Shown: in pieces, positions 1 through 53,909 of the stretch
Layout of the letters: every line of letters starts with the position of its first letter
Position numbering within the stretch: the stretch's first letter is position 1
Assembly (NCBI GenBank): GCA_035701885.1
Contig: DASSRG010000143.1
Location: forward strand, 1-53,909
From: Candidatus Limnocylindrales bacterium
Lineage (GTDB): Bacteria; Chloroflexota; Limnocylindria; Limnocylindrales; CSP1-4
Direction of reading: 5' to 3'
Length of the DNA: 53,909 nucleotides
Notes under the pieces: model-generated
The model's database searches: none
What the model saw: only the letters and a program-made list of their open reading frames with translations
What the model was told of the DNA's origin: nothing
Translations under genes and position numbers: made by a program

Positions 1-283
1 CAAGGCAGGGCTCGTGGCGATGACCAAGAACTTCGCCCGCAACTACGGGCCCGACGGCGTGACGGTCAACGCAGTCGCGCCCGGGGGCATCGACACGCCG
101 ATGGTCGCCGGCCAGGAGGTGGTGACGCCCGGGTTCCGCGAGCGGATCACGACCCAGATCCCGCTCCGGCGGTTCGCGGGACCGGAGGAGGTGGCGGCCG
201 TGGTCGCGTTCCTCGCCTCGGACGGCGCCTCGTTTGTCACCGGCGCGACCGTGGACGTGAACGGCGGCTGGGTGATGACCTAG
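1..283 (+). CDS. short-chain dehydrogenase/reductase (SDR), C-terminal fragment; 5' end outside window
   Basis: ORF 14..283 stays open to the window edge. It has an SDR C-terminal pattern (NAVAPGGIDTPM, ASFVTGATVDVNGGW) and strong GC3 codon bias. Confidence 0.8.
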   Translation, partial: KAGLVAMTKNFARNYGPDGVTVNAVAPGGIDTPMVAGQEVVTPGFRERITTQIPLRRFAGPEEVAAVVAFLASDGASFVTGATVDVNGGWVMT

Positions 284-322
284 GGCCGTCCCCGGGCCGG
301 TCACCAGCCGGTCGGCGCGACG

Positions 323-1864
323 CTATGCCGGTGCGGTCGCGGGTGCCGCGCCCGCGGGCTCGATCGAGTGGCGCTCGAGCCGCGTCACGGCCTTCGCGAG
401 CGCCTCGACATCCGGGTAGTTCATGACGATCAGCGGTGCGGACAGCCGCCCGTCCGAGACGACGTACGCGAGGTCGGCCGCCTCGAACACCTCCGGCACC
501 TCCGTGCAGTAGATGATCACGGCGTGGCCGTCCGACGCGTACTGGCGCATCAGCCGGTAGATCTCGCGCTTGGCACCGATGTCGACGCCACGCGTGGGCT
601 CCTCCAGGACGAGGACCTCCGGCCGGTTCACGATCGCCGCGGCGATGGCCACCTTCTGCTGGTTGCCGCCGGACAACGAGCGGATCGGCAGGTGGACCGA
701 GGCCGCCTTGACGCGGAACCGATCGCGCAGGTCGTGGGCGATCTCGAGCATCCGGCGGCGACGAAGCGCGCCGCCACGCGTGATCTCGCGGTTCAGCCGC
801 GCGACCATGTTGTCGCCGATCGACAGGTTGGAGAACAGGCTTGCCTGACGGTCCGCCGCGACGAGCCCCGTGGACGACAGGACCGTGCGGCTGCCGGTCC
901 GCCCGCCGATCTCGATGGTGCCCGTGCCCTTCTCGAACCCCGCGATCGACCGGACGAGCTCGCGCGCGCCCGACCCCTCCACGCCGACCATCGCGACGAT
1001 CTCGCCCACGCGCACGTGGAGCTCGATGTCCGAGAATTCGCCACCGGCGTGCGTCCAGCCTCGCAGCCGCAACGCCGTCGCCGCGTCGTCGCCCACCCGG
1101 ACCGTGATCTGCTCCTCCGGCTCGCGCGCAGCCTGGCCGGTGACCAGCCCCGCCGCGATGCCCTCCTGGGTCAGCGCGTCGCCCTCGAGGACGGTCGTGC
1201 ACAGCCCGTCGAGGATGAGCGCGACTCGATCGGCGTGCTCGGCGAGCTCCGCGATCCGGTGCGAGACGAGCAGCACCACGCGGCCCGCATCGGCGAGCAG
1301 GTGCATCCGCCGGAAGAGGTCCTGCGACTCCTCCTGGGTCAGCGCCGAGTTCGGCTCGTCGAACAGGAACACGGACGCGTCGCGGGCGAGTGCCCGTCCG
1401 ATCTCGACCCGCTGGTGGACGGCGAGCGGCACGTCGGCGAGCGGCTTGTCCGCGACGCCGAGGATCGCGAGGTCGGCGAGCAGCCGCTCCTCGTCGTCGG
1501 TGAGCCCTCGGGTCAGCGCCCGAGTCCCTTCCCGCCCGACCATCAGGTTCTCGGCCACCGTGAGGTTCGGGAAGAGCTGCGGCTCCTGGTGTACGACCGC
1601 CACCCGGTGGAAGTCCGTGGCGGTGTCCCAGGCCGCGTCGTCGAGCAGGATCTCGCCCTCGTTCGCGGCCGTCTCGCCGGCGAGGATCTTGATCAGCGTG
1701 CTCTTGCCTGCGCCGTTGGGGCCCGCGATGCCGAGGATCTCGCCCCGGCGGCCCTCGAGGTCGAGGCCGTCGAGCGCCCGCGTGTCGCCGTACCACTTGC
1801 GCAGGCCCCGGATCCGCAGGCCGCTCCGTGCGGTGGCCGCGACCTCGGCGAGGGCGCCGCTCAC
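323..1864 (-). CDS. sugar ABC transporter ATP-binding protein (CUT2 type, two fused NBDs)
   Basis: Start taken as GTG 1864 inside ORF 323..2599, because the upstream 245 codons are Arg/Gly/Pro-rich junk. GTGA overlap with the permease stop. Walker A GPNGAGKST; second-half signature LSGGNQQK and Walker B LVLEEPTRGVD. Confidence 0.9.
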   Translation of the reverse strand: MSGALAEVAATARSGLRIRGLRKWYGDTRALDGLDLEGRRGEILGIAGPNGAGKSTLIKILAGETAANEGEILLDDAAWDTATDFHRVAVVHQEPQLFPNLTVAENLMVGREGTRALTRGLTDDEERLLADLAILGVADKPLADVPLAVHQRVEIGRALARDASVFLFDEPNSALTQEESQDLFRRMHLLADAGRVVLLVSHRIAELAEHADRVALILDGLCTTVLEGDALTQEGIAAGLVTGQAAREPEEQITVRVGDDAATALRLRGWTHAGGEFSDIELHVRVGEIVAMVGVEGSGARELVRSIAGFEKGTGTIEIGGRTGSRTVLSSTGLVAADRQASLFSNLSIGDNMVARLNREITRGGALRRRRMLEIAHDLRDRFRVKAASVHLPIRSLSGGNQQKVAIAAAIVNRPEVLVLEEPTRGVDIGAKREIYRLMRQYASDGHAVIIYCTEVPEVFEAADLAYVVSDGRLSAPLIVMNYPDVEALAKAVTRLERHSIEPAGAAPATAPA

Positions 1865-2904
1865 CGGCGGAGCCTCTGGGTGAGCCGGTCGAGGACGACG
1901 GCGGCGATCGTGACCGCGCCGGACACGAAGTTCGACAGGTAGGCGCCGGCCGACAGCAGCGCGAGGCCGTTCGCGATCAGCGCGAGCAGCAGCGCGCCGC
2001 TGAGAGTCCCGATCGCAGACCCCCGACCGCCCGACAGGCTCGCCCCGCCGATGATCACCGCGGCGAACACCGGGAACGTGAGGCTGACGCCCGCGTTGGG
2101 CTGGACCGAGCCGATGAACGCGAAGTCGAGCGTCGCCGCGAGCGTCGCCAGGATCGAGCACAGCATGAACGCGGCGAACTTGTACTTCGTGATCGGGAGG
2201 CGGGCGAGCTCCGCCGCGACCGGGTTGCCGCCGATCGCCTTGAGCCGGAACCCGAACAGCGACCGGCTGAGCAGGAACCCGATCACGAGGGCGACACCCG
2301 CCATCCACAGCGCCTGCATGGGGACGCCGAACGGCAGCTGCTGGTTGGACAGGCCGAAGAACCAGGCGATCTCGGCCGGCGGCACGACCTTGCCCACCGG
2401 CGGGTACGAGGGGTTGATCGTGGCCGTGTTCGAGACGAGCAGCGTCGTGCCGAACACGAGCTGCCCCACGCCGAGCGTCACGATGAACGATGGGATCTTG
2501 ACCAGCGTCACCAGCAGCGCGTTGACCGCCCCGATTCCGGCCGCCGCGAGGAACGCGAGGATGATGGCGGCCCAGATCGGCCACCCCCACACGACCCACG
2601 CGACCCCGATCAGGATCGACGCGAGGCCGTACACGTACCCGAACGAGAGGTCGATCTCGCCGACGACGATCACCAGCGTCAGCCCGAGCGCGACGATCGC
2701 GATCGTGCTCATCGAGCGCATGACGCCGAGCGCGTTGGTGATCGTGAAGAAGGTGTTCGGCTTCGCGATCACCGTGAACACGATGATCACGACGGCGATC
2801 GCGATGACGATGCCACCCACCCGGAGGCCCGCCGCGAGCGCGCGGTTGGACATGGCGGCGGGTGACGCCGCACCCTGGCGGACCGCGCCCTGGTTGTCGG
2901 TCAT
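1861..2904 (-). CDS. ABC transporter permease (RbsC/AraH-like, CUT2)
   Basis: 347 aa with about 10 hydrophobic segments. Motifs VGEIDLSFGYVYG and IIGGASLSGGRGSAIG are shared with the three other permeases in the window. AAGGAG lies upstream of ATG 2904. Confidence 0.9.
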   Translation of the reverse strand: MTDNQGAVRQGAASPAAMSNRALAAGLRVGGIVIAIAVVIIVFTVIAKPNTFFTITNALGVMRSMSTIAIVALGLTLVIVVGEIDLSFGYVYGLASILIGVAWVVWGWPIWAAIILAFLAAAGIGAVNALLVTLVKIPSFIVTLGVGQLVFGTTLLVSNTATINPSYPPVGKVVPPAEIAWFFGLSNQQLPFGVPMQALWMAGVALVIGFLLSRSLFGFRLKAIGGNPVAAELARLPITKYKFAAFMLCSILATLAATLDFAFIGSVQPNAGVSLTFPVFAAVIIGGASLSGGRGSAIGTLSGALLLALIANGLALLSAGAYLSNFVSGAVTIAAVVLDRLTQRLRR

Positions 2905-2977
2905 CCCGGGAATGCTCCTTGTTCGGGGGATGGGGACGGTCGGGCGCGCCGGTGGTGGCTCGCCCCTCGCGCGGTCG

Positions 2978-3730
2978 TCAGGACGACATGATGTAGCCGC
3001 CGTCGACGTAGATCGTCTGACCGGTCAGGTAGGCCGCCGTGTCGGACAGCATCCACGCGACGACGCCGGCCATCTCCTCCGGCGGCGCGGACCGCTTGAG
3101 CGGGACGAGCTTCAGCCGCTCCTGGCTCAGCTCCTCGTAGGTCTGGCCGCGCAGCGCCGATGCCTCGCGCAGCACGGTCTCCTGCATCGGGGTGTCGGTG
3201 ATGCCGGGTGAGATCGCGTTGACGCGGACCTTGCGCGGCGCGTGCGCGACCGCGAAGGTGCGCGTGGCGCCCTGGATCGCGGTCTTCGTCGCGCTGTACG
3301 GGGCGGTCTCCAGCGTGTAGGCCCAGCGGGCCGACGGCGAGGAGAAGTTGACGATCGCGCCACCCTCGACGAGGCGCCGGCCGACGTCCCGGCACAGGAA
3401 CCAGGTGGACTCGAGGTTGACGGCGAAGATCCGCCGGAAGTCCGCCTGCGTGACGTCCCAGATCGGCTTGAGGCCGAGGATCCCGGCCGCGTTGACGAGG
3501 TAGTGCGTCGGGTTGGCCTCGGCAAGCGCGACGACCGGCGCCCGCCCGGACTCGTCGCTGAGGTCCGTGGCGAGGATCTCCGCCCTGGCCGCCCGCGCCT
3601 CCTCGAGGCCGGCCTCGTTGACGTCGACCGCGGTCACGATCGCCCCCTCGCCCAGGAGGTGGAGCGCGACCGCCTTGCCGATGCCGCTCGACGCACCCGT
3701 GACGATGGCGCGCCGTCCTTCGAAGCTCAT
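2978..3730 (-). CDS. SDR family oxidoreductase
   Basis: ATG 3730 inside ORF 2978..4831. Cofactor motif VTGASSGIGKA and catalytic YSATK. ATGA overlap with the upstream Cys-rich gene. Closest in-window paralogue is 9349..10119 (shared LVNAAGIL..KPIWDV). Confidence 0.9.
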   Translation of the reverse strand: MSFEGRRAIVTGASSGIGKAVALHLLGEGAIVTAVDVNEAGLEEARAARAEILATDLSDESGRAPVVALAEANPTHYLVNAAGILGLKPIWDVTQADFRRIFAVNLESTWFLCRDVGRRLVEGGAIVNFSSPSARWAYTLETAPYSATKTAIQGATRTFAVAHAPRKVRVNAISPGITDTPMQETVLREASALRGQTYEELSQERLKLVPLKRSAPPEEMAGVVAWMLSDTAAYLTGQTIYVDGGYIMSS

Positions 3731-4848
3731 GCCGATGCCTCTCCCTGCTGCTGGGCCCCGGGCTGGATGACCGGGAGCTGCGGCTTCGTCCGCCCGATCC
3801 GCTCGTACTCCCGCTCCGGGATCGCCTCGAGCGTCTTCCAGACGGTCCACTGGCACTTGCGGTTGGTCGCCTCGTCGTCGGGGCCGCGCCACAGCGGCGG
3901 GTCGACGGTCCGGACGGGGTGGCCCCAGCGTTCGGCGGGGATCGTCGACAGCGCGATGTTGCAGTGCGCGCAGTAATGGCAGACGCCGGTCTCGCCCCAC
4001 GTCCACGGGTAGGCGTTCTCGAGGACGCCGAAGTCGTACGGGGCGAGGACGCGCGAGCCGGTTCCCTCGATCGGGTCGCCGCGCAGGATCCGGCCGCCGG
4101 AGCCGCACGGGTCGAACCGGATCAGCCAGCGGTCCTCCTCCTCGACCAGCTCGATGTCGCCGCGGCGGCCCGGCCCCACGAGGTGGCCGCGCATCGCCTC
4201 GAGGCTGATGTACAGGTTCCGGTCCAGCGTGTCCTCGTACGGGGTCTTGTTGGTGTCGAACACCATGTACCGCTCCTGGAGGTACGGCTCCATGATCGCG
4301 CGGTAGCAGGTCTCGAGGGCGGGCTCGCCGAAGCGCTTCACGACGTAGGCGAGGATCCCGGCCATCAGGTCCGCGGAGCGGTCGTGGAGGCGGCGCCAGT
4401 CCTCGGTGATGCCGTCGAGCTCCGCCCGGGCGGCCGCGACGGGCAGGTCGTAGCTCCGGATCCCGTTCGCGAGGCGGCCGGCGCGGAGACCCAGCGCGTC
4501 CCAGCGCGCCTCGCGGTCGAGCGGCTGACCGTCCGGGTACGCGAGGAGCCGGCGCAGCCGATCGACCTCCGCGTCGAGCTCCTCGTCCGTGACCCCCTGT
4601 GCGCGCAGCCAGTCGACGAAGCCCGCCGTCCACACCTTGTAGATGACGTAGACGACCTTCGCCTCCTCCATGAAGTAGTCGACGAGCTGGGCGGCGTTCT
4701 CCCGCCGCCCGGCGGCCAGCCCGAAGTCGTCGCCCGCGGCCTCGAGCTCCTCCTCGATCCTGGTGACCGTCGAGATCGCCTGGTCGGCCCAGTCGCCGCT
4801 CCGGACGCGCTTGCCGATCGCGTCCGACCACTCGAGATGCGTTGCCAT
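3727..4848 (-). CDS. conserved hypothetical Cys-rich protein (373 aa), family not recognised
   Basis: ATG 4848 (MATHLEWSD) preceded by GAGGAG; the upstream part of ORF 3727..5082 is junk. Strong GC3 bias. Paralogue at 28059..29174 shares the blocks EAMRGHLVGP, RFDPCGSG, GVC.YCAHC, DPP, KCQW and GRTKP. Confidence 0.8.
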   Translation of the reverse strand: MATHLEWSDAIGKRVRSGDWADQAISTVTRIEEELEAAGDDFGLAAGRRENAAQLVDYFMEEAKVVYVIYKVWTAGFVDWLRAQGVTDEELDAEVDRLRRLLAYPDGQPLDREARWDALGLRAGRLANGIRSYDLPVAAARAELDGITEDWRRLHDRSADLMAGILAYVVKRFGEPALETCYRAIMEPYLQERYMVFDTNKTPYEDTLDRNLYISLEAMRGHLVGPGRRGDIELVEEEDRWLIRFDPCGSGGRILRGDPIEGTGSRVLAPYDFGVLENAYPWTWGETGVCHYCAHCNIALSTIPAERWGHPVRTVDPPLWRGPDDEATNRKCQWTVWKTLEAIPEREYERIGRTKPQLPVIQPGAQQQGEASA

Positions 4849-4931
4849 CCGGACTCCTCGGGCTTCGGGAACGACGTCGGGCCGGGGCGAGGCGTGTCCT
4901 CGCACCCGGCCCGAGCGCAGTTCGCGACGGG

Positions 4932-6083
4932 TCAGCTGCCGGCGATCTTCATGAACTCCTCGCGTGCCGCGGCGGAGTTCTCCTTGGTCACCGGCTTCAG
5001 CTCCTGGCTGTTCGGCAGGACCGTGCCGTCCTTGAGCAGGTTCGCGCAGGCCAGGGCGCCGAAGCCCGCCTGCTCGCCCCACTGCTGGTCGAGCGCGACG
5101 ATCTGGGTGCCGGCGTCGATCGCGTCGAGCTGCCCGACCGAGAGGTTCCAGCCGAACGCGTACATCTTGCCGGTGTTGCCGGAGTCCGCGATCGCGCGGG
5201 CGGCGTGCTCGGCGGAGATGTCGACGTTCTCGATGACCTGGACGTCGGGGTTGCCCTGGATGAACGCCTTGTACGCGTCGTACGCGCTGGCCGGGTCGTA
5301 GGTCACGTTGAGCGCGGTGCTGGCGTCGTTGACGAACTTCGCGTCCGGGATCGCCTCCTTGATCCCGTCGATGAACCCCTGCATCCGGCCCTGGGCCCAG
5401 TTCTGGGTCGGGTCGCCGCCGGAGACCGCGAAGGTCTTGAAGTCGAGGTTGTTCTTCTTCATGTAGTCGACGATGATCCCGGCCGCCTGGCGGCCCTCCT
5501 TCGTCGAGATCTGGGTGAAGTTCGTGAACTCGTTGCCGTTCGACTCCACGCCGACGGTGAACACCGGGATGCCCGTCGCCATGATGTCGTTCACGATCTT
5601 GGTGAACGCGTCGGTGCCGGTCGACTGGACCGAGAGGCAGTCGATCTGGTCGGCCTTGAACAGCGCGTCGATCTGCGCGATCTGCTCGTTGATGTCCTGG
5701 ACCGCGGACGACGGCGCGATCGCCTGGCCGTTCATCGGCAGGATCTTCTGCGCCTCGGGCAGCGTCCGCTCGTAGCCTGCCTTGTACTGCGGCGAGAACA
5801 GCGGGATGGCCGTGGAGCCGTACGAGAAGACGTAGTTGATGGGCTCGCCCTTGGCGAGCTTGTCGGCGACGCGCGGGTTCAGCGTGAACGTCGAACCGTC
5901 CTTCAGGGTGCCGGTGTACGGCAGGCCCTCCGCGGCCGGCGAGCCGCTCGCGCTCGACTCCGACGGGGCGGCGCTGGGCGCCGCGCTGGGGGCGGTCGTG
6001 GCCGGCGCCGCGCCGCCGCAGGCCGCCACGAGCAACGAGGCCGCAGCGGCCAGGGTGACCGCCCCTCGAGAACCGATCCGCAT
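4932..6083 (-). CDS. sugar ABC transporter substrate-binding lipoprotein
   Basis: ATG 6083 (MRIGSRGAVTLAAAASLLVAACGG) with GAGGAGG SD. Signal peptide plus lipobox LVAAC, followed by an Ala/Pro/Ser linker. The body resembles a type I periplasmic sugar-binding protein. Confidence 0.85.
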   Translation of the reverse strand: MRIGSRGAVTLAAAASLLVAACGGAAPATTAPSAAPSAAPSESSASGSPAAEGLPYTGTLKDGSTFTLNPRVADKLAKGEPINYVFSYGSTAIPLFSPQYKAGYERTLPEAQKILPMNGQAIAPSSAVQDINEQIAQIDALFKADQIDCLSVQSTGTDAFTKIVNDIMATGIPVFTVGVESNGNEFTNFTQISTKEGRQAAGIIVDYMKKNNLDFKTFAVSGGDPTQNWAQGRMQGFIDGIKEAIPDAKFVNDASTALNVTYDPASAYDAYKAFIQGNPDVQVIENVDISAEHAARAIADSGNTGKMYAFGWNLSVGQLDAIDAGTQIVALDQQWGEQAGFGALACANLLKDGTVLPNSQELKPVTKENSAAAREEFMKIAGS

Positions 6084-6131
6084 CGTGTGCTCCTCCTCAC
6101 GAACCCCGGTGCCGGTGACGGCCGGGGCGTC

Positions 6132-6161
6132 AGTATCGTTTCCAGCGAGAGTCGATGTCAA
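6132..6161 (-). promoter_or_regulatory. candidate promoter of the SBP / Cys-rich / SDR / permease / ATPase operon
   Basis: The minus strand reads TTGACA (6161..6156), an 18-nt spacer, then GATACT (6137..6132), about 45 nt upstream of ATG 6083. The spacer contains CGCTGGAAACG. Confidence 0.35.
6134..6147. promoter_or_regulatory. LacI-type operator-like site (TATCGTTTCCAGCG)
   Basis: This 14-mer is identical to 16027..16040. It lies in the divergent LacI/ABC intergenic region. A second related site, TTACTGGAAA, sits at 6164..6173. Confidence 0.45.
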
Positions 6162-6315
6162 CGTTACTGGAAAGGATTGCGTCCTTCACGCGAACCAGTA
6201 CCGCACGCCGTCCCCGCGGCCTTGATTTCTGGACGAATCGGGGCCAACACGCTGTGGTACCGTCCGCTGAAATCGTTGCTGGAACGGCGCGATGACATGC
6301 CCGGGAGGGAGGCAG

Positions 6316-7362
6316 ATGCCCGACGACGTGGGGGGAGCCGTCCGCCGACGGCGGGCGAGCATGCGCGAGGTCGCGGAGCTCGCGGACGTCGCCATCTCAT
6401 CGGTGTCACGGGTCCTGTCGGGACATCCCGACGTGAGCTCCGAGATGAAGGAGCGGGTCCTCGACGCAGTCGCGCAGCTCGAGTACGAGCCCGACTTCCT
6501 CGCCCAGAGCCTCCGCCGCGGTCAGACGCTGTCGGTCGGGTTCGTCCTGGCCGACATCTCGAACCCGCTGATGGCGGATATCGTCCTGGGGGCGGAGGCG
6601 GAGATGCGGGGGGCCGGCTACTCGCTCCTGCTCATGAACTCCGAGAACGACCCGGCACTCGACGCCGCCCACATCCGGTTCTTCCAGAGCCGCCGGGTGG
6701 ACGGGATGATCCTGTCCCTCGCCAGCGAGACGCACTCGCCCACCGTGGAGGCGATCGAGGCCGCCAACGTCCCGGTCGCCCTGGTCGATCGCGAGCTGCC
6801 CGACGGCATCGGGGCGAGCGCGGTGTTCAACGACCACACCGCGGGCATGGAGGCGGCCGTGCGCCACCTGATCGGCCTGGGGCATCGCCGGATCGCGCTG
6901 ATCACCGGGTCCGTCGAGCAGCTCCCCGGCCGGCAGCGGATCAAGGGCATGCAGAACGTGATCGCCGAGACCAACGGCGCCGTCGAGGGGGTGTATCTCC
7001 CCGGCTCGTTCTCGCGTGAGCACGGGGAGGTCGCCGCCCGGTCGCTGCTCGCCGGCCCGAACCGGCCCACCGCGATCATCGCCGGCGGGAACCAGCTGCT
7101 CATCGGCTGCCTGCGCGTCCTGAACGAATCGGGGCTCCGGGTCCCCGACGACGTCTCGCTCGTCACCTGCGACGACGTGCCGCTGAGCGAGCTCTACCGG
7201 CCGCCGATCGCGACGATCACCCGCGACACGGTGGGGCTCGGCCGGACGGCCGCGGACCTGCTGCTGCGACGGCTCGGCGAGCACCCCGGTCCGCCCGAGA
7301 CCGTCGTGCTCGCGACGGTGTTCACGCCGCGCGGGTCGGTGGCGGCGCCCCAGCGCGCCTGA
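6316..7362 (+). CDS. LacI family transcriptional regulator
   Basis: N-terminal HTH MREVAELADVAISSVSRVLSG plus a sugar-binding core. ATG 6316 is preferred (GGGAGGGAGG just upstream); the ORF track start 6292 is the alternative. Divergent from the ABC operon. Confidence 0.85.
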   Translation: MPDDVGGAVRRRRASMREVAELADVAISSVSRVLSGHPDVSSEMKERVLDAVAQLEYEPDFLAQSLRRGQTLSVGFVLADISNPLMADIVLGAEAEMRGAGYSLLLMNSENDPALDAAHIRFFQSRRVDGMILSLASETHSPTVEAIEAANVPVALVDRELPDGIGASAVFNDHTAGMEAAVRHLIGLGHRRIALITGSVEQLPGRQRIKGMQNVIAETNGAVEGVYLPGSFSREHGEVAARSLLAGPNRPTAIIAGGNQLLIGCLRVLNESGLRVPDDVSLVTCDDVPLSELYRPPIATITRDTVGLGRTAADLLLRRLGEHPGPPETVVLATVFTPRGSVAAPQRA

Positions 7363-7385
7363 TCGATCGCCGCCCGCGCCCTCGA

Positions 7386-9338
7386 CTAGCCGGCGTCGAC
7401 CCGCGCGACCGTGTACGGCGAGAGCTCCACGCGGAGCGCGCCGTCGACCGCCGTCCGCGGCTCCGCGGGTGCAGCGCGCCACCCTGCAGGGTCGGCCGTC
7501 GCGCGGCTCGCCGACAGCTGGTCGAGCACGCGGACGGTCGCCGATGTCCCGGGGATGCCGGCCAGGTCGACGACGACGGGTTCCGGCCGGAGGTTCGCGA
7601 CGAGCGCGTGGAGGCCATCGCCGCCGTCGACCGCGAACGCGTCCGCGGCGAGCGGCGCCGAGGATCGCGTGCGCCGGACGGCTGCACCTGCCCACTCACC
7701 GGCGTCGGCGAGGACGTGGTACAGCGGGAATGCCTGGCCGGGCACGGACGGGAACGCCGGATGCGGTGACCCATCGTCACGCTCGACGATCCCGCGCCAG
7801 CCGCTCGTCTCGTACCAGGTGACGCTCGACGCGCCGGCCTGCGCCAGCCGCCCGAGGGTGGCGGCTGTCCACGCGGCCCCGAGCAGCGACGCCTGGCGGA
7901 CGTCGACCGCCGGCGGCAACCCGCCCGGCGCCTGCGGACCGGCCGGGTAGGGGCCGTTCCTGGTCGCGATCGTGACCGGGCTGACGACGATCGGGCGGCC
8001 GTCCGCGAACGTCGCCGCCATCCGGACGACCTCGGCCGCCCCGGCGACGTTCTCGACGATCGACCGATCGTCGGCGGCGTGGACCGTTGGACACAGCGAG
8101 AAGCAGACCGCGCCGATCGCCGGGTCCGTCGGGCGGTCGCGGTTGATGTCGCTGAACGCCTGGTTCGTGCCTCCCGCGAACGGCACGGGGCCGGTCACCG
8201 GCTCGAGGTGCCGGCGCACGAGGGCGACGGTGGTGCCCGGCGTGCACCCGGACATCGCGCTGTAGCCGGCGATGCGCTGATAGACGAGGACGCGCGCCAC
8301 CGCGACGGGTGTCGTGCGGAGGCGCGCCGCCAGCGCCGCGAGCGCCTCGCCATCGGCGTCGTTGGCATGGACGGCGAGCTCGAGCGGAACGCCGATCGCC
8401 TCGGCGTCGGCGACCGCGCGGTCGAGCGTGGCGAGGTCGGACGGGTCGGCCGCCACCACGTCGACACGCAGGTGTGCCGGCCGCGCCGCCGCGATCAGGG
8501 CCGCCTCACGCGCCGTGAGCCGCTCACCGTGGCTCGCCTGTCCGAGGCCGATCGCCGGCATCCGGCCCAGCCGCTCCCCCACCTCGATCCGGACGGGGCC
8601 GGGCGCCGGCGCGGGCCGGGGGGTGCCCCGAAATGAGATCGTCAGCACCTGGCGTATCCGCTGGCCGTCCCTGGACGTGAACGGGAACCCGAGCGCGAGC
8701 GGCGTCGCGTAGGACTTGAAGTTCGCATCGGCCCAGTTGCGGTGGTCCTGGAGCTCGAGCAGGTCGCCTTCGAGCGAGACGACCGCCTCCAGGCCATCCC
8801 GGACCTCGATCGCGATCTCGCGGTACGGCTCGAACATCCCCGACAGCTTCCCGTCCACGATCCGCTGCGGGTCGATCTCGTCGGGGAGTGCACCGTCGCG
8901 GCTTCGGCCCTCCGCGTCGACGATCCGATACCTGTGCCCCACGCTGCCGTCGAGCGCGTGGTGCACGTTGAAGCCGATCTTCGAGTACTCGAACACGCCG
9001 TGACAGACGGCGTCCATCTCGTATCGGATCGTCCCGTCCGCGGCCCCGTCGATCCGGCCCGTCCAGCGCAGGTCGATCGCCTCGTGCGTGTGACGGGCGG
9101 CGAACGTCACGAGGAACGCGTCGTCGTCCTCGCGCACGCTCCAGTCCGAGAACACGCCGGGGATCGTGTTCCACGGCGCGTCCCGGACCGCCATGTACAC
9201 GCGCTGGACGAGCTCGGCATCGCCGACCCGCACCGCCCGCAGGTCGGCGCCGTCGAGCTCGACGAGCACGGGGCCCGCGCGCAGGAGCCGCGGCGCGGGG
9301 GCGGCGGGGCGGCCGGTGAGGATCGTCTCGGCGTCCAT
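7386..9338 (-). CDS. conserved hypothetical protein (650 aa), function unknown
   Basis: Long ORF with protein-like composition and GC3 bias, 10 nt downstream of the SDR stop. I recognised no catalytic motif. The middle part looks alpha/beta (possibly TIM-like) and the N- and C-terminal parts look beta-rich (my impression only). Confidence 0.7.
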   Translation of the reverse strand: MDAETILTGRPAAPAPRLLRAGPVLVELDGADLRAVRVGDAELVQRVYMAVRDAPWNTIPGVFSDWSVREDDDAFLVTFAARHTHEAIDLRWTGRIDGAADGTIRYEMDAVCHGVFEYSKIGFNVHHALDGSVGHRYRIVDAEGRSRDGALPDEIDPQRIVDGKLSGMFEPYREIAIEVRDGLEAVVSLEGDLLELQDHRNWADANFKSYATPLALGFPFTSRDGQRIRQVLTISFRGTPRPAPAPGPVRIEVGERLGRMPAIGLGQASHGERLTAREAALIAAARPAHLRVDVVAADPSDLATLDRAVADAEAIGVPLELAVHANDADGEALAALAARLRTTPVAVARVLVYQRIAGYSAMSGCTPGTTVALVRRHLEPVTGPVPFAGGTNQAFSDINRDRPTDPAIGAVCFSLCPTVHAADDRSIVENVAGAAEVVRMAATFADGRPIVVSPVTIATRNGPYPAGPQAPGGLPPAVDVRQASLLGAAWTAATLGRLAQAGASSVTWYETSGWRGIVERDDGSPHPAFPSVPGQAFPLYHVLADAGEWAGAAVRRTRSSAPLAADAFAVDGGDGLHALVANLRPEPVVVDLAGIPGTSATVRVLDQLSASRATADPAGWRAAPAEPRTAVDGALRVELSPYTVARVDAG

Positions 9339-9348
9339 GGGCTCCCCG

Positions 9349-10119
9349 CTAGAGCATCACCAGGCCGCCGGTGAAGTTGATCCCCTGCCCCGTCATGTAG
9401 GCGGCGGCGTCGGACAGCAGGAACCAGATCACGCCAGCGCACTCCTCGGCGGAGGCGCTGCGCCCGAGCGGGACGGTCTTCAGGCGCGCGGCGGACAGCT
9501 CCGCTGCGTCGAGGCCGCGCAGCGGCGCCACCGACTCCAGGACCGCGTCCTGCATGGGGGTGTCCACGATGCCGGGCAGGATCGCGTTGACCCGGACGCC
9601 GCGCGGCGCGAGCGCATACGCGAACGAGCGGGTGACGCCGAGCGCCGCCGTCTTGGTCATCGAGTACGGGGCGACCTCGACGGTCCCGGCGGCCTTTGCG
9701 GAGCTCGACGACAGGTTGACGATGGCGCCGCCCTCGGGCATCGACCGCCCGATCCCCTGGCACAGGAAGAACATGGAGTCGACGTTGACCGCCCAGATCC
9801 GCTTCCACTCGTCCAGGCCCACGTCCCAGATCGGCTTGACGAACAGGATCCCGGCGGCGTTGACGAGGTAGTGCACCCCCTGGCCCGCCTCGATCACCGA
9901 CGCCCGCCCTTGCTCGGTGGACAGATCCGCGGCGAGCGGTGTCGCACCGGCGTCCACCACGCGGGCGAGGCCGGGCTCATTGATGTCGACGGCGAGGACG
10001 CGGGCGCCCTCGGCGAGGAGCCGCAGCGCCGTCGCCTGCCCGATCCCGCTCGCGGCGCCCGTGACGACGGCCAGCCGGCCCGCCGCCTCGCCGCTCGCCG
10101 CGGGTTGCGGCGCGTTCAC
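9349..10119 (-). CDS. SDR family oxidoreductase
   Basis: VTGAASGIGQA and YSMTK. GTG start 10119 forms a GTGA overlap with the VOC gene stop. Paralogue of 2978..3730. Confidence 0.9.
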   Translation of the reverse strand: MNAPQPAASGEAAGRLAVVTGAASGIGQATALRLLAEGARVLAVDINEPGLARVVDAGATPLAADLSTEQGRASVIEAGQGVHYLVNAAGILFVKPIWDVGLDEWKRIWAVNVDSMFFLCQGIGRSMPEGGAIVNLSSSSAKAAGTVEVAPYSMTKTAALGVTRSFAYALAPRGVRVNAILPGIVDTPMQDAVLESVAPLRGLDAAELSAARLKTVPLGRSASAEECAGVIWFLLSDAAAYMTGQGINFTGGLVML

Positions 10120-10592
10120 CCGGCCGCCGCCGCGTCGGGCTTCGGGTCCGGCTTCTGGAACAGCTCGACGTAATACCCATCCGGGTCGGCCACGTACGCG
10201 CTCTTCGCGCCGGCGTTCGGCCCCGCGGTGAGGTAGGTGATGCCGTCATGGCGGGCCCGGAACCCGAGGCCGACGAGCCGGTCATACAGCGCCTGGACAT
10301 CGTCGACGTACAGCGCGAGGTGGCCGGCGCCGTAGTCGCACGGCCGGGACGCCGCCGACAGCTGCTCGATCCCGTGGTACTCGAGCAGCTCCACGAAGCC
10401 GCCGCCGGGGACACGGAAGTACACGCACCGGATGTGGTCGAACTCGAGGTTCAGGACCTCGCGCAGGTACGGCGCGTCGAGGATCCGGTCGAACTCCATC
10501 TCGAGCTCGAGGCCGTCGCGGTAGAACGCGAGCGACCGCTCCATGTCGCTGACGGTGATGCCGCCGTGGAAGTAGCCGGTGACGTGGCCCAC
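10116..10592 (-). CDS. VOC (glyoxalase/bleomycin resistance/dioxygenase) family protein
   Basis: 158 aa. HGGITVSDMERSLAFYRDGLELEM is typical of the VOC beta-alpha-beta-beta-beta module. A second half-module follows (GHLALYVDDVQALYDRL ... DPDGYYVELF). Confidence 0.7.
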   Translation of the reverse strand: MGHVTGYFHGGITVSDMERSLAFYRDGLELEMEFDRILDAPYLREVLNLEFDHIRCVYFRVPGGGFVELLEYHGIEQLSAASRPCDYGAGHLALYVDDVQALYDRLVGLGFRARHDGITYLTAGPNAGAKSAYVADPDGYYVELFQKPDPKPDAAAAG

Positions 10593-10713
10593 GAGGTCCT
10601 CGCTGAGTCGTGCTGGGGATGGAGGAGGATGCGCCGGCGCCGGGCACGGTCCGGCGCCCGCGGCGAGATGTTCGGCGTCGTGGCGGCGACCATGCGGTCG
10701 GCCGTCGCAAGGA

Positions 10714-11781
10714 TCAGGCGGTCTTCACCTGCTCCAGGACGCCGCTGTCCGCGCTGCGATAGGCGGCGTCGAGGATCTCGACCGTCCGCGCTCCGAGCTC
10801 GGCCGGCGAGTTGTTCGCGAACGGCCGGCCCATGCCGGCCTCCACGAGCGCGTCGATCGGGCCCTGGCAGTCGTACAGCCCGGCGTCCGCCTCGAGCGGC
10901 ACGCGGACATCGTCCTCCGGGCTGCGATACCGCCACAGCAGGTTCTCGCGCAGGTCGAGGTGGAACATCCCGGTCGAGCCGACGACGCGCACCTCGACCG
11001 CGTGCCGGTTGTTCGCCCCGCCGAGGTGGCTCGAGGCGCCGCTCATCGTCCCGATCGCGCCGTTCGTGTAGCGGAGCGCCACCGCGTCGTGGAGCTCGAC
11101 CTTCGCGCCGAGGGGCGCCGACATCAGCGCGAACACCTCCTTGCCGCGGAGCCCGGTGATCCACAGCGACACGCCGAGGAGGTGGGTGAGCTGCGCCTGG
11201 CCGTAGCCGCCGCCCGACGTCTCGGGCCGGGACCACGTGTCCGGCTGCGGGATGTACTCAGGCGCCGACTGCGGATAGGCGCCGGTCTCGGACAGGAGCT
11301 CGCGGGTCACGGAATCCATGTGCAGCGCGACGTGCTCGATCTCGCCGACGCCGCCCTCGTCCTGCATCATCCGATGGGCCTGGACCACCATCGGCCGGTA
11401 GTTCCAGCCGTAGCTCAGGATCAGTGCCTTGCCGGTTCGCTGCGCCGTGGCGTCGAGGTCCCAGGCATCGGCCGGGTCGATCGTGAACGGCTTCTCGCAC
11501 ATCACGTGCGCGCCGGCCTCGAGCGCGGCCTTCGTCTGGACGTGGTGGTATCCGGGCGGGCTCCCGACGACGACGATGTCGGGCTTCGCGTCGATGACGT
11601 CCTGCCAGTCGGTGGTCGCGTCCTTGAAGCCGAAGTTGTTCCTGATCTTCGTGAGCAGCTCCGGGTTGCGGCGGTTCACGATCGTGAACTCGACCTCGTC
11701 GGCGTGCCGCTGCAGGTTCGGCAGGTGCGAGGAGACCGTCCAGGATCCGGCCCCGATCACGCCGAGGCGGAGCTTCGCCAT
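10714..11781 (-). CDS. Gfo/Idh/MocA family oxidoreductase
   Basis: Rossmann N-terminus LRLGVIGAGSW and EKP motif (VMCEKPF). Block SGGGYGQAQLTH is shared with the paralogues at 34304..35383 and 42176..43273. Confidence 0.85.
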   Translation of the reverse strand: MAKLRLGVIGAGSWTVSSHLPNLQRHADEVEFTIVNRRNPELLTKIRNNFGFKDATTDWQDVIDAKPDIVVVGSPPGYHHVQTKAALEAGAHVMCEKPFTIDPADAWDLDATAQRTGKALILSYGWNYRPMVVQAHRMMQDEGGVGEIEHVALHMDSVTRELLSETGAYPQSAPEYIPQPDTWSRPETSGGGYGQAQLTHLLGVSLWITGLRGKEVFALMSAPLGAKVELHDAVALRYTNGAIGTMSGASSHLGGANNRHAVEVRVVGSTGMFHLDLRENLLWRYRSPEDDVRVPLEADAGLYDCQGPIDALVEAGMGRPFANNSPAELGARTVEILDAAYRSADSGVLEQVKTA

Positions 11782-11890
11782 GTGCGCCTGACCCCTTTCG
11801 GTGCCGCCCGGGTTTGGGCGATGGTGCGGCCCGTTCCCCTCGCCGGCTCCGTTGACGGCGGTGACGGGCCGCCGCTACGATGCCGCCGGG

Positions 11891-11904
11891 TGGAAACGTT
11901 TGTG
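11891..11904. promoter_or_regulatory. LacI-type operator-like palindrome (TGGAAACGTTTGTG)
   Basis: Perfect AAACGTTT core in the 191-bp divergent region between the Gfo gene and the enolase-family gene. It fits the TGnAAnCGnTTnCA type of consensus. Confidence 0.45.
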
Positions 11905-11972
11905 GGTACGGTTACGCTACCGCAGCCGCTCCCCGACCGCAACCCGTCACGCAGTCCCCTCGGAGGTACCCG

Positions 11973-13118
11973 GTGAGCAAGGTCGCGACCGTCGAAGCCA
12001 TCCCGGTGTCCTACCCGGAGCCGAACGACTTCAACGCCCTGCGGCACCTGTGCCTCGTGAAGATCACCACCGACGACGGCGTCGTGGGCTGGGGCGAGTC
12101 CATCACCCAGTTCCCGGAGGCCAACTTCGCGGTCAAGGCGATCATCGAGGGCATGTCGGAGCGGGTCGTCGGCAAGGACCCGCTGGACAACGTGGCGATC
12201 TGGCACTCGCTCCGCGACCAGGCGTGGTGGTACGGCTACGGCGGCGGGATCGCCTCGTACGCGGTCGCGGCGATCGACATCGCCCTGTGGGACATCAAGG
12301 GCAAGCTGCTCAACGTGCCCGTGCTCCAGCTGCTCGGCGGCGCGGTCCACGAGCGGCTCCCGGCCGTCGCGTCGTGCCACGCGCACTACGAGGACATCGA
12401 CCGGATGGTCGAGGAGGCCCAGGAGTGGGTCGCGCCCGGGCTCCACGGCGTGAAGGTGGGCTTCGGCAAGCGGGGCAACGCGCGGCTCGGCTACGAGCAC
12501 GATCGCGACGTCGAGTACATCCGCAAGATGCGGGCGGGCCTCGGCGACGACCAGATGATCATGATCGACTGCGGCTGGAACGTGAAGTGGGACGTCACGA
12601 CCGCGGTCCGTCGGGTCCAGGCGTTCGACGAGTACAACCTCCACTGGATCGAGGAGCCGCTGGGCGCCTGGGATCCGGAGGGATACGCGAACCTCCGCTC
12701 GAAGACGACCGCGCTCATCGCGTACGGCGAGAAGGAGTGGAACCTCGACGGCTTCGAGCGCGTGCTCGGCACGGGCACGGTCGATGTCGTGGGCATCGAC
12801 CCCGGGCGCGCCGAGGGCCTGACGGGCTTCAAGCGGGCGTCCGAGCGGATCGAGTTCTACCGCCGCCAGGCGAACGCCCATTGCTGGTCGTCGGCGATCG
12901 TGACCGCCGCGAGCCACGCGATGAGCTTCAGCTCGCCGGCGTTCAAGCTCATCGAGGTCAAGCCGCTCACCAACCCGATGCAGCACGAGCTCGTCACGGA
13001 GCCGATCGCGCACGAGGACGGCTGGTTCACCCCGCCGACGAAGCCCGGCCTGGGGATCGAGGTCATCGACGAGGTCGTCGACCGCTACCGCAGCGAGAAG
13101 GTCCTCGGCAGGGCCTGA
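11973..13118 (+). CDS. enolase superfamily (mandelate racemase/muconate lactonizing enzyme-like) sugar-acid dehydratase candidate
   Basis: GTG 11973 (GGAGG upstream) inside ORF 11880..13118. Motifs AAIDIALWDIKGK, IDCGW, WIEEPL, AYGEKEW and NAHCWSS fit the metal-ligand and His-Asp layout of the MR subgroup. Paralogue at 35380..36510. Confidence 0.8.
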   Translation: MSKVATVEAIPVSYPEPNDFNALRHLCLVKITTDDGVVGWGESITQFPEANFAVKAIIEGMSERVVGKDPLDNVAIWHSLRDQAWWYGYGGGIASYAVAAIDIALWDIKGKLLNVPVLQLLGGAVHERLPAVASCHAHYEDIDRMVEEAQEWVAPGLHGVKVGFGKRGNARLGYEHDRDVEYIRKMRAGLGDDQMIMIDCGWNVKWDVTTAVRRVQAFDEYNLHWIEEPLGAWDPEGYANLRSKTTALIAYGEKEWNLDGFERVLGTGTVDVVGIDPGRAEGLTGFKRASERIEFYRRQANAHCWSSAIVTAASHAMSFSSPAFKLIEVKPLTNPMQHELVTEPIAHEDGWFTPPTKPGLGIEVIDEVVDRYRSEKVLGRA

Positions 13119-13161
13119 CCAACTCCCGTCACGGACATACCGCACACGCAGGGAGGCAACG

Positions 13162-13929
13162 ATGAGCTGGAGCGTCGGCGCAGGCCTGGAGGGGAAGGGC
13201 GTCATCGTCACGGGGGCCGCCGGCGGCATCGGCCGCGCGGTCACCGAGGCGTTCGCCACGACGGGGGCGCGGGTGATGGCCGTGGACGTGGACCAGGCGA
13301 AGGTCGACGAGGTCGTCGCGGGACTGGAGGGAAGCGGCCACGTCGGTGTCGCGGCTGACCTCCGTGACATCGGCTCGCATCCGGCGCTCGTCGCGCGAGC
13401 CCGCGCGGAGCTGGGCAACCTGTACGTCCTCGCCAACCTCGCCGCGGTGCTGCGGCGAAAGGGCTCGCTCGACGAGGTGACCGAGGACGACTGGGACTTC
13501 CAGCACGACGTGAATCTCAAGGCCGCGTTCTTCCTCGCGAGGGCGGCCGGCGACGCGATGATCGAACAGGGCCAGGGCGGCCGGATCATCCTGTTCAGCT
13601 CGCAGGGGTGGTGGACCGGCGGGTTCGGCGGCTCGGTCGCCTATGCGGCCACGAAGGGCGGCGTGACCTCGATGTGCCGCGGCCTCGCCCGCACGTTCGG
13701 CCCCCACCAGATCACGGTGAACTGCGTGTCGCCGGGCCAGGTCAACACCCCGATGCTGCTCACGGGCCTATCCCCGGAGGTCTACGAGGGGATGAAGAAG
13801 CAGACGCCGCTCGGATACGTCGCGGAGCCCGCCGAGATGGCCGGGCCGGTCGTGTTCCTCGCGTCCGACCACGCGAAGTACATCACCGGGTCCACGATCA
13901 ACGCCTCCGGCGGCTTCCTGATGTACTGA
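13162..13929 (+). CDS. SDR family oxidoreductase
   Basis: VTGAAGGIGRA and YAATK. C-terminal ITGSTINASGG. Confidence 0.9.
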   Translation: MSWSVGAGLEGKGVIVTGAAGGIGRAVTEAFATTGARVMAVDVDQAKVDEVVAGLEGSGHVGVAADLRDIGSHPALVARARAELGNLYVLANLAAVLRRKGSLDEVTEDDWDFQHDVNLKAAFFLARAAGDAMIEQGQGGRIILFSSQGWWTGGFGGSVAYAATKGGVTSMCRGLARTFGPHQITVNCVSPGQVNTPMLLTGLSPEVYEGMKKQTPLGYVAEPAEMAGPVVFLASDHAKYITGSTINASGGFLMY

Positions 13930-13935
13930 GGCCGC

Positions 13936-14967
13936 GTGACCACGATGCGCGCCGCGGAGATCGCGGCGCCGGGCGCGCCGCTGCGGCTCGTCGACCGGCC
14001 CGTACCCGAGCCCGGGCCCGGAGAGGTCCGGGTTCGCGTCCAGGCATGCGGCGTGTGCGGCTCGGACGTGTTCCTGCAGAAGGGCGGGTTCGGTGACGCC
14101 GTGACGTGGCCGGTGATCCCCGGCCACGAGGCCGCCGGCGTGGTGGATGCGCTCGGCGACGGGGTGACGGCGGTCGCGGTCGGCGAGCAGGTCGCGCTGT
14201 ACTACATCACGGTGCCGGCCGGCGACCCGTGGGCGGCCCGCGGCCGGCCGAACATCAGCCCGCACGTGACCCGCATGGGCGTCGACGTGGACGGCGCGTT
14301 CGCCGAGTTCGTGATCCGGCCGGTCGAGGCACTGGTCCGCCCGCCCTCCCCCGTCCCCCCGGAGGTCCTGGCCGTCCTCACCGACGCGGTGGCGACGCCG
14401 CTCCACGGCCTCAAGCGCGTCGCGAGGCTGCAGCCCGGGGAGACGCTGGTGGTCCTCGGGGTCGGCGGGCTGGGCTCCAACGCCGTCCAGCTGGGCAAGG
14501 CGATGGGTGCGCGGGTCATCGCCGTGACACGGTCGGAGGCGAAGCTGGCCCTCGCGCGGAGGCTGGGCGCGGACGAGACGGTGGCGGCGGACGAGGGCGA
14601 CGTCGTGGCCACCGTGCGCGAGATCGCGGGCGGGTACGGCGCGGACGTGGTGATCCAGTGCGTGGGCTCGGCCGCGGTCGACGAGCAGGCGATCGCGATG
14701 GGCGGGCCGGGCGGCCGGGTCGTCCTGATCGGCAGCTCGCTCGACCAGTTCCGGGCTCGCGCGGTCGACATCTTCTGGCGTGAGCTGTCGGTGCTGGGTT
14801 CGCGCGGCTTCGTCCCGGACGACATCCGCGACGCGATCGGGCTCTATCTCGACGGGACGCTCCGGGTCGAACACCTTGTGGACAACGTCCGGCCGCTCGA
14901 CGAGGCGAACGACGCGCTCGAGGACCTCAAGGCCGGCCGGGGCTTCCGGACCGTGCTGACGACCTGA
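13936..14967 (+). CDS. zinc-dependent alcohol dehydrogenase (MDR) family protein
   Basis: CGVCGSD and PGHEAAG zinc-ligand motifs. GVGGLG nucleotide-binding motif. 343 aa. Confidence 0.85.
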   Translation: MTTMRAAEIAAPGAPLRLVDRPVPEPGPGEVRVRVQACGVCGSDVFLQKGGFGDAVTWPVIPGHEAAGVVDALGDGVTAVAVGEQVALYYITVPAGDPWAARGRPNISPHVTRMGVDVDGAFAEFVIRPVEALVRPPSPVPPEVLAVLTDAVATPLHGLKRVARLQPGETLVVLGVGGLGSNAVQLGKAMGARVIAVTRSEAKLALARRLGADETVAADEGDVVATVREIAGGYGADVVIQCVGSAAVDEQAIAMGGPGGRVVLIGSSLDQFRARAVDIFWRELSVLGSRGFVPDDIRDAIGLYLDGTLRVEHLVDNVRPLDEANDALEDLKAGRGFRTVLTT

Positions 14968-15985
14968 TCCCGTCTGCCCTGGGCGCGGTCGCCGAGGCCC
15001 GGACGACGAGCTCCGGCGCGTCCGGGACGACCTCCTGGGCGATCGGCTTGCCGCTGATCGCCTCGACCAGCATCGCGGTCGCGAGCTCGCCCATCCGGCT
15101 CATCGGCATCCGGACGGCGGTCAGCGGCGGGTCGAGGTGGTCGAGCAGCGGATGGTCGTCCATCGTGACGATCGACACGTCCGTCGGCACGCGGACGCCG
15201 GCGGATCGAGCCGCCGTGAGCAGGCCCAGCGCAGTCGGCAGGCTCACGGTGTAGACCGCGGTCGGTCGTTCGTCCCCGGGCAGCGCGAGCAGCTCTGCGC
15301 CGAGCGCGGCGGAGGTCCGTTCCGTGAAGTCGCCCGCGCGCACCCACGCATCGCGGACTGGCAGCCCTGCTTCGGCCATCGCATCCCGGTAGCCGGCCTC
15401 GCGCCGGCGGCCGACGTCGGTGTCGCGACGCCCCCCGAGGAACCCGACGCGCCGGTGTCCCAGCGCGACGAGGTGACGCACCGCGAGCCGGCTGCCTTCG
15501 GCGTCGTCCATCGTCACCGAGCCGGCGACGGTGCCCGTCTGGCTGTTGACCGCGACGAACGGGAGCGCCTCCGACGCGATCTGGTCGACGAGCTCGTCGT
15601 GGACACGGGCGAACGCGACGAGCATCCCGTCCACGCGGCGCTCGAGGACGAGCCGGCCGAGCTGCTCCGGATCGAGGGTGGGGCCGTGGGCATCCGCGAC
15701 GACGACGAGGTAGTCCCGCGCGGCCGCCGCACGCTCGACACCCCGCAGCATCTCGAGCCACATGACGTTCTGGGGGTCGGGAAGGAACACGGCGAGGGTG
15801 CCGCTGCGCCGCGTCCGCAGTCCTCGTGCGGCGCCGTTTGGCCGGTAGGACAGCGCCGATGCCGCGGCCTGGACGCGCGCCCGGGTCTCCGGTCGCACGA
15901 CGAGCGCCGGATCGGCGCGGAGCACGCGCGCGGCCGTCGCGACGCTGACTTCCGCTCGTGCCGCGACGTCCTTCAGCGTTGCCAT
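14927..15985 (-). CDS. LacI family transcriptional regulator
   Basis: ATG 15985 (MATLKDVAARAEVSVATAARVL HTH) inside ORF 14927..16114. The 3' end overlaps the convergent ADH gene by 41 nt. Confidence 0.85.
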   Translation of the reverse strand: MATLKDVAARAEVSVATAARVLRADPALVVRPETRARVQAAASALSYRPNGAARGLRTRRSGTLAVFLPDPQNVMWLEMLRGVERAAAARDYLVVVADAHGPTLDPEQLGRLVLERRVDGMLVAFARVHDELVDQIASEALPFVAVNSQTGTVAGSVTMDDAEGSRLAVRHLVALGHRRVGFLGGRRDTDVGRRREAGYRDAMAEAGLPVRDAWVRAGDFTERTSAALGAELLALPGDERPTAVYTVSLPTALGLLTAARSAGVRVPTDVSIVTMDDHPLLDHLDPPLTAVRMPMSRMGELATAMLVEAISGKPIAQEVVPDAPELVVRASATAPRADGIRSSARSGSPGRP

Positions 15986-16004
15986 CCGCCGATCCTGATC
16001 GCTC

Positions 16005-16032
16005 TTGACACGCCTCGCACGGCTGTTATCGT
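16005..16032 (+). promoter_or_regulatory. candidate promoter of the permease/SBP/ATPase/rhaM... operon
   Basis: TTGACA (16005..16010), a 16-nt spacer, then TATCGT (16027..16032). It overlaps the operator-like 14-mer. Confidence 0.35.
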
Positions 16033-16040
16033 TTCCAGCG
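16027..16040. promoter_or_regulatory. LacI-type operator-like site (TATCGTTTCCAGCG)
   Basis: Identical 14-mer to 6134..6147. Part of an imperfect palindrome GCTGTTATCGTTTCCAGC, located between the LacI gene (15985) and the ABC operon. Confidence 0.45.
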
Positions 16041-16050
16041 CGGTGTATCG

Positions 16051-17133
16051 ATGTACCGCATCGTACCGATTTCGTCTCGCTACGGTGTCGAGGGGCTCGT
16101 GACCAGTCCGGCAATCGCGCCCGATCCCGCCCTCAGCCCGGCCGAGACGCCGGCGAGGAAGCGCCGCCGGTCGCTCCCCGACGAGACGGGCGTGATCGTT
16201 GCGCTGATCGTCCTGGTCGCGATCGTCGGCGTCCTGCGCCCGGCCTTCCTCCAGCCGACGACGCTCCTCCAGCAGCTCTCCGGCGCCGCATTCATCGGAA
16301 TGCTGGCCATCGGGATGGTGTTCGTCGTCGTGATCCGCGACATCGACCTTTCCGTCGGCTGGATGTTCAACTTCTCGGCGGTCATCGCGGCCACGGCGAT
16401 GGTCGCCGGCGTCGACCCGTTCGTCGGGCTGATCATCGGCGTCCTGTTCGGCGGGCTGCTGGGGTTCGTGAACGGCTTCCTGGCGACCCGCCTGCGGATC
16501 CCGGTGATCATCATCACGCTGGGGACGCTGTCGGCCTACCGCGGCCTGTCGCTCGTGGTCAACGAGTCGCGCGCCGTCGTCCCGCCCGACAAGGCGTCGC
16601 TGCTGTTCCAGCTGCTCCAGGTCAAGGTCTTCGGGGTGATCCCGACCGTGGCCATCGTGTTCATGGCGCTGGCGGTGGTGATGCACGTGCTGCTGCACCA
16701 CACCCGGTTCGGGTACCGGGTCCAGGCCATGGGCTCCAACCCCGAGGCGGCCCGCCTCGCGGGCATCCCGATCGAGCGGACGCGAGTCCAGGTGCTCGTC
16801 CTCATGGGGCTGATCGCGGGTCTGACGGGCTCGCTGTTCCTCGGCTTCCGACAGGCCATCGACCCGGTGACGGGCGGTGACTACCTCCTCCCCGTCGTCG
16901 CCGCCGTGATCATCGGCGGGACTCCGCTGTCCGGCGGCCGCGGGACCATCCTCGGGGCCGTCATCGGCGCCCTGATCATCCAGGTCATCACGACGGGGAT
17001 CCTGTTCCTCGGCGTGGACGTGAAGTGGAGCACCTTCGTGACGGGCGCCGTGATCATCGTCGCGGTCGCCGTCGACCAGCTCGTCCGGCGGCAGCGTGAA
17101 CGGCGCCAGCGGACGGTCACCGATGCCCTGTGA
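16051..17133 (+). CDS. ABC transporter permease (RbsC-like, CUT2)
   Basis: IRDIDLSVGWMFN and IIGGTPLSGGRGTILG, with multiple TM segments. The start is uncertain: ATG 16051 or GTG 16099, the latter leaving room for a leader after the predicted promoter/operator. Confidence 0.85.
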   Translation: MYRIVPISSRYGVEGLVTSPAIAPDPALSPAETPARKRRRSLPDETGVIVALIVLVAIVGVLRPAFLQPTTLLQQLSGAAFIGMLAIGMVFVVVIRDIDLSVGWMFNFSAVIAATAMVAGVDPFVGLIIGVLFGGLLGFVNGFLATRLRIPVIIITLGTLSAYRGLSLVVNESRAVVPPDKASLLFQLLQVKVFGVIPTVAIVFMALAVVMHVLLHHTRFGYRVQAMGSNPEAARLAGIPIERTRVQVLVLMGLIAGLTGSLFLGFRQAIDPVTGGDYLLPVVAAVIIGGTPLSGGRGTILGAVIGALIIQVITTGILFLGVDVKWSTFVTGAVIIVAVAVDQLVRRQRERRQRTVTDAL

Positions 17134-17235
17134 GGGAGCGAGGACCGGGCGGCCTGCCACGGCAGCGCACGGACCGGCGGGAGATTCCCGGCGGCGGATC
17201 CCGGACGCTCGCGAGACGAGGAGGAGCCTGAACCC

Positions 17236-18405
17236 GTGAACAGACGCAGATTGCTTGCATTCCCGGCCGTGGTCGCGATCGTCGTCGCGGCGTGCGGCGG
17301 CTCCGCAGCCTCGAGCGCGCCGTCCGCGGCCGCCCCGAGCCAGGAGGCCGTCGCCAGCGAGGCGCCGGCGTCCTCGGCGCCGGCCAGCGCGGATCCCAAT
17401 GCCGAACGGATCAAGCTCGGGTTCGTGACCCACGTCATCGGCAACCCGTTCATCCAGCAGATCATCGACGGCGCCAACGCTGCCGCGGCGGACCTGAATG
17501 TCGACCTCCAGGTCACCGGACCCGAGGGTGGCGATGCCGACGCGCAGCTCAAGGCCGTCCAGAGCCTCGTCGCCGCGGGCGCACAGGGCATCGCGACATC
17601 GGTGCCGGGCGAGTCGATGGCCACGGGCCTCAACGACATCGTCGATTCCGGTGTCCCGATCGTCCAGTTCAACCTGCTCGTCGACAGCGTCAAGGCGCCC
17701 TACGTCGGCGAGCGGTCGGTCGAGTCGGGCCGCATCCTCGGCGCGAAGGTCCTGGAGAAGCTGGGTGGCGAGAGCGCGACCGGCAAGGTGATCCTCGGCA
17801 ACTGCTTCCCCGGCTTCCCCGTGCTCGAGAACCGGGCCAAGGGCGCGACCGAGTCACTGAAGAAGGCCGCCGGGATCGAGATTCTCGGCCCCTTCGACGT
17901 CAAGGTCGCCGCCAACGAGAACTACGCCGCCTGGGAGGCGCTGCTCGCGGCGAACCCGGACGCGAAGGCCCTCGTCGGCCTGTGCGCCCCGGACATCGCG
18001 AGCCTCGGCAAGCTCCAGGCCGCCAACGCGGACAAGCCGTTCGTGTCCGGCGGCTACGACCTGACGGCCGAGAACCTCGCCGAGATCAAGGCCGGCAACG
18101 CGTACGTCAGCCTCGGCCAGACGCCGTTCATGCAGGGCTACCTGCCGGTGAAGATGCTGGCCGACACCGTCCGCAAGAACACCACCGTCGACCTCTCCCA
18201 GGGCGGCTTCCTCGACGCCGGCACGGAGATCGTGACGGCCGACAGTGTCACCGAGCCCTACAACCTCCCGCCGCTGACCTTCGCCGAGCTCGAGGCCCTC
18301 GCGGCGTCGCCCGAGAAGACCAAGGAGTACTACCAGCCGCTCATCGAGAACCAGATCGCGAACTGGACCTCGCTCGTCGAGCCCATCGCGAACGAGTCCA
18401 AGTAG
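17236..18405 (+). CDS. sugar ABC transporter substrate-binding lipoprotein
   Basis: GTG 17236 with GAGGAGGAG upstream. Signal peptide plus lipobox IVVAAC and an Ala/Ser/Pro/Glu linker. Body resembles a type I sugar-binding protein. Confidence 0.85.
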   Translation: MNRRRLLAFPAVVAIVVAACGGSAASSAPSAAAPSQEAVASEAPASSAPASADPNAERIKLGFVTHVIGNPFIQQIIDGANAAAADLNVDLQVTGPEGGDADAQLKAVQSLVAAGAQGIATSVPGESMATGLNDIVDSGVPIVQFNLLVDSVKAPYVGERSVESGRILGAKVLEKLGGESATGKVILGNCFPGFPVLENRAKGATESLKKAAGIEILGPFDVKVAANENYAAWEALLAANPDAKALVGLCAPDIASLGKLQAANADKPFVSGGYDLTAENLAEIKAGNAYVSLGQTPFMQGYLPVKMLADTVRKNTTVDLSQGGFLDAGTEIVTADSVTEPYNLPPLTFAELEALAASPEKTKEYYQPLIENQIANWTSLVEPIANESK

Positions 18406-18435
18406 GCCCGGCGACGGGCTGACCGAAGGCGCGCC

Positions 18436-20070
18436 GTGACGCTGACACACCGCGCCGAGCCGATGACCGGGGACGGGCCTCGCCCGTCCCCGACCGCGGC
18501 ACCCCTCATCGAGGTCGCCGGGCTGCGCAAGCAGTACGGCGGCATCGTCGCGCTGGACGGCGTCGACCTGGTCGTCCGGGCAGGCACGATCCACGCGATC
18601 GTCGGCGAGAACGGCGCCGGCAAGTCGACCCTGATGAAGGCGCTGGCGGGCGCCGTCCGGCCGGACACCGGGGAGATTCGCGTCCGTGGCAGCGCCGTGG
18701 ACCTCGCGACGCCGATGGTGGCGAGGCGCCACGGGATCGGCATCGTCTACCAGGAGCTGAGCCTCTTCCCTGAGCGCTCGATCCTCGCCAACCTGTTCGT
18801 CGACCAGGAGCCGACGCGCTTCGGGCTGGTCGATACGGCCGCCATGGTCGCGCGCGCCGCTCCCGTGCTCGCCCGGATGGGCCTCGACGTCGACCCATCG
18901 ACCCCCGTCCGACTTCTCGGGATCGGGGAGCGTCAGCTCGTCGAGCTGAGCCGGCTCCTGGTCGAGCGACCCGACGTCCTGATCCTCGACGAGCCCAACT
19001 CCGCGCTGAACGAACGTGAGACGACCCGCCTGTTCGCGATCCTGCGCGAGCTGTCGGCCGCCGGGATCACGGTGCTCTACGTCTCCCACCGCCTGGAGGA
19101 GGTGTTCGCGATCGCCGACCGGATCACGGTCGTGCGAAACGGCCGCGCGGTATTCGAGGAGGCACGTGACGCGACGTCGATCCCCGAGGTCGTGCGCCAC
19201 ATGATCGGCACCACGCAGGAGCACCTGTTCCCGCCGCGGCCCGACACGTCCCTGGCACCGGCCACCGGCGCCCGCGCGCGCGGCATCGAGGTCCGCGACG
19301 TCGTCGTGGAGGGCGAGCTCCACGGCATCACCTTCACCGCACGCCCCGGCGAGATCATCGGGCTGGCGGGTCTCGAGGGCGCGGGCGTCGCGACGCTGCT
19401 GGGCGTCCTGTTCGGCACTCGCCGGGCCACCAGCGGCTCGATCACGTTCCCCGACGGCGGCTCCGCGCCGGCCTCGCCGACTGATGCCGCGCGGCGCCGG
19501 ATCGGACTCGTGCCAGCGGATCGGCGGAACGTGGGCCTCATGCTCGACTCGTCCATCGCGCGGAACATCGCGCACGTCACGGTCGGGGCGCTCGCCTCGC
19601 GCACGCCGTGGCTCCGTCGCTCGGAGCTCGCGGCGCCCGCGATGCGCCAGATCGCGAACCTCCAGATCAGGGCGGACGGGCCGGGCATGCCCGTCGGACA
19701 GCTGTCCGGTGGCAACCAGCAGAAGGTCGTCGTCGGCAAGTGGCTGGAGATCGCCCCGGGGGTGATGCTCCTCGACGATCCGACGCGCGGCGTCGACGTG
19801 GGCGCGAAGCGGGAGATCTACCTCCTCGTCCGGCGCCTCGCCGCCGAGGGCCGCATCGTGCTGTTCCGCTCGACCGAGCTGCCCGAGCTCGCCGGCCTCG
19901 CCGACCGCGTCCTCGTGTTCTACCGCGGCAGGCTCGCCGGGGAGGCACCGGGCGAGGACCTCGACGAGCGAACCCTGCTCCACGCCATCAACACGGGTGA
20001 GCTGCCGGCCGGCACGTCCCCGGCGGTCAGCGAGCCCCCATCCCCGCTCGACAAGGAGGACACCCGATGA
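18436..20070 (+). CDS. sugar ABC transporter ATP-binding protein (two fused NBDs)
   Basis: Walker A GENGAGKST. Second-half LSGGNQQK and LLDDPTRGVD. ATG 18463 is an alternative start. Confidence 0.9.
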   Translation: MTLTHRAEPMTGDGPRPSPTAAPLIEVAGLRKQYGGIVALDGVDLVVRAGTIHAIVGENGAGKSTLMKALAGAVRPDTGEIRVRGSAVDLATPMVARRHGIGIVYQELSLFPERSILANLFVDQEPTRFGLVDTAAMVARAAPVLARMGLDVDPSTPVRLLGIGERQLVELSRLLVERPDVLILDEPNSALNERETTRLFAILRELSAAGITVLYVSHRLEEVFAIADRITVVRNGRAVFEEARDATSIPEVVRHMIGTTQEHLFPPRPDTSLAPATGARARGIEVRDVVVEGELHGITFTARPGEIIGLAGLEGAGVATLLGVLFGTRRATSGSITFPDGGSAPASPTDAARRRIGLVPADRRNVGLMLDSSIARNIAHVTVGALASRTPWLRRSELAAPAMRQIANLQIRADGPGMPVGQLSGGNQQKVVVGKWLEIAPGVMLLDDPTRGVDVGAKREIYLLVRRLAAEGRIVLFRSTELPELAGLADRVLVFYRGRLAGEAPGEDLDERTLLHAINTGELPAGTSPAVSEPPSPLDKEDTR

Positions 20071-20390
20071 TCCGGCGCGCGTTCACGATGCGGCTGAAGC
20101 CCGGCGGGCTCGCCGAGTACAAGCGCAACCACGACAACATCTGGCCCGAGCTGGTTGCCCAGATCGAGAAGGACGGGATCGCCCAGATCACGATCTTCGA
20201 GAAGGACCCGGTGCTGTTCCTGTACTCCGAGATCCGTGACGAGGAGGCCTGGGATCGCCTGTGGCACTCGGAGATCCACGACAAGTGGGGCGCGATCATG
20301 GACCCGCTGATGGAGTTCAACGAGGACGGGATCGTGGACTCGAGCCCGGTCAACGAGGTGTTCCACCTCGAGACCGGCGCGAAGGGCTAG
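20067..20390 (+). CDS. rhaM: L-rhamnose mutarotase family protein
   Basis: 107 aa. RRAFTMRLKPGGLAEYKRNHDNIWPEL is the typical RhaM N-terminus. ATGA overlap with the ATPase stop. Confidence 0.8.
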   Translation: MIRRAFTMRLKPGGLAEYKRNHDNIWPELVAQIEKDGIAQITIFEKDPVLFLYSEIRDEEAWDRLWHSEIHDKWGAIMDPLMEFNEDGIVDSSPVNEVFHLETGAKG

Positions 20391-20394
20391 CGTC

Positions 20395-21222
20395 ATGGCT
20401 GACCAGGCGGGCCGCATCGCCGTCGTGACGGGCGGGGGCCGAGGTCTCGGCCGCGGGGCGGCGCTCGGCCTCGCCGCCGCCGGTGCAACCGTCGTCGCGG
20501 TCGCGCGAAGCGAGGCGCAGCTCGAGGAGACCCGGTCGCTCGCGGACGACGCCGCCGGGCGCGTCATCCCGATGGCGGCCGACGTCTCGGACGTCGACGC
20601 CGTGATGGCACTGGGCGACCGCGTCCGTGCCGAGGTCGGGGTGCCGACGATCCTCGTCAACGCCGCCGGCATCTTCGGGCCGATCGCCCTGATCCACGAG
20701 ACGGACCCGCACGAGTGGGTCCGGACCGTCCTCATCGACGGCATCGCGCCGTACCTCACCACCCGGGCGTTCCTCGCCGGGATGCTGGACGAGGGCTGGG
20801 GCCGCATCGTCAACATCACGTCCGCGGCGTCGCTCCACCCGCCCGGAGCGCTCAACAGCGCCTACGGCACCGCGAAGGTGGCGCTCAACCAGTTCACCCG
20901 GCACCTCGCCGCGGAGATCGCCGGCAGCGGCGTGACCGCGAACGTCATCCACCCGGGCGACGTGCGGACGGACATGTGGGCCGACATCCGGGACAAGGCG
21001 GCCGGGATGGGCCCGATCGCCGAAAACTACGCGGGCTGGGCGCAGTGGGTCGACGAGACCGGCGGCGACCCGCCGCACAAGGCGGTCGACCTCATCCTCC
21101 GCCTGACCTCGGATGCGGGCGGCGAGATCAACGGCGAGTTCAACTGGATCGACGACCCGCTGCAGGCGCCGATCCCGTCCTGGGACAAGCCAAGCGACGC
21201 GCGGCCCTGGCTCAAGGACTGA
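20395..21222 (+). CDS. SDR family oxidoreductase
   Basis: VTGGGRGLGRG and YGTAK. 275 aa with a ~60-aa C-terminal extension beyond the SDR core. Confidence 0.85.
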   Translation: MADQAGRIAVVTGGGRGLGRGAALGLAAAGATVVAVARSEAQLEETRSLADDAAGRVIPMAADVSDVDAVMALGDRVRAEVGVPTILVNAAGIFGPIALIHETDPHEWVRTVLIDGIAPYLTTRAFLAGMLDEGWGRIVNITSAASLHPPGALNSAYGTAKVALNQFTRHLAAEIAGSGVTANVIHPGDVRTDMWADIRDKAAGMGPIAENYAGWAQWVDETGGDPPHKAVDLILRLTSDAGGEINGEFNWIDDPLQAPIPSWDKPSDARPWLKD

Positions 21223-21310
21223 CCCAATCCAGCCGCGGCCGGCTGCCGGCCGGCCGCGGCGTTCCGCACACATCGCACCGGGGGACGACCGCCGGGCGTG
21301 AGGAGGGACG

Positions 21311-22336
21311 ATGGACCCGACCGCGACGCGCGAGATCGGTCACACCGGGGTCGCGGTGACCCAGCTCGGCTTCGGCGGTGCGTCGATCGGCGAGCTCAAC
21401 GCGATCATCGACGAGATCGAGGCGATCACCGCGGTCCGGACCGCGTGGGACGCCGGGATCCGGTACTTCGACACCGCACCGTGGTACGGCCGCGGGCTGT
21501 CCGAGCTGCGAACGGGCGCCGGCCTCCGCGGCAAGCCCCGCGACGAGTTCGTGCTGTCGACCAAGATCGGTCGCTGGCTCCGCGCGCCGGGCCGGCCCGA
21601 GCGGTTCGAGCGAGCCCCGTGGACGGGCGGCAACACGATGGAGGTCGTGTTCGACTACTCGTACGACGGGATCATGCGCGCGTACGAGCAGAGCCAGCTG
21701 CGGCTCGGGCTCACGCGCTACGACATGGCGGTCATCCACGACCTCGACAGCCTGTACCACGGCACCGGCGCGAAGCGCGAGTTCTACCTCGGGCAGCTGG
21801 CCGGGTCCGGCTGGCGGGCGATCCACGAGCTGCGCCAGGCGGGCCAGATCCGGGCGATCGGCGCCGGCGTCAACGAACGCGGCATGATCACCCGGTTCCT
21901 GGAGCTGCTCGACCTCGACTTCTTCCTGATCGCGATGCCCTACACCCTGCTCCACCAGGAGATCCTCGACGACGAGTTCCCGCTCGCGGCCTCGCGCGGC
22001 TGCTCGTTCGTCATCGGCGCGCCGTTCCAGAGCGGGATCCTCGCGACCGGCGCGGTGCCCGGGGCGCACTACAACTACGCGCCGGCGCCGGACGACGTCC
22101 TGGAGCGGGTCTCCCGGATCGAGGCCGTGTGCGCACGCCACGGCGTGCCGATCGCGGCGGCGGCGCTCCAGTTCCCACTCGGACACCCGAACGTCGCGTC
22201 GGTGATCCCCGGTGCCGCGAGCGCGGCCCAGTCGCGGCGCAACGTCGAGACCTTCTCGCACCCGATCCCGGCCGACCTGTGGTCGGAGCTGCGGGCGGAG
22301 GGCCTCATCCGCGAGGACGCGCCGGTGCCCGCGTGA
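21311..22336 (+). CDS. aldo/keto reductase (D-threo-aldose / L-fucose 1-dehydrogenase-like)
   Basis: DTAPWYGRGLSE and an AKR-like layout, 341 aa. From memory it resembles AKR-type aldose 1-dehydrogenases. Substrate not established. Confidence 0.7.
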   Translation: MDPTATREIGHTGVAVTQLGFGGASIGELNAIIDEIEAITAVRTAWDAGIRYFDTAPWYGRGLSELRTGAGLRGKPRDEFVLSTKIGRWLRAPGRPERFERAPWTGGNTMEVVFDYSYDGIMRAYEQSQLRLGLTRYDMAVIHDLDSLYHGTGAKREFYLGQLAGSGWRAIHELRQAGQIRAIGAGVNERGMITRFLELLDLDFFLIAMPYTLLHQEILDDEFPLAASRGCSFVIGAPFQSGILATGAVPGAHYNYAPAPDDVLERVSRIEAVCARHGVPIAAAALQFPLGHPNVASVIPGAASAAQSRRNVETFSHPIPADLWSELRAEGLIREDAPVPA

Positions 22337-22779
22337 CACGTGCGTCGCTCACCGCCGGCGACCTGGTCGGGACCTGGCGCCTGCTGTCCTGGACGTCGGC
22401 CGGCGACGACGGCGTCCAGCACCCGATGGGCAACCCGCCCGAAGGCATCCTCGTCTACACGCCGGGCGGGACGATGATCACGACGATCGGGCGCAGGGGC
22501 CGCTCCCCCATCGACGGCGGCGACATGCTCGGCGGACCGGACGAGCAGCGGCTCGAGGCGTTCACGTCGTTCATCGCCTACTCCGGAACGTTCACGGTGG
22601 AGGGCGAGGACGTCGTCCACGACGTGACGATGAGCCTGTTCCCGAACTGGGTCGGCACCCGGCAGGTCCGCCACGTGACGCTCGAGGACGACGGCCGGAC
22701 GCTCGAGCTGTCCACGGACCCGTTCGTCCTCCGCGGCCGACTGAGCGTGCAGCGGCTCCGCTGGGAGCGCGTGCCTTAG
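22333..22779 (+). CDS. lipocalin-like domain protein
   Basis: GTG 22333 (GTGA overlap with the AKR stop) inside ORF 21298..22779. LVGTWRLLSWTS...GILVYTPGGTM matches the pattern of bacterial lipocalin-like domain proteins. Confidence 0.6.
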   Translation: MTRASLTAGDLVGTWRLLSWTSAGDDGVQHPMGNPPEGILVYTPGGTMITTIGRRGRSPIDGGDMLGGPDEQRLEAFTSFIAYSGTFTVEGEDVVHDVTMSLFPNWVGTRQVRHVTLEDDGRTLELSTDPFVLRGRLSVQRLRWERVP

Positions 22780-22792
22780 CCTCGGACGGCGG

Positions 22793-24073
22793 TCACGCCT
22801 CGTCGACGTGTGGCGCGAGGACCGCGGCGCGGACGGCCTCGGGGTCGCGCGGCGTGAACGCCAGCTGCTGCGGTCGCCAGGCGCGCGAGACGAACCCCAT
22901 CGAGCGAGGCGCAGTCGCGCCCGGAGCCGGCGCCAGATCGGGGAACGCGGCGAACAGACCCACCACCGCCTCGGTGACCTCGACGCGGGCGACGTGCGAG
23001 CCCGCGCAGTGCCGGGGCCCGACGTTGAACGCGAGGTGGCCGTACATCCGCGGCCGGTTGGGCACGAACGCCGCCGCGTCGTCGCCCCAGCGGAGCGGGT
23101 CTCGGTTCGCCGCCGCGTTCACCGCGATCACCCGCTCGCCGGCGCCGATCCGCACGCCCTCGACCTCGGTATCCCGGGTGGCACGGCGGGCGCGGAGGTG
23201 GACGACCGTCGTGTGGCGGAGCGTCTCCTCCATGAACGGGTTGAGCGTGGGACAGGAGGCGGTCCAGGCCACCCGCTCGTCCGCGGGCAGCGCGAGCAGG
23301 TGGTGGACGACGTTGCACACCAGGAACGCGGTCGTCTCCGAGCCGCCCTCGAACAGGAACTTCGCGTTGTCCAGGACGTCGCGCTCGCCCCAGTCGAGGA
23401 AGCGCTCGCGACCCGCGGCCCACAGCAGCGAGATCGTGTCGTCGCGCGGGTTGTCGCGGCGGTCGCGGACGGTGTCGAGGAGCGCCGGCTCGAGCGCCTT
23501 CGACGCCTCGATCGCCGCCTGGAGCAGCGTCGGGTCCTCGCCGTACGTGTGGCGCCAGGCGAGCACGCTCTCCATCCACGTGCGCGCCTGGTCCAGCGTC
23601 TGGAGGTCCGCGGGCGGCAGGCCGAGCACCTCCGCGATCACCGATATCGGCAGCAGCCGCGCGAAGTCGGCGTACAGCTCCATCTCTCCGCGCACCGCGA
23701 GCCCGGCGAGCCGCGTCGCCACCAGCGGCCGGACGAGCCCGGGCCCGTAGGGGCGGACCGGCTCCGGACGCCAGGAGTGCGAGAGCGGCCGGTGGATCGC
23801 GTCGTGGTCGTCGCCCACGAGCGAGCGGATGTCGCGCACCCCGACGATCTGCTCGGCTCCCGGCAGCCCGGCGGTCGGCTCGGCGAACAGCTCCTCGTTT
23901 CGCTCCACGAACGTGCAGCCGGCGTGGGTCAGCACGAGCCACGCGCGCATCCCCTCGTCCCACACCACGGGGCCGGCCTCGCGCAGCCGCTCGTACAGCG
24001 GGTACGGATCGACGTCGCGATAGTCGGCCAGCGTCTCCGCAGCAGTCGGCCGGGTCGACAGGGACGTGCTCAT
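22793..24073 (-). CDS. cytochrome P450
   Basis: ATG 24073 inside ORF 22793..24628. Heme loop FNVGPRHCAGSHVAR, K-helix EETLRH and I-helix EGGSETTA. ATGA overlap with the upstream isomerase-like gene. Confidence 0.9.
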   Translation of the reverse strand: MSTSLSTRPTAAETLADYRDVDPYPLYERLREAGPVVWDEGMRAWLVLTHAGCTFVERNEELFAEPTAGLPGAEQIVGVRDIRSLVGDDHDAIHRPLSHSWRPEPVRPYGPGLVRPLVATRLAGLAVRGEMELYADFARLLPISVIAEVLGLPPADLQTLDQARTWMESVLAWRHTYGEDPTLLQAAIEASKALEPALLDTVRDRRDNPRDDTISLLWAAGRERFLDWGERDVLDNAKFLFEGGSETTAFLVCNVVHHLLALPADERVAWTASCPTLNPFMEETLRHTTVVHLRARRATRDTEVEGVRIGAGERVIAVNAAANRDPLRWGDDAAAFVPNRPRMYGHLAFNVGPRHCAGSHVARVEVTEAVVGLFAAFPDLAPAPGATAPRSMGFVSRAWRPQQLAFTPRDPEAVRAAVLAPHVDEA

Positions 24074-25497
24074 ACGATGACTGCCTCGATGCCCAGGTGG
24101 CGCGCGACCGTGGCCACGTCGCCGGAGAGGTCGCCCGGGGTCGCCGAGCTGTGATGGTTGACGCCGGCGCTCGCCCAGCGGGCCCAGGCATCCTCGACCG
24201 GGCCGTCCCGGAACCGGAACGCGCCGTTGACGGTCCCGGTCTCCGGGAACCGTCGTTCGGTGAGCTCGCCACGCGCCGCCACGAGCCGGAACCCGCCGCG
24301 GGCGTCCGGGTGCGGCGTGAACCCGACGAGCGTCGCCGGGCCGGCCGCGGGCTCGAGCACGGCGCACACCCCGCAGTGCGGGTCCTTGCCGCAGAACCAG
24401 CCGTTGCGACGGAGCCGCGGCCGCTCCCCCGGCGCGAGCCAGGCGAGGTCGTGCTCGCCGCTGTTGGCGATGACGACCTCGCCGGTCGCGTAGTCGATCG
24501 CCTCGATCTCGTGGTACACGGCCGCCCCGCCGAGCCGCTTCGTGACGAGCATCGCGACCGCCGTCAGGATGTCGCCCGTGCAGGTCCACGGCACGCCTGC
24601 CGTCGTCGACCTGCCGAGCGCCCAGCACGGCGCGATGCCGATGGGCTCGCCGAAGCGGAACTGCGGGACGTGGCAGTTGAACGCACCGGCGTCCAGCCGA
24701 TGGTCCGCGACGAGGTCCTCGAGCGCGACCGCCGCCCGGAGCGATCGCGCGAGGCTGTCGCCATCGTCGACGTCGTCCTCGAGCGTCCAGCCCGCGCGAA
24801 CCTCGGCGTCGAGCGCCGCGACGCGCGCCTCATCGACAGCTCGATACCGTTCCACGAGCTCGTCCGGCTCGATGCGGACGACCTCGATCCCCGTCCCCGC
24901 GCGCAGCTCGTCATCCGGCACGTCGACGTGGAGATAGCCGGGCAGCGGGACGCCCACCCGCCCGAGACGCGATCGGCCGATGCGCCGGGCGACGGCCGCG
25001 AGCCGGACGGCGTGCCGCACCCGCGCGACGGTCTCCGCGTCCGAGAGGCGGCCGAGCAGGAGGTCGAACGGCCGCCCCTGGCGGCCGAGGATGTTCGACA
25101 GCATCGGCGCGCCGACGGTCGCCCCCTGGGTCGTGATCCCGCCGTGGTCGAACGAGCCGTCGACGAGCCCGGTCTCGTGGGCCGCCCAGACGACGACGGG
25201 GACGCCGTCCAGCGCCTCGATCAGCGCGAGCGCGTACGCGGACGGCGCCGCCATCGTCTGGACGACCAGCAGCACGTCGATGCCCGCGTCGCGGTACCTC
25301 GGCGCGAGCGCGGCCGCCTCCTCGGTCGACGCGAAGTCGTCGACGCCGACGATCTCCAGCCCGTCACCGAGCGCCGTGGCCACCCGCCGCGCGAGGTCGA
25401 GGCGGTCGGCGCGAAACGTGGGCCCCGCCGTGTGCTCCCACAGCGTCCAGTACGGGTGGACGACGGCCACGCGCGGGCTGACCGGGGCCATCGCCAT
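24070..25497 (-). CDS. L-fucose/L-arabinose isomerase-like protein (tentative)
   Basis: 475 aa. The N-terminal alpha/beta part (VAVVHPYWTLWE ... VLLVVQTMAAPS ... VVVWAAHE) and the C-terminal part with Glu/His clusters (ANSGEHD, VNHHSS) resemble the AraA/FucI-related family as I recall it. Not verified. Confidence 0.45.
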   Translation of the reverse strand: MAMAPVSPRVAVVHPYWTLWEHTAGPTFRADRLDLARRVATALGDGLEIVGVDDFASTEEAAALAPRYRDAGIDVLLVVQTMAAPSAYALALIEALDGVPVVVWAAHETGLVDGSFDHGGITTQGATVGAPMLSNILGRQGRPFDLLLGRLSDAETVARVRHAVRLAAVARRIGRSRLGRVGVPLPGYLHVDVPDDELRAGTGIEVVRIEPDELVERYRAVDEARVAALDAEVRAGWTLEDDVDDGDSLARSLRAAVALEDLVADHRLDAGAFNCHVPQFRFGEPIGIAPCWALGRSTTAGVPWTCTGDILTAVAMLVTKRLGGAAVYHEIEAIDYATGEVVIANSGEHDLAWLAPGERPRLRRNGWFCGKDPHCGVCAVLEPAAGPATLVGFTPHPDARGGFRLVAARGELTERRFPETGTVNGAFRFRDGPVEDAWARWASAGVNHHSSATPGDLSGDVATVARHLGIEAVIV

Positions 25498-25509
25498 CAG
25501 CGGGCCGGG

Positions 25510-26157
25510 TCAGTCGTTGTGGTAGATCTCGTCCGCGACCAGCAGGTTGCCGTCCGCGTCGGTGATCGTCGTGATGATCCCCTCGAAGGCCGTCCCCCAC
25601 CGGGCGTTGACCTCGGTCTCCCCGATCTTCGCGAAGCACGTCTTCATGTCGGGGTAGAACTCGCCGTAGTAGACGACGTGGGCGCCGCGCCGGAACCCGC
25701 AGTAGTTGCGGAACCCCGTCTCCTCGAGCGCCGCGATCAGGTCCGGCCACGGGTTCGCGTGGAGCGCCTCGTAGTCGGCGGCCCGCTCCGGGTCGATGAC
25801 GAGGCTGAAGCAGCCACGCTCGAACGGCCCGTCGAGCGGCGGACCGTCGGACCGGAACACCTGGTCGTACGTCATCGCCTTGCCGTTCGCGTCGGCGGCC
25901 TCGGCGATGACGTCCCGGAAGTACCGGTTCCAGCGCTGGTTGGCCGGCTTGGGGCCGTGCGTCGCCCAGGCGGTCGCGGCGTCCGGCTCGCACTCCGCGT
26001 AGTACCAGACATCGGTCCCGCGACGGAAGCCGCTGAAGTTCCGGATCCCGGACGCCTGGATCTCGTCGACGAGCTCGGGCCAGATCTCGGCGTGCCGCTT
26101 GTCGTACTCCGCCTCGGTGCCCGGGAAGATCCGGAGATACATCAGCTGTCGTTCCAT
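25510..26157 (-). CDS. tandem (duplicated) rhamnose-mutarotase-like domain protein
   Basis: ATG 26157 inside ORF 25510..26643. Two RhaM-like repeats: MYLRIFPGTEAEYDKRHAEIWPELV... and CFSLVIDPERAADYEALHANPWPDLI... Each ends in a Y(Y)-rich strand (DVWYYAE / HVVYYGE). Confidence 0.7.
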   Translation of the reverse strand: MERQLMYLRIFPGTEAEYDKRHAEIWPELVDEIQASGIRNFSGFRRGTDVWYYAECEPDAATAWATHGPKPANQRWNRYFRDVIAEAADANGKAMTYDQVFRSDGPPLDGPFERGCFSLVIDPERAADYEALHANPWPDLIAALEETGFRNYCGFRRGAHVVYYGEFYPDMKTCFAKIGETEVNARWGTAFEGIITTITDADGNLLVADEIYHND

Positions 26158-26266
26158 CAGGCCCTCCAGGGACGGTCTCGCCAGGCGCTCGACGGGAGTC
26201 GTACGCGGATCGTAGCGTGCGGCTGCAATCGTTGCCAGCCCGCTGTGCGAGTGCCCGGCGCGCCGG

Positions 26267-27094
26267 TCACGCGAGCCCGACGATGGCGATGCCGACGATC
26301 GCGATGGCCGCCCCGGCAAGGAGTCCCGGGGTCGGACGTCTGCGGTGGACGGCGGCGTCGTATGCGAACACGAACAGCGGACCGGTGGCGACCATCGTCG
26401 CGACGACGGCGGGGTTGCCGTCCTGGACGGCGAGCAGCACCAGGACCAGGTGCAGCGTGATGGCGATCGCGCGCGGCGTGAACCGCGGGACCACACGCCA
26501 CGGCACGTCGTGCGGCGGGAACAGCACCAGGCAGCACGCGGCCGCCAGCCCCGTCCGCACGACGTACGCCTCGACGACGCCCGCGCCGTTGTCGGCGAGG
26601 AGCCGCGCGAACACGGTGATGACACCGGTCCCGGTCGCGGCAACCAGGATCGAGAGGGTCGTCCTCGACCGCCCGAGGTCCCCGAACGCGTCGCGCAGCG
26701 CGACCAGCACGCCGGCCACGACGACGATCGCCGCGATCGCCTGCGCCGGGCCGACCGAGCCCGGCAGCAGGATGCCGGTCAGCAGCACCGCCGGCAGCGG
26801 CGCGACGGACTGCGCGGTGACGGTGGGCGCCGCGCCACCGGCCTCGTACATGTCCCACACCGCGATCGACGACAGGACGAGCGCGACGGTCGTCCCCAGG
26901 TGGAGCGCGATCACCGTCGGCGTCCATGTCCAGGTCACGAACGGCGCCAACGGGAGCAGCAGCAGGCAGTTCAGGACGAACAGCGGCCCGATGAGCTGGC
27001 GCGCGGGGTAGCGCTCCGCGAGCCGCGTGGACAGGACGGCGACGGCGACGTTCGCGATCGCCGCGGCGAGCCCGAACGCGATCTCGGGACGCAT
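26267..27094 (-). CDS. DMT/EamA-like integral membrane protein (about 10 TM)
   Basis: 275 aa with ten hydrophobic segments. Paralogue of the adjacent upstream gene (shared PARQLIG, LLLPLAPFV.W.WTP, AISVWDM, FPP.D.P). Confidence 0.7.
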   Translation of the reverse strand: MRPEIAFGLAAAIANVAVAVLSTRLAERYPARQLIGPLFVLNCLLLLPLAPFVTWTWTPTVIALHLGTTVALVLSSIAVWDMYEAGGAAPTVTAQSVAPLPAVLLTGILLPGSVGPAQAIAAIVVVAGVLVALRDAFGDLGRSRTTLSILVAATGTGVITVFARLLADNGAGVVEAYVVRTGLAAACCLVLFPPHDVPWRVVPRFTPRAIAITLHLVLVLLAVQDGNPAVVATMVATGPLFVFAYDAAVHRRRPTPGLLAGAAIAIVGIAIVGLA

Positions 27095-27107
27095 CAGGGG
27101 CGCGTCC

Positions 27108-27935
27108 TCACAGTGCGAGGCTCACGGCGATTCCGACGAGCACGAGGCTCGCGGCGAGGAGGAGCCGCGGCTCGGGTCGCGTCCGGGCCCGCCATGACTC
27201 GACGGCCAGCACCAGCAACGGCGTCGCCGCGAGACAGGTCTGGACCACGACCGGGCTGCCCGTCTGCGCCGCGAGGATCACCAGCACGAAGTACGTGGTC
27301 ACGACGAGCGCCCGACCGAAGAGCCGCGGGGCGGCTGCGAGCGGGATGTCGCGCGGCGGGAAGAGCGGAATGAACAGCAGTGCGGCGAGCGCGGTGCGGA
27401 CGACGTACGTCTCGACCACGCCTACCCCCTGGTCGCCGAGAAGCCGCGTGACGACGGTCAGGCCTGCGGTCCCGCATGCCGCGCCGACGACGCGCAGCCA
27501 CGTCCCCCGGCGCCCGAGCCCCTCGAACGCGTCGGACAGCGCCAGCATCACCGCGCCCGCGACCACGAGCGCGGCCACCGCCTGGATCGGCCGGAACGTC
27601 CCCGGCACCAACATCGCCGTGAGGATGACCGCGGGGATCGGCGAGAGCGCGGTCGCGGTCGTCGTCGCCGACGCCGCCCCGGAATCGAGCATGTCCCACA
27701 CCGAGATCGCGGTCACCGCCATCAGCGCGACGGAGACCGCCTGGAGCGCGACGATCCCGGGCGTCCAGCGCCAGTCGACGAACGGCGCCAGCGGCAGGAG
27801 CACGAGCGCGTTGCACACGTAGAGCACGCCGATCAGCTGGCGCGCGGGGAGCCGGCCCGTGAGCTCCTTGCTGATCAGCGCCTGGGCCGCGTTCGCCACC
27901 GCCGCGAGGATCGCGAGCAGGGCCGCGAATCCCAC
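27108..27935 (-). CDS. DMT/EamA-like integral membrane protein (about 10 TM)
   Basis: GTG 27935 (VGFAALLAIL) inside ORF 27108..28034. This start gives 275 aa, identical in length to the paralogue 13 nt downstream. Confidence 0.7.
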   Translation of the reverse strand: MGFAALLAILAAVANAAQALISKELTGRLPARQLIGVLYVCNALVLLPLAPFVDWRWTPGIVALQAVSVALMAVTAISVWDMLDSGAASATTTATALSPIPAVILTAMLVPGTFRPIQAVAALVVAGAVMLALSDAFEGLGRRGTWLRVVGAACGTAGLTVVTRLLGDQGVGVVETYVVRTALAALLFIPLFPPRDIPLAAAPRLFGRALVVTTYFVLVILAAQTGSPVVVQTCLAATPLLVLAVESWRARTRPEPRLLLAASLVLVGIAVSLAL

Positions 27936-28058
27936 CTGGCGCCTCCTCCGTCCGCGACCCGTCTGGCGACGCGGCACCCCTGCGTGGTACGCTGCCGCAG
28001 CCGGCTGCAAACGGTACCGGTATCGTCGCCGCATCCTACACCGGGAGGAGCACGGGCA

Positions 28059-29174
28059 GTGGCGGACACCCAGATCGCATTCACGGAGCTGCTCGGCCGG
28101 CGGGTCCGGATGGGGCCATGGGAAGACCAGAAGATCTCCACGTTCCGCAAGATCCTGGAGGCGCTCGACGAGGGCCGGTGGGACAACGCCGCCGAGCTGG
28201 AGGCCTACTTCATCGACGAGGCCAACGTCTGCTTCACGCTGTACCGGCAGTGGATCGGCGACCTCAACGGCTACCTCCGCGACCGCGGCGTGGACGAGGC
28301 GAAGATCGTTGACCGCAACGAGCAGGCCGTCCGCGTCGCCGAGCTCCCCGACCGCTCACCCTGGCAGCCGCGCCGCCACTGGGACCGCTTCCTGTCGGAG
28401 ATGCAGGCGGTCACCGCCGCGACGTATCGCGAGCGGCCGGATGAGGCCAGGGCGCTCATGGAGACCGCCAAGGAGACGTGGCGCCAGTGCCACGACCGGG
28501 ACGTCGACCACACGTACGCGCTGATGAGCCTCGTCCTCGAGGAGCTGGGCGAGCCCGCCGTCCGCGACATGTACGACCGCGTGCTGCTGCCGCTGTTCGT
28601 CTGGCGCTACGAGAAGTTCGACATCGACAAGCACCCGTGGGACCAGGCGCTCGAGACGCTGATGCTCGTCGCGTGCGAGGCGATGCGCGGCCACCTCGTG
28701 GGACCCGAACGGACCGGCGACATGGAGCTCATCGAGCTCGAGGACCGGTTCGTCCTCCGCTTCGACCCCTGCGGATCCGGCCAGCGGACGATCCGGGGGG
28801 ACTGGATCGAGCGGACGCCGTCGCGGATGGAGGAGCCCTACAACTGGGCGGTGACCCAGGAGAAGCACTCCTGGAACCACTACACCCCGGGCGTCTGCCT
28901 GTACTGCGCCCACTGCATCATCCTCATGGAGGAGATGCCGATGGACCGGTTCGGGTACCCGGTCCGCGTGATCGATCCGCCCACGTACCCGGACACGAAC
29001 CCCGACCCGGACGTCCGCCAGAAATGCCAGTGGCAGATGTTCAAGGATCCGACCAAGGTGCCCGAGGAGTACTACACGCGCGTCGGGCGGACGAAGCCGT
29101 CAGCCTTCGGGTCGAAGGCGCTCGGTGCGCGCGAGCTCCCGGTGATGAACGCGGGGCTGCCGGGCGCGGGCTGA
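28059..29174 (+). CDS. conserved hypothetical Cys-rich protein (371 aa), paralogue of 3727..4848
   Basis: GTG 28059, 8 nt after GGGAGGAG, inside ORF 27984..29174. The N-terminus aligns with the paralogue (TQIAFTELLGRRVRMGPWEDQKIST vs THLEWSDAIGKRVRSGDWADQAIST). The same Cys blocks are present. Confidence 0.8.
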   Translation: MADTQIAFTELLGRRVRMGPWEDQKISTFRKILEALDEGRWDNAAELEAYFIDEANVCFTLYRQWIGDLNGYLRDRGVDEAKIVDRNEQAVRVAELPDRSPWQPRRHWDRFLSEMQAVTAATYRERPDEARALMETAKETWRQCHDRDVDHTYALMSLVLEELGEPAVRDMYDRVLLPLFVWRYEKFDIDKHPWDQALETLMLVACEAMRGHLVGPERTGDMELIELEDRFVLRFDPCGSGQRTIRGDWIERTPSRMEEPYNWAVTQEKHSWNHYTPGVCLYCAHCIILMEEMPMDRFGYPVRVIDPPTYPDTNPDPDVRQKCQWQMFKDPTKVPEEYYTRVGRTKPSAFGSKALGARELPVMNAGLPGAG

Positions 29175-29202
29175 GGCTCTCCTTCACCTACGACCGCCGT
29201 CC

Positions 29203-29241
29203 CCGGACGCGGCGCCGGACCTCCTCCCCGGCGCCGCGTCC
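29203..29241. terminator. strong GC-rich hairpin between convergent genes (bidirectional terminator candidate)
   Basis: 15-bp perfect stem (CGGACGCGGCGCCGG / CCGGCGCCGCGTCCG) with the 9-nt loop ACCTCCTCC. It lies between the stop of 28059..29174 (+) and the stop of 29273..30061 (-). There is no clear U-tract. Confidence 0.45.
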
Positions 29242-29272
29242 GCGTCTCCGGGACGCACGCGCGACGACGCCG

Positions 29273-30061
29273 TTACCCCGCCATTGATCCCCCGTCGACA
29301 TTGATCGACTCGCCCGTGATCCACCCCGACGCGTCGGAGAGGAGGAACACGACCGTCTCCACCACGTCCGCGACGGTGCCGACCCGCCCGAGCGGGAACG
29401 AGGCGGCTCCCCGCTCGAGCACCTCGGCTGCGTCCGTTCCGTAGCCGAGTTCGATCTTCTGCTCGACGACCACGCGGCCCATGCCCGTGTCGGCCACCGT
29501 GCCCGGGCAGACGGCGTTGACCCTCACCCCGTGTGGCCCGACCTCGGCGGCGACCGCCTGGGTCAGCCCCACCACGCCGAACTTCGAGGCGCAATAGGCG
29601 CCCAACAGCGCGAACCCGCGCTTCCCCGCATCCGAGGAGATGTTGACCACGCGTCCCGCGCCGGACGCCTTGAGATGCGGCATCGCCTCGCGGAGGACCA
29701 GGAACGTCCCTCGCAGGTTCACGTCGAGGATGCGGTCCCACTCCTCCGTCGCAATGTCCTCGAGCCGCCGGAACTGGAACACACCTGCCGAGTTCACGAG
29801 CATGTCCAGGCCACCGAGTCGCGTCGCCGCATCGGTGACACACGCGGTGACGGACGCCTCGTCGGTGACGTCGAGGGGCAGGCGCACGAACGGCTCGCCG
29901 GGGTCGGCGGGCAGCCGATCCAGCTGACCAGGAAGATCGCCGATGGCGACCCGCGCCCCGAGATCGAGGAGTCGTCGAGCGATCCCGATCCCGATCCCCG
30001 ACGCGCCGCCGGTGATGAGCGCGCGTCCGCCGCGGGGGAACGAAGGGTTGACGTCTGTCAC
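29273..30061 (-). CDS. SDR family oxidoreductase
   Basis: ITGGASGIGIG and YCASK. GTG start 30061, 34 nt downstream of the LacI gene, with a GAAAC-G-GTTTC inverted repeat in the gap. Confidence 0.9.
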   Translation of the reverse strand: MTDVNPSFPRGGRALITGGASGIGIGIARRLLDLGARVAIGDLPGQLDRLPADPGEPFVRLPLDVTDEASVTACVTDAATRLGGLDMLVNSAGVFQFRRLEDIATEEWDRILDVNLRGTFLVLREAMPHLKASGAGRVVNISSDAGKRGFALLGAYCASKFGVVGLTQAVAAEVGPHGVRVNAVCPGTVADTGMGRVVVEQKIELGYGTDAAEVLERGAASFPLGRVGTVADVVETVVFLLSDASGWITGESINVDGGSMAG

Positions 30062-30078
30062 GATCGCTTGCCTCGTGC

Positions 30079-30089
30079 GAAACGGTTTC
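30079..30089. promoter_or_regulatory. operator-like inverted repeat GAAAC-G-GTTTC
   Basis: Perfect 5+1+5 inverted repeat in the 34-nt gap between the LacI stop (30096) and the SDR start (30061). Confidence 0.35.
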
Positions 30090-30095
30090 TGCGGC

Positions 30096-31199
30096 TCATA
30101 CGGTGGGCGGCACGCCGACAGCCGCCCGATCGACCTCGCCGTGCCATGCCTGCACAGGTGCGCAGGACGCCCGGGACACGAAGGTCACCGGCCGGACCTC
30201 GAGCCTCGCAGGCGAATCGTCGCGCGGTCCGATCGAGCCGAGACGTCCGAGCGCGAGCCTCGCGGCGTCCACGCCGAGCCCTGATGCGTCCCGGTCGACC
30301 ACCGCAATCGCCGGCTTGTGCAGCTGTGTCAGCGGGTTGTCGTCCCACCCGACGACCGACACGTCCCGGCCGACCTGCAGCGCGCGCGCGTCGAGCGTGC
30401 GCAGGGTCGCGACGAGCAGCGGCAGCGACCCGGCCAGCACGGCGGTCGGGGGCACGGCGCCGTCGAACAGCCGGCCGAGCTCGCCCGCGGCGACGTCGAC
30501 GTCATGCTCGGTGGCGACCGGGATGGCGCGATCGTCGAGTCCGTAGGGTCGCAAGCCGTCCAGCAACCCCGCCAGGCGCTCCCGTCCGGATCGCCGCACG
30601 ACGGGACCGGTGAGCGCCGCGATCTGGCGATGACCCAGGGTGATCAGGGCCTCCACGGCCTGCCGGGTGCCCGTTCGGTGGTCGGCGACCACGGCGTCGA
30701 CCGGCAGGTGACCTCGCAGCTCGCTCTCGATGACGACGACGGGACCGTCGAACTCGGCGAGGGCGCTGAGCAGGGCGCGGTCGTCCTCACGCGACGGCGC
30801 GACGAGGATCGCGTCCACCCGGCGGCTGTGGAGGAATCGCACGTTCTCGGCGTCCGCGCCCGGGTCGTGGTTGGAGCTCATCACGAGCATCGCGTACCCG
30901 GACGGCCGGAGGACCGACTCCGCACCCGCCACGATCTCGGCCGCAAAGGGGTCCGACAGGTCGGCGGCGACGAACCCGATCAGGTTGGTCGCGCCACGGC
31001 GGAGGCTCTGGGCGAGGTAGTTGGGCTGGTAGCCGAGCTCGGCCGCCGCAGCGAGCACACGAACTCGCAGCGCAGGCGTCACTTCCCCTCGACCAGAGAG
31101 GACCTTTGACACGGTGGAGATCGCGACGCCGGCGCGCTGGGCGACGTCGCGAATGCCGACCCGCCTCGGCGGCGGCCCGCTGAGCGATTCGCCTCGCAT
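30096..31199 (-). CDS. LacI family transcriptional regulator
   Basis: ATG 31199 inside ORF 30096..31262. HTH VGIRDVAQRAGVAISTVSKVLSG. The core is similar to the LacI at 6316..7362. Confidence 0.85.
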   Translation of the reverse strand: MRGESLSGPPPRRVGIRDVAQRAGVAISTVSKVLSGRGEVTPALRVRVLAAAAELGYQPNYLAQSLRRGATNLIGFVAADLSDPFAAEIVAGAESVLRPSGYAMLVMSSNHDPGADAENVRFLHSRRVDAILVAPSREDDRALLSALAEFDGPVVVIESELRGHLPVDAVVADHRTGTRQAVEALITLGHRQIAALTGPVVRRSGRERLAGLLDGLRPYGLDDRAIPVATEHDVDVAAGELGRLFDGAVPPTAVLAGSLPLLVATLRTLDARALQVGRDVSVVGWDDNPLTQLHKPAIAVVDRDASGLGVDAARLALGRLGSIGPRDDSPARLEVRPVTFVSRASCAPVQAWHGEVDRAAVGVPPTV

Positions 31200-31241
31200 G
31201 CACCACCCCACTGCCGCCCGTTCACGCCACCGCCGATGGCA

Positions 31242-31271
31242 TTGACACCCGGGCGGGCGCAATCGTATCGT
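31242..31271 (+). promoter_or_regulatory. candidate promoter of the SBP/ATPase/permease/Gfo/enolase operon
   Basis: TTGACA (31242..31247), an 18-nt spacer, then TATCGT (31266..31271). It lies upstream of the operator-like repeat and of ATG 31344. Confidence 0.35.
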
Positions 31272-31283
31272 GCTGGCCGGAGG

Positions 31284-31302
31284 CGCGAAACGTTTTTTCG
31301 CG
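31284..31302. promoter_or_regulatory. operator-like inverted repeat CGCGAAA-CGTTT-TTTCGCG
   Basis: 7-nt arms CGCGAAA / TTTCGCG around a GAAACG core, just downstream of the putative -10. It sits between the divergent LacI (31199) and SBP (31344) genes. Confidence 0.45.
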
Positions 31303-31343
31303 TTGACGGCGCCGCGCCGGCCGCGGCACGGAGGAGGATCGAC

Positions 31344-32498
31344 ATGCGTCCTGTGATCCCTGCGCGGCTGGCGTGCCGGGTGAGCCTCGTCGCCGCGACG
31401 GCGACGCTGGTCGCGGCGTGCGGCGCCGCCACATCTCCGACAGCAGCCCCGTCAACCGAGGGTTCTGCGGCGTTCTCGCCCCGACCCGCGGCAGGGATCC
31501 CCGGGGCGCTCCTGCCGAACGAGCGAAAGCTGTGGACGTACGACGCCTCGGCCGGCACGTACAACGTGGTCGATGGCGACGCCTCGGCTCCGTACGTCCC
31601 GAACATCCGGAAGCCGACGAAGCCGCTGACCTTCGCCTTCGCCGAGGGGTGGGCGGCCATCCCGTTCTCGGTCGCCATCAACAAGGGGATCTACAAGATC
31701 GCGGGCGAGCAGGGCATCGAGATCATCTACTGCGACCAGGAGTTCAAGCCGGAGAAGGCGGTGACCTGCGCGGAACAGCTGAGCCAGCAGAAGCCGGACT
31801 TCGCCATCGTCTCCAACTGGCAGTCGGGCGCGGCCGAGGCGATCATGAAGATCTACGACGCAGCGAGGATCCCTGTCGTCAACATCGACGTGTGGCACCC
31901 GAACGGCATCTTCTTCGGTGCCGACAACTACGTCTCGGGCCAGATCGGTGGCCGTGCGGCTGCCGACTACGCCAAGGCCCAGGGCAAGTGCGCCGAGGTC
32001 ACGATCTTCCTCGGCATCAGCCCGGGCGAAGGCGACGCCGCGAACCAGCGGCTCGCGGGCTTCCAGGACGGCGTCCAGGAGGTTTGTGGGGCGATCCCCG
32101 CGGACCGGATCAAGTCGGAGATCATCGACGCGGGGACGACCGAGCAGGCCCTCACGAAGACCACCGACTGGCTCACGGCCAACCCGGGCGCATCGTTCGT
32201 GCTCAGCACGACGATCGACGACGCACGGTCCGCCGGCGTTGCCAAGGCGCTTGCCCAGAGCAACCGCGCCGGCGTCGCGGTGGGTCTCGGCTGCGATGAC
32301 ATCGGCGTCGCGTCGACCAAGGAGGGCGACCCCGCCCAGACCCATTTCCTGGGCTGCGTCGCCTACTTCCCCGAGAAGTATCCGGACTACGTGATGTCGA
32401 TCGGTCTCGACGTGCTCGACGGCAAGCCCGTGCCGAACGAGGTCCACATCGAGCACAAGTTCCTCGACAAGGCGTCGATCGGCGCGGTCTACCCCTGA
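31344..32498 (+). CDS. sugar ABC transporter substrate-binding lipoprotein
   Basis: ATG 31344 after GGAGGAGG. Signal peptide with lipobox TLVAAC. Type I binding-protein-like body. Confidence 0.85.
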   Translation: MRPVIPARLACRVSLVAATATLVAACGAATSPTAAPSTEGSAAFSPRPAAGIPGALLPNERKLWTYDASAGTYNVVDGDASAPYVPNIRKPTKPLTFAFAEGWAAIPFSVAINKGIYKIAGEQGIEIIYCDQEFKPEKAVTCAEQLSQQKPDFAIVSNWQSGAAEAIMKIYDAARIPVVNIDVWHPNGIFFGADNYVSGQIGGRAAADYAKAQGKCAEVTIFLGISPGEGDAANQRLAGFQDGVQEVCGAIPADRIKSEIIDAGTTEQALTKTTDWLTANPGASFVLSTTIDDARSAGVAKALAQSNRAGVAVGLGCDDIGVASTKEGDPAQTHFLGCVAYFPEKYPDYVMSIGLDVLDGKPVPNEVHIEHKFLDKASIGAVYP

Positions 32499-32505
32499 CC
32501 GCCCG

Positions 32506-33291
32506 GTGACCCCCGACCCCGCATCGACCCCGGCGCCGCTCCTCGAGCTCGCCGGGGTCTCCAAGGCGTTCGGACCTGTCGTCGCGCTCGACAGCGTGGA
32601 TCTCCGCATCGGGGTCGCCGAGGCGGTGGGCCTGATCGGCGACAACGGGGCAGGCAAGTCGACGCTGGTCAAGATCCTGTCCGGGCTGTTCCCGCCGTCG
32701 ACGGGGATCGTCCGGTTCGACGGCGCCGAAGTGGCGTTTGCGAGCCCGCTCGACGCCCGGGCTGCCGGGATCGAGATGATCTACCAGGACCTCGCGCTGT
32801 GCGGGGACCTCGACGTCGCCGCGAACGTGTTCCTCGGACGGGAGTGGAGGAAGGCATACGGCCCGATCCGGCTGCTCGACCGGTCGGGCATGCGCGATGC
32901 CGCACGCGAGGTGATGCGCGAGCTGGGCACCGACATCGGACCCGACCGACTGGTCGCCGGCCTGAGCGGCGGGGAGCGGCAGCTCGTGGCCGTCGCCCGC
33001 GCCCTGCAGTTCCAGCCGCGCCTCCTCCTCCTCGACGAGCCGACGGCCGCGCTTTCGAGCGAGAAGATCCGCGTGCTGATGGGGCTGATCGAGCAGCTCA
33101 AGGCTCGGGGCGTCTCGATCCTGCTGATCAGCCACCGGTTCACGGACATCCTCCACGTCTGCGACCGGGTGGTCGTCGTGCGGCAGGGCCGGATCGCCGG
33201 CGAGCTGGAGCCGCACGCCCAGTCCCCCGAGAGGACGATGGCCGCGATGCACGCGCTCATGACCGGCGACCGGCTGGGAGCGACGGCGTGA
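32506..33291 (+). CDS. ABC transporter ATP-binding protein (single NBD, 261 aa)
   Basis: Walker A GDNGAGKST, signature LSGGERQ and Walker B LLLLDEPTAAL. Only one NBD, unlike the other three ATPases in the window. Confidence 0.9.
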   Translation: MTPDPASTPAPLLELAGVSKAFGPVVALDSVDLRIGVAEAVGLIGDNGAGKSTLVKILSGLFPPSTGIVRFDGAEVAFASPLDARAAGIEMIYQDLALCGDLDVAANVFLGREWRKAYGPIRLLDRSGMRDAAREVMRELGTDIGPDRLVAGLSGGERQLVAVARALQFQPRLLLLDEPTAALSSEKIRVLMGLIEQLKARGVSILLISHRFTDILHVCDRVVVVRQGRIAGELEPHAQSPERTMAAMHALMTGDRLGATA

Positions 33292-34307
33292 CGGGAACCG
33301 CCAGCCCGGGCCAGGCGACCCTGCCCGAACGTCCCACGGCCGGTCGCCTCGCCTCCGCGTGGTCGTCGGCCCGGCAACGCCAGGACAGCGCGCTCGGCCT
33401 GCTCGCGATGCTCCTGCTCCTGTGCGTCGTGCTGAGCATCGCGTCGCCCTACTTCCTGACGACCACCAACCTTCTGAACATCGGACGGGGAATCGCGATC
33501 GTCGGCATCGTCGCCGTGGGCGAGACCATCGTCATCATCTCGGGCGGGTTCGATCTGTCGGTCGGCTCGGTGATGGCCGCGGCAGGCATGGCGGCCGGCT
33601 ACCTCCTGACGCAGGACGCGCCGATCTGGGTCGCCATCGCCGTGGCGCTCGGCGTGGGCCTCTGCGTCGGCCTCGCGAACGGCCTGATCATCAGCCGCGC
33701 GCGGATCAACCCGCTCATCGCCACGCTGGCAACCCTGGCGATCGTGCGCGGCCTCTCGTACGTGATCAGCGGCGGCAAGGAGATCGTCATCCGCAACGAG
33801 GCGTTCCTGGCGCTCGGGACGGGCGACCTGCTCGGCATTCCGTACATCGTCGTCGCCCTCGTGGGGACATTCCTCCTGTTCGGCTGGGCGATGCCTCGGA
33901 CCCTGTTCGGGCGCTACGCGTATGCGATCGGGTCCAGCGCCCGAGCATCGCAGCGCGCCGGCGTCCCGGTGGCGCGCTGGCGGGTCGCGTTCTATGTCAC
34001 CTGCGGCGTCCTCGCGGCGGTCGGCGGGCTCGTGTTCATCTCGCGCACCGGCAACGCGCAGCCGAGCGCCGCGTTGGGGATCGAGCTCGACGTCATCACC
34101 GCCGTCATCCTGGGCGGCACGAGCCTCAACGGCGGCCGGGGTCGCCTGTTCGGCACCTTTCTCGGCCTGCTGCTTCTGGGCGTCGTGAACAACGGCCTCG
34201 TGCTCGTCGGCGTGCCCGCCTTCTGGCAGCAGGTCGTCAAGGGCGCGATCCTCCTGCTCGCGGTCCTGTACGACGAGCTGCGGCGCCACCGGGCGGACGA
34301 GGCGTGA
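33288..34307 (+). CDS. ABC transporter permease (RbsC-like)
   Basis: GTG 33288 (GTGA overlap with the ATPase stop) inside ORF 32799..34307. Motifs ISGGFDLSVGSVMA and ILGGTSLNGGRGRLFG. Confidence 0.9.
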   Translation: MTGTASPGQATLPERPTAGRLASAWSSARQRQDSALGLLAMLLLLCVVLSIASPYFLTTTNLLNIGRGIAIVGIVAVGETIVIISGGFDLSVGSVMAAAGMAAGYLLTQDAPIWVAIAVALGVGLCVGLANGLIISRARINPLIATLATLAIVRGLSYVISGGKEIVIRNEAFLALGTGDLLGIPYIVVALVGTFLLFGWAMPRTLFGRYAYAIGSSARASQRAGVPVARWRVAFYVTCGVLAAVGGLVFISRTGNAQPSAALGIELDVITAVILGGTSLNGGRGRLFGTFLGLLLLGVVNNGLVLVGVPAFWQQVVKGAILLLAVLYDELRRHRADEA

Positions 34308-35383
34308 GCCCGGCGCGGATCGGCGTCATCGGGTGCGGCTGGTGGGCGACACGGGCCCACCTGCCGGCGCTCGAGGCGAACCCCGATGCGGTGATCGCCG
34401 CGATCGCGGACACCGACCCGGGAAACCGAACCCGGACCGCCGAGCGGTTCGGCGTGCCGCCGTCGCGCATCTACGACAGTGCCGAGTCCATGCTCGACGC
34501 CGGCGTGCTCGATGCGGCGATCATCGCCGTCCCCCACGCTGCCCATGCCGGGATCGCGCGCCTCGTGCTCGAGCGCGGGATCCACCTGCTGCTCGAGAAG
34601 CCGATGACGATCCGGCCAGCCGATGCGCGCGCACTGGCGGCCCTCGCCGTCGAGCGGGGCGTCGAGCTGATCGTCGGCTACCCGTGGCACTACAACCGGC
34701 AGGTCCTGGCGATCAGGGACGCGATCGCCGACGGCCGGATCGGCACGATCGAGTATGTCTCGTGCCTCTTCGCGTCGATCGTCCGCGAGCTCTACCGGGG
34801 CAATCCCGAACCCTACCGCGACGTGCTGGGCTACACCCTCAATCCACCCGGCGAGCGCACGTACGCGGACCCGGAGATCGCCGGCGGCGGTCAGGGGCAG
34901 ACCCAGGTCACGCACTCCGCGGCCCTGCTCCTGTTCATGACCGGCCTCGAGCCCGTCACCGTCAGCGCGCTCACCGAGGCGTACGAGCTGCAGGTGGACC
35001 TCGCCGATGCGCTCGCCGTGCGGTTCCGGGGCGGGGCCATCGGGTCGCTCGCGTCGACCGGGTCCGTGCTGCCGGGGCAGGACGAGATCCTCGAGTACCG
35101 GATCTTCGGCGACCAGGGGCACATCGATTTCGACGTGAACGAGGGGCTGGCGGTCATCCACGGCCGCGACGGCGAGGTGCACCGCCTGCCGGGGCTCGCG
35201 GTCGAGGAGCGGTACCCCGACTGGGCCCCCGCCGACAATCTCGTGGACGTCGTCCTCGGGCGCGCGGGTAACGGGTCACCTGCGGCCCTGGGCGTCATGA
35301 CCGTCGAGCTGGTCGACGCCCTGTACCGGTCCGCGCGAGAGGGTCGCAGCCTCGCGGTCGGAGCGGAGGAAGGGGTGGCATGA
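34304..35383 (+). CDS. Gfo/Idh/MocA family oxidoreductase
   Basis: GTG 34304 (GTGA overlap with the permease stop) inside ORF 33359..35383. Motifs IGVIGCGWW, LLEKPM and AGGGQGQTQVTH. Confidence 0.85.
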   Translation: MSPARIGVIGCGWWATRAHLPALEANPDAVIAAIADTDPGNRTRTAERFGVPPSRIYDSAESMLDAGVLDAAIIAVPHAAHAGIARLVLERGIHLLLEKPMTIRPADARALAALAVERGVELIVGYPWHYNRQVLAIRDAIADGRIGTIEYVSCLFASIVRELYRGNPEPYRDVLGYTLNPPGERTYADPEIAGGGQGQTQVTHSAALLLFMTGLEPVTVSALTEAYELQVDLADALAVRFRGGAIGSLASTGSVLPGQDEILEYRIFGDQGHIDFDVNEGLAVIHGRDGEVHRLPGLAVEERYPDWAPADNLVDVVLGRAGNGSPAALGVMTVELVDALYRSAREGRSLAVGAEEGVA

Positions 35384-36510
35384 CCGACACGATCGCGCGA
35401 GTCGAGGCATTCCCGCTTCGCTACGCCGAGCCGAACAACAACGGCAAGGTGCGGTGCGTGACGCTCGTCAGGCTCGAGACGACCGGCGGCGCGGTCGGCT
35501 GGGGCGAGGCGATCACGGGCGCCGAGGACGCCTCGCTGGCGGTGAAGGTCATCGTGGATCGTGGCGTGGGCCCCCGCCTGCTCGGACGCGATCCGCGCGC
35601 CGTCGAGGCGACGTGGGCGGAGCTCCGCGAGAGCACCTACTGGTCAGGCAACGGCGGGATCGTCACGTTCGCGCTGAGCGCGATCGACATGGCGATGTGG
35701 GACCTCGCGGGCCGGCTGGCAGGCCTGCCCGTGTACGCCCTCCTCGGCGGCAAGCAGCGGGACCGCGTGCGGGCCGCCTCGTCCATCATCTTCGACACCG
35801 CGGACATCCCGGGCATCGGGCGCCAGTTCGCCGACCTCCGCGCACGCGGGTACGAGGTGCTGAAGGGCGGCTGGGGCCACGACCTCTCGATCGCCTTCGG
35901 ACGTGATGCCCGGCGAGACATCGAGATCGTGCGCACCGTCCGCGAGGCAGTCGGTGACGAGGCGGAGATCATCGTGGACGTCGTGGCAGGCTCTGGGTGG
36001 ACGGCGAGCCACGCGATCACCATGGCCCGTGCCTTCGAACCCTACCGCCTGTACTGGCTCGAGGACGCGCTTCCCGAGTCGGACGACGCCGGATGGGCCC
36101 GCCTGCGCGCGGCGACGGCCACGCCGCTGTGCACCGGCGAGAAGGGGTGGACGGTGGGCCACTTCCGGGGCCTCATCGACCGCGGCGCCCTCGACATCGT
36201 GATGCTCGATCCGGGTCGGGCCGAGGGGGTGACGGGATCGAAGAAGGTGATCGACAGGGCCGCCGAGTCGCGGATGGCCTGGAACGCGCACACGTGGTCA
36301 TCTGCCCTCAACACGGCTGCGTCCCTGCACCTCGCGGCAGCATCTCCGAACGTGCTCGTGCTGGAGCTCAAGCCCGAGCCCGGCCCGATGCAACATGAGC
36401 TCGTCACCGACCCGATCGAGATGCGCGACGGGTACGTGGCGGTCCGGGACGCGCCTGGCCTCGGCGTCACCGTGGACGAGGCAGTCGTCCGCCGCTACAC
36501 GTTCGACTGA
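35380..36510 (+). CDS. enolase superfamily (MR/MLE-like) sugar-acid dehydratase candidate
   Basis: ATGA overlap with the Gfo stop. Motifs SAIDMAMWDLAGR, WLEDAL, CTGEKGW and NAHTWSS. Paralogue of 11973..13118. Confidence 0.8.
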   Translation: MTDTIARVEAFPLRYAEPNNNGKVRCVTLVRLETTGGAVGWGEAITGAEDASLAVKVIVDRGVGPRLLGRDPRAVEATWAELRESTYWSGNGGIVTFALSAIDMAMWDLAGRLAGLPVYALLGGKQRDRVRAASSIIFDTADIPGIGRQFADLRARGYEVLKGGWGHDLSIAFGRDARRDIEIVRTVREAVGDEAEIIVDVVAGSGWTASHAITMARAFEPYRLYWLEDALPESDDAGWARLRAATATPLCTGEKGWTVGHFRGLIDRGALDIVMLDPGRAEGVTGSKKVIDRAAESRMAWNAHTWSSALNTAASLHLAAASPNVLVLELKPEPGPMQHELVTDPIEMRDGYVAVRDAPGLGVTVDEAVVRRYTFD

Positions 36511-36560
36511 CCGCGCTCGGCGCTCGCCGCGACGCGTACGCCGCGAGGGGCAGACGTGGA

Positions 36561-36593
36561 ACGACCCGCCGGTGGCGTGGACCGACGGGTCGT
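36561..36593. terminator. hairpin between convergent genes (terminator candidate)
   Basis: 8-bp stem ACGACCCG / CGGGTCGT with a 17-nt loop. It lies between the enolase-family stop (36510) and the amidohydrolase stop (36615). Confidence 0.3.
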
Positions 36594-36614
36594 GCGAGCT
36601 GGGGGTCGGCCGGA

Positions 36615-37505
36615 TCAGATCCGGTAGAACTTCTCCGCGTTCCTGTAGAGCATCTTCTCCTGGTCCTCGCGGCTGAACCCCGCCTCCGCGAGGATCGTCC
36701 GATACGCGTCCGTCTGCTCGAGGTAGGTGGCGTACAGGATGTCGACCGGCCAGTTGGTCCCGAACATCGACCGGTCCGGGCCGAACGCGTCGATCATGTG
36801 CAGGACCCACGGCCGGATGGACTCGATCGTCCAGTGGTTGTCCGCCATGCCGAAGCCCGAGATCTTGGCGGCGACGTGCTCGACCTCGGCGAGCTGGCTG
36901 ATCTCCGACTTCCAGAGGTTGAAGTAGTCGGGATCACGCTGGACCGGGAACCCGGCGTGACCCAGGATCACCGGCGTGTCGGGCATCTCCTTCGCGACGT
37001 CGCGGCCGTTGAGCAGTGCGCCGGGCGACGCGTTGAGCTCGTACGACAGGCCGCGGGCGCCCAGGGCGCGGTAGCCGCGGCGGAACGCCTCGGTCACTTC
37101 GGTCGGGTGCGCGCGGATGCGGACGCCGCGCACGAGGTCGGACGCCTCGAGGTGCCGGTCGAGCTCTGCCTCGCCGTTGTCGGCCTCGACGTCGCAGAAC
37201 ACGACCAGGGCGTGCGGGAAGCCGTGCTCCTTCGCCACGTTGTCCAGCCAGACCGTCTCCTCGACCGGGTCCGGCCCCGCGTAGGCGGCCTCGACGTGGA
37301 CGCTCTTGATGACGTTGGCCCCGTAGAACTCCTTGAAGAAGCGCCACGGGTTGCCGATCGTCGACCGGATCATCTTGTAGTCGCCGAGCAGCGCGTTGTG
37401 TCCCGGCCATCCCGGATCGGTCAGCCAGTCGTAGTGGAACCGGTCCAGCTCCCACAGGTGGTGGTGCGTCTCGATGAACGGGATGCTGCGATCGACCTCG
37501 GCCAC
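36615..37505 (-). CDS. Amidohydrolase_2 family hydrolase (sugar lactonase candidate)
   Basis: 296 aa. The N-terminal metal motif IETHHHLWE is typical of the LigI / L-fucono- / L-rhamnono-lactonase branch of the amidohydrolase superfamily. Confidence 0.7.
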   Translation of the reverse strand: MAEVDRSIPFIETHHHLWELDRFHYDWLTDPGWPGHNALLGDYKMIRSTIGNPWRFFKEFYGANVIKSVHVEAAYAGPDPVEETVWLDNVAKEHGFPHALVVFCDVEADNGEAELDRHLEASDLVRGVRIRAHPTEVTEAFRRGYRALGARGLSYELNASPGALLNGRDVAKEMPDTPVILGHAGFPVQRDPDYFNLWKSEISQLAEVEHVAAKISGFGMADNHWTIESIRPWVLHMIDAFGPDRSMFGTNWPVDILYATYLEQTDAYRTILAEAGFSREDQEKMLYRNAEKFYRI

Positions 37506-37536
37506 GTGAGCCCTCCTGCGAACGGCGTCGGGGACG

Positions 37537-38412
37537 CTACTGCCTCATGGCGCTGACGGGGACGTGCGCGCGGAGCCACTCGACGCTCCGCTCGATGAGA
37601 ACCAGCTCGTCCACCGGGCCGTCACCCAGCGAGGCGAGCTCCACGCAGACCGGGCCGTCGAACCCGGACCGGTCAAGGATGGCGATGATCTCGGGCAGCG
37701 GGCCGACACCCTCCCCGAGCGCGGTGCAGACGGGTCCGCCCCAGACCGTGGGGTCGCCGGGCGCGTAGTCCTTGAGCTGCACGAGCAGCGCGTGCGGCGC
37801 CAGGGCGCGGGTGCCCTCCAGCTCGTCGTCGCCGACGCGGATGAGGTTGACGTTGTCGAGGCACACGCCGAGCGCCGGGCTGTCGACCCGCTCGATCAGG
37901 GCGAGGATGTCGGCGACGGTCAGGTCGCCGTGGTTCTCGAGGGCCAGGCGGATGCCCGCGTCGGTGGCGTGGTTCGCGGCTCGGCGCAGCGGCCCGGTCA
38001 GCCGCTCGACGAGGACCTCCGCCGGCTCGTCGCCACGCGACGCGGGGCTGCCGCCGGTGATCCGGAGCACGGGGTGGTCGAGGCGTGCGGCGGCTTCGAT
38101 CCAGCGCCCCAGCTCCATCTCCGCGCCCCACGACCGGCCGCCATCCAGGCCGTGGAACCGGCCGTCCGGCCACGGGTGGCCCCACGAGAAGCCGACGCGA
38201 ACGGGCGCGGCATCCGCGGCGAGCGCGTCGTCGTACGTCTCGGGCTCGGCGAGGTAGCAGGTCTCGAGGAACACGGCGTCCACGGCGAGTGATCGCGCGT
38301 GGGCGAGCACGGGGGCGGGGCCGGGCGGCCACCGATCCGGCAGCGCGCGCTCTCCGGCGCGGGTCTCGCCGTAGCGGCGGTGATACGAGTAGCTGTCGAT
38401 GCCGACCTGCAC
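37537..38412 (-). CDS. xylose isomerase-like TIM-barrel protein (sugar phosphate isomerase/epimerase family)
   Basis: IRLALENHGD motif. Start set to GTG 38412 (VQVGIDSYSY) so that the operator-like palindrome at 38479..38496 stays non-coding. ORF track start 38508 is less likely. Confidence 0.65.
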   Translation of the reverse strand: MQVGIDSYSYHRRYGETRAGERALPDRWPPGPAPVLAHARSLAVDAVFLETCYLAEPETYDDALAADAAPVRVGFSWGHPWPDGRFHGLDGGRSWGAEMELGRWIEAAARLDHPVLRITGGSPASRGDEPAEVLVERLTGPLRRAANHATDAGIRLALENHGDLTVADILALIERVDSPALGVCLDNVNLIRVGDDELEGTRALAPHALLVQLKDYAPGDPTVWGGPVCTALGEGVGPLPEIIAILDRSGFDGPVCVELASLGDGPVDELVLIERSVEWLRAHVPVSAMRQ

Positions 38413-38473
38413 CAAGGGCCCTCGTGACGGGGCGTGGGACGGCGCGTTGCCGCGCCCGTAGCCCGCATGGTAG

Positions 38474-38496
38474 CGTTTCGCTGGAAACGTCACCAG
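38474..38496. promoter_or_regulatory. LacI-type operator-like palindrome (CGTTTCGCTGGAAACGTCACCAGC)
   Basis: GCTGGAAACGTCACCAGC pairs at 7 of 9 positions as a palindrome. It contains CGCTGGAAACG, the reverse complement of the 6137..6147 and 16030..16040 cores. It lies in the divergent region between the TIM-barrel gene and the SDR/creatininase operon. Confidence 0.45.
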
Positions 38497-38540
38497 CCCG
38501 TTCTGCAAACGATACGAACGCGCACCCCGAGGAGGTCTGC

Positions 38541-39251
38541 ATGATCCAGGTCGAGGGCCTCGAAGGCCGTGTCGCGGTCGTGACCGGAGCCGCCCGCGGG
38601 ATCGGCCAGCGGATCGCCGAGGTTCTCGCCGGCAACGGCGCGAAGGTCGCCGCGCTGGACCTCGCGGCGCCGGCCCACGACGGCATCCTCGGCATCGCCT
38701 GCGACGTCTCGGACGAGGCTGCCGTGAACGCCGCGTTCGACCGCGTCGAGGCGGAGCTCGGGGTGACGAGCGCGCTCGTCCTCAACGCCGGGATCTTCCC
38801 GATCGTGCCGTTCGAGGAGACATCGCGCGAGCTGTGGGACCGGACGCTCGCGATCAACCTGACCGGCGCGTTCCTCGCGGCGCGGCGCGCCCTCCCCGGG
38901 ATGCGGCAGCAGCAGTACGGGCGGATCGTCGGGATCGGCTCGTCGGCGGGCAAGGCGGGCGGCGCCCGGTCGGTGGCGGCGTACGCCGCGTCCAAGGCCG
39001 GCGTCATGACGCTCATGAAGTCGATCGCCAACGAATACGCGAAGGAGGGCATCACGGCGAACGCCCTCGCACCGGCCCTCATCGACACCGAGATGATCGC
39101 GAACACCCGGGACCTCGTGTCGCGAATTCCGGTGGGCCGGTTCGGGACGACTGACGAGGTCGCCTCGCTGGTCGCGTTCCTGTGCTCGTCGCACGCGGGC
39201 TACATCACGGGCGAGGTCACCGACATCAACGGCGGCTTCCTGATCGACTGA
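38541..39251 (+). CDS. SDR family oxidoreductase (FabG-like)
   Basis: ATG 38541 after GAGGAGG, inside ORF 38085..39251. Motifs VTGAARGIGQ and YAASK. Confidence 0.9.
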   Translation: MIQVEGLEGRVAVVTGAARGIGQRIAEVLAGNGAKVAALDLAAPAHDGILGIACDVSDEAAVNAAFDRVEAELGVTSALVLNAGIFPIVPFEETSRELWDRTLAINLTGAFLAARRALPGMRQQQYGRIVGIGSSAGKAGGARSVAAYAASKAGVMTLMKSIANEYAKEGITANALAPALIDTEMIANTRDLVSRIPVGRFGTTDEVASLVAFLCSSHAGYITGEVTDINGGFLID

Positions 39252-39258
39252 GCGCCCG

Positions 39259-40356
39259 ATGACGACCAGCGAGGTCCGGCTCGAGCGGCTGCGGCCGGCG
39301 GGCATCGAGGCGGCCCTGGCGCGAGCGCCCATCGCCTGGGTGCCGCTCGGCGCGCTCGAGTTCCACGCCCCGCATCTCCCCAACGGCACCGACGGATTCA
39401 CCGGTCACGGGGTGGTGGCCCGCGCCGCGGCGAGCGTGGGCGGCGTCGTCCTCCCGTGGTCGTACGTGACGATGGGCACGCTTGCGCTGCCGTGGTCCTT
39501 CCGCTACGACCCGTCGACGGTCGCCGACGTCCTGCGCCAGACGCTGCGCCAGCTCCCGCAACACGGCGTGCGGCTCGCCGTCGTCCACACCGGCCACGCG
39601 CCGCTGGACCTCATCCACCTCATCAAACGGGTGTGCGCCGAGGTGGAGGCGGAGCACCCCGGCCTGCGCGCCTACGGGCTGTGCTACCTGGAGCTCAACG
39701 CGGCGCTCGGGACCGGGCTGGGGACGGACTGGCCCGTCGCCGTCGACCACGGCGCCACGATGGAGACCTCGTGGCTGGCGGCGGTCGAGCCCGGCCTCGT
39801 GGACGCGACCGCCCTCCCGGACGACCCCGATGCCGTCACCGCCGGCGTGTACGGCCCGAACCCTCGGTTCACCGCGGATGCGGCGGCTGGCGGCGCACAG
39901 ATCGACGCCGCAGCCGCGCTGCTCGCGACGCGCGCGTCGGCGCTCCTGGCCGGGGAGACGCTGGACACGTTCGCGGACCTGCGCGCCCTCGTCGAGCGCT
40001 ACTGGCCGGAGCCGCTCACGCTCGGTGCGCGGGCAGGCGACCGCGGCGACGCGGCCCTGCTGGTCACCAACTCCGGGCCCGTGTCGCGCTACCTGTCGTC
40101 GATCCGGTTGCGCATCGACGGCGCCGAGGTGCCCGCGGCGGACGTCGCGCTGCGCAACCCGACGCCCGGCGAGCTCGGCGTGGCCGTCCCTGGGGATCGC
40201 CTGGACGCCGAGCACGGCTTCTACGTCCGGCGCAACCAGACGGCGGAGATCACGATCCCGACCGTCCTCGCCCCCGGTCCCCACGAGGTCGAGCTGGCGC
40301 TCGGGCTCGCGGGCGTCGCGGAGACGGTGCTCGCTGGATCGGTGGAGGCGGCATGA
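39259..40356 (+). CDS. creatininase-family amidohydrolase with ~120-aa C-terminal extension
   Basis: LEFHAPHLPNGTD and DHGATMETS match the creatininase-fold metal-site pattern (E.H..HLP..TD ... H.G..ETS). Residues after about 245 form an extra, beta-looking domain. Confidence 0.6.
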   Translation: MTTSEVRLERLRPAGIEAALARAPIAWVPLGALEFHAPHLPNGTDGFTGHGVVARAAASVGGVVLPWSYVTMGTLALPWSFRYDPSTVADVLRQTLRQLPQHGVRLAVVHTGHAPLDLIHLIKRVCAEVEAEHPGLRAYGLCYLELNAALGTGLGTDWPVAVDHGATMETSWLAAVEPGLVDATALPDDPDAVTAGVYGPNPRFTADAAAGGAQIDAAAALLATRASALLAGETLDTFADLRALVERYWPEPLTLGARAGDRGDAALLVTNSGPVSRYLSSIRLRIDGAEVPAADVALRNPTPGELGVAVPGDRLDAEHGFYVRRNQTAEITIPTVLAPGPHEVELALGLAGVAETVLAGSVEAA

Positions 40357-40372
40357 CCGCGCCGGAACGGCC

Positions 40373-41551
40373 GTGACGCGGTTCGACCTCGTGATCGCGG
40401 GCGGCACGGTCATCGACGCGGGGTCCGGCGTCAACGACCTCCGGGACGTGGGCATCGTCGACGGCCGGATCGCCGCGATCGAGCCGTCGCTCGCGACGGC
40501 GGACGCCCGCGAGGCGATCGACGCCACCGGCCGGTACGTCGTCCCGGGGCTCGTCGACCTCCACGTCCATGTCTACCCGGGCGTCGCGGACCTGTCCGTG
40601 GACGCCGACGCCACCTGCCTCGGGCGTGGCGTCACGACGGTCGTGGATGGCGGCTCGGCCGGGGCGAACACGTGGCCCGGGTTCCGCCGGTGGGTGGTGG
40701 ACACGGCACGGACCCGCGTCCTCGCGTTCCTCAACATCAGCCTGCTCGGCCAGGTCGACACCCACCTCGGCGAGCTGCACGACCTGCGCTTCGCCGACCC
40801 CGAGCGCGCGGCTCGGGTCGCGGTCGCGAACCCGGACCGGATCGTTGGCTTCAAGGTGCGGCTGTCGGGCACGCTGGCGGGCGAGAACGGCCTGGAAGGC
40901 CTGCGGCGGGCGCTGTGGGCGGGCCGCGCGACGGGGCTGCCGGTCATGGCCCACATCGGCGGCACGCCGTTCGACATCGAGAGCGCGCTCGCCCTGATGG
41001 GCGCCGGTGACATCGTCACCCACTCGTTCACCGGCTGGAACCCGGGCGGGATCGTCGATGACGAGGGCCGCGTGCTGCCTGCCGCGCGAGACGCCCGGGC
41101 GCGCGGCGTCCGGTTCGACATCGGCCACGGCGGCGGCTCGTTCTCGTGGGCGACCGCCGAGGCGGCCATCGCAGAGGGCTTCGAGCCCGACACGATCAGC
41201 ACCGACCTCCATCGGTTCAACGTGGCGGGGCCCGTCGGCGACCTGCCGGAGACGATGTCGAAGCTCCTCCACCTCGGGCTGCCGCTCGAGCGCGTGATCG
41301 AGGCGGCCACGAGCGCGCCCGCCGCCTCCGTCGGCGCCGCCGGGCGGGACCTCGGCCGGCTCGTGGTCGGCGGTCCCGCGGACGTCACGGTCCTGGGGCT
41401 CCAGGAGGCGCCTCGTGACCTCGCCGACTCGCTGGGCGCGACCCGGACCGTGACCCGGCACCTCGTCCCGACCGCCGTCGTCCGCGCCGGGGCCGCCGTC
41501 CCGATCAGGCCCCGCGTCACGGAGCCGCCCGCGGGCATCTCCCCGGGCTAG
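40373..41551 (+). CDS. amidohydrolase/deacetylase family metallohydrolase (dihydroorotase-like)
   Basis: GTG 40373 inside ORF 39482..41551. N-terminal beta-sandwich FDLVIAGGTVIDA followed by the HxH motif GLVDLHVHVY. Confidence 0.65.
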   Translation: MTRFDLVIAGGTVIDAGSGVNDLRDVGIVDGRIAAIEPSLATADAREAIDATGRYVVPGLVDLHVHVYPGVADLSVDADATCLGRGVTTVVDGGSAGANTWPGFRRWVVDTARTRVLAFLNISLLGQVDTHLGELHDLRFADPERAARVAVANPDRIVGFKVRLSGTLAGENGLEGLRRALWAGRATGLPVMAHIGGTPFDIESALALMGAGDIVTHSFTGWNPGGIVDDEGRVLPAARDARARGVRFDIGHGGGSFSWATAEAAIAEGFEPDTISTDLHRFNVAGPVGDLPETMSKLLHLGLPLERVIEAATSAPAASVGAAGRDLGRLVVGGPADVTVLGLQEAPRDLADSLGATRTVTRHLVPTAVVRAGAAVPIRPRVTEPPAGISPG

Positions 41552-41554
41552 CAG

Positions 41555-42133
41555 CTAGCCGGCCGCCCGCGCGGCCCGATCGGCCTCCCACTCGTCACGG
41601 GTGATCGCGTACTCGACGTCGCCCAGCTCGTCGCCCTCGATCCTGTCGGGCCACGGCATCGTGAACGTCCGGACGAACCGCATCCCGGCCTTCTCCATGA
41701 CCCGCCGCGAGCCGGTGTTGACGGTCATCGTGGTCGCGTAGACGCGCCGAGCCCCGAGCTCCTCGAACGCCTTGTCGATCAGCGCGATCGAGCCCTCGGT
41801 CGCAAGCCCGCGACCCCATGCCGTCTGGATCAGCCGGTACCCGAGCTCCGGCTCGTCCGGCGGATCGCCGGCGTTCGGGCGCAGGTGGAACCAGCCGAGG
41901 AACGCGCCGGTCTCGCGCTCGATCGCCGCCCAGAAGCCCCACGCGTCGCCGCGATCGTAGTACGCGAGCCACCATGGCAGGTAGTCGTCGCGCATCTCCT
42001 CGACGGTCGTCGGGCGGCCGCCGTTGATGTAGCGCATCACCGCCGGGTCCGAGTCGAGCGCGACCAGCGCGTCGAGGTCGTCCGGCGTGAACCGCCGGAG
42101 CGTCAGCCTCTCCGTCTCGAGATACACGGTCAC
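41555..42133 (-). CDS. GNAT family N-acetyltransferase (RimJ/RimL-like)
   Basis: 192 aa. ERLTLRRFTPDDLDAL ... GYRLIQTAWGRGLATE ... NTGSRRVMEKAGM. Confidence 0.8.
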   Translation of the reverse strand: MTVYLETERLTLRRFTPDDLDALVALDSDPAVMRYINGGRPTTVEEMRDDYLPWWLAYYDRGDAWGFWAAIERETGAFLGWFHLRPNAGDPPDEPELGYRLIQTAWGRGLATEGSIALIDKAFEELGARRVYATTMTVNTGSRRVMEKAGMRFVRTFTMPWPDRIEGDELGDVEYAITRDEWEADRAARAAG

Positions 42134-42175
42134 GGCCGGATGGTACGGGCGCCGGCCACCGGCGCGATGCGGGGA

Positions 42176-43273
42176 TCAGCGCGCGACGCTGGCGATCGTG
42201 CCGTCCGCGGCGCTGCGGTACATGCCGTCGAGGATCTCCACGACCCGGGCGCCGAGCGACGCCGGGGACGGGTTGGCGGTCGTGCGGCCGATGACGAGGT
42301 CCACCAGTCGGTCCGTCACCCGGTCGAACGACCACAGCACGTCGTCGTCGCTGAGGTCCACCTCGATGTCATCGCCGCCCAGCGAGCGGGCGACGCGGGG
42401 CGCCGTCATGTCCAGCACGACCTGTCCCCGCTCCCCGGTCACGCGGATCCGCAGCTGGTGGACGTTGCCGAAGGTGCCGAATGGCAGCGACGCGCCGCCG
42501 ATGGAGGCGATCGTGCCGTCGTCGAACCGGACGGCGATGACGTCGTGGAGCTCCACCGCAGAGTCGGGCGAGGACGTGAATGCCGCGACCTGCGACGCGC
42601 GCAGTGACGGCACGAGGCGGAGCACGAGGCCCAGCGCGTGGGTCAGCTGGCCCTGGCCATATCCCCCGCCGGAGATGGACGGATCGGACCATGTCTCGGT
42701 CCGCGGCAGCGGCGCGCCGGACTCCTCGCCGACGTACGTCCGGCCGTTGAGCAGCAGGTCGCGGACGATCGTGCTCATCTCGACCGAGACGTGCTCCACC
42801 CGCCCGATGCCGTCCGGCCCGTCGATCAGCCGGTGCGCCTGCTCGCTGATCCCCATCTCGTTCCACGCGTAGCACAGCACGACATGCACGCCGCGCTCGC
42901 GGGCCCGCTGCTCGATCGCCCAGGCGTCGGCGGGATCGATCGTGAACGGCTTCTCGGCGAGGATGTGGATGCCGGCGTCGATCGCGGCCAGCGCCTGCTC
43001 GGCGCGCAGGTGGACCGGGCCGGTCAGCGCGACGATGTCCGGCCGAGCCTCGATGACCTCGCGCCAGTCGGTGGTGGCGCGGGCAAAGCCGAACCGGGCG
43101 CGGATCTCCTCCAGCAGCGCCTCGTCGCGGCGGCTGACGATCCACGGCTCCACCTCGGGCCGGCGGAGCAGCCCCGGGATGTGCGCTGCCACGGCCCACG
43201 TCCCGGCCCCGATGACGCCGAGCCGAAGGCGGCCGCCCTCGCCGCTGCCGGGGAGCGCCCGGTCGTCGCTCAT
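42176..43273 (-). CDS. Gfo/Idh/MocA family oxidoreductase
   Basis: ATG 43273 (GGGAGGA upstream) inside ORF 42176..43579. Motifs LRLGVIGAGTW, LAEKPF and SGGGYGQGQLTH. Confidence 0.85.
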   Translation of the reverse strand: MSDDRALPGSGEGGRLRLGVIGAGTWAVAAHIPGLLRRPEVEPWIVSRRDEALLEEIRARFGFARATTDWREVIEARPDIVALTGPVHLRAEQALAAIDAGIHILAEKPFTIDPADAWAIEQRARERGVHVVLCYAWNEMGISEQAHRLIDGPDGIGRVEHVSVEMSTIVRDLLLNGRTYVGEESGAPLPRTETWSDPSISGGGYGQGQLTHALGLVLRLVPSLRASQVAAFTSSPDSAVELHDVIAVRFDDGTIASIGGASLPFGTFGNVHQLRIRVTGERGQVVLDMTAPRVARSLGGDDIEVDLSDDDVLWSFDRVTDRLVDLVIGRTTANPSPASLGARVVEILDGMYRSAADGTIASVAR

Positions 43274-43338
43274 GCCTGGTGTCCTCCCGCCCCCGAATGC
43301 GCCTGTGACCGGCCCTTGGACGGAGGCCGGAAATGGGT

Positions 43339-43368
43339 CCGGCCCCATCCCTCGCGGGACGGGGCCGG
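43339..43368 (-). terminator. hairpin just after the SBP stop (attenuator / mRNA stabiliser candidate)
   Basis: 8-bp stem CCGGCCCC / GGGGCCGG with a 14-nt loop, 16 nt downstream (minus strand) of the SBP stop at 43384 and upstream of the Gfo gene. Confidence 0.3.
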
Positions 43369-43383
43369 CATCGGATCCGTCGC

Positions 43384-44454
43384 CTAGCAGGCGGGCGTGT
43401 CCGGGTACAGCGTCCGCACGTTGTCCTTGGTGACGACCTCGTGCTGGGTGAACAGGTTCTTCTCCACGGTCTTGCCCTCGAGCAGGTCGACGACCGCCGG
43501 GATGAGGATCTCCCCGTAGCGCTCCGGGAAGTACGCCGTATCGGCGAGCCACTGCGGGTTGCAGGCGATGTCCTTCCACGACGTCGGGTCGGCGCCCTGG
43601 CCGGCGAGCCGGATCTCCGCCTCGCGGCCCGCGGTGCGGGCGGCGGCGAAGGCACCCAGCGACATGTCGTCGTTGAGGCTCAGGATGACGATCTTGCCGC
43701 CCGGCTTGATGGCCGAGAGCTGGTCGCCGAACTTGGTGACCGCGAGGTCGGTCGTGCCACCGACGTCGAGGCTCTTGAACTTGTCCTCGGGGATCTTGCC
43801 GCAGGCCTCCTCGAAGCCCGCGATCATGCCGTTCATCCGCGCGAGGGTCGTGGCGCCGGCGCCCTTCGTGTCGAGCGTGACGACGGCCTCGTAGTCACAG
43901 TTGTTCTCGGCCTTGAGGGCGTCGCCCACGTACTTGCCCGAGAGCTTGCCCGCGTTCTCGTTGTCGGCGCCCATGAACGCGACCTCGCACGGGGCCTGGT
44001 GGATGTCGATCGCGATCGTCGGCAGGTCGCCGTACGCCGCGCAGATCTCCTTGGAGCTGTCCTCGAACAGCTGGAAGTTGAGGACGGCCTCGACGCCCTG
44101 GACCTTGAGGTTCTGGGCGCACGCGAGGGCCTTGGCCGCGTCGATCTCCGAGTCGCAGAACGCGATCTCGACCCCGGCCTTCTCGGCCTCGGCCTTGATG
44201 TTGTCGCTCACGAGCTTGACGAACGGGATCGCCTCACCCAGCGAGATGTAGCCGACCTTGTGGGGCGTCGCCGCCTGGCTCGGCGCCTCCGACGCGGCCT
44301 CGCTGGCCGGCGCCTCGGACGCCGCCTGGCTCGCGGGCGCCGTGGTGGCGCCGGTGCCGCCGCAGGCCGCGACGAGCAGCACGGCCGCGGCCCCGAGGGC
44401 GGCGAGCCGGGCCAGCCCGGTCCGGCTGGTGCGATCGTGATGGTGCTCGGACAC
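43384..44454 (-). CDS. sugar ABC transporter substrate-binding lipoprotein (second SBP of the operon)
   Basis: GTG 44454 after GGAGGAGG. Lipobox LLVAAC and an SEAPA-type repeat linker. Paralogue of 47358..48422 (shared KVGYISLG / KIGYISLG, FVKLVSD, FCDS, ALxCAQNLKVQGV, TIAIDI, TPAC C-terminus). Confidence 0.85.
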   Translation of the reverse strand: MSEHHHDRTSRTGLARLAALGAAAVLLVAACGGTGATTAPASQAASEAPASEAASEAPSQAATPHKVGYISLGEAIPFVKLVSDNIKAEAEKAGVEIAFCDSEIDAAKALACAQNLKVQGVEAVLNFQLFEDSSKEICAAYGDLPTIAIDIHQAPCEVAFMGADNENAGKLSGKYVGDALKAENNCDYEAVVTLDTKGAGATTLARMNGMIAGFEEACGKIPEDKFKSLDVGGTTDLAVTKFGDQLSAIKPGGKIVILSLNDDMSLGAFAAARTAGREAEIRLAGQGADPTSWKDIACNPQWLADTAYFPERYGEILIPAVVDLLEGKTVEKNLFTQHEVVTKDNVRTLYPDTPAC

Positions 44455-44668
44455 GTGTCCTCCTCCTGTGCCTGTCTGATGCGGGCCGCTGGGGCCACCC
44501 TCTCGATGCCCGCGCGCCGGGTGGCCCGCGGATGCTCTTTCGATCCCCCCTGCCGCCCGGGGGTCCCGGGCGTCGTGTCCGGCCTGGCCGGCGCTGGCTT
44601 ACCGGTCGGCGCCCGGCATGCGACGGATGGCGCCGCCGCACGGCCGTCCGGTGATGGGAGCTGCGGTC

Positions 44669-44693
44669 CCGCGGGGTCGCTCGACCCCCGCGG
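44669..44693 (-). terminator. hairpin in the 299-nt intercistronic region (attenuator candidate)
   Basis: 8-bp stem CCGCGGGG / CCCCGCGG, extendable by 3 bp. It lies about 60 nt downstream (minus strand) of the permease stop at 44754. Confidence 0.25.
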
Positions 44694-44753
44694 CCGATCG
44701 GCGTCCGGTCCTCTTCAGGCCGGCCGCCGTGCGGGGACGCAGCGTGGACAACG

Positions 44754-45824
44754 TCAGACCTCTGCCCGTGTCAGCCGGACGCGAACCCGGTCGACGGTGA
44801 CGGCACCGAGCAGCAGGAGGCCGCCCGCGACCTCGATCCAGAACGAGGGAACGTTCAGCTGGATGAGGCCGTTCGCGAGGACCCCCACGATGAGGACGGC
44901 GAGCACGGTGCCGCCGATGCCGCCGCGACCGCCGGACAGGCTCGCGCCGCCGAGGACGACCGCGGTGATGACCGAGAGCTCCAGCCCCAGACCCGCGTTC
45001 ACCGACGCGCCGCCGACCTGCGACAGCCGGATGAGCCCGGCCAGCGCGACGCACAGCGACGAGAGCAGGAACGCGATGAAGATCACCCGCTTGGTCCGGA
45101 TGCCGGCCAGGCGTGCGGCCGTGGGGCTCGCGCCGATCGCATAGAGCGACCGGCCGTACACCGTGTATCTGAGGATGAACCAGAAGATGATGACCGCGGC
45201 GATGAAGATGTAGACCGGGAGCGGGATCCCCAGGACCCGGTTGACGCCCAGCTCGCCGAAGTCGTTGATCCGGATCGTCTGGCCGTTGCCCATGACCTTG
45301 GTCAGGCCGCGGAAGATCGCCAGGGTGCCGAGGGTCGTGATCAGCGCGTTGATGCCGATGACCGTGACGCAGAACGCGTTGATCAGGCCGATCAGCAGGG
45401 TACCGAGCACCGCGATGACGAACGCCTGGGGGATCGGGAGGTCGCCCGACCACGGGACCTCCGTGCCGCCCGCCCCCGGCGCGAGCGCCGCGACCGCCAT
45501 GAGCATGCCCGCGAACCCGGCCGCGGAGCCGACCGAGAGGTCGAACTGGCCGGCGATAAGGAGCAGCGTGGCCGGGCACGCCACGATCCCGACGACCGCG
45601 ACGTTCTGGAGGATGTTGACCAGGTTCTCGGTGTTGAGGAAGAACGGCGACGCGATCGAGAAGAACGTGAACAGGACGCCGAGCACGACAACGAGCGCTG
45701 CCGTCTCCGGGACGGACAGCCCCTTGCCCTTGCGGTCCCCCGCGTGCGGCGACGGCGTCGCGTCGGCCTCCACCGGGTCGGGCGTCGGCGCCGCGATGCT
45801 GATCGGTTCCTGGCTTTCGGTCAC
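44754..45824 (-). CDS. ABC transporter permease (RbsC-like)
   Basis: IAGQFDLSVGSAAG and VLGGASLSGGRGGIGG. GTG 45824 is preferred (GGAGGG 10 nt upstream, 7 nt after the ATPase stop). The ORF-track TTG 45851 would overlap the ATPase by 20 nt. Confidence 0.85.
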   Translation of the reverse strand: MTESQEPISIAAPTPDPVEADATPSPHAGDRKGKGLSVPETAALVVVLGVLFTFFSIASPFFLNTENLVNILQNVAVVGIVACPATLLLIAGQFDLSVGSAAGFAGMLMAVAALAPGAGGTEVPWSGDLPIPQAFVIAVLGTLLIGLINAFCVTVIGINALITTLGTLAIFRGLTKVMGNGQTIRINDFGELGVNRVLGIPLPVYIFIAAVIIFWFILRYTVYGRSLYAIGASPTAARLAGIRTKRVIFIAFLLSSLCVALAGLIRLSQVGGASVNAGLGLELSVITAVVLGGASLSGGRGGIGGTVLAVLIVGVLANGLIQLNVPSFWIEVAGGLLLLGAVTVDRVRVRLTRAEV

Positions 45825-45831
45825 GTCGTCG

Positions 45832-47325
45832 CTACCCTCCGGACGCTTCAAGCAGGCGACCGCTGGTGACGGCGTCGCCCTCGAGTTCGGTCACGATCCG
45901 ACCCTTCGCCATGACGTGCACCCGGTCGGCGACCTGGACGGCCTCCTCGTAGTCGGATGTCGAGATGAGGACGGCGACGCCCGACGCCGCGAGCGTTCGC
46001 AGCGCCGCGTAGATGTCCTGCCGCGCCCCGACGTCCACGCCGCGGGTCGGCTCGATGAGCACGAGGACGTCGGAGTTGCGCTCGAGCCACCGCCCGAGCA
46101 GCACCTTCTGCTGGTTGCCGCCGGACAGCGTCCCCATCGCCTGTCGCGGGTCGTTGCGCGACCGGATCGACAGCCGGTCGTGCCAGCGCCGGTAGGCCTT
46201 CGCCTCGGTCGACCGGCGGAGCACCTGCCCGAACGCCGCGAGCTTCGGCCACGACGCGACCGCCACGTTCTCGGCGACCGGGCGGACCATGAACGCGCCG
46301 CCGGCCTTGCGCTCGGCGGGCAGGAAGCCGACGCCCTTGCCGACGGCCGCGACCGGGCCGGACAGGGTCACAGGCCGCGACTTGATCTCGAGCGTCCCCG
46401 CGGTGAGCGGGTGCAGGCCGTACGCGCTCTCCCCCACCTCGGCGGCGCCCGACCCGAGCTTGCCGTAGATCGCGACGATCTCCCCGGTGTGGACCTGGAG
46501 CGAGACGTCGGTGAACGCCTTGCCCGAGGAGGCGCCCGTCCATCGGATCGCGGGCGCGACGTCCGCCTGGCGCGGCAGCGGCTCCGGCCGCGGCAGCTCC
46601 GTGAGCCGCCGGCCCACCATCGCCTCGATCAGCGAGGCGCGGTCGGTGTCCTTGACGTCGGCGAGCAACGCCGTGGACCCATCCCGCAGCACCTGCACCT
46701 TGTCGGCGAGGGTGAACACCTCGTCCAGGCGGTGGGTGATGTAGATGATCGCCACGCCCTGGGCCTTGAGCCGCCGGATGAACGTGAACAGCCGGTCCGC
46801 CTCGTGCTGCGACAGCGCGGCGGTGGGCTCGTCCAGGATGAGCAGGCGGGCCGAGCGCGACAACGCCCTGGCGATCTCGACGATCTGGCGCTCGCCGACG
46901 CGGAGGGTGTCGATCCTCGCCATCGGGTCGATGTCGACCTCGAGCTCCCTGAGGATCTTCGTCGCGCGGCGGTTGACCTCGCGCCAGTTGACGACGCCCG
47001 CCCGTTGCGGCAGCCGGCCCATCGAGATGTTCTCGGCGACCGTCAGCGTCGGCGCGTCCTGGAATTCCTGGAAGATGATCGCCACGCCCAGGCGCTGGGC
47101 GTCGATCGGGGTCAGCGACGCGTGCGCGACCTCGTCGACGATGACCGCCCCGGCGTCGGGCGTGTAGTCGCCGGCGATGATCTTGACGAGGGTGCTCTTG
47201 CCGGCACCGTTCTCGCCGAGCAGGGCCAGGATCGACCCGCCGGTCGCGTCGAGGTCCACGCCATGGAGGACCTCGACGCCGCCGAACGACTTCCGGATCT
47301 CGCTCGCCCGAAGGGCGAATGCCAT
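45832..47325 (-). CDS. sugar ABC transporter ATP-binding protein (two fused NBDs)
   Basis: Walker A GENGAGKST, second-half LSGGNQQK and LVLIEPTRGVD. Confidence 0.9.
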   Translation of the reverse strand: MAFALRASEIRKSFGGVEVLHGVDLDATGGSILALLGENGAGKSTLVKIIAGDYTPDAGAVIVDEVAHASLTPIDAQRLGVAIIFQEFQDAPTLTVAENISMGRLPQRAGVVNWREVNRRATKILRELEVDIDPMARIDTLRVGERQIVEIARALSRSARLLILDEPTAALSQHEADRLFTFIRRLKAQGVAIIYITHRLDEVFTLADKVQVLRDGSTALLADVKDTDRASLIEAMVGRRLTELPRPEPLPRQADVAPAIRWTGASSGKAFTDVSLQVHTGEIVAIYGKLGSGAAEVGESAYGLHPLTAGTLEIKSRPVTLSGPVAAVGKGVGFLPAERKAGGAFMVRPVAENVAVASWPKLAAFGQVLRRSTEAKAYRRWHDRLSIRSRNDPRQAMGTLSGGNQQKVLLGRWLERNSDVLVLIEPTRGVDVGARQDIYAALRTLAASGVAVLISTSDYEEAVQVADRVHVMAKGRIVTELEGDAVTSGRLLEASGG

Positions 47326-47357
47326 GGATCGGCGTCCCTTCGGTTCGGGCTACCCGA

Positions 47358-48422
47358 TCAGCACGCGGGCGTCTCGGGATAGATCGTGCGGATGTTGTCC
47401 TTGGTGACGACCTGGTGCTCGGTGAAGATGTTCTCGGGGATCGTCTCGCCCTGGAGCGCCTTGACCATGTTCGGGATCAGGAGCTCCCCGTACTTCTCGG
47501 GGAAGTACGCCACCGAGGCGATGTAGTTCGGGTTGCAGGCGACGTCCTTCCAGATGGACGGGTCGGTGCCCTGACCCGAGTAGTAGAGGTCCTTCTGGCG
47601 GCCCAGGGTGTTGGCTGCGCCGATCGCGCCGAGGATCCCGTCCTCGTTGATCGCCACGACCACGATCTTGTCGCCCGGCAGCGCGCCGAGGAGGTTGGTC
47701 ATCTGCTCCAGGGCGGGGTCGGTGCGGTCCGCGCCGTCGAGGACGCGCTCCTTCTCCTTGACGATCGGGCAGAACTCCTGGAACCCGTCGCGATAGCCAC
47801 CCATCCGGTCGGTGTTCGCGGCGCCCGCGGCGGTCGACTCGAGCGACACGTACGCGGTGTACTCGCAGTTCCAGTTGTCCTTCGCGTACTGGCCCATCGC
47901 TGCGCCGCCGAGCCGGCCGGCCTCGCGGTTGTTGGCGCCCATGAACGCGATCTGGCACGGCGGCTGGACGATGTCGATCGCGATCGTCGGCACCCCGCCG
48001 TACGCCTCGCAGATCTCCGGCGAGCTGTCCTGGAAGACCTGGAAGTTGAGGACGCCCTGGACGCCCTGCACCTTCAGGTTCTGCGCGCACTCGAGGGCCT
48101 TCGCCTGATCGACCTGCGAGTCGCAGAACGCGAGGTCCTGCCCCGCGTCGGCGGCCGCCTTCTTGATGCCGTCGGAGACGAGCTTCACGAACGGCACGTT
48201 GTCGCCCAGCGAGATGTAGCCGATCTTGAACTTCTCGGCGGCCGGCGAGGCGGCCTCGGACGGCGCCTCGGACGCGGCCTGCGAGGCGGGTGCCTCGGAC
48301 TCGGCGGCGGCACTCGGCGCGGACGTGGCGGCGCCGCCACCGCAGGCGGCGGCGATCAGGGCGACGCTCGCAAGCAGCGCCGCGAACCGGGCCCCGTTCG
48401 ACCCAGGCAGGTGCAGGGACAC
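47358..48422 (-). CDS. sugar ABC transporter substrate-binding lipoprotein (first SBP of the operon)
   Basis: GTG 48422 (VSLHLPGSNGARFAALLASVALIAAACGG) after GAGGAGGAG is preferred over ORF-track ATG 48473, which has no SD and abuts the operator-like motif. Lipobox IAAAC. Confidence 0.85.
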   Translation of the reverse strand: MSLHLPGSNGARFAALLASVALIAAACGGGAATSAPSAAAESEAPASQAASEAPSEAASPAAEKFKIGYISLGDNVPFVKLVSDGIKKAAADAGQDLAFCDSQVDQAKALECAQNLKVQGVQGVLNFQVFQDSSPEICEAYGGVPTIAIDIVQPPCQIAFMGANNREAGRLGGAAMGQYAKDNWNCEYTAYVSLESTAAGAANTDRMGGYRDGFQEFCPIVKEKERVLDGADRTDPALEQMTNLLGALPGDKIVVVAINEDGILGAIGAANTLGRQKDLYYSGQGTDPSIWKDVACNPNYIASVAYFPEKYGELLIPNMVKALQGETIPENIFTEHQVVTKDNIRTIYPETPAC

Positions 48423-48472
48423 GTCACTCCTCCTCTTGGCCGCGTGGGCGACTCCGCGCCTCACAACAAACA

Positions 48473-48488
48473 TTACTGGAAACGTTCG
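48473..48488. promoter_or_regulatory. operator-like site (TTACTGGAAACGTTCG)
   Basis: Shares the 10-mer TTACTGGAAA with 6164..6173. It lies about 50 nt upstream of the preferred SBP start at 48422. Confidence 0.4.
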
Positions 48489-48598
48489 CCGCGAGCGCCA
48501 GCGGACAGTAGCGGCTGCCTTCTCCGGGTGTCAAGTCGGTCGCGGGAGGGGGTCGGGACGCGCACGCTGGGCTCGCCGGGTCGCGGGGATCACGCGGG

Positions 48599-48892
48599 TC
48601 AGCGGCCCCCCGGACGCTCCGGGTCGCGCGGGTGCTGCGCCAGCGCCTGGACCTCGATGTCCAGCCACCGGAACATCGGCAGCGAGGCGAGCGCGGCGTC
48701 GAGCGCCGTCGCGTCGGGCGCCTCCCAGATGCCGTAGTTCGCCCGTCGTCCCGGGATCCGCCACAGGCGGCGGAGGATGCCCGCCTCGGCCAGCTCGGCG
48801 GCCCGCACGGTCTCCGCGGCGCTGATCCGCGCGAACTCCGCCGGGTCACCGTCCGCCGGCCAGCGGATCTCGATATGGACGAGGAACTCCAC
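48599..48892 (-). CDS. muconolactone delta-isomerase-like protein
   Basis: GTG 48892 (GGAGG upstream) inside ORF 48599..48946, about 97 aa. RRLWRIPGRRANYGIWEAPD and LPMFRWLDIEVQAL match the CatC-type ferredoxin-like fold pattern (..WR..G...N..I.D.....L...L...P.....I.V.PL..HP). Confidence 0.6.
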   Translation of the reverse strand: MEFLVHIEIRWPADGDPAEFARISAAETVRAAELAEAGILRRLWRIPGRRANYGIWEAPDATALDAALASLPMFRWLDIEVQALAQHPRDPERPGGR

Positions 48893-48951
48893 GCGCGCGC
48901 CTCCGGGATCGGCCCGGGTCGACAGCCCGGATCGCTTCGCTATCATACGGC

Positions 48952-48965
48952 TGGAAACCTTTGCA
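48952..48965. promoter_or_regulatory. operator-like palindrome (TGGAAACCTTTGCA)
   Basis: 5 of 7 palindromic pairs. It lies in the divergent gap between the muconolactone-isomerase-like gene and the lipoyl/E2 operon. Confidence 0.35.
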
Positions 48966-49047
48966 ATGCGCCGTCAGGCGCGGGTTCAGGCGACTTCAGA
49001 CGACGCTGCGGGCACCCCGCCCCGGTCGGCGATGCACGGAGGCGAGG

Positions 49048-49293
49048 ATGGCGCGGATCGCGATCGAGATGCCGAAGCTGGGCTACGACATGGAGTCGGG
49101 ACGGATCGGCGCCTGGGTCAAGCAGGTCGGGGACCGGGTCGAGCGGGGCGACGTCGTCGCCGAGATCGAGACCGAGAAGTCCACCGTGGACATGGAGTCG
49201 ACCGCGACCGGGACCCTCGTCGAGATCGTCGCGGAGGCGGGCGCGGAGCTGCCGGTCGGCGAGGTCATCGGCTACCTCGACGACGAGGCGTGA
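49048..49293 (+). CDS. stand-alone lipoyl-attachment domain protein (81 aa)
   Basis: ATG 49048 inside ORF 48961..49293. MPKLGYDMESGRIGAWVKQVGDRVERGDVVAEIETEKSTVDMES is an E2-type lipoyl domain with the lipoyl-Lys in ETEKS. There is no AMKM biotin motif. Confidence 0.75.
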   Translation: MARIAIEMPKLGYDMESGRIGAWVKQVGDRVERGDVVAEIETEKSTVDMESTATGTLVEIVAEAGAELPVGEVIGYLDDEA

Positions 49294-50000
49294 GCGCCGG
49301 AACGGACGGGCGTCGGCCGGTCGCGGCCACGCCGATGCGGGCGGCCATCGCCCGCCGGATGGTCCAGAGCAAGCAGCAGGTCCCCCACTTCTACGTCACG
49401 ACCGAGATCGAGGTCGACGCGCTCGCCGCCGCGGTCGACCGCCACAACGAGGGCCGCACGAAGGAGCAGCGAGCAACGCTGACGGCGTACCTCCTGCGCG
49501 CCGTCGCCACGACGCTCGTCCGCCACCCGGAGTTCAACGCCGTGTGGAACGGCGACACGCTCGAGCAGTGGGAGACGGTGAACCTCGGCGTCGCGATCGC
49601 CGTGGAGGACGGCCTGATCGCCCCCGCGCTCCTCGACTGCGCAAACCGCGACGTGGACGACCTCGCGATGGGCCTCGCCGATCTCACCGCGCGGACCCGG
49701 GCCGGCCGGCTCAAGGCGCCGGAGATGACAGACGCCACGTTCACGCTGTCGAACCTCGGCATGTTCGAGGTGACCCAATTCACCGCGATCGTGACGCCGC
49801 CGCAGGTCGCGATCCTGGCCACGGGACGAGGCTACGAGCGGCCCGTCGTCCGCGACGGACAGGTCGTCGTGCGGCGGGTGCTCCAGGCGACGATCTCCGC
49901 GGACCACCGGGCGGTGGACGGGGCAGGCGCGGCCCGGTTCCTGGGCACCCTCAAGGACCTGCTGGAGGCGCCGGCCGGCTGGGCGCCCGGCGCCGAGTAG
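49290..50000 (+). CDS. 2-oxoacid dehydrogenase E2-type acyltransferase, catalytic domain only (236 aa)
   Basis: GTG 49290 (GTGA overlap with the lipoyl-domain stop) inside ORF 48777..50000. The sequence begins at the catalytic-domain boundary (ATPMRAAIARRMVQSKQQVPHFY) and has the active-site motif ISADHRAVDGAGAARFL. Confidence 0.8.
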   Translation: MSAGTDGRRPVAATPMRAAIARRMVQSKQQVPHFYVTTEIEVDALAAAVDRHNEGRTKEQRATLTAYLLRAVATTLVRHPEFNAVWNGDTLEQWETVNLGVAIAVEDGLIAPALLDCANRDVDDLAMGLADLTARTRAGRLKAPEMTDATFTLSNLGMFEVTQFTAIVTPPQVAILATGRGYERPVVRDGQVVVRRVLQATISADHRAVDGAGAARFLGTLKDLLEAPAGWAPGAE

Positions 50001-50007
50001 CACCGCG

Positions 50008-51507
50008 ATGGGCTTCCTCGCCGGTGCGGCGCGCGTCGACATCACGCCGCCGCTCCCCGTCGACCTGCTGGGCTACGTCCGCCGCGCGCAGGCCGCGCGC
50101 GGCGTCTGGGACCCGCTGCTGGCGACCGCGGCTGTGCTGCGGGGCGAAGGCGGGGTCAACGTCGTCGTGATCGCCGCGGACGTCGTGGGGCTCACGACCG
50201 AGATGAGCGACCGGATCCGCGCGCGCGTCGCGTCGGCCGTCTCGTGTCGGCCCGAGGAGGTGCTGCTCAACTCCTCGCACAGCCACGCGGCGCCGTGGCC
50301 GGGCGCGCCGGTCAAGATGGGCGGCGAGTTCGACGGCTGGACCGAGACCGAGCTCCGGTGGTGGGAGTCGGTTCCGGACCTGTACGCCTCGGCTGCCGTC
50401 CAGGCAGCGGAACAGGCCGTCGAGGCACGGGTGTCAGGGGGCGTCGGCCGCGTGAAGGACGTGGCCGTCAACCGCCGCGAGCGGACGCCCGACGGGCGCA
50501 CGATCCTCGGCTGGAACCCGGACCTGTTCCTCGACGAGAGCGTGCCCACGCTGCGGATCGACGCGCTGGACGCGCCCGCGGACCGGCCTGAGGCGATCGC
50601 CACGATCGTCGGCTTCGGCTGCCACCCCGTGGTCGTCGGCCCGGAGGTTCCGCTCGTCGGGTCGGACTTCGTCGGCCCGCTGCGCGACCTGCTGGACGGC
50701 GCGCTCCGGCCCGACGGCGTCACCATCTTCCTCCAGGGCGCGGCCGGCAACGTCCTGCCGCTCGAGGCGTTCCGCGACGAGCCCGGGTCGGCGCAGGGCA
50801 TCGGGGAGCGGCTCGCCCTCGAGGCCGCGCACGCCGTCGCCGACCGCGATCCGCGCGAGATCGAGGTGCGCCACGAGGCATACGGCTCGGTGACGCCGAT
50901 CTCGCTCTACCGCCGGCAGCTCGCGACGACCCAGCCGGTCCCCGTCCTCCGCACGACCCGGCGGATCGTGTCGCTGCCGATGCTGGAGCCGCCGTCCGTC
51001 GAGGACCTCGAGCGCGAGCTCGCCGAGCGGCGCGAGGACCTGCGCCGGCGCGCCGAGGCCGGCGAGGGCCGGGCGACGATGAACCCCGTCCGCTACCACA
51101 TCGACTGGCTCGCCCAGCAGCTGGCGGCGGCCCGATCCGGCCCGCTGCCGGCAACCGTCGATGGCGAGGTCTGGGCCGCCCGGCTCGGCGACACCGCGAT
51201 CGTCGGCGCACCCGGTGAGATCTTCGGCGAGATCGGCGCGGCGGTGCGAGCGGCGTCGCCGGCGCCGGTGACCGTCTTCGCCGGCTACTCGAACGGGAGC
51301 CTCGGCTACGTCGCGACGCCCGAGGAGTACCCGTTCGGCGGGTACGAGCCGGCCGTGTCGCACCGCGGGTACGGCCACCCGGCGCCGTTCTCGCCGGACG
51401 TCGCGGGCATCCTCGAGCGGGTGTCGCTGGAGCTGCTCGGCGAGCTGTTTCCCGAGGGGCCTGTCGCGGACCGCGTGCCCGCCGCGCGCCCGCCGGTGCG
51501 AGGATGA
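50008..51507 (+). CDS. neutral/alkaline ceramidase-like hydrolase family protein (tentative)
   Basis: 499 aa. The N-terminus AARVDITPPLPVDLLGY ... VVVIAADVVG ... NSSHSHAAP resembles bacterial neutral-ceramidase-N-domain proteins as I recall them. Not verified. Confidence 0.4.
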   Translation: MGFLAGAARVDITPPLPVDLLGYVRRAQAARGVWDPLLATAAVLRGEGGVNVVVIAADVVGLTTEMSDRIRARVASAVSCRPEEVLLNSSHSHAAPWPGAPVKMGGEFDGWTETELRWWESVPDLYASAAVQAAEQAVEARVSGGVGRVKDVAVNRRERTPDGRTILGWNPDLFLDESVPTLRIDALDAPADRPEAIATIVGFGCHPVVVGPEVPLVGSDFVGPLRDLLDGALRPDGVTIFLQGAAGNVLPLEAFRDEPGSAQGIGERLALEAAHAVADRDPREIEVRHEAYGSVTPISLYRRQLATTQPVPVLRTTRRIVSLPMLEPPSVEDLERELAERREDLRRRAEAGEGRATMNPVRYHIDWLAQQLAAARSGPLPATVDGEVWAARLGDTAIVGAPGEIFGEIGAAVRAASPAPVTVFAGYSNGSLGYVATPEEYPFGGYEPAVSHRGYGHPAPFSPDVAGILERVSLELLGELFPEGPVADRVPAARPPVRG

Positions 51508-52787
51508 GCACCGGGCTGGACGCCGCCGTCGCGGCCTGGGACGCCCGCCGGTCGGACATCCTCCCCGTCCTCGAGGCGCGGCGCGCGGACCTGCCGTTGC
51601 GGTACTGGCGTCAGGCCGCGCACTACACGACGCCGGCGGCCGACGCGACGATGGCGCGCAAGGCCGTCGAGGGCGGGACCGCGCCGGTCGGCCGAATCCT
51701 CGACAAGTTCGGCGTGACGCCGGGCGTGCTCGCCGAACGGCTCGGGACGGAGGTGGGCGCCGTGGAGGCCCTGCTCGCCCGCCCCGCCCGGGCGCCGCTC
51801 GTGATGCTCGACGGGGAGGACGCGCAGGCACTCCGCGACGACGTGACGGAGGCGGGACTGCGCGAAGCCGCCGCGACGCTGGTGGAGGCCGACTGGGCCG
51901 GCGACGGCGCACCGAGCCTGCGCACGTTCCGCCCACCGGGGATCGCGCTCGGGTCCACGGCTCGCGACCTCGCAGCCGTCCTCGGCGCGCTCGCCGAACG
52001 CGCCGCCGCAGACCGCCTGGACGCGGTGATCTATCCCAAGGTGGAGCATCCCGAGGAGATCGAGGCGCTGTACTCGTTCCTCGACGACGCCGAAGCGGCG
52101 CTCGGGCTCGCAGCCCGTTCGATCCGCGTCGGCTTCCTCGTCGAGAGTGGCTGGGCGGCCGCGCGCCTGCCCGAGATCGCGCTCGCCGCGATGCCGCGCC
52201 TGTGCTCGATCATCTACGGCCTCGCGGACTACTCCGCGGACCTCGGGCTGCCGCAGATCGCGGACGACGCGCCGCTGGCGCAGTGGGTCCGCGGAGAGAT
52301 CGTCAACGTCGCGGGCGCCGCGGGCGTCCCGGCCATCGACGGGATGACGCTCGCATACCCCGTCGCCGACTCCTCGCTGGACGCGGCGGCAAACCGGGAG
52401 CGCTTCCTCGACCGGATGGCGCTGGTCCACGCTGACGCCGTGCGCGCCCGCGACATGGGCATGCTCGGCAAGTGGGTGGGCCACCCGGCCCAGCTGTTCG
52501 CGGTCCTGCTGGCGTTCGAGGCGGGCCTGGACCCCGCCGCGCTCGACGAGGAGGCGGCGAAGCTCGAGGCCTACCGGGCGTCGGTCGAGGACGAGGCGCG
52601 CGGGGCCACGATCATCGGCGGCGTGATGAGCGACCGGGCGACCGACCGGCACGCGCGTGTCCTGCTCCGGCGGGCGGTCGCGCTCGGGCGGTTCGAGCCC
52701 CGACGCGCGCACGCGCTGCGCGTGCTCGAGGACGCGGAGCTGGCGGAGGCCGAGGCGATCTGGGCGGTGACGGGAGGACGGGCATGA
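51504..52787 (+). CDS. HpcH/HpaI aldolase / citrate lyase beta (CitE)-like C-C lyase, long form
   Basis: ATGA overlap with the upstream stop. Motifs LVMLDGEDAQ, IYPKVEHPEE, FLVESGWA and YGLADYSADLG follow the CitE/malyl-CoA-lyase order. It carries a ~95-aa N-terminal extension and totals 427 aa. Confidence 0.5.
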   Translation: MSTGLDAAVAAWDARRSDILPVLEARRADLPLRYWRQAAHYTTPAADATMARKAVEGGTAPVGRILDKFGVTPGVLAERLGTEVGAVEALLARPARAPLVMLDGEDAQALRDDVTEAGLREAAATLVEADWAGDGAPSLRTFRPPGIALGSTARDLAAVLGALAERAAADRLDAVIYPKVEHPEEIEALYSFLDDAEAALGLAARSIRVGFLVESGWAAARLPEIALAAMPRLCSIIYGLADYSADLGLPQIADDAPLAQWVRGEIVNVAGAAGVPAIDGMTLAYPVADSSLDAAANRERFLDRMALVHADAVRARDMGMLGKWVGHPAQLFAVLLAFEAGLDPAALDEEAAKLEAYRASVEDEARGATIIGGVMSDRATDRHARVLLRRAVALGRFEPRRAHALRVLEDAELAEAEAIWAVTGGRA

Positions 52788-53317
52788 GCACCCACCGGAG
52801 CGACGGCGCGAACAAGGGCGAGGCCACCGAGCGACGCGTGGTCGAGGGTTGGGACGGGCGCTACTTCGACGACTTCCGGGTCGGCGACGTCTACCGCCAT
52901 CCGAACGGCCGCACCGTGACCGAGACCGACAACACGTGGTTCAGCCTGTTGACCAACAACCCGCATCCGGTCCACTCGAACGCCGACTACGCGTCGCGCA
53001 CGGAGTTCGGACGGCCGCTCGTGGTGTCCACGCTCACCCTTGCGATCGTCACCGGCCTGTCGGTCGACGACGTGTCGCGGAACGCGGTGGCCAACCTCGG
53101 CTGGGACGAGGTGCGGCTGCCCGCGCCGGTGTTCGCGGGCGACACGCTGTACGCGGAGTCGGAGGTCCTCGAGACGCGGCCCTCGCGGAGCAGGCCCGGC
53201 CAGGGCCTCGTGCGCGTCCGGACCCGTGGCTACAACCAGCGGGGCGAAACGGTCATCACGTACGAGCGGACGATCCTCGTCTACACGCGGGCGGGCCGCC
53301 CGGGCGCGGACGACTGA
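52784..53317 (+). CDS. MaoC-like (R)-specific enoyl-CoA hydratase (hot-dog fold)
   Basis: ATG 52784 (ATGA overlap) inside ORF 52472..53317. Motifs RYFDDFRVGDVY, RTVTETDNTWFSLLTNNPHPVHSN and PVFAGDTLYAESEV. Confidence 0.75.
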   Translation: MSTHRSDGANKGEATERRVVEGWDGRYFDDFRVGDVYRHPNGRTVTETDNTWFSLLTNNPHPVHSNADYASRTEFGRPLVVSTLTLAIVTGLSVDDVSRNAVANLGWDEVRLPAPVFAGDTLYAESEVLETRPSRSRPGQGLVRVRTRGYNQRGETVITYERTILVYTRAGRPGADD

Positions 53318-53326
53318 CGGACAGGC

Positions 53327-53680
53327 TTACGCCTCCTCGTTGAGCTCCAGCGGGCCCTCGGGCACCTCGATCGTCACCCGCCCGTCGATGATCTCGACCG
53401 GGTAGACGGCGAGCGGCAGCTCCGCGGGCGGGTCCAGCGGCTCCCCGTCGGACAGGTCGAACCGGGACATGTGGAGCGGGCAGGTCAGCGTGCCGGCGGT
53501 GAGGAACCCGCGGTCCAGCTCGTAGTACTCGTGGGAGCACGTGCCCTGGAGCGCGCTGAACTCGCCGTTGTTGTGGATGACGAGGACCGGGTCCGACTGG
53601 TCGACCCAGACCATCCGCATCTCGCCCTCGGCAAGCTCGTCCACGCCGAGCAGGTCGATGCGGCGGGTGGTCACGGGCAC
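53327..53680 (-). CDS. Rieske [2Fe-2S] domain ferredoxin-like protein
   Basis: GTG 53680 inside ORF 53327..53806, about 117 aa. Rieske ligands C-x-H (GTCSHEY) and C-x2-H (CPLHMSRF). Confidence 0.75.
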   Translation of the reverse strand: MPVTTRRIDLLGVDELAEGEMRMVWVDQSDPVLVIHNNGEFSALQGTCSHEYYELDRGFLTAGTLTCPLHMSRFDLSDGEPLDPPAELPLAVYPVEIIDGRVTIEVPEGPLELNEEA

Positions 53681-53751
53681 GACCCGGGACGCCGGCGCGA
53701 AGCCGGCGGCGGGACCAGGAGCGACGTCGGGGGTCGTGGGCGCACGAGACG

Positions 53752-53909
53752 TCAGGCGGCCGCCGACCCGTCGCCGGCCGATCCCTCGCCCAGGCCGGCC
53801 TCCCACTTCGCCTCGAGCGCCTCGCGCAGCCGGTCCTGCGCGTCCTCGAGCGGGACGCGGGCGACGACCGGCTCGAGGAACCCGAGCACGATGAACTTGC
53901 GCGCCTCGA
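53752..53909 (-). CDS. unidentified protein, C-terminal fragment; 5' end outside window
   Basis: Not in the ORF track because it has no start in the window. Reverse frame reads ..EARKFIVLGFLEPVVARVPLEDAQDRLREALEAKWEAGLGEGSAGDGSAAA* with consistent GC3 codon bias. Stop codon at 53752..53754. Confidence 0.5.
   Translation of the reverse strand, partial: EARKFIVLGFLEPVVARVPLEDAQDRLREALEAKWEAGLGEGSAGDGSAAA

Follow-up and report, generated by a model that had tools for sequence, protein, structure and literature searches.

The window analysed was a 53,909-nucleotide stretch from Candidatus Limnocylindrales bacterium (contig DASSRG010000143.1, positions 1 to 53,909). Genes were assigned with Pfam and NCBIfam and by translation, alignment and direct reading of the sequence. 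The gene under study is called X1, its paralogue in the window X2, and the protein family to which both belong X.

323..1864, minus strand: ABC transporter ATPase with two ABC_tran domains (Pfam)
1861..2904, minus strand: ABC permease, BPD_transp_2 (Pfam)
2978..3730, minus strand: partner SDR, 250 aa (Pfam adh_short_C2, E 7e-50), its start overlapping the X1 stop
3727..4848, minus strand: X1, a Cys-rich protein of 373 aa (translation)
4854..4859, minus strand: Shine-Dalgarno-like GAGGAG, spaced 5 nt from the X1 ATG (direct sequence reading)
4932..6161, minus strand: periplasmic sugar-binding protein (SBP), Peripla_BP_4 (Pfam), upstream of X1, with its stop TGA at 4934..4932
6292..7362, plus strand: divergent LacI-family regulator (Pfam)
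7386..9338, minus strand: ApnL-like 650-aa homologue of D-apionate lactonase (NCBIfam NF049900, E 1e-68, full-length, below the cut-off)
28059..29174, plus strand: X2, 371 aa (aligned end to end with X1, 38% identity, E 2e-88)

The 373-aa reading frame named in a preliminary description of this DNA exists at 3727..4848 and lies on the minus strand, which that description had not given; a plus-strand reading of the same interval was rejected, its translation not being that of a gene. The start codon of X1 (ATG, 4848..4846) follows the Shine-Dalgarno-like sequence, and its stop codon (TGA, 3729..3727) shares ATGA with the start codon of the SDR gene (ATG, 3730..3728), so that the overlap proposed earlier was borne out by direct reading. 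X1 was judged to be a real gene because of this strong ribosome-binding site, the ATGA coupling, a GC3 of 0.95 and hundreds of full-length homologues. It is a genuine, translationally coupled gene of a large undescribed protein family. No membrane segment or signal peptide was found in its translation or in its AlphaFold model.

The order SBP, X1, SDR, permease and ATPase, all on the minus strand, is that of a monosaccharide-type ABC transporter operon by Pfam, which also confirmed the earlier placement of X1 between the binding-protein and permease genes. The ApnL-like gene, for which Pfam gave no match, is probably in the same regulon as X1, and a lactonase gene of this type was again found near X at five other loci (L007, L008, L024, L056 and L060). 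X2 is transcribed divergently from two EamA transporter genes, and an SDR gene (29273..30061) converges on it; this context is seen again in L009, L025, L028, L033 and L039. In all, the window also encodes two MR_MLE proteins, one ApnL-like lactonase and one Amidohydro_2 protein. The solved structures closest to the SDR beside X1 were butanediol and diacetyl reductases, at a weak, generic SDR level of similarity (E 8e-35); assignment of a substrate from this SDR or from the SBP was dropped, the NCBIfam and PDB matches being generic and under the cut-offs.

The X family comprised 843 clusters at 50% identity and was present in at least 369 species genomes; it occurs mainly in uncultured Chloroflexota and Actinomycetota, with further members on Rhodococcus plasmids, and its members carry the annotation "hypothetical". 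Literature searches with the Rhodococcus locus tags and protein accessions returned no mention, and general literature searches on the family returned nothing. Long members, examined for fusion to other proteins, carried no further domains, apart from one probable read-through into a GFO_IDH_MocA gene. Genomes contain several paralogues, placed in catabolic clusters that differ from one another, as fits a substrate-specific enzyme.

AlphaFold models with pLDDT values of 92 and 87.5 were used. The AlphaFold2 model of X1 (pLDDT 92.3, pTM 0.90) opens with a beta-hairpin, followed by a long helical bundle (residues ~27-221) and, towards the C-terminus, an alpha/beta Cys domain (~225-360); the N-terminal part had been described as helical, and the predicted helices do cover residues 27-221. 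Searches of X1 against Pfam-A 2025 gave best matches at E 0.014-0.15, all far under the gathering threshold, and a Pfam scan of 49 diverse members gave no family in more than three of them, the commonest being B12-binding_2 at E >= 0.033. Precomputed Pfam annotation was blank for all 240 homologues among the matches listed. In NCBIfam release 20 (2026), X1 had no match and X2 only matches at E 0.02-0.09, far below cut-off; in the PDB (2026), neither phmmer nor two profile searches gave a match. Foldseek returned only noise, both for the full model against the PDB and BFVD and for the separately predicted Cys domain against the PDB; the noise matches were to H-NOX, designed helical proteins and GHKL/PDK proteins at probability <0.1. 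The fold is thus confidently predicted and, as modelled, has no match among solved structures, and the earlier statement that X1 could be placed in no described family was upheld by Pfam, NCBIfam, PDB sequence and profile searches and Foldseek alike.

Individual families were compared with X1 separately. A GHKL ATPase or PDK kinase was dropped (probability 0.01-0.09, TM <= 0.29), the candidate N-box residue N210 being missing in subfamily 2. The triad C290-HY-C293-AH-C296-NIAL has no Cys-Pro at +3/+4 and X1 gave no Fer4 match, which sets it apart from ferredoxin-type 4Fe-4S proteins; the spacing is CxxCxxC, against CxxxCxxC in radical SAM proteins, and no Radical_SAM match was obtained. X1 gave no Pfam match as an MR_MLE dehydratase, and the MR_MLE proteins are separate neighbouring genes. 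It gave no FAA_hydrolase Pfam match either, its likeness to FAH hydrolases being limited to position in the cluster. CAHC lies at a helix N-terminus, yet neither Foldseek search matched a thioredoxin fold, and a thioredoxin-like oxidoreductase was set aside. An "IscX/YfhJ" label (JGI) on one homologue of subfamily 2 is isolated and was unsupported by any profile.

Every motif quoted in the preliminary description was located in X1, namely EAMRGHLVGP (217-226), RFDPCGSG (244-251), GVCHYCAHC (288-296), DPP (316-318), KCQW (331-334) and GRTKP (352-356), and the alignment with X2 showed all five C-terminal Cys and all conserved blocks to be kept there, as had been noted. A sixth Cys of X1, C181, lies outside the motif region. 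The conserved elements are placed as follows.

4171..4386, minus strand: polar residues of the helical domain, W151, R152, H155, D156, R157 and D160 (helix 137-173)
within 4171..4386, minus strand: second set of polar residues, E217, M219, R220 and H222 (end of helix 204-221)
4096..4119, minus strand: RFDPCGSG block (C248 codon 4105..4107), after a beta-hairpin and at the N-terminus of helix 250-256
3961..3987, minus strand: GVCHYCAHC block, at the N-terminus of helix 294-308
3979..3981, 3970..3972, 3964..3966 and 3961..3963, minus strand: codons of C290, C293, H295 and C296, respectively
3847..3858, minus strand: KCQW block (C332 codon 3853..3855), at the start of strand 332-337

Among 46 sequences spanning both subfamilies, C248, C290, C293, H295, C296 and C332 were invariant, as were the polar residues of the two sets placed above, which are mostly retained in divergent members. 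About 60 residues in total are invariant between the two subfamilies, which are only 38% identical; Arg, His, Asp, Glu, Tyr and Trp account for many of them, and conservation of this kind resembles that of an enzyme. The conserved polar residues of the helical domain probably line an active site.

Cysteines were counted in 52 diverse full-length representatives, clustered at 50% identity. C248 was present in 47/52, C332 in 46/52, C296 in 44/52, C293 in 43/52 and C290 in 37/52 (~70%); H295 was kept in all but a few, and by our own tally at least four Cys were retained in 44/52. Where a canonical Cys was lost, a new one had appeared at 251, 252, 297, 317 or 329, and divergent members rebuild two CxxC pairs (248/251 and 329/332). 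Since the lost residues are replaced nearby, the pattern points to a four-cysteine metal site, and C248, C293, C296 and C332 are suggested to form a site for a metal ion or cluster. Their secondary-structure positions in the model are consistent with clustering in space. The cysteine conservation expected earlier extends to hundreds of homologues, and its pattern is compatible with a metal or cluster site. The C-x2-C-x2-C triad is not the invariant core, C290 being replaced in a divergent branch; the constant core is C248, C293, C296 and C332 together with H295. Zinc-ribbon or rubredoxin-like Cys4 knuckles share with X the placement of Cys at loop-to-helix and loop-to-strand junctions and, in the divergent members, the two CxxC pairs, whereas the four putative ligands of X1 come from three separate segments of a ~135-residue alpha/beta domain for which Foldseek gave no zinc-ribbon match.

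Gene neighbourhoods were counted over 78 loci, with SDR genes scored within six genes of X. An SDR was present in 64/78 loci, a number that rises to 68/78 when GFO-family dehydrogenases are included; the X stop and the SDR start overlapped by 4 bp in 18 loci, the window included, in two phyla. The link between X and an SDR that had been proposed from this one locus is thus strong and recurrent across phyla. Pairing with a dehydrogenase extends to distant members and beyond sugar clusters (L087, L088, L089, L094 and the Rhodococcus plasmids). Lactonase-type genes were found near X in 46/78 loci, MR_MLE genes in 25/78 and both in 10. In Acidimicrobiia the recurrent pattern is SDR, MR_MLE, SDR with an adjoining, divergently transcribed X, and in Limnocylindria the type II/III operons contain mutarotase-like, X, SDR, ABC transporter, Amidohydro_2, SDR and GFO genes and no recognisable dehydratase. 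No aldolase was found in X operons, HpcH/DUF6986 genes belonging to a separate, divergently transcribed group, and a single motif regex for the FAH signature matched no gene of the first 87 loci, the window included. Wider contexts include acetoacetate-decarboxylase family proteins, CoA-transferases, AMP-ligases, thiolase, E1/E2/E3 complexes and class-III aminotransferases.

From the conserved four-Cys site and the dehydrogenase neighbours in sugar-degradation operons, X is probably an enzyme of an undescribed kind. The reading preferred here, to which a probability of about one half was given, is a new-fold, Cys-site metalloenzyme that would work in tandem with the SDR, most likely in C-C bond cleavage or decarboxylation. 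The NAD(P)-dependent SDR would convert a hydroxyl group on the sugar, or sugar acid, taken up by the cell into a ketone by oxidation, and X would then act on the reactive keto intermediate, most likely a beta-keto or 2,4-diketo acid. The C-terminal domain would hold the metal ion or cluster through C248, C293, C296 and C332, with C290 and H295 flanking the site and invariant helix residues (His, Asp, Glu, Arg, Tyr and Trp) lined up to face it. Cleavage was favoured over dehydration or lactone opening because lactonases (46/78) and MR_MLE proteins (25/78) are already near X, and both kinds of gene are present in this window too. The lack of an aldolase in the X operons, the negative regex result for FAH in the first 87 loci and the keto-acid and ketone chemistry of the wider contexts support this choice. 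All functional statements on X rest on gene neighbourhood, with no homology or fold match behind the chemistry.

Two known families offer parallels. FAH-family hydrolases cleave 2,4-diketo-3-deoxy acids in the non-phosphorylative L-rhamnose (LRA6) and L-fucose (L-2,4-diketo-3-deoxyfuconate hydrolase) routes, and their genes adjoin that of the SDR that makes the diketo acid, together with those of a mutarotase, a 1-dehydrogenase, a lactonase (Amidohydro_2) and an enolase-type dehydratase. X would resemble them by analogy, in its proposed gene-cluster role beside an SDR and among genes of these kinds, but has no sequence or fold relation to them, and their metal is a carboxylate-bound Mg, Ca or Mn rather than one at a Cys site. 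BKACE (DUF849), long known just as a DUF, is a Zn-dependent enzyme that cleaves beta-keto acids from an adjacent dehydrogenase and is encoded with CoA-transferases and ligases in widely differing catabolic clusters. Its neighbourhoods are of the same kind as those of X, but it folds as a TIM barrel and binds zinc through His/Glu, whereas X has no DUF849 match and is predicted to combine a helical bundle with a Cys domain, a fold for which Foldseek gave no match.

An Fe-S hydro-lyase, that is, a sugar-acid dehydratase that would take the place of the enolase-superfamily or IlvD/Edd enzyme in the oxidative breakdown of sugars, was considered unlikely. The C-x2-C-x2-C triad and remote Cys have the classical [4Fe-4S] spacing, shared with the ferredoxin-type motif (CxxCxxCxxxCP) and with Fe-S hydro-lyases (IlvD/Edd, aconitase-like, serine dehydratase), a sugar-acid pathway role is conceivable for X, the Limnocylindria mutarotase-like/SDR/Amidohydro_2/GFO operons have no known dehydratase, and a [2Fe-2S] ferredoxin (Fer2) gene precedes one distant member (L090). 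However, X has no Cys-Pro at +3, an entire branch of the family does without the first Cys of the triad (C290), the conserved Cys number four or five instead of the three that leave an iron open, and no Fe-S lyase family was matched. MR_MLE dehydratases, moreover, adjoin X in 25/78 loci, including those with the Acidimicrobiia pattern, and two are encoded in the window, which weakens the dehydratase suggested in the preliminary description; simple replacement of MR_MLE by X was not accepted as a general explanation, since both occur together. In the type II/III operons, which have no dehydratase, X could equally be one, and this counts against cleavage there. A ketol (alpha-hydroxy-ketone) isomerase, racemase or epimerase, feeding the SDR product to a thiamine-dependent E1/E2/E3 complex or to further oxidation, is similarly doubtful. 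E1, E2 or lipoyl genes lie close to X in 28/78 loci. At L093, X follows the E1alpha and E1beta genes and precedes that of an aldehyde dehydrogenase, overlapping each of its two neighbours by 4 bp, and on pRHL3 of Rhodococcus jostii RHA1 a short form of X lies between E2/ADH and lpdA, its end overlapping the lpdA start. The likeness of the X1-adjacent SDR to butanediol and diacetyl reductases would also suit such a step but is weak; E1/E2 genes are missing at many X loci, and xylose-isomerase-like TIM barrels, the usual ketol isomerases, are already present in 17/78.

X as a non-catalytic protein, be it a redox or thiol-disulfide (C-A-H-C) protein, one that transfers electrons, or a subunit, structural or regulatory and stabilised by Zn, that binds the dehydrogenase, was judged quite improbable. 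C293-A-H-C296 at the helix N-terminus resembles the CGHC and CPHC redox motifs, X adjoins Fer2 (L090) and lpdA (RHA1), and translational coupling hints at a stoichiometric complex. Four-Cys sites are typically structural or electron-carrying, more so than Lewis-acid catalytic, and this also counts against the metalloenzyme reading. Against a non-catalytic role, the ~60 invariant residues, many of them polar and away from the Cys site, exceed the needs of a structural partner, compensatory relocation of Cys favours metal ligation over a single redox pair, SDRs require no electron partner, and Foldseek found no thioredoxin-like fold. An accessory part of the ABC transporter, as the SBP-permease position in the window, L007 and L008 might indicate, was rejected on comparative gene order and is effectively refuted: orthologues 77-85% identical sit outside transporter genes, CUT2 (monosaccharide-type ABC) genes are missing near X in ~29/78 loci, other members lie beside RhaT or EamA transporter genes or in operons unrelated to transport, and X1 has neither membrane segments nor a signal peptide. 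Co-expression with sugar uptake, as earlier proposed, would accordingly apply to the window, L007 and L008; it is not general, because the SBP-permease placement is confined to this genome and these two relatives.

The broader proposal that X founds a new-fold family of metalloenzymes for C-C cleavage or decarboxylation of the keto acid made by the translationally coupled SDR, an as yet unassigned step of oxidative sugar and ketone catabolism, widespread in abundant, uncultured soil Chloroflexota and Actinomycetota and diversified to other carbonyl-processing pathways (E1/E2/E3-linked, aminotransferase-linked and Meth_synt_2-linked), is tentative and on balance doubtful. The heterogeneity of the contexts, which include Meth_synt_2, AMP-ligase, E1/E2/E3 and GS-like genes, weighs against the preferred cleavage or decarboxylation step, in that one reaction may not suit all members. 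The X-adjacent SDRs form no single clade, with weak enrichment only, which also speaks against the preferred reading.

What is new here is the protein family and its predicted fold; the catabolic-operon setting is ordinary, and the genetic system is not of a new type. Should X prove to be an enzyme, it would represent a catalytic scaffold without a described relative and would fill steps left blank by current annotation in the breakdown of carbohydrates by Limnocylindria, Acidimicrobiia and Gaiellales, which are common in soil and freshwater metagenomes and whose metabolism is inferred almost wholly by homology. The function of one member would carry over to at least 800 sequence clusters. Experimental work is favoured by small soluble proteins, confident models, a candidate metal site, a co-expressible partner SDR and homologues in culturable Rhodococcus, namely RHA1_RS42950 (RHA1 pRHL3), R1CP_RS35835 (R. 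opacus 1CP) and Y013_RS24965 (R. pyridinivorans).

X1, a 373-aa Cys-rich protein, proved to be encoded by a real gene when both strands were read; only its strand had to be corrected, to minus, and the plus strand of 3727..4848 held no gene. A GAGGAG box lies 5 nt 5' of the ATG, and the stop TGA shares bases with the ATG of the downstream short-chain dehydrogenase (SDR) gene in the ATGA overlap proposed in the preliminary description, every quoted motif of which was found in the sequence. A GC3-based gene call (GC3 0.95) showed dense coding around X1, which sits inside a co-directional block. Its reported position between binding-protein and permease genes was confirmed by Pfam for the minus-strand order.

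Features of the X1 operon and its divergent neighbour
6292..7362, plus strand, LacI gene, divergent from the X1 operon (Pfam)
4932..6161, minus strand, binding protein, Peripla_BP_4 (Pfam)
3727..4848, minus strand, X1 (translation)
2978..3730, minus strand, SDR (Pfam)
1861..2904, minus strand, permease, BPD_transp_2 (Pfam)
323..1864, minus strand, double ABC_tran ATPase (Pfam)

The window is a sugar-catabolic island. It contains at least five CUT2 (monosaccharide-type ABC transporter) systems, three LacI genes, four GFO genes, two MR_MLE (enolase-superfamily dehydratase) genes (11973..13118 and 35380..36510), many SDRs, an aldo-keto reductase, rhaM genes, one Amidohydro_2 and one ApnL (D-apionate lactonase)-like gene. 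The last, beside the X1 operon at 7386..9338 (minus strand), encodes a 650-aa protein without a Pfam match that is a full-length but sub-threshold ApnL homologue (NCBIfam NF049900, E 1e-68; 232 bits where the cut-off is 750); the same family occurs near X1 homologues at five loci in other genomes (L007, L008, L024, L056 and L060). This homologue hints that the X1 operon may act on an unusual, possibly branched, sugar.

The in-window paralogue X2 (28059..29174, plus strand) was aligned to X1 over its full length (38% identity, E 2e-88) and, as previously described, retains all five C-terminal Cys and each of the quoted blocks. In the X2-type arrangement, X2 diverges from lipocalin-like, P450-like, SftI-like isomerase, double rhaM and two EamA genes. 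This conserved block spans 22333..28034 here and recurs at five other loci (L009, L025, L028, L033 and L039).

Features of the block divergent from X2
22333..22779, Lipocalin_5
22793..24073, weak P450-like protein
24070..25497, 475-aa SftI (sulfoquinovose isomerase)-like protein, NCBIfam E 1e-19 (below cut-off), without a Pfam match
25510..26643, double rhaM-domain protein
within 22333..28034, two EamA transporters

The view that X1 could not be assigned to any family was upheld by Pfam-A, NCBIfam, PDB and Foldseek comparisons. Pfam-A and NCBIfam returned only noise for X1 and X2, and a Pfam scan of 49 members singly (E <= 1) gave no family common to more than three. PDB searches with the single X1 sequence and with a 46-sequence profile gave no match; a profile of those same 49 members (down to 21% identity) matched designed helical proteins only. 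X1 was modelled with AlphaFold2 from the 46-sequence alignment with very high confidence (pLDDT 92.3, pTM 0.90), as a beta-hairpin at the N-terminus, long helices forming a bundle (44-83, 112-131, 137-173, 176-193 and 204-221) and a small alpha/beta domain bearing the Cys residues. Foldseek with this model gave nothing with E < 0.09 or TM > 0.26 among solved structures and no match in BFVD. Since the helical part might hide a domain-level match, residues 198-362 were modelled alone (pLDDT 87.5); the best Foldseek E was 0.64. Several low-probability matches of this model to GHKL/PDK were dismissed because the candidate N-box Asn differs between the X1 and X2 subfamilies. All tests of membership in described families failed.

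The family, here called X, is large. Two word-indexed searches returned 563 and 640 homologues, and 843 clusters at E <= 1e-3 (518 at E <= 1e-10) came from an exhaustive profile comparison with 1.84 billion cluster representatives. The 240 homologues listed were all 'hypothetical', with no functional name or precomputed Pfam domain, and cluster look-ups yielded no functional name for X members in any source. With one genome scanned per GTDB species, 369 X loci were found, the best 80 of which are all in MAGs of Chloroflexota (Limnocylindria), Acidimicrobiia, Gaiellales, Solirubrobacterales and Euzebyales. Cultured hosts were found by plasmid tblastn (Rhodococcus jostii RHA1, R. opacus 1CP, R. 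pyridinivorans SB3094 and Rhodococcus sp. JS3073). A short form of ~250 aa, without the first ~130 residues, is common in metagenomes (GC 36% to 71%).

Cys conservation extends far beyond X1 and X2. Across 46 sequences drawn from the two subfamilies, C248, C290, C293, H295, C296 and C332 never vary, and neither do ~55 other residues. Among 52 full-length sequences representing clusters at 50% identity, C248 is kept in 47, C332 in 46, C296 in 44, C293 in 43 and C290 in 37; H295 is missing from only a few. One branch has Pro, Gly, Ser or His in place of C290 and retains C293-x-H-C296. Members without a canonical Cys gain one nearby: C252 where C290 and C332 are absent, C251 where C248 or C293 is absent, and also C297, C317 or C329; one variant re-forms two CxxC pairs (248/251 and 329/332). 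By our own tally, at least four Cys are retained in the region in 44/52 representatives. Such constancy of ligand number with shifting positions is expected of a four-cysteine metal site, which X is predicted to carry, but not of a single redox-active pair. In the AlphaFold2 model, C248 follows a beta-hairpin at a helix N-terminus, C290, C293 and C296 lie in the loop and first turn of helix 294-308, and C332 starts a strand. These modelled positions would be typical of a metal site, with the candidate ligands probably close in space. The site may hold an Fe-S cluster, as the CxxCxxC spacing and a ferredoxin gene beside one X suggest, or a mononuclear metal (Zn or another); the knuckle-like variants and four ligands point to a possible Zn or rubredoxin-like site.

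Genes were called in 87 loci of the clade to which X1 and X2 belong, and neighbours were clustered and named by Pfam. The suggested association with the SDR was borne out by counts within six genes of X.

Neighbours within six genes of X at the 78 loci with classifiable neighbours
SDR or GFO_IDH_MocA, 68/78
SDR, 64/78
CUT2 ABC genes, 49/78
Lactonase-type genes (Amidohydro_2, SGL, PTE, ApnL-like), 46/78
GFO_IDH_MocA, 28/78
E1/E2/lipoyl genes, 28/78
MR_MLE dehydratases, 25/78
rhaM- or MIase-type mutarotase-like genes, 20/78
Xylose-isomerase-like TIM barrels, 17/78

A co-directional SDR directly precedes or follows X in 26 cases, and a 4-bp X/SDR overlap occurs at 18 loci, in Chloroflexota and also in Actinomycetota (L050, L053, L058 and L068). 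Recurrent orders were MIase, X, SDR, SBP (sugar-binding protein), ATPase, permease, Amidohydro_2, SBP/SDR, GFO; SBP, ATPase, permease, X, Amidohydro_2; and SDR, MR_MLE, SDR on one strand, beside X, then SDR, GFO, XylTIM, E1beta, E1alpha. A role as transporter accessory, which the position of X1 between binding-protein and permease genes might suggest, was ruled out by comparative gene order, because X1 shares that placement only with L007 and L008 and orthologues at 77-85% identity lie outside transporter genes.

By neighbour-joining, X gene contexts are clade-specific, and the adjacent SDRs form no single SDR lineage. Distant members are still paired with a dehydrogenase gene (L087, L088, L089, L094 and two Rhodococcus plasmids): GFO, X, SDR in L087; SDR, X, L-arabinose-isomerase-like gene in L088; SDR, a 259-aa uncharacterised protein, SDR, short X, ADC-family, 2-hydroxyacid dehydrogenase, RhaT, RhaM in L089; SDR, X within an acyl-CoA cluster in L094; and SDR, DUF1116, SDR, X, two glutamine-synthetase (GS)-like genes on the R. 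pyridinivorans and R. opacus plasmids. SDR and X overlap by 4 bp in R. opacus, and on both plasmids the end of X runs 8 bp into the first GS-like gene. The partners differ in other clades: Meth_synt_2 lies directly downstream of X at seven metagenome loci and L091, AMP-binding ligases adjoin the short form at ten loci, and class-III aminotransferases occur near X at six. L093 reads E1alpha, E1beta, X, aldehyde dehydrogenase, and X there overlaps both of its neighbours; E2, E3, X is the order at metagenome loci L137, L138 and L164; and RHA1 pRHL3 has E1alpha, E1beta, E2, ADH, an IS element (IS3), X, lpdA, SDR, AMP-ligase. The common denominator is carbonyl chemistry beside NAD(P)-dependent dehydrogenases.

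Dense invariant polar residues, eleven Arg among them, and several paralogues per genome, each in its own catabolic cluster, fit a substrate-specific enzyme that may bind an anionic substrate. The tight, repeated SDR coupling suggests that X handles the SDR product or substrate directly, or that the two form a complex. We put at about 0.5 the probability that X is a metal-binding enzyme that acts on a keto intermediate together with the dehydrogenase encoded beside it. In known oxidative 6-deoxyhexose/pentose routes (L-rhamnose LRA1-6, L-fucose), a mutarotase, a 1-dehydrogenase, a lactonase, a dehydratase and a 4-dehydrogenase (SDR) precede an FAH-family hydrolase at step 6, or an aldolase acts after step 4. 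Lactonase and dehydratase functions are often present in X clusters (both at 10 of 78 loci); a single-motif FAH regex matched no gene of the first 87 loci, and no aldolase was found in the same operons as X. Because it suits both MR_MLE-containing and lactonase-containing arrangements, terminal C-C cleavage or decarboxylation, in which the SDR would make a keto acid and X would then cleave or decarboxylate it, is the likeliest individual step, though a doubtful one; the keto-acid/ketone flavour of the wider contexts (ADC, CoA-transferase, ligase, thiolase, E1/E2/E3, aminotransferase) points the same way.

Among the less likely rivals, an Fe-S dehydratase would draw on the CxxCxxC spacing, with dehydratase genes of the MR_MLE type already present at 25 loci; a ketol isomerase or racemase would act on the SDR product, and xylose-isomerase-like genes already neighbour X at 17 loci. 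A redox or structural partner would accord with the SDR coupling; the shifting Cys positions argue against a single redox-active pair, and the dense invariant polar residues fit an enzyme. The closest functional analogues are the FAH-type diketo-acid hydrolases, in the same cluster position, and BKACE/DUF849, which are Zn-dependent, have a dehydrogenase partner and occur in very varied clusters; X belongs to neither. X is a large, well-conserved, experimentally tractable orphan family with a concrete testable hypothesis.

Several further observations concern individual loci. The X of R. jostii RHA1 pRHL3 (L175; NC_008271.1 20408..21175, RHA1_RS42950) is a short form whose end overlaps the lpdA start; its operon is complete and the host genetically tractable. 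On the R. pyridinivorans SB3094 and R. opacus 1CP plasmids (L176/L177), X lies in a conserved cluster (FCD regulator, SDR, DUF1116, SDR, X, two GS-like, alpha/beta hydrolase, SDR, FAD oxidoreductase, acs), with gamma-glutamyl hydrolase and glutaminase genes, then an APC permease gene, upstream on the opposite strand; it looks like amine or ketone degradation rather than a sugar pathway. An X clade of ~330 aa always adjoins a stand-alone Meth_synt_2 (MetE catalytic-domain-like, Zn-dependent), often with MR_MLE nearby (L096, L101, L104, L105, L107, L127, L170 and L091). A second unannotated family of ~258 aa, with no Pfam match on record (L089 1126..1905 and L006 9154..9930, 40% identical), adjoins X in two unrelated clusters, one L-rhamnose-type with RhaT and RhaM, the other between two X paralogues, and may be a novel lactonase.

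In the window, 36615..53317 holds an operon type that carries X-SDR in other genomes, here without either gene (MIase, SBP, ATPase, permease, SBP, GFO, flanked by lipoyl protein, ceramidase-like, HpcH/DUF6986 and MaoC genes). As X-SDR is instead found inside a different ABC operon (323..6161), the two genes appear to travel together as a module. At the window end, 53327..53680 (minus strand) encodes a Rieske [2Fe-2S] protein, whose partners are beyond the window.

Follow-up and report, generated by a model that had tools for sequence, protein, structure and literature searches.

A free lipoyl carrier and a stand-alone E2 catalytic core in Limnocylindria: a probable unassembled variant of a 2-oxoacid dehydrogenase

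Based on the gene content of a 53,909-nucleotide stretch of DNA (the window) and on the corresponding loci of its relatives, we propose that two small adjacent genes of a Candidatus Limnocylindrales bacterium (Chloroflexota; Limnocylindria; CSP1-4) act as the E2 of a genuine PDH-type 2-oxoacid dehydrogenase, one that depends on an E1 and whose parts have become separate and untethered. We give this reading a probability of roughly 60%. The split E2 is best read as an "unassembled" variant of the textbook complex and not as an E1-independent system. Four lines of observation carry the proposal: the anatomy of the gene pair, its conservation, the fact that the split arose only once, and the adjacency to and co-occurrence with E1 genes among relatives. 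The window comprises positions 1–53,909 of the forward strand of contig DASSRG010000143.1 (assembly GCA_035701885.1), which belongs to a MAG of 351 contigs that is 90% complete.

A two-gene E2 in a sugar-acid catabolic island

The first gene (49048..49293, plus strand) encodes a free-standing lipoyl carrier of 81 aa (MARIAIEMPKLGYDME...EIETEKSTVDME...LDDEA) and is preceded by a GGAGG located 5 nt upstream of its ATG. The carrier matches PF00364 (Biotin_lipoyl) with an E-value of 3.9e-17 (62 bits, cut-off 22), and its predicted lipoyl-lysine lies in the context EIETEKS, which corresponds to ETEKS, ETDKS or ETEKA in relatives. Among NCBIfam models, the AcoC lipoyl domain scores highest (NF011457, 82.5 bits). 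Scores of 45–82 bits against E2/AcoC lipoyl models, compared to 18–25 bits against biotin carriers (BCCP), point to a domain of the lipoyl rather than the biotinyl type. With 20.1 bits against a cut-off of 22.2, the carrier is not a member of the glycine cleavage H family (PF01597, GCV_H).

The TGA of the lipoyl gene (49291–49293) overlaps the GTG start codon of the second gene (49290–49292), giving the sequence GTGA. This second gene (49290..50000, plus strand) encodes a stand-alone E2 acyltransferase core of 236 aa (PF00198, 1.2e-72). Because the match spans profile positions 7–228 of 232, the protein corresponds to the catalytic domain and nothing else; lipoyl domain, linker and peripheral subunit-binding domain (PSBD) are all missing from the polypeptide. 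The active-site serine (FTLSNLG) and the His/Asp motif (DHRAVDG) are both present and align with human E2p, the serine and DHRxxDG are invariant across 22 clade members, and the core looks catalytically competent. Its top NCBIfam match is the catalytic part only of TIGR01349 (PDHac_trf_mito; 195 bits, cut-off 445), and among solved structures the human E2p inner core (3b8k, 8e-37, 130 bits) comes nearest. The lipoyl and core assignments (E on the order of 1e-17 and 1e-72, respectively, for a conserved gene pair) are far beyond chance. A preliminary description made from the window alone had recognized an 81-aa lipoyl domain, a GTGA overlap and a 236-aa core starting at the catalytic-domain boundary with DHRxxDG retained, and the Pfam matches and the alignment to human E2p agree with it in coordinates and content.

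Three further genes on the plus strand follow in the operon. The first encodes a putative cytoplasmic hydrolase with a neutral-ceramidase fold (50008..51507, 499 aa; PF04734, 3.3e-13, N-terminal part). A DUF6986/HpcH-HpaI-type CoA-ester lyase comes next (51504..52787, 427 aa; PF03328 4e-16, PF22484 1.9e-15, PF01274 6.9e-9), its gene sharing an ATGA overlap with the preceding ceramidase-fold gene, and the operon is completed by a MaoC-type (R)-specific enoyl-CoA hydratase that is RipB/Ich-like (52790..53317, 175 aa; PF19315 2.5e-23, PF01575 1.5e-20). Transcribed divergently from the lipoyl gene on the minus strand is a gene for a muconolactone-isomerase-like (MIase-like) protein of ~97 aa (48599..48892, GTG start at 48892; PF02426 MIase, 2e-28), whose ORF stays open to 48946. 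It holds the same position in all window-type loci and in the related locus of G032. The flanking genes are not unrelated to the operon: this conserved divergent gene and a two-SBP sugar ABC transporter accompany it in relatives. Pfam scans depict the window as a sugar/sugar-acid catabolic island with sugar ABC transporters, Gfo dehydrogenases, lactonases and dehydratases. In agreement with the preliminary description, the same scans (~40 further ORFs of the 54-kb window) detected neither E1 nor E3, over 49 kb on the upstream side and 3.9 kb on the downstream side.

Origin of the split and loss of docking elements

At least ten Limnocylindria loci (66–94% identity) keep two separate ORFs, which is the architecture that the preliminary description had proposed to look for in relatives. 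The 81-aa lipoyl ORF has its own stop codon in ten relatives, and its junction with the core is an overlap in some cases and a spacer of 0, 6 or ~25 nt in others, with all three relative frames (0, +1 and +2) represented. More than 120 protein clusters of 221–277 aa (66–100% identity) contain PF00198 only. In a tree of 188 catalytic domains, the 24 stand-alone cores all fall into a single clade (SH-aLRT 95) that contains no full-length E2, and the split has a single origin. Stand-alone cores occur in 14 of the 151 class genomes sampled. In a MAG of 351 contigs one might suspect a frameshift introduced by sequencing or assembly, or an ordinary E2 gene decaying into a pseudogene. Yet independent assemblies, two contigs of >2 Mb among them, keep the two-ORF junction in all three frame relations, and between lipoyl domain and core there is no coding potential for a linker or PSBD. 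A pseudogene is further contradicted by the invariant catalytic residues and the monophyly of the family. Given this junction diversity and conservation, we regard both explanations as ruled out for all practical purposes.

The preliminary description had also noted that the pair lacks a subunit-binding domain, and this observation extends to the genome: PF02817 has no Pfam match in carrier or core, and a six-frame search of the whole assembly located it nowhere but in the canonical E2 of contig C96. A candidate hidden PSBD on contig C183 (16.5 bits, E 0.05) falls in an unrelated ORF and was dropped. The C-terminal 3-10 helix of E2 has a role in joining E2 trimers (PMC8740704). Canonical relatives end in P-x-x-M/L-L-L (e.g., PxxMLL) at this position, whereas the split clade has polar, variable tails such as GDWASVAS, DRPG or, in place of the hydrophobic knob of the window core, AGWAPGAE. 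Judged by these tails, the inter-trimer knob appears to be lost throughout the split clade, and the core is probably a PSBD-less, trimer-only E2. With no PSBD and the knob lost, a 24- or 60-mer with docked E1 and E3 would therefore probably not be formed.

Compared to the canonical E2p of PDH complexes with an alpha2beta2 E1 (mitochondrial/alphaproteobacterial; TIGR01349, 3b8k), homology covers the entire catalytic domain, serine and DHRxxDG included, the EIETxK motif of the carrier is like that of mitochondrial E2p, and the partner E1a matches the 'y' type. Here, however, the lipoyl domain is separate, linker, PSBD and knob are missing, and E1 and E3 are not encoded alongside in the window. 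The alpha/beta E1 and the lipoyl domain also recall acetoin dehydrogenase (AcoA/AcoB/AcoC), where the E1 is of similar type and the AcoC lipoyl domain resembles the carrier. AcoC is a single chain that combines a lipoyl domain with a different C-terminal catalytic domain, while here a separate polypeptide, a PF00198 E2 core, serves as the acyltransferase. The corynebacterial and mycobacterial OdhA-AceF system, as summarized in PMC8740704 (citing Bruch et al., 2021), provides an E2 catalytic domain without its own lipoyl domain, the latter being supplied in trans, and an E2p with an altered C-terminus that forms trimers only. In that system, the E2 domain devoid of a lipoyl domain is part of an E1o fusion, and the lipoyl domains remain tethered to a PSBD-bearing E2p, whereas the present system has no PSBD and consists of a free core and a free lipoyl protein of 81 aa.

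Probable E1 partners of the pair

Members of the split clade, either as the pair or as the core, adjoin genes for E1 alpha/beta in seven loci (L114, L115, L120, L121, L124, L125 and L126). The gene order is E1ab(fused)-lipoyl-core in L114, E1a-E1b-lipoyl-core in L115, E1a-E1b..core in L120 and lipoyl-core-E1a-E1b in L124. In L125 the MIase-like gene is the first of a MIase-E1a-E1b operon that diverges from lipoyl-core, and the metagenomic locus L126 unites lyase-CoA-transferase III-MaoC hydratase-lipoyl-core-E1a-E1b in one operon. In G037, E1a-E1b-DAPDH-like and a VOC gene are followed by lipoyl-core-lyase-hydratase, all within 2.5 kb.

Co-occurrence points in the same direction. All eight GTDB species with a window-type operon carry the E1a of one PDH-type E1ab, here called the L107 type, at 80–100% identity, although this E1ab is rare in the class (5 of 151 sampled genomes). 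It lies on the same contig as the split pair, 35–56 kb away, in G001–G004; such a distance falls short of linkage within an operon and may stem from the overall synteny of closely related genomes. Window-type genomes have exactly two E2 cores each, one canonical and one split, but 2–4 E1ab. The types of the proposed partners match: the L107-type E1a resembles TIGR03182 'y' PDH E1-alpha (340–355 bits, just below the PDH cut-off) and the core resembles the TIGR01349 'mito' E2p.

The assembled contigs of the 90%-complete MAG contain no E1ab of the partner type. Contigs C158, C78 and C143 are collinear with G001. The gap between C158 and C78 coincides with an E1a-E1b-enolase-CoA-transferase block of G001, and C78 begins at the expected E1a start codon in this alignment. 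C158, which lies beyond the gap, terminates in genes without synteny to G001. Synteny thus suggests that the partner E1ab operon probably sits in an assembly gap ~4.4 kb to the left of the window. Among the findings that the preliminary description had set against its own interpretation were E1 or E3 genes immediately outside the window together with orthologues that are ordinary complexes. By synteny the former probably holds for E1; the orthologues, by contrast, are no ordinary complexes, as all of them are split and without a docking domain. E3 is never adjacent to the split pair, and the single E3 of the genome is located on contig C96.

The assembly also contains an orphan E1ab on contig C103, which we rejected as partner: its orthologues (at least 71% identity) are found in ~20 class genomes, none with a stand-alone core, and this type is present in only three of the eight window-type species. 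It is flanked by M24/creatinase-like and 3-hydroxyisobutyrate-dehydrogenase-like genes.

Since relatives show both adjacency to and co-occurrence with E1 alpha/beta, the pair does not appear to be E1-independent. The preliminary description had placed it outside a classical dehydrogenase complex, with acyl transfer between CoA and a dihydrolipoyl carrier as an example; in this operon, the core would then load or unload the carrier on behalf of the ceramidase-like, lyase and hydratase enzymes. This model accounts for the absence of E1 and E3 from the operon and the 54-kb window, for the constant co-transcription of the core with CoA-ester enzymes (lyase, hydratase) in the window sub-lineage and for the ceramidase-fold gene directly after the core. 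It is nevertheless highly improbable in view of the E1ab genes adjoining clade members in at least seven independent loci, the 8/8 co-occurrence with one otherwise rare E1ab type, and the pair-keeping loci G037, L125 and L126 that do without the ceramidase-like gene. Moreover, without an E1 the operon would have no productive source or consumer of a reduced or acylated lipoyl group.

In six relatives with genomes of 1.0–1.4 Mb, the split pair is the only E2, no other PF00198 being present, and an AceE-type E1 is found without any E1_dh. As AceE is the only E1 in these small genomes, the pair is not restricted to a single class of E1. The genome of the window likewise encodes an orphan AceE (contig C116) without an adjacent E2. 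These findings and the E2p-like nature of the core raise the question whether the split pair is the E2p of an orphan homodimeric AceE-type E1p that belongs to the operon only because the lyase yields pyruvate, the co-occurrence with E1 alpha/beta being secondary. We consider this unlikely: in most class genomes, which lack a stand-alone core, a canonical PSBD-bearing E2 presumably serves the other E1s, AceE never adjoins the pair in the loci seen, and close neighbourhood and the 8/8 co-occurrence favour the alpha/beta E1. Both partnerships are compatible, as a free carrier could serve two E1s. We tentatively suggest, at less than even odds, that PDH-type oxidative decarboxylation proceeds clade-wide without a megacomplex, by means of a free 81-aa carrier that diffuses to and from an undocked E1, a core forming trimers only and a shared E3. 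For the genome-reduced relatives of 1.0–1.4 Mb, where the pair is the only E2, this would extend to central pyruvate oxidation with the AceE-type E1.

Pathway context and significance

For the window-type operon, we infer the following working model around an alpha/beta E1. The 81-aa protein would be lipoylated and act as a diffusible carrier, to be reductively acylated by the heterotetrameric L107-type E1 alpha/beta encoded elsewhere in the same catabolic island. The 236-aa core, presumably trimeric, would then move the acyl group from the carrier to CoA, and the single E3 encoded on contig C96 would re-oxidise the carrier. The components would meet by diffusion, like the H-protein in the glycine cleavage system. 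The H-protein is a small free lipoyl protein that shuttles between non-assembled enzymes and is re-oxidised by E3 (L-protein). The proposed working principle is alike, but the carrier described here is an E2-type lipoyl domain and not a member of that family, and the step is an acyl transfer to CoA instead of an aminomethyl transfer. The most economical role would be a dedicated step in which the 2-oxoacid freed by the lyase is oxidised to acyl-CoA, this 2-oxoacid most simply being pyruvate as in the Ict-Ich-Ccl itaconate route.

The resemblance to the itaconate trio Ict/Ich/Ccl (RipA/RipB/RipC) lies in a MaoC hydratase that adjoins an HpcH-type CoA-ester lyase. In the present case, the lyase is the 427-aa DUF6986 form, with malyl-CoA lyase (4l9y, 3.6e-10) as nearest solved structure, and no CoA-transferase is found in the window operon. 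A family-III CoA-transferase is encoded in the partner E1 operon of relatives or, in L126, in the same operon; in L005, lyase and hydratase are fused into a 597-aa protein. Two observations do not sit easily with the itaconate-like role: the lyase (56.2 bits against NF038242, RipC/Ccl, cut-off 375) and the hydratase (199.9 bits against NF038241, RipB_Ich, cut-off 340) both remain under the equivalog cut-offs, and the surrounding island is one of sugars, not itaconate. For known Rip/Ict clusters, no dedicated E1 or E2 is described in the literature searched.

The E1ab and the split E2 might instead act on a sugar-derived 2-keto-3-deoxy acid or an acetoin-like alpha-hydroxyketone, giving a 3-hydroxyacyl-CoA that MaoC enzyme and lyase would then process. 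In favour of this, the partner E1 operon contains enolase-superfamily, acid-sugar dehydratase-like genes similar to talarate/galactarate or arabinonate dehydratase (134–151 bits), the whole island is rich in sugar ABC transporters, Gfo dehydrogenases, lactonases and dehydratases, and both the E1a score just under the PDH cut-off and the AcoC lipoyl domain as top match of the carrier would fit such a substrate. This possibility has a minor but real chance. It would leave the family-III CoA-transferase, a constant companion of the module, unnecessary; in addition, L126 has a full Ict/Ich/Ccl-like trio with E1/E2 and no sugar genes, and the literature searched offers no precedent. That search returned nothing relevant on a naturally split E2, on DUF6986 or on a 2-keto-3-deoxy-acid dehydrogenase complex.

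The preferred model, in which the pair is the E2 of an E1-dependent dehydrogenase, assigns no function to the ceramidase-fold gene that separates core and lyase. Only the N-terminal 158 residues of its product match PF04734, and the score against NF041649 is 18.6 bits (cut-off 1200). Its AlphaFold model (pLDDT 81, pTM 0.87) has the catalytic-domain fold of the Pseudomonas aeruginosa ceramidase 2zxc according to Foldseek (E 5e-22, TMq 0.62), yet the protein is ~150 aa shorter than ceramidases and lacks the C-terminal Ig-like domain. H91, H93, H206, E404 and Tyr residues are invariant in 30 homologues. G037, L125 and L126 have retained the pair but show no such gene between core and lyase; the protein therefore lies outside the core mechanism, as an accessory confined to this sub-lineage. 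A lipoamidase or thioesterase role was considered and abandoned, as there is no evidence for it and other pair-keeping members miss the gene.

2-Oxoacid dehydrogenase complexes are the standard case of substrate channelling, in which lipoyl arms are anchored on a scaffold to which E1 and E3 dock. The family described here is natural and monophyletic; its arm is a separate small protein, it has no docking domain, its knob appears lost, and its catalytic residues are still constrained. It thus offers a ready-made test of how tethering and assembly affect rate, specificity and protection of intermediates, and it illustrates the evolutionary dismantling of a complex, complementing the actinobacterial case of OdhA and trimeric E2p. 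The module also marks an uncharacterised CoA-ester pathway inside a sugar-acid island, with a DUF6986 lyase, a MaoC hydratase, a family-III CoA-transferase, a ceramidase-fold hydrolase and a MIase-like protein. Annotation pipelines call the core a 'dihydrolipoamide acetyltransferase family protein' and ignore the carrier, so metabolic reconstructions of Limnocylindria may mis-score PDH-type functions. If the clade-wide mode of operation suggested above is true, tethered swinging arms and PSBD scaffolding would be dispensable for a housekeeping 2-oxoacid dehydrogenase.

An E2 encoded by two genes

The preliminary description read this locus as an E2 divided over a lipoyl gene and a catalytic gene, and this anatomy is borne out by the ORFs and their profile matches. 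The first gene (49048-49293, forward strand), with GGAGG 5 nt ahead of its start codon, encodes an 81-aa lipoyl carrier (PF00364 Biotin_lipoyl, 3.9e-17) with its target Lys within EIETEKS. Among curated models it scores best against AcoC, E2p and E2o lipoyl domains (45-82 bits), versus 18-25 bits for biotin carriers. The carrier's TGA (49291-49293) overlaps the GTG (49290-49292) of the second gene (49290-50000, forward strand), which encodes a 236-aa E2 catalytic core (PF00198, 1.2e-72) covering profile positions 7-228 of 232. Among curated models, the core comes nearest to TIGR01349 (mitochondrial/alphaproteobacterial-type E2p), of which it matches the catalytic part only, and among solved structures to the human E2p inner core (3b8k, 8e-37). 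The DHRxxDG active site noticed at the outset is present as DHRAVDG (His/Asp), together with FTLSNLG containing the catalytic Ser. The core is a PF00198 family member, predicted from its sequence to act like a PDH-type E2. As already claimed, a peripheral subunit-binding domain (PSBD, PF02817) is found in neither protein; the canonical E2 on contig C96 (493 aa) is the sole protein of the whole assembly that has it. Three features of canonical E2s are missing from the split pair: a lipoyl domain in cis, the PSBD and the terminal knob.

Three tightly spaced genes follow the core (7-nt gap, ATGA overlap and 2-nt gap), encoding a 499-aa ceramidase-fold protein (50008-51507), a 427-aa DUF6986/HpcH-type CoA-ester lyase and a 175-aa MaoC hydratase, respectively. 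The ceramidase-fold protein (predicted model with pLDDT 81; Foldseek match 2zxc, E 5e-22) has no evident signal peptide and no C-terminal Ig-like domain, and its His/Glu/Tyr metal-site residues are invariant in its homologues. There are more than 900 of these, the 120 listed being at least 65% identical; as part of this operon, the gene is confined to the window sub-lineage. On a 2.57-Mb contig of a relative, lyase and hydratase are naturally fused as one 597-aa protein (L005:12171-13964), which argues that they catalyze consecutive steps. Pfam scans of ~40 further ORFs reveal a sugar/sugar-acid island with three LacI regulators, several sugar ABC transporters, three Gfo/Idh/MocA dehydrogenases, two enolase-superfamily dehydratases, SDRs, an Amidohydro_2 lactonase and a rhamnose-mutarotase domain. 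No E1 or E3 was found in the window by these scans, in agreement with the initial reading of the operon and its flanks.

Reality and age of the split

Among 5.8 billion proteins searched, more than 120 clusters of 221-277 aa contain PF00198 only (66-100% identity); where named, they belong to Limnocylindria (Chloroflexota). The search for the same split in relatives, proposed earlier as a check, covered ten loci from independent assemblies, two being contigs of more than 2 Mb. In all ten the lipoyl protein is 81 aa long with its own stop and the core is a separate ORF. The junctions comprise overlap, direct abutment and gaps of 6 nt or ~25 nt, and the relative frames are 0, +1 or +2. A sequencing frameshift is therefore excluded as the origin of the split. 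When 188 catalytic domains are placed in a maximum-likelihood tree, the stand-alone cores (17 locus-derived split cores and seven short representatives) all fall into one clade (SH-aLRT 95), which contains no full-length E2. The split is real and old, and this topology indicates that it arose once.

This clade shows no variation in the Ser and DHRxxDG motifs. Assembly of E2 trimers to cubes or icosahedra depends on a C-terminal 3-10 segment, whose re-orientation results in the trimeric actinobacterial E2p (PMC8740704). The hydrophobic P-x-x-M/L-L-L ending of canonical relatives is replaced in the split clade by variable, mostly polar tails (e.g., AGWAPGAE, GDWASVAS, DRPG), and the split core is therefore predicted to form trimers only. 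The literature searched yielded no description of an E2 that is naturally split and lacks a PSBD. Closest among natural precedents is the OdhA/AceF system of actinobacteria with its lipoyl-less E2 domain and trimeric E2p, whose parts stay fused or tethered, whereas those of the split pair are separate.

A window-type locus (L009, DATIUS010000188.1) is also present in a MAG labeled Candidatus Sulfomarinibacteraceae (Acidobacteriota). It shares 79% identity and complete synteny with the Limnocylindria loci, and the label is likely a binning or labeling problem in the public record.

The probable E1 partner

The source genome is a MAG of 351 contigs (90% complete) with two E2 cores, i.e., the split core and the canonical E2 on C96, which clusters with E3, E1a and E1b. 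An orphan PDH-type E1 alpha/beta (C103:15297-19491), adjoined by no E2, is flanked by M24/creatinase-like and 3-hydroxyisobutyrate-dehydrogenase-like genes. Its orthologues (71-82% identity) occur in ~20 Limnocylindria genomes, all without a stand-alone E2 core, and only 3 of 8 window-type species have this E1ab, which rules it out as the partner of the split pair. An orphan homodimeric AceE-type E1p (C116:216-2861, reverse strand; TIGR00759, 1355 bits) is encoded on a contig of 4.3 kb without a neighboring E2.

The likely partner of the split pair is another E1ab, here called the L107 type, with the gene order E1a-E1b-enolase-superfamily-CoA-transferase III. Its E1a resembles TIGR03182 (PDH E1-alpha 'y') with 344 bits, below the cut-off of 394. 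This L107-type E1ab is present, at 80-100% identity, in 8/8 GTDB species representatives having the window-type operon. It shares a contig with the split pair in G001-G004 (35-56 kb apart), lies 2.5 kb from lipoyl-core-lyase-hydratase in G037, and in G032 is 6 kb off, in the same sugar-acid cluster as a module of lipoyl, core and a muconolactone-isomerase-like (MIase-like) gene. Only 5 of 151 sampled class genomes carry it; the split pair or its remnant adjoins it in three of these, and in a fourth a stand-alone lipoyl gene is divergent from E1a. In addition, eight genomes (G001-G008) each have exactly two E2 cores versus 2-4 E1ab, so that the orphan E1ab and the orphan split E2 are complementary.

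The neighborhoods of distant split-clade members make the link direct. The order is lipoyl-core-E1a-E1b in L124 and E1ab-lipoyl-core in L114 and L115, while MIase-E1a-E1b is divergent from lipoyl-core in L125. L126 unites HpcH lyase, CoA-transferase III, MaoC hydratase, lipoyl, core, E1a and E1b in a single operon, exactly the seven functions split between the two operons of G001. The architecture proposed in the preliminary description thus stands, but its suggestion of a use outside a classical dehydrogenase complex, taken as independence of an E1, is not supported, given this adjacency and the co-occurrence in all eight species.

In L114, which stems from the same genus as the source, a 738-aa E1 alpha-beta fusion ORF (L114:7299-9515) is followed by lipoyl and core. 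A second E1a-E1b-lipoyl cluster (L114:13085-15863) looks rearranged, with a core truncated to 146 aa and a further core fragment at ~11458-11595.

The L107-type E1ab is absent from the source's own 90%-complete assembly. Alignment to the G001 region gives the contig order C158, C78, C143 (the window), and the E1a-E1b-enolase-CoA-transferase block of G001 maps to the gap between C158 and C78. C78 (4276 bp) starts where the E1a start codon is expected and ends next to the beginning of the window (1-3759), ~170 bp away on the G001 scale. By this synteny, the E1ab is very probably located ~4.4 kb to the left of the window, at a distance of ~53 kb from the split pair. Two genes at the end of C158, one for an EamA-type transporter and the other a small ORF, have no counterpart at this place in G001, which leaves some uncertainty over what the gap contains. 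With this E1ab included, the E1 systems of the genome would number four, for two E2 cores and one E3.

A proposed diffusible lipoyl carrier and its possible roles

On sequence grounds, E1a and core are a matched PDH-type pair. The carrier would be lipoylated and then reductively acylated by E1; isolated lipoyl domains are good E1 substrates, according to work on the E. coli and Bacillus complexes. The core, with its intact catalytic residues, would pass the acyl group to CoA, and the single E3 on C96 would re-oxidize the carrier. Since PSBD and knob are both missing, these steps would proceed by diffusion, as for the glycine cleavage H-protein, the nearest functional analogue of the split pair. 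The co-transcribed MaoC hydratase and HpcH/DUF6986 lyase, together with the CoA-transferase III encoded in the partner operon, would follow a logic resembling Ict-Ich-Ccl, converting a dicarboxylate via enoyl-CoA and hydroxyacyl-CoA into acetyl-CoA and a 2-oxoacid. In its simplest role, E1/E2 would oxidize this lyase-derived 2-oxoacid (pyruvate) to acyl-CoA; alternatively, the substrate of E1 might be a 2-keto-3-deoxy sugar acid or a compound resembling acetoin. The MIase-like protein widely accompanies the E1/E2 module and, speculatively, may prepare its substrate. In the metagenomic relative L125, acetoacetate-decarboxylase-family and fumarylacetoacetate-hydrolase-family genes (L125:3843-5528) follow the split pair, a context different from lyase/hydratase, suggesting that the module plugs into several catabolic routes.

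AceE might instead be the main partner of the split pair, rather than the L107-type E1ab favored by neighborhoods and co-occurrence. A sister family includes six reduced genomes of 1.0-1.4 Mb (G019, G052, G064, G073, G112 and G151; 89-93% complete) in which a lipoyl-core pair with 61% identity stands alone next to a pdxH-like gene (e.g., L118:9503-10475). The split core is their sole PF00198 protein, no PF00676 E1a (alpha/beta E1) was found in the six, and an AceE-type E1p is present; by elimination, the split pair would serve AceE there. These gene sets imply that untethered parts can make up the whole E2 complement of a cell and that the carrier is not limited to one E1 class.
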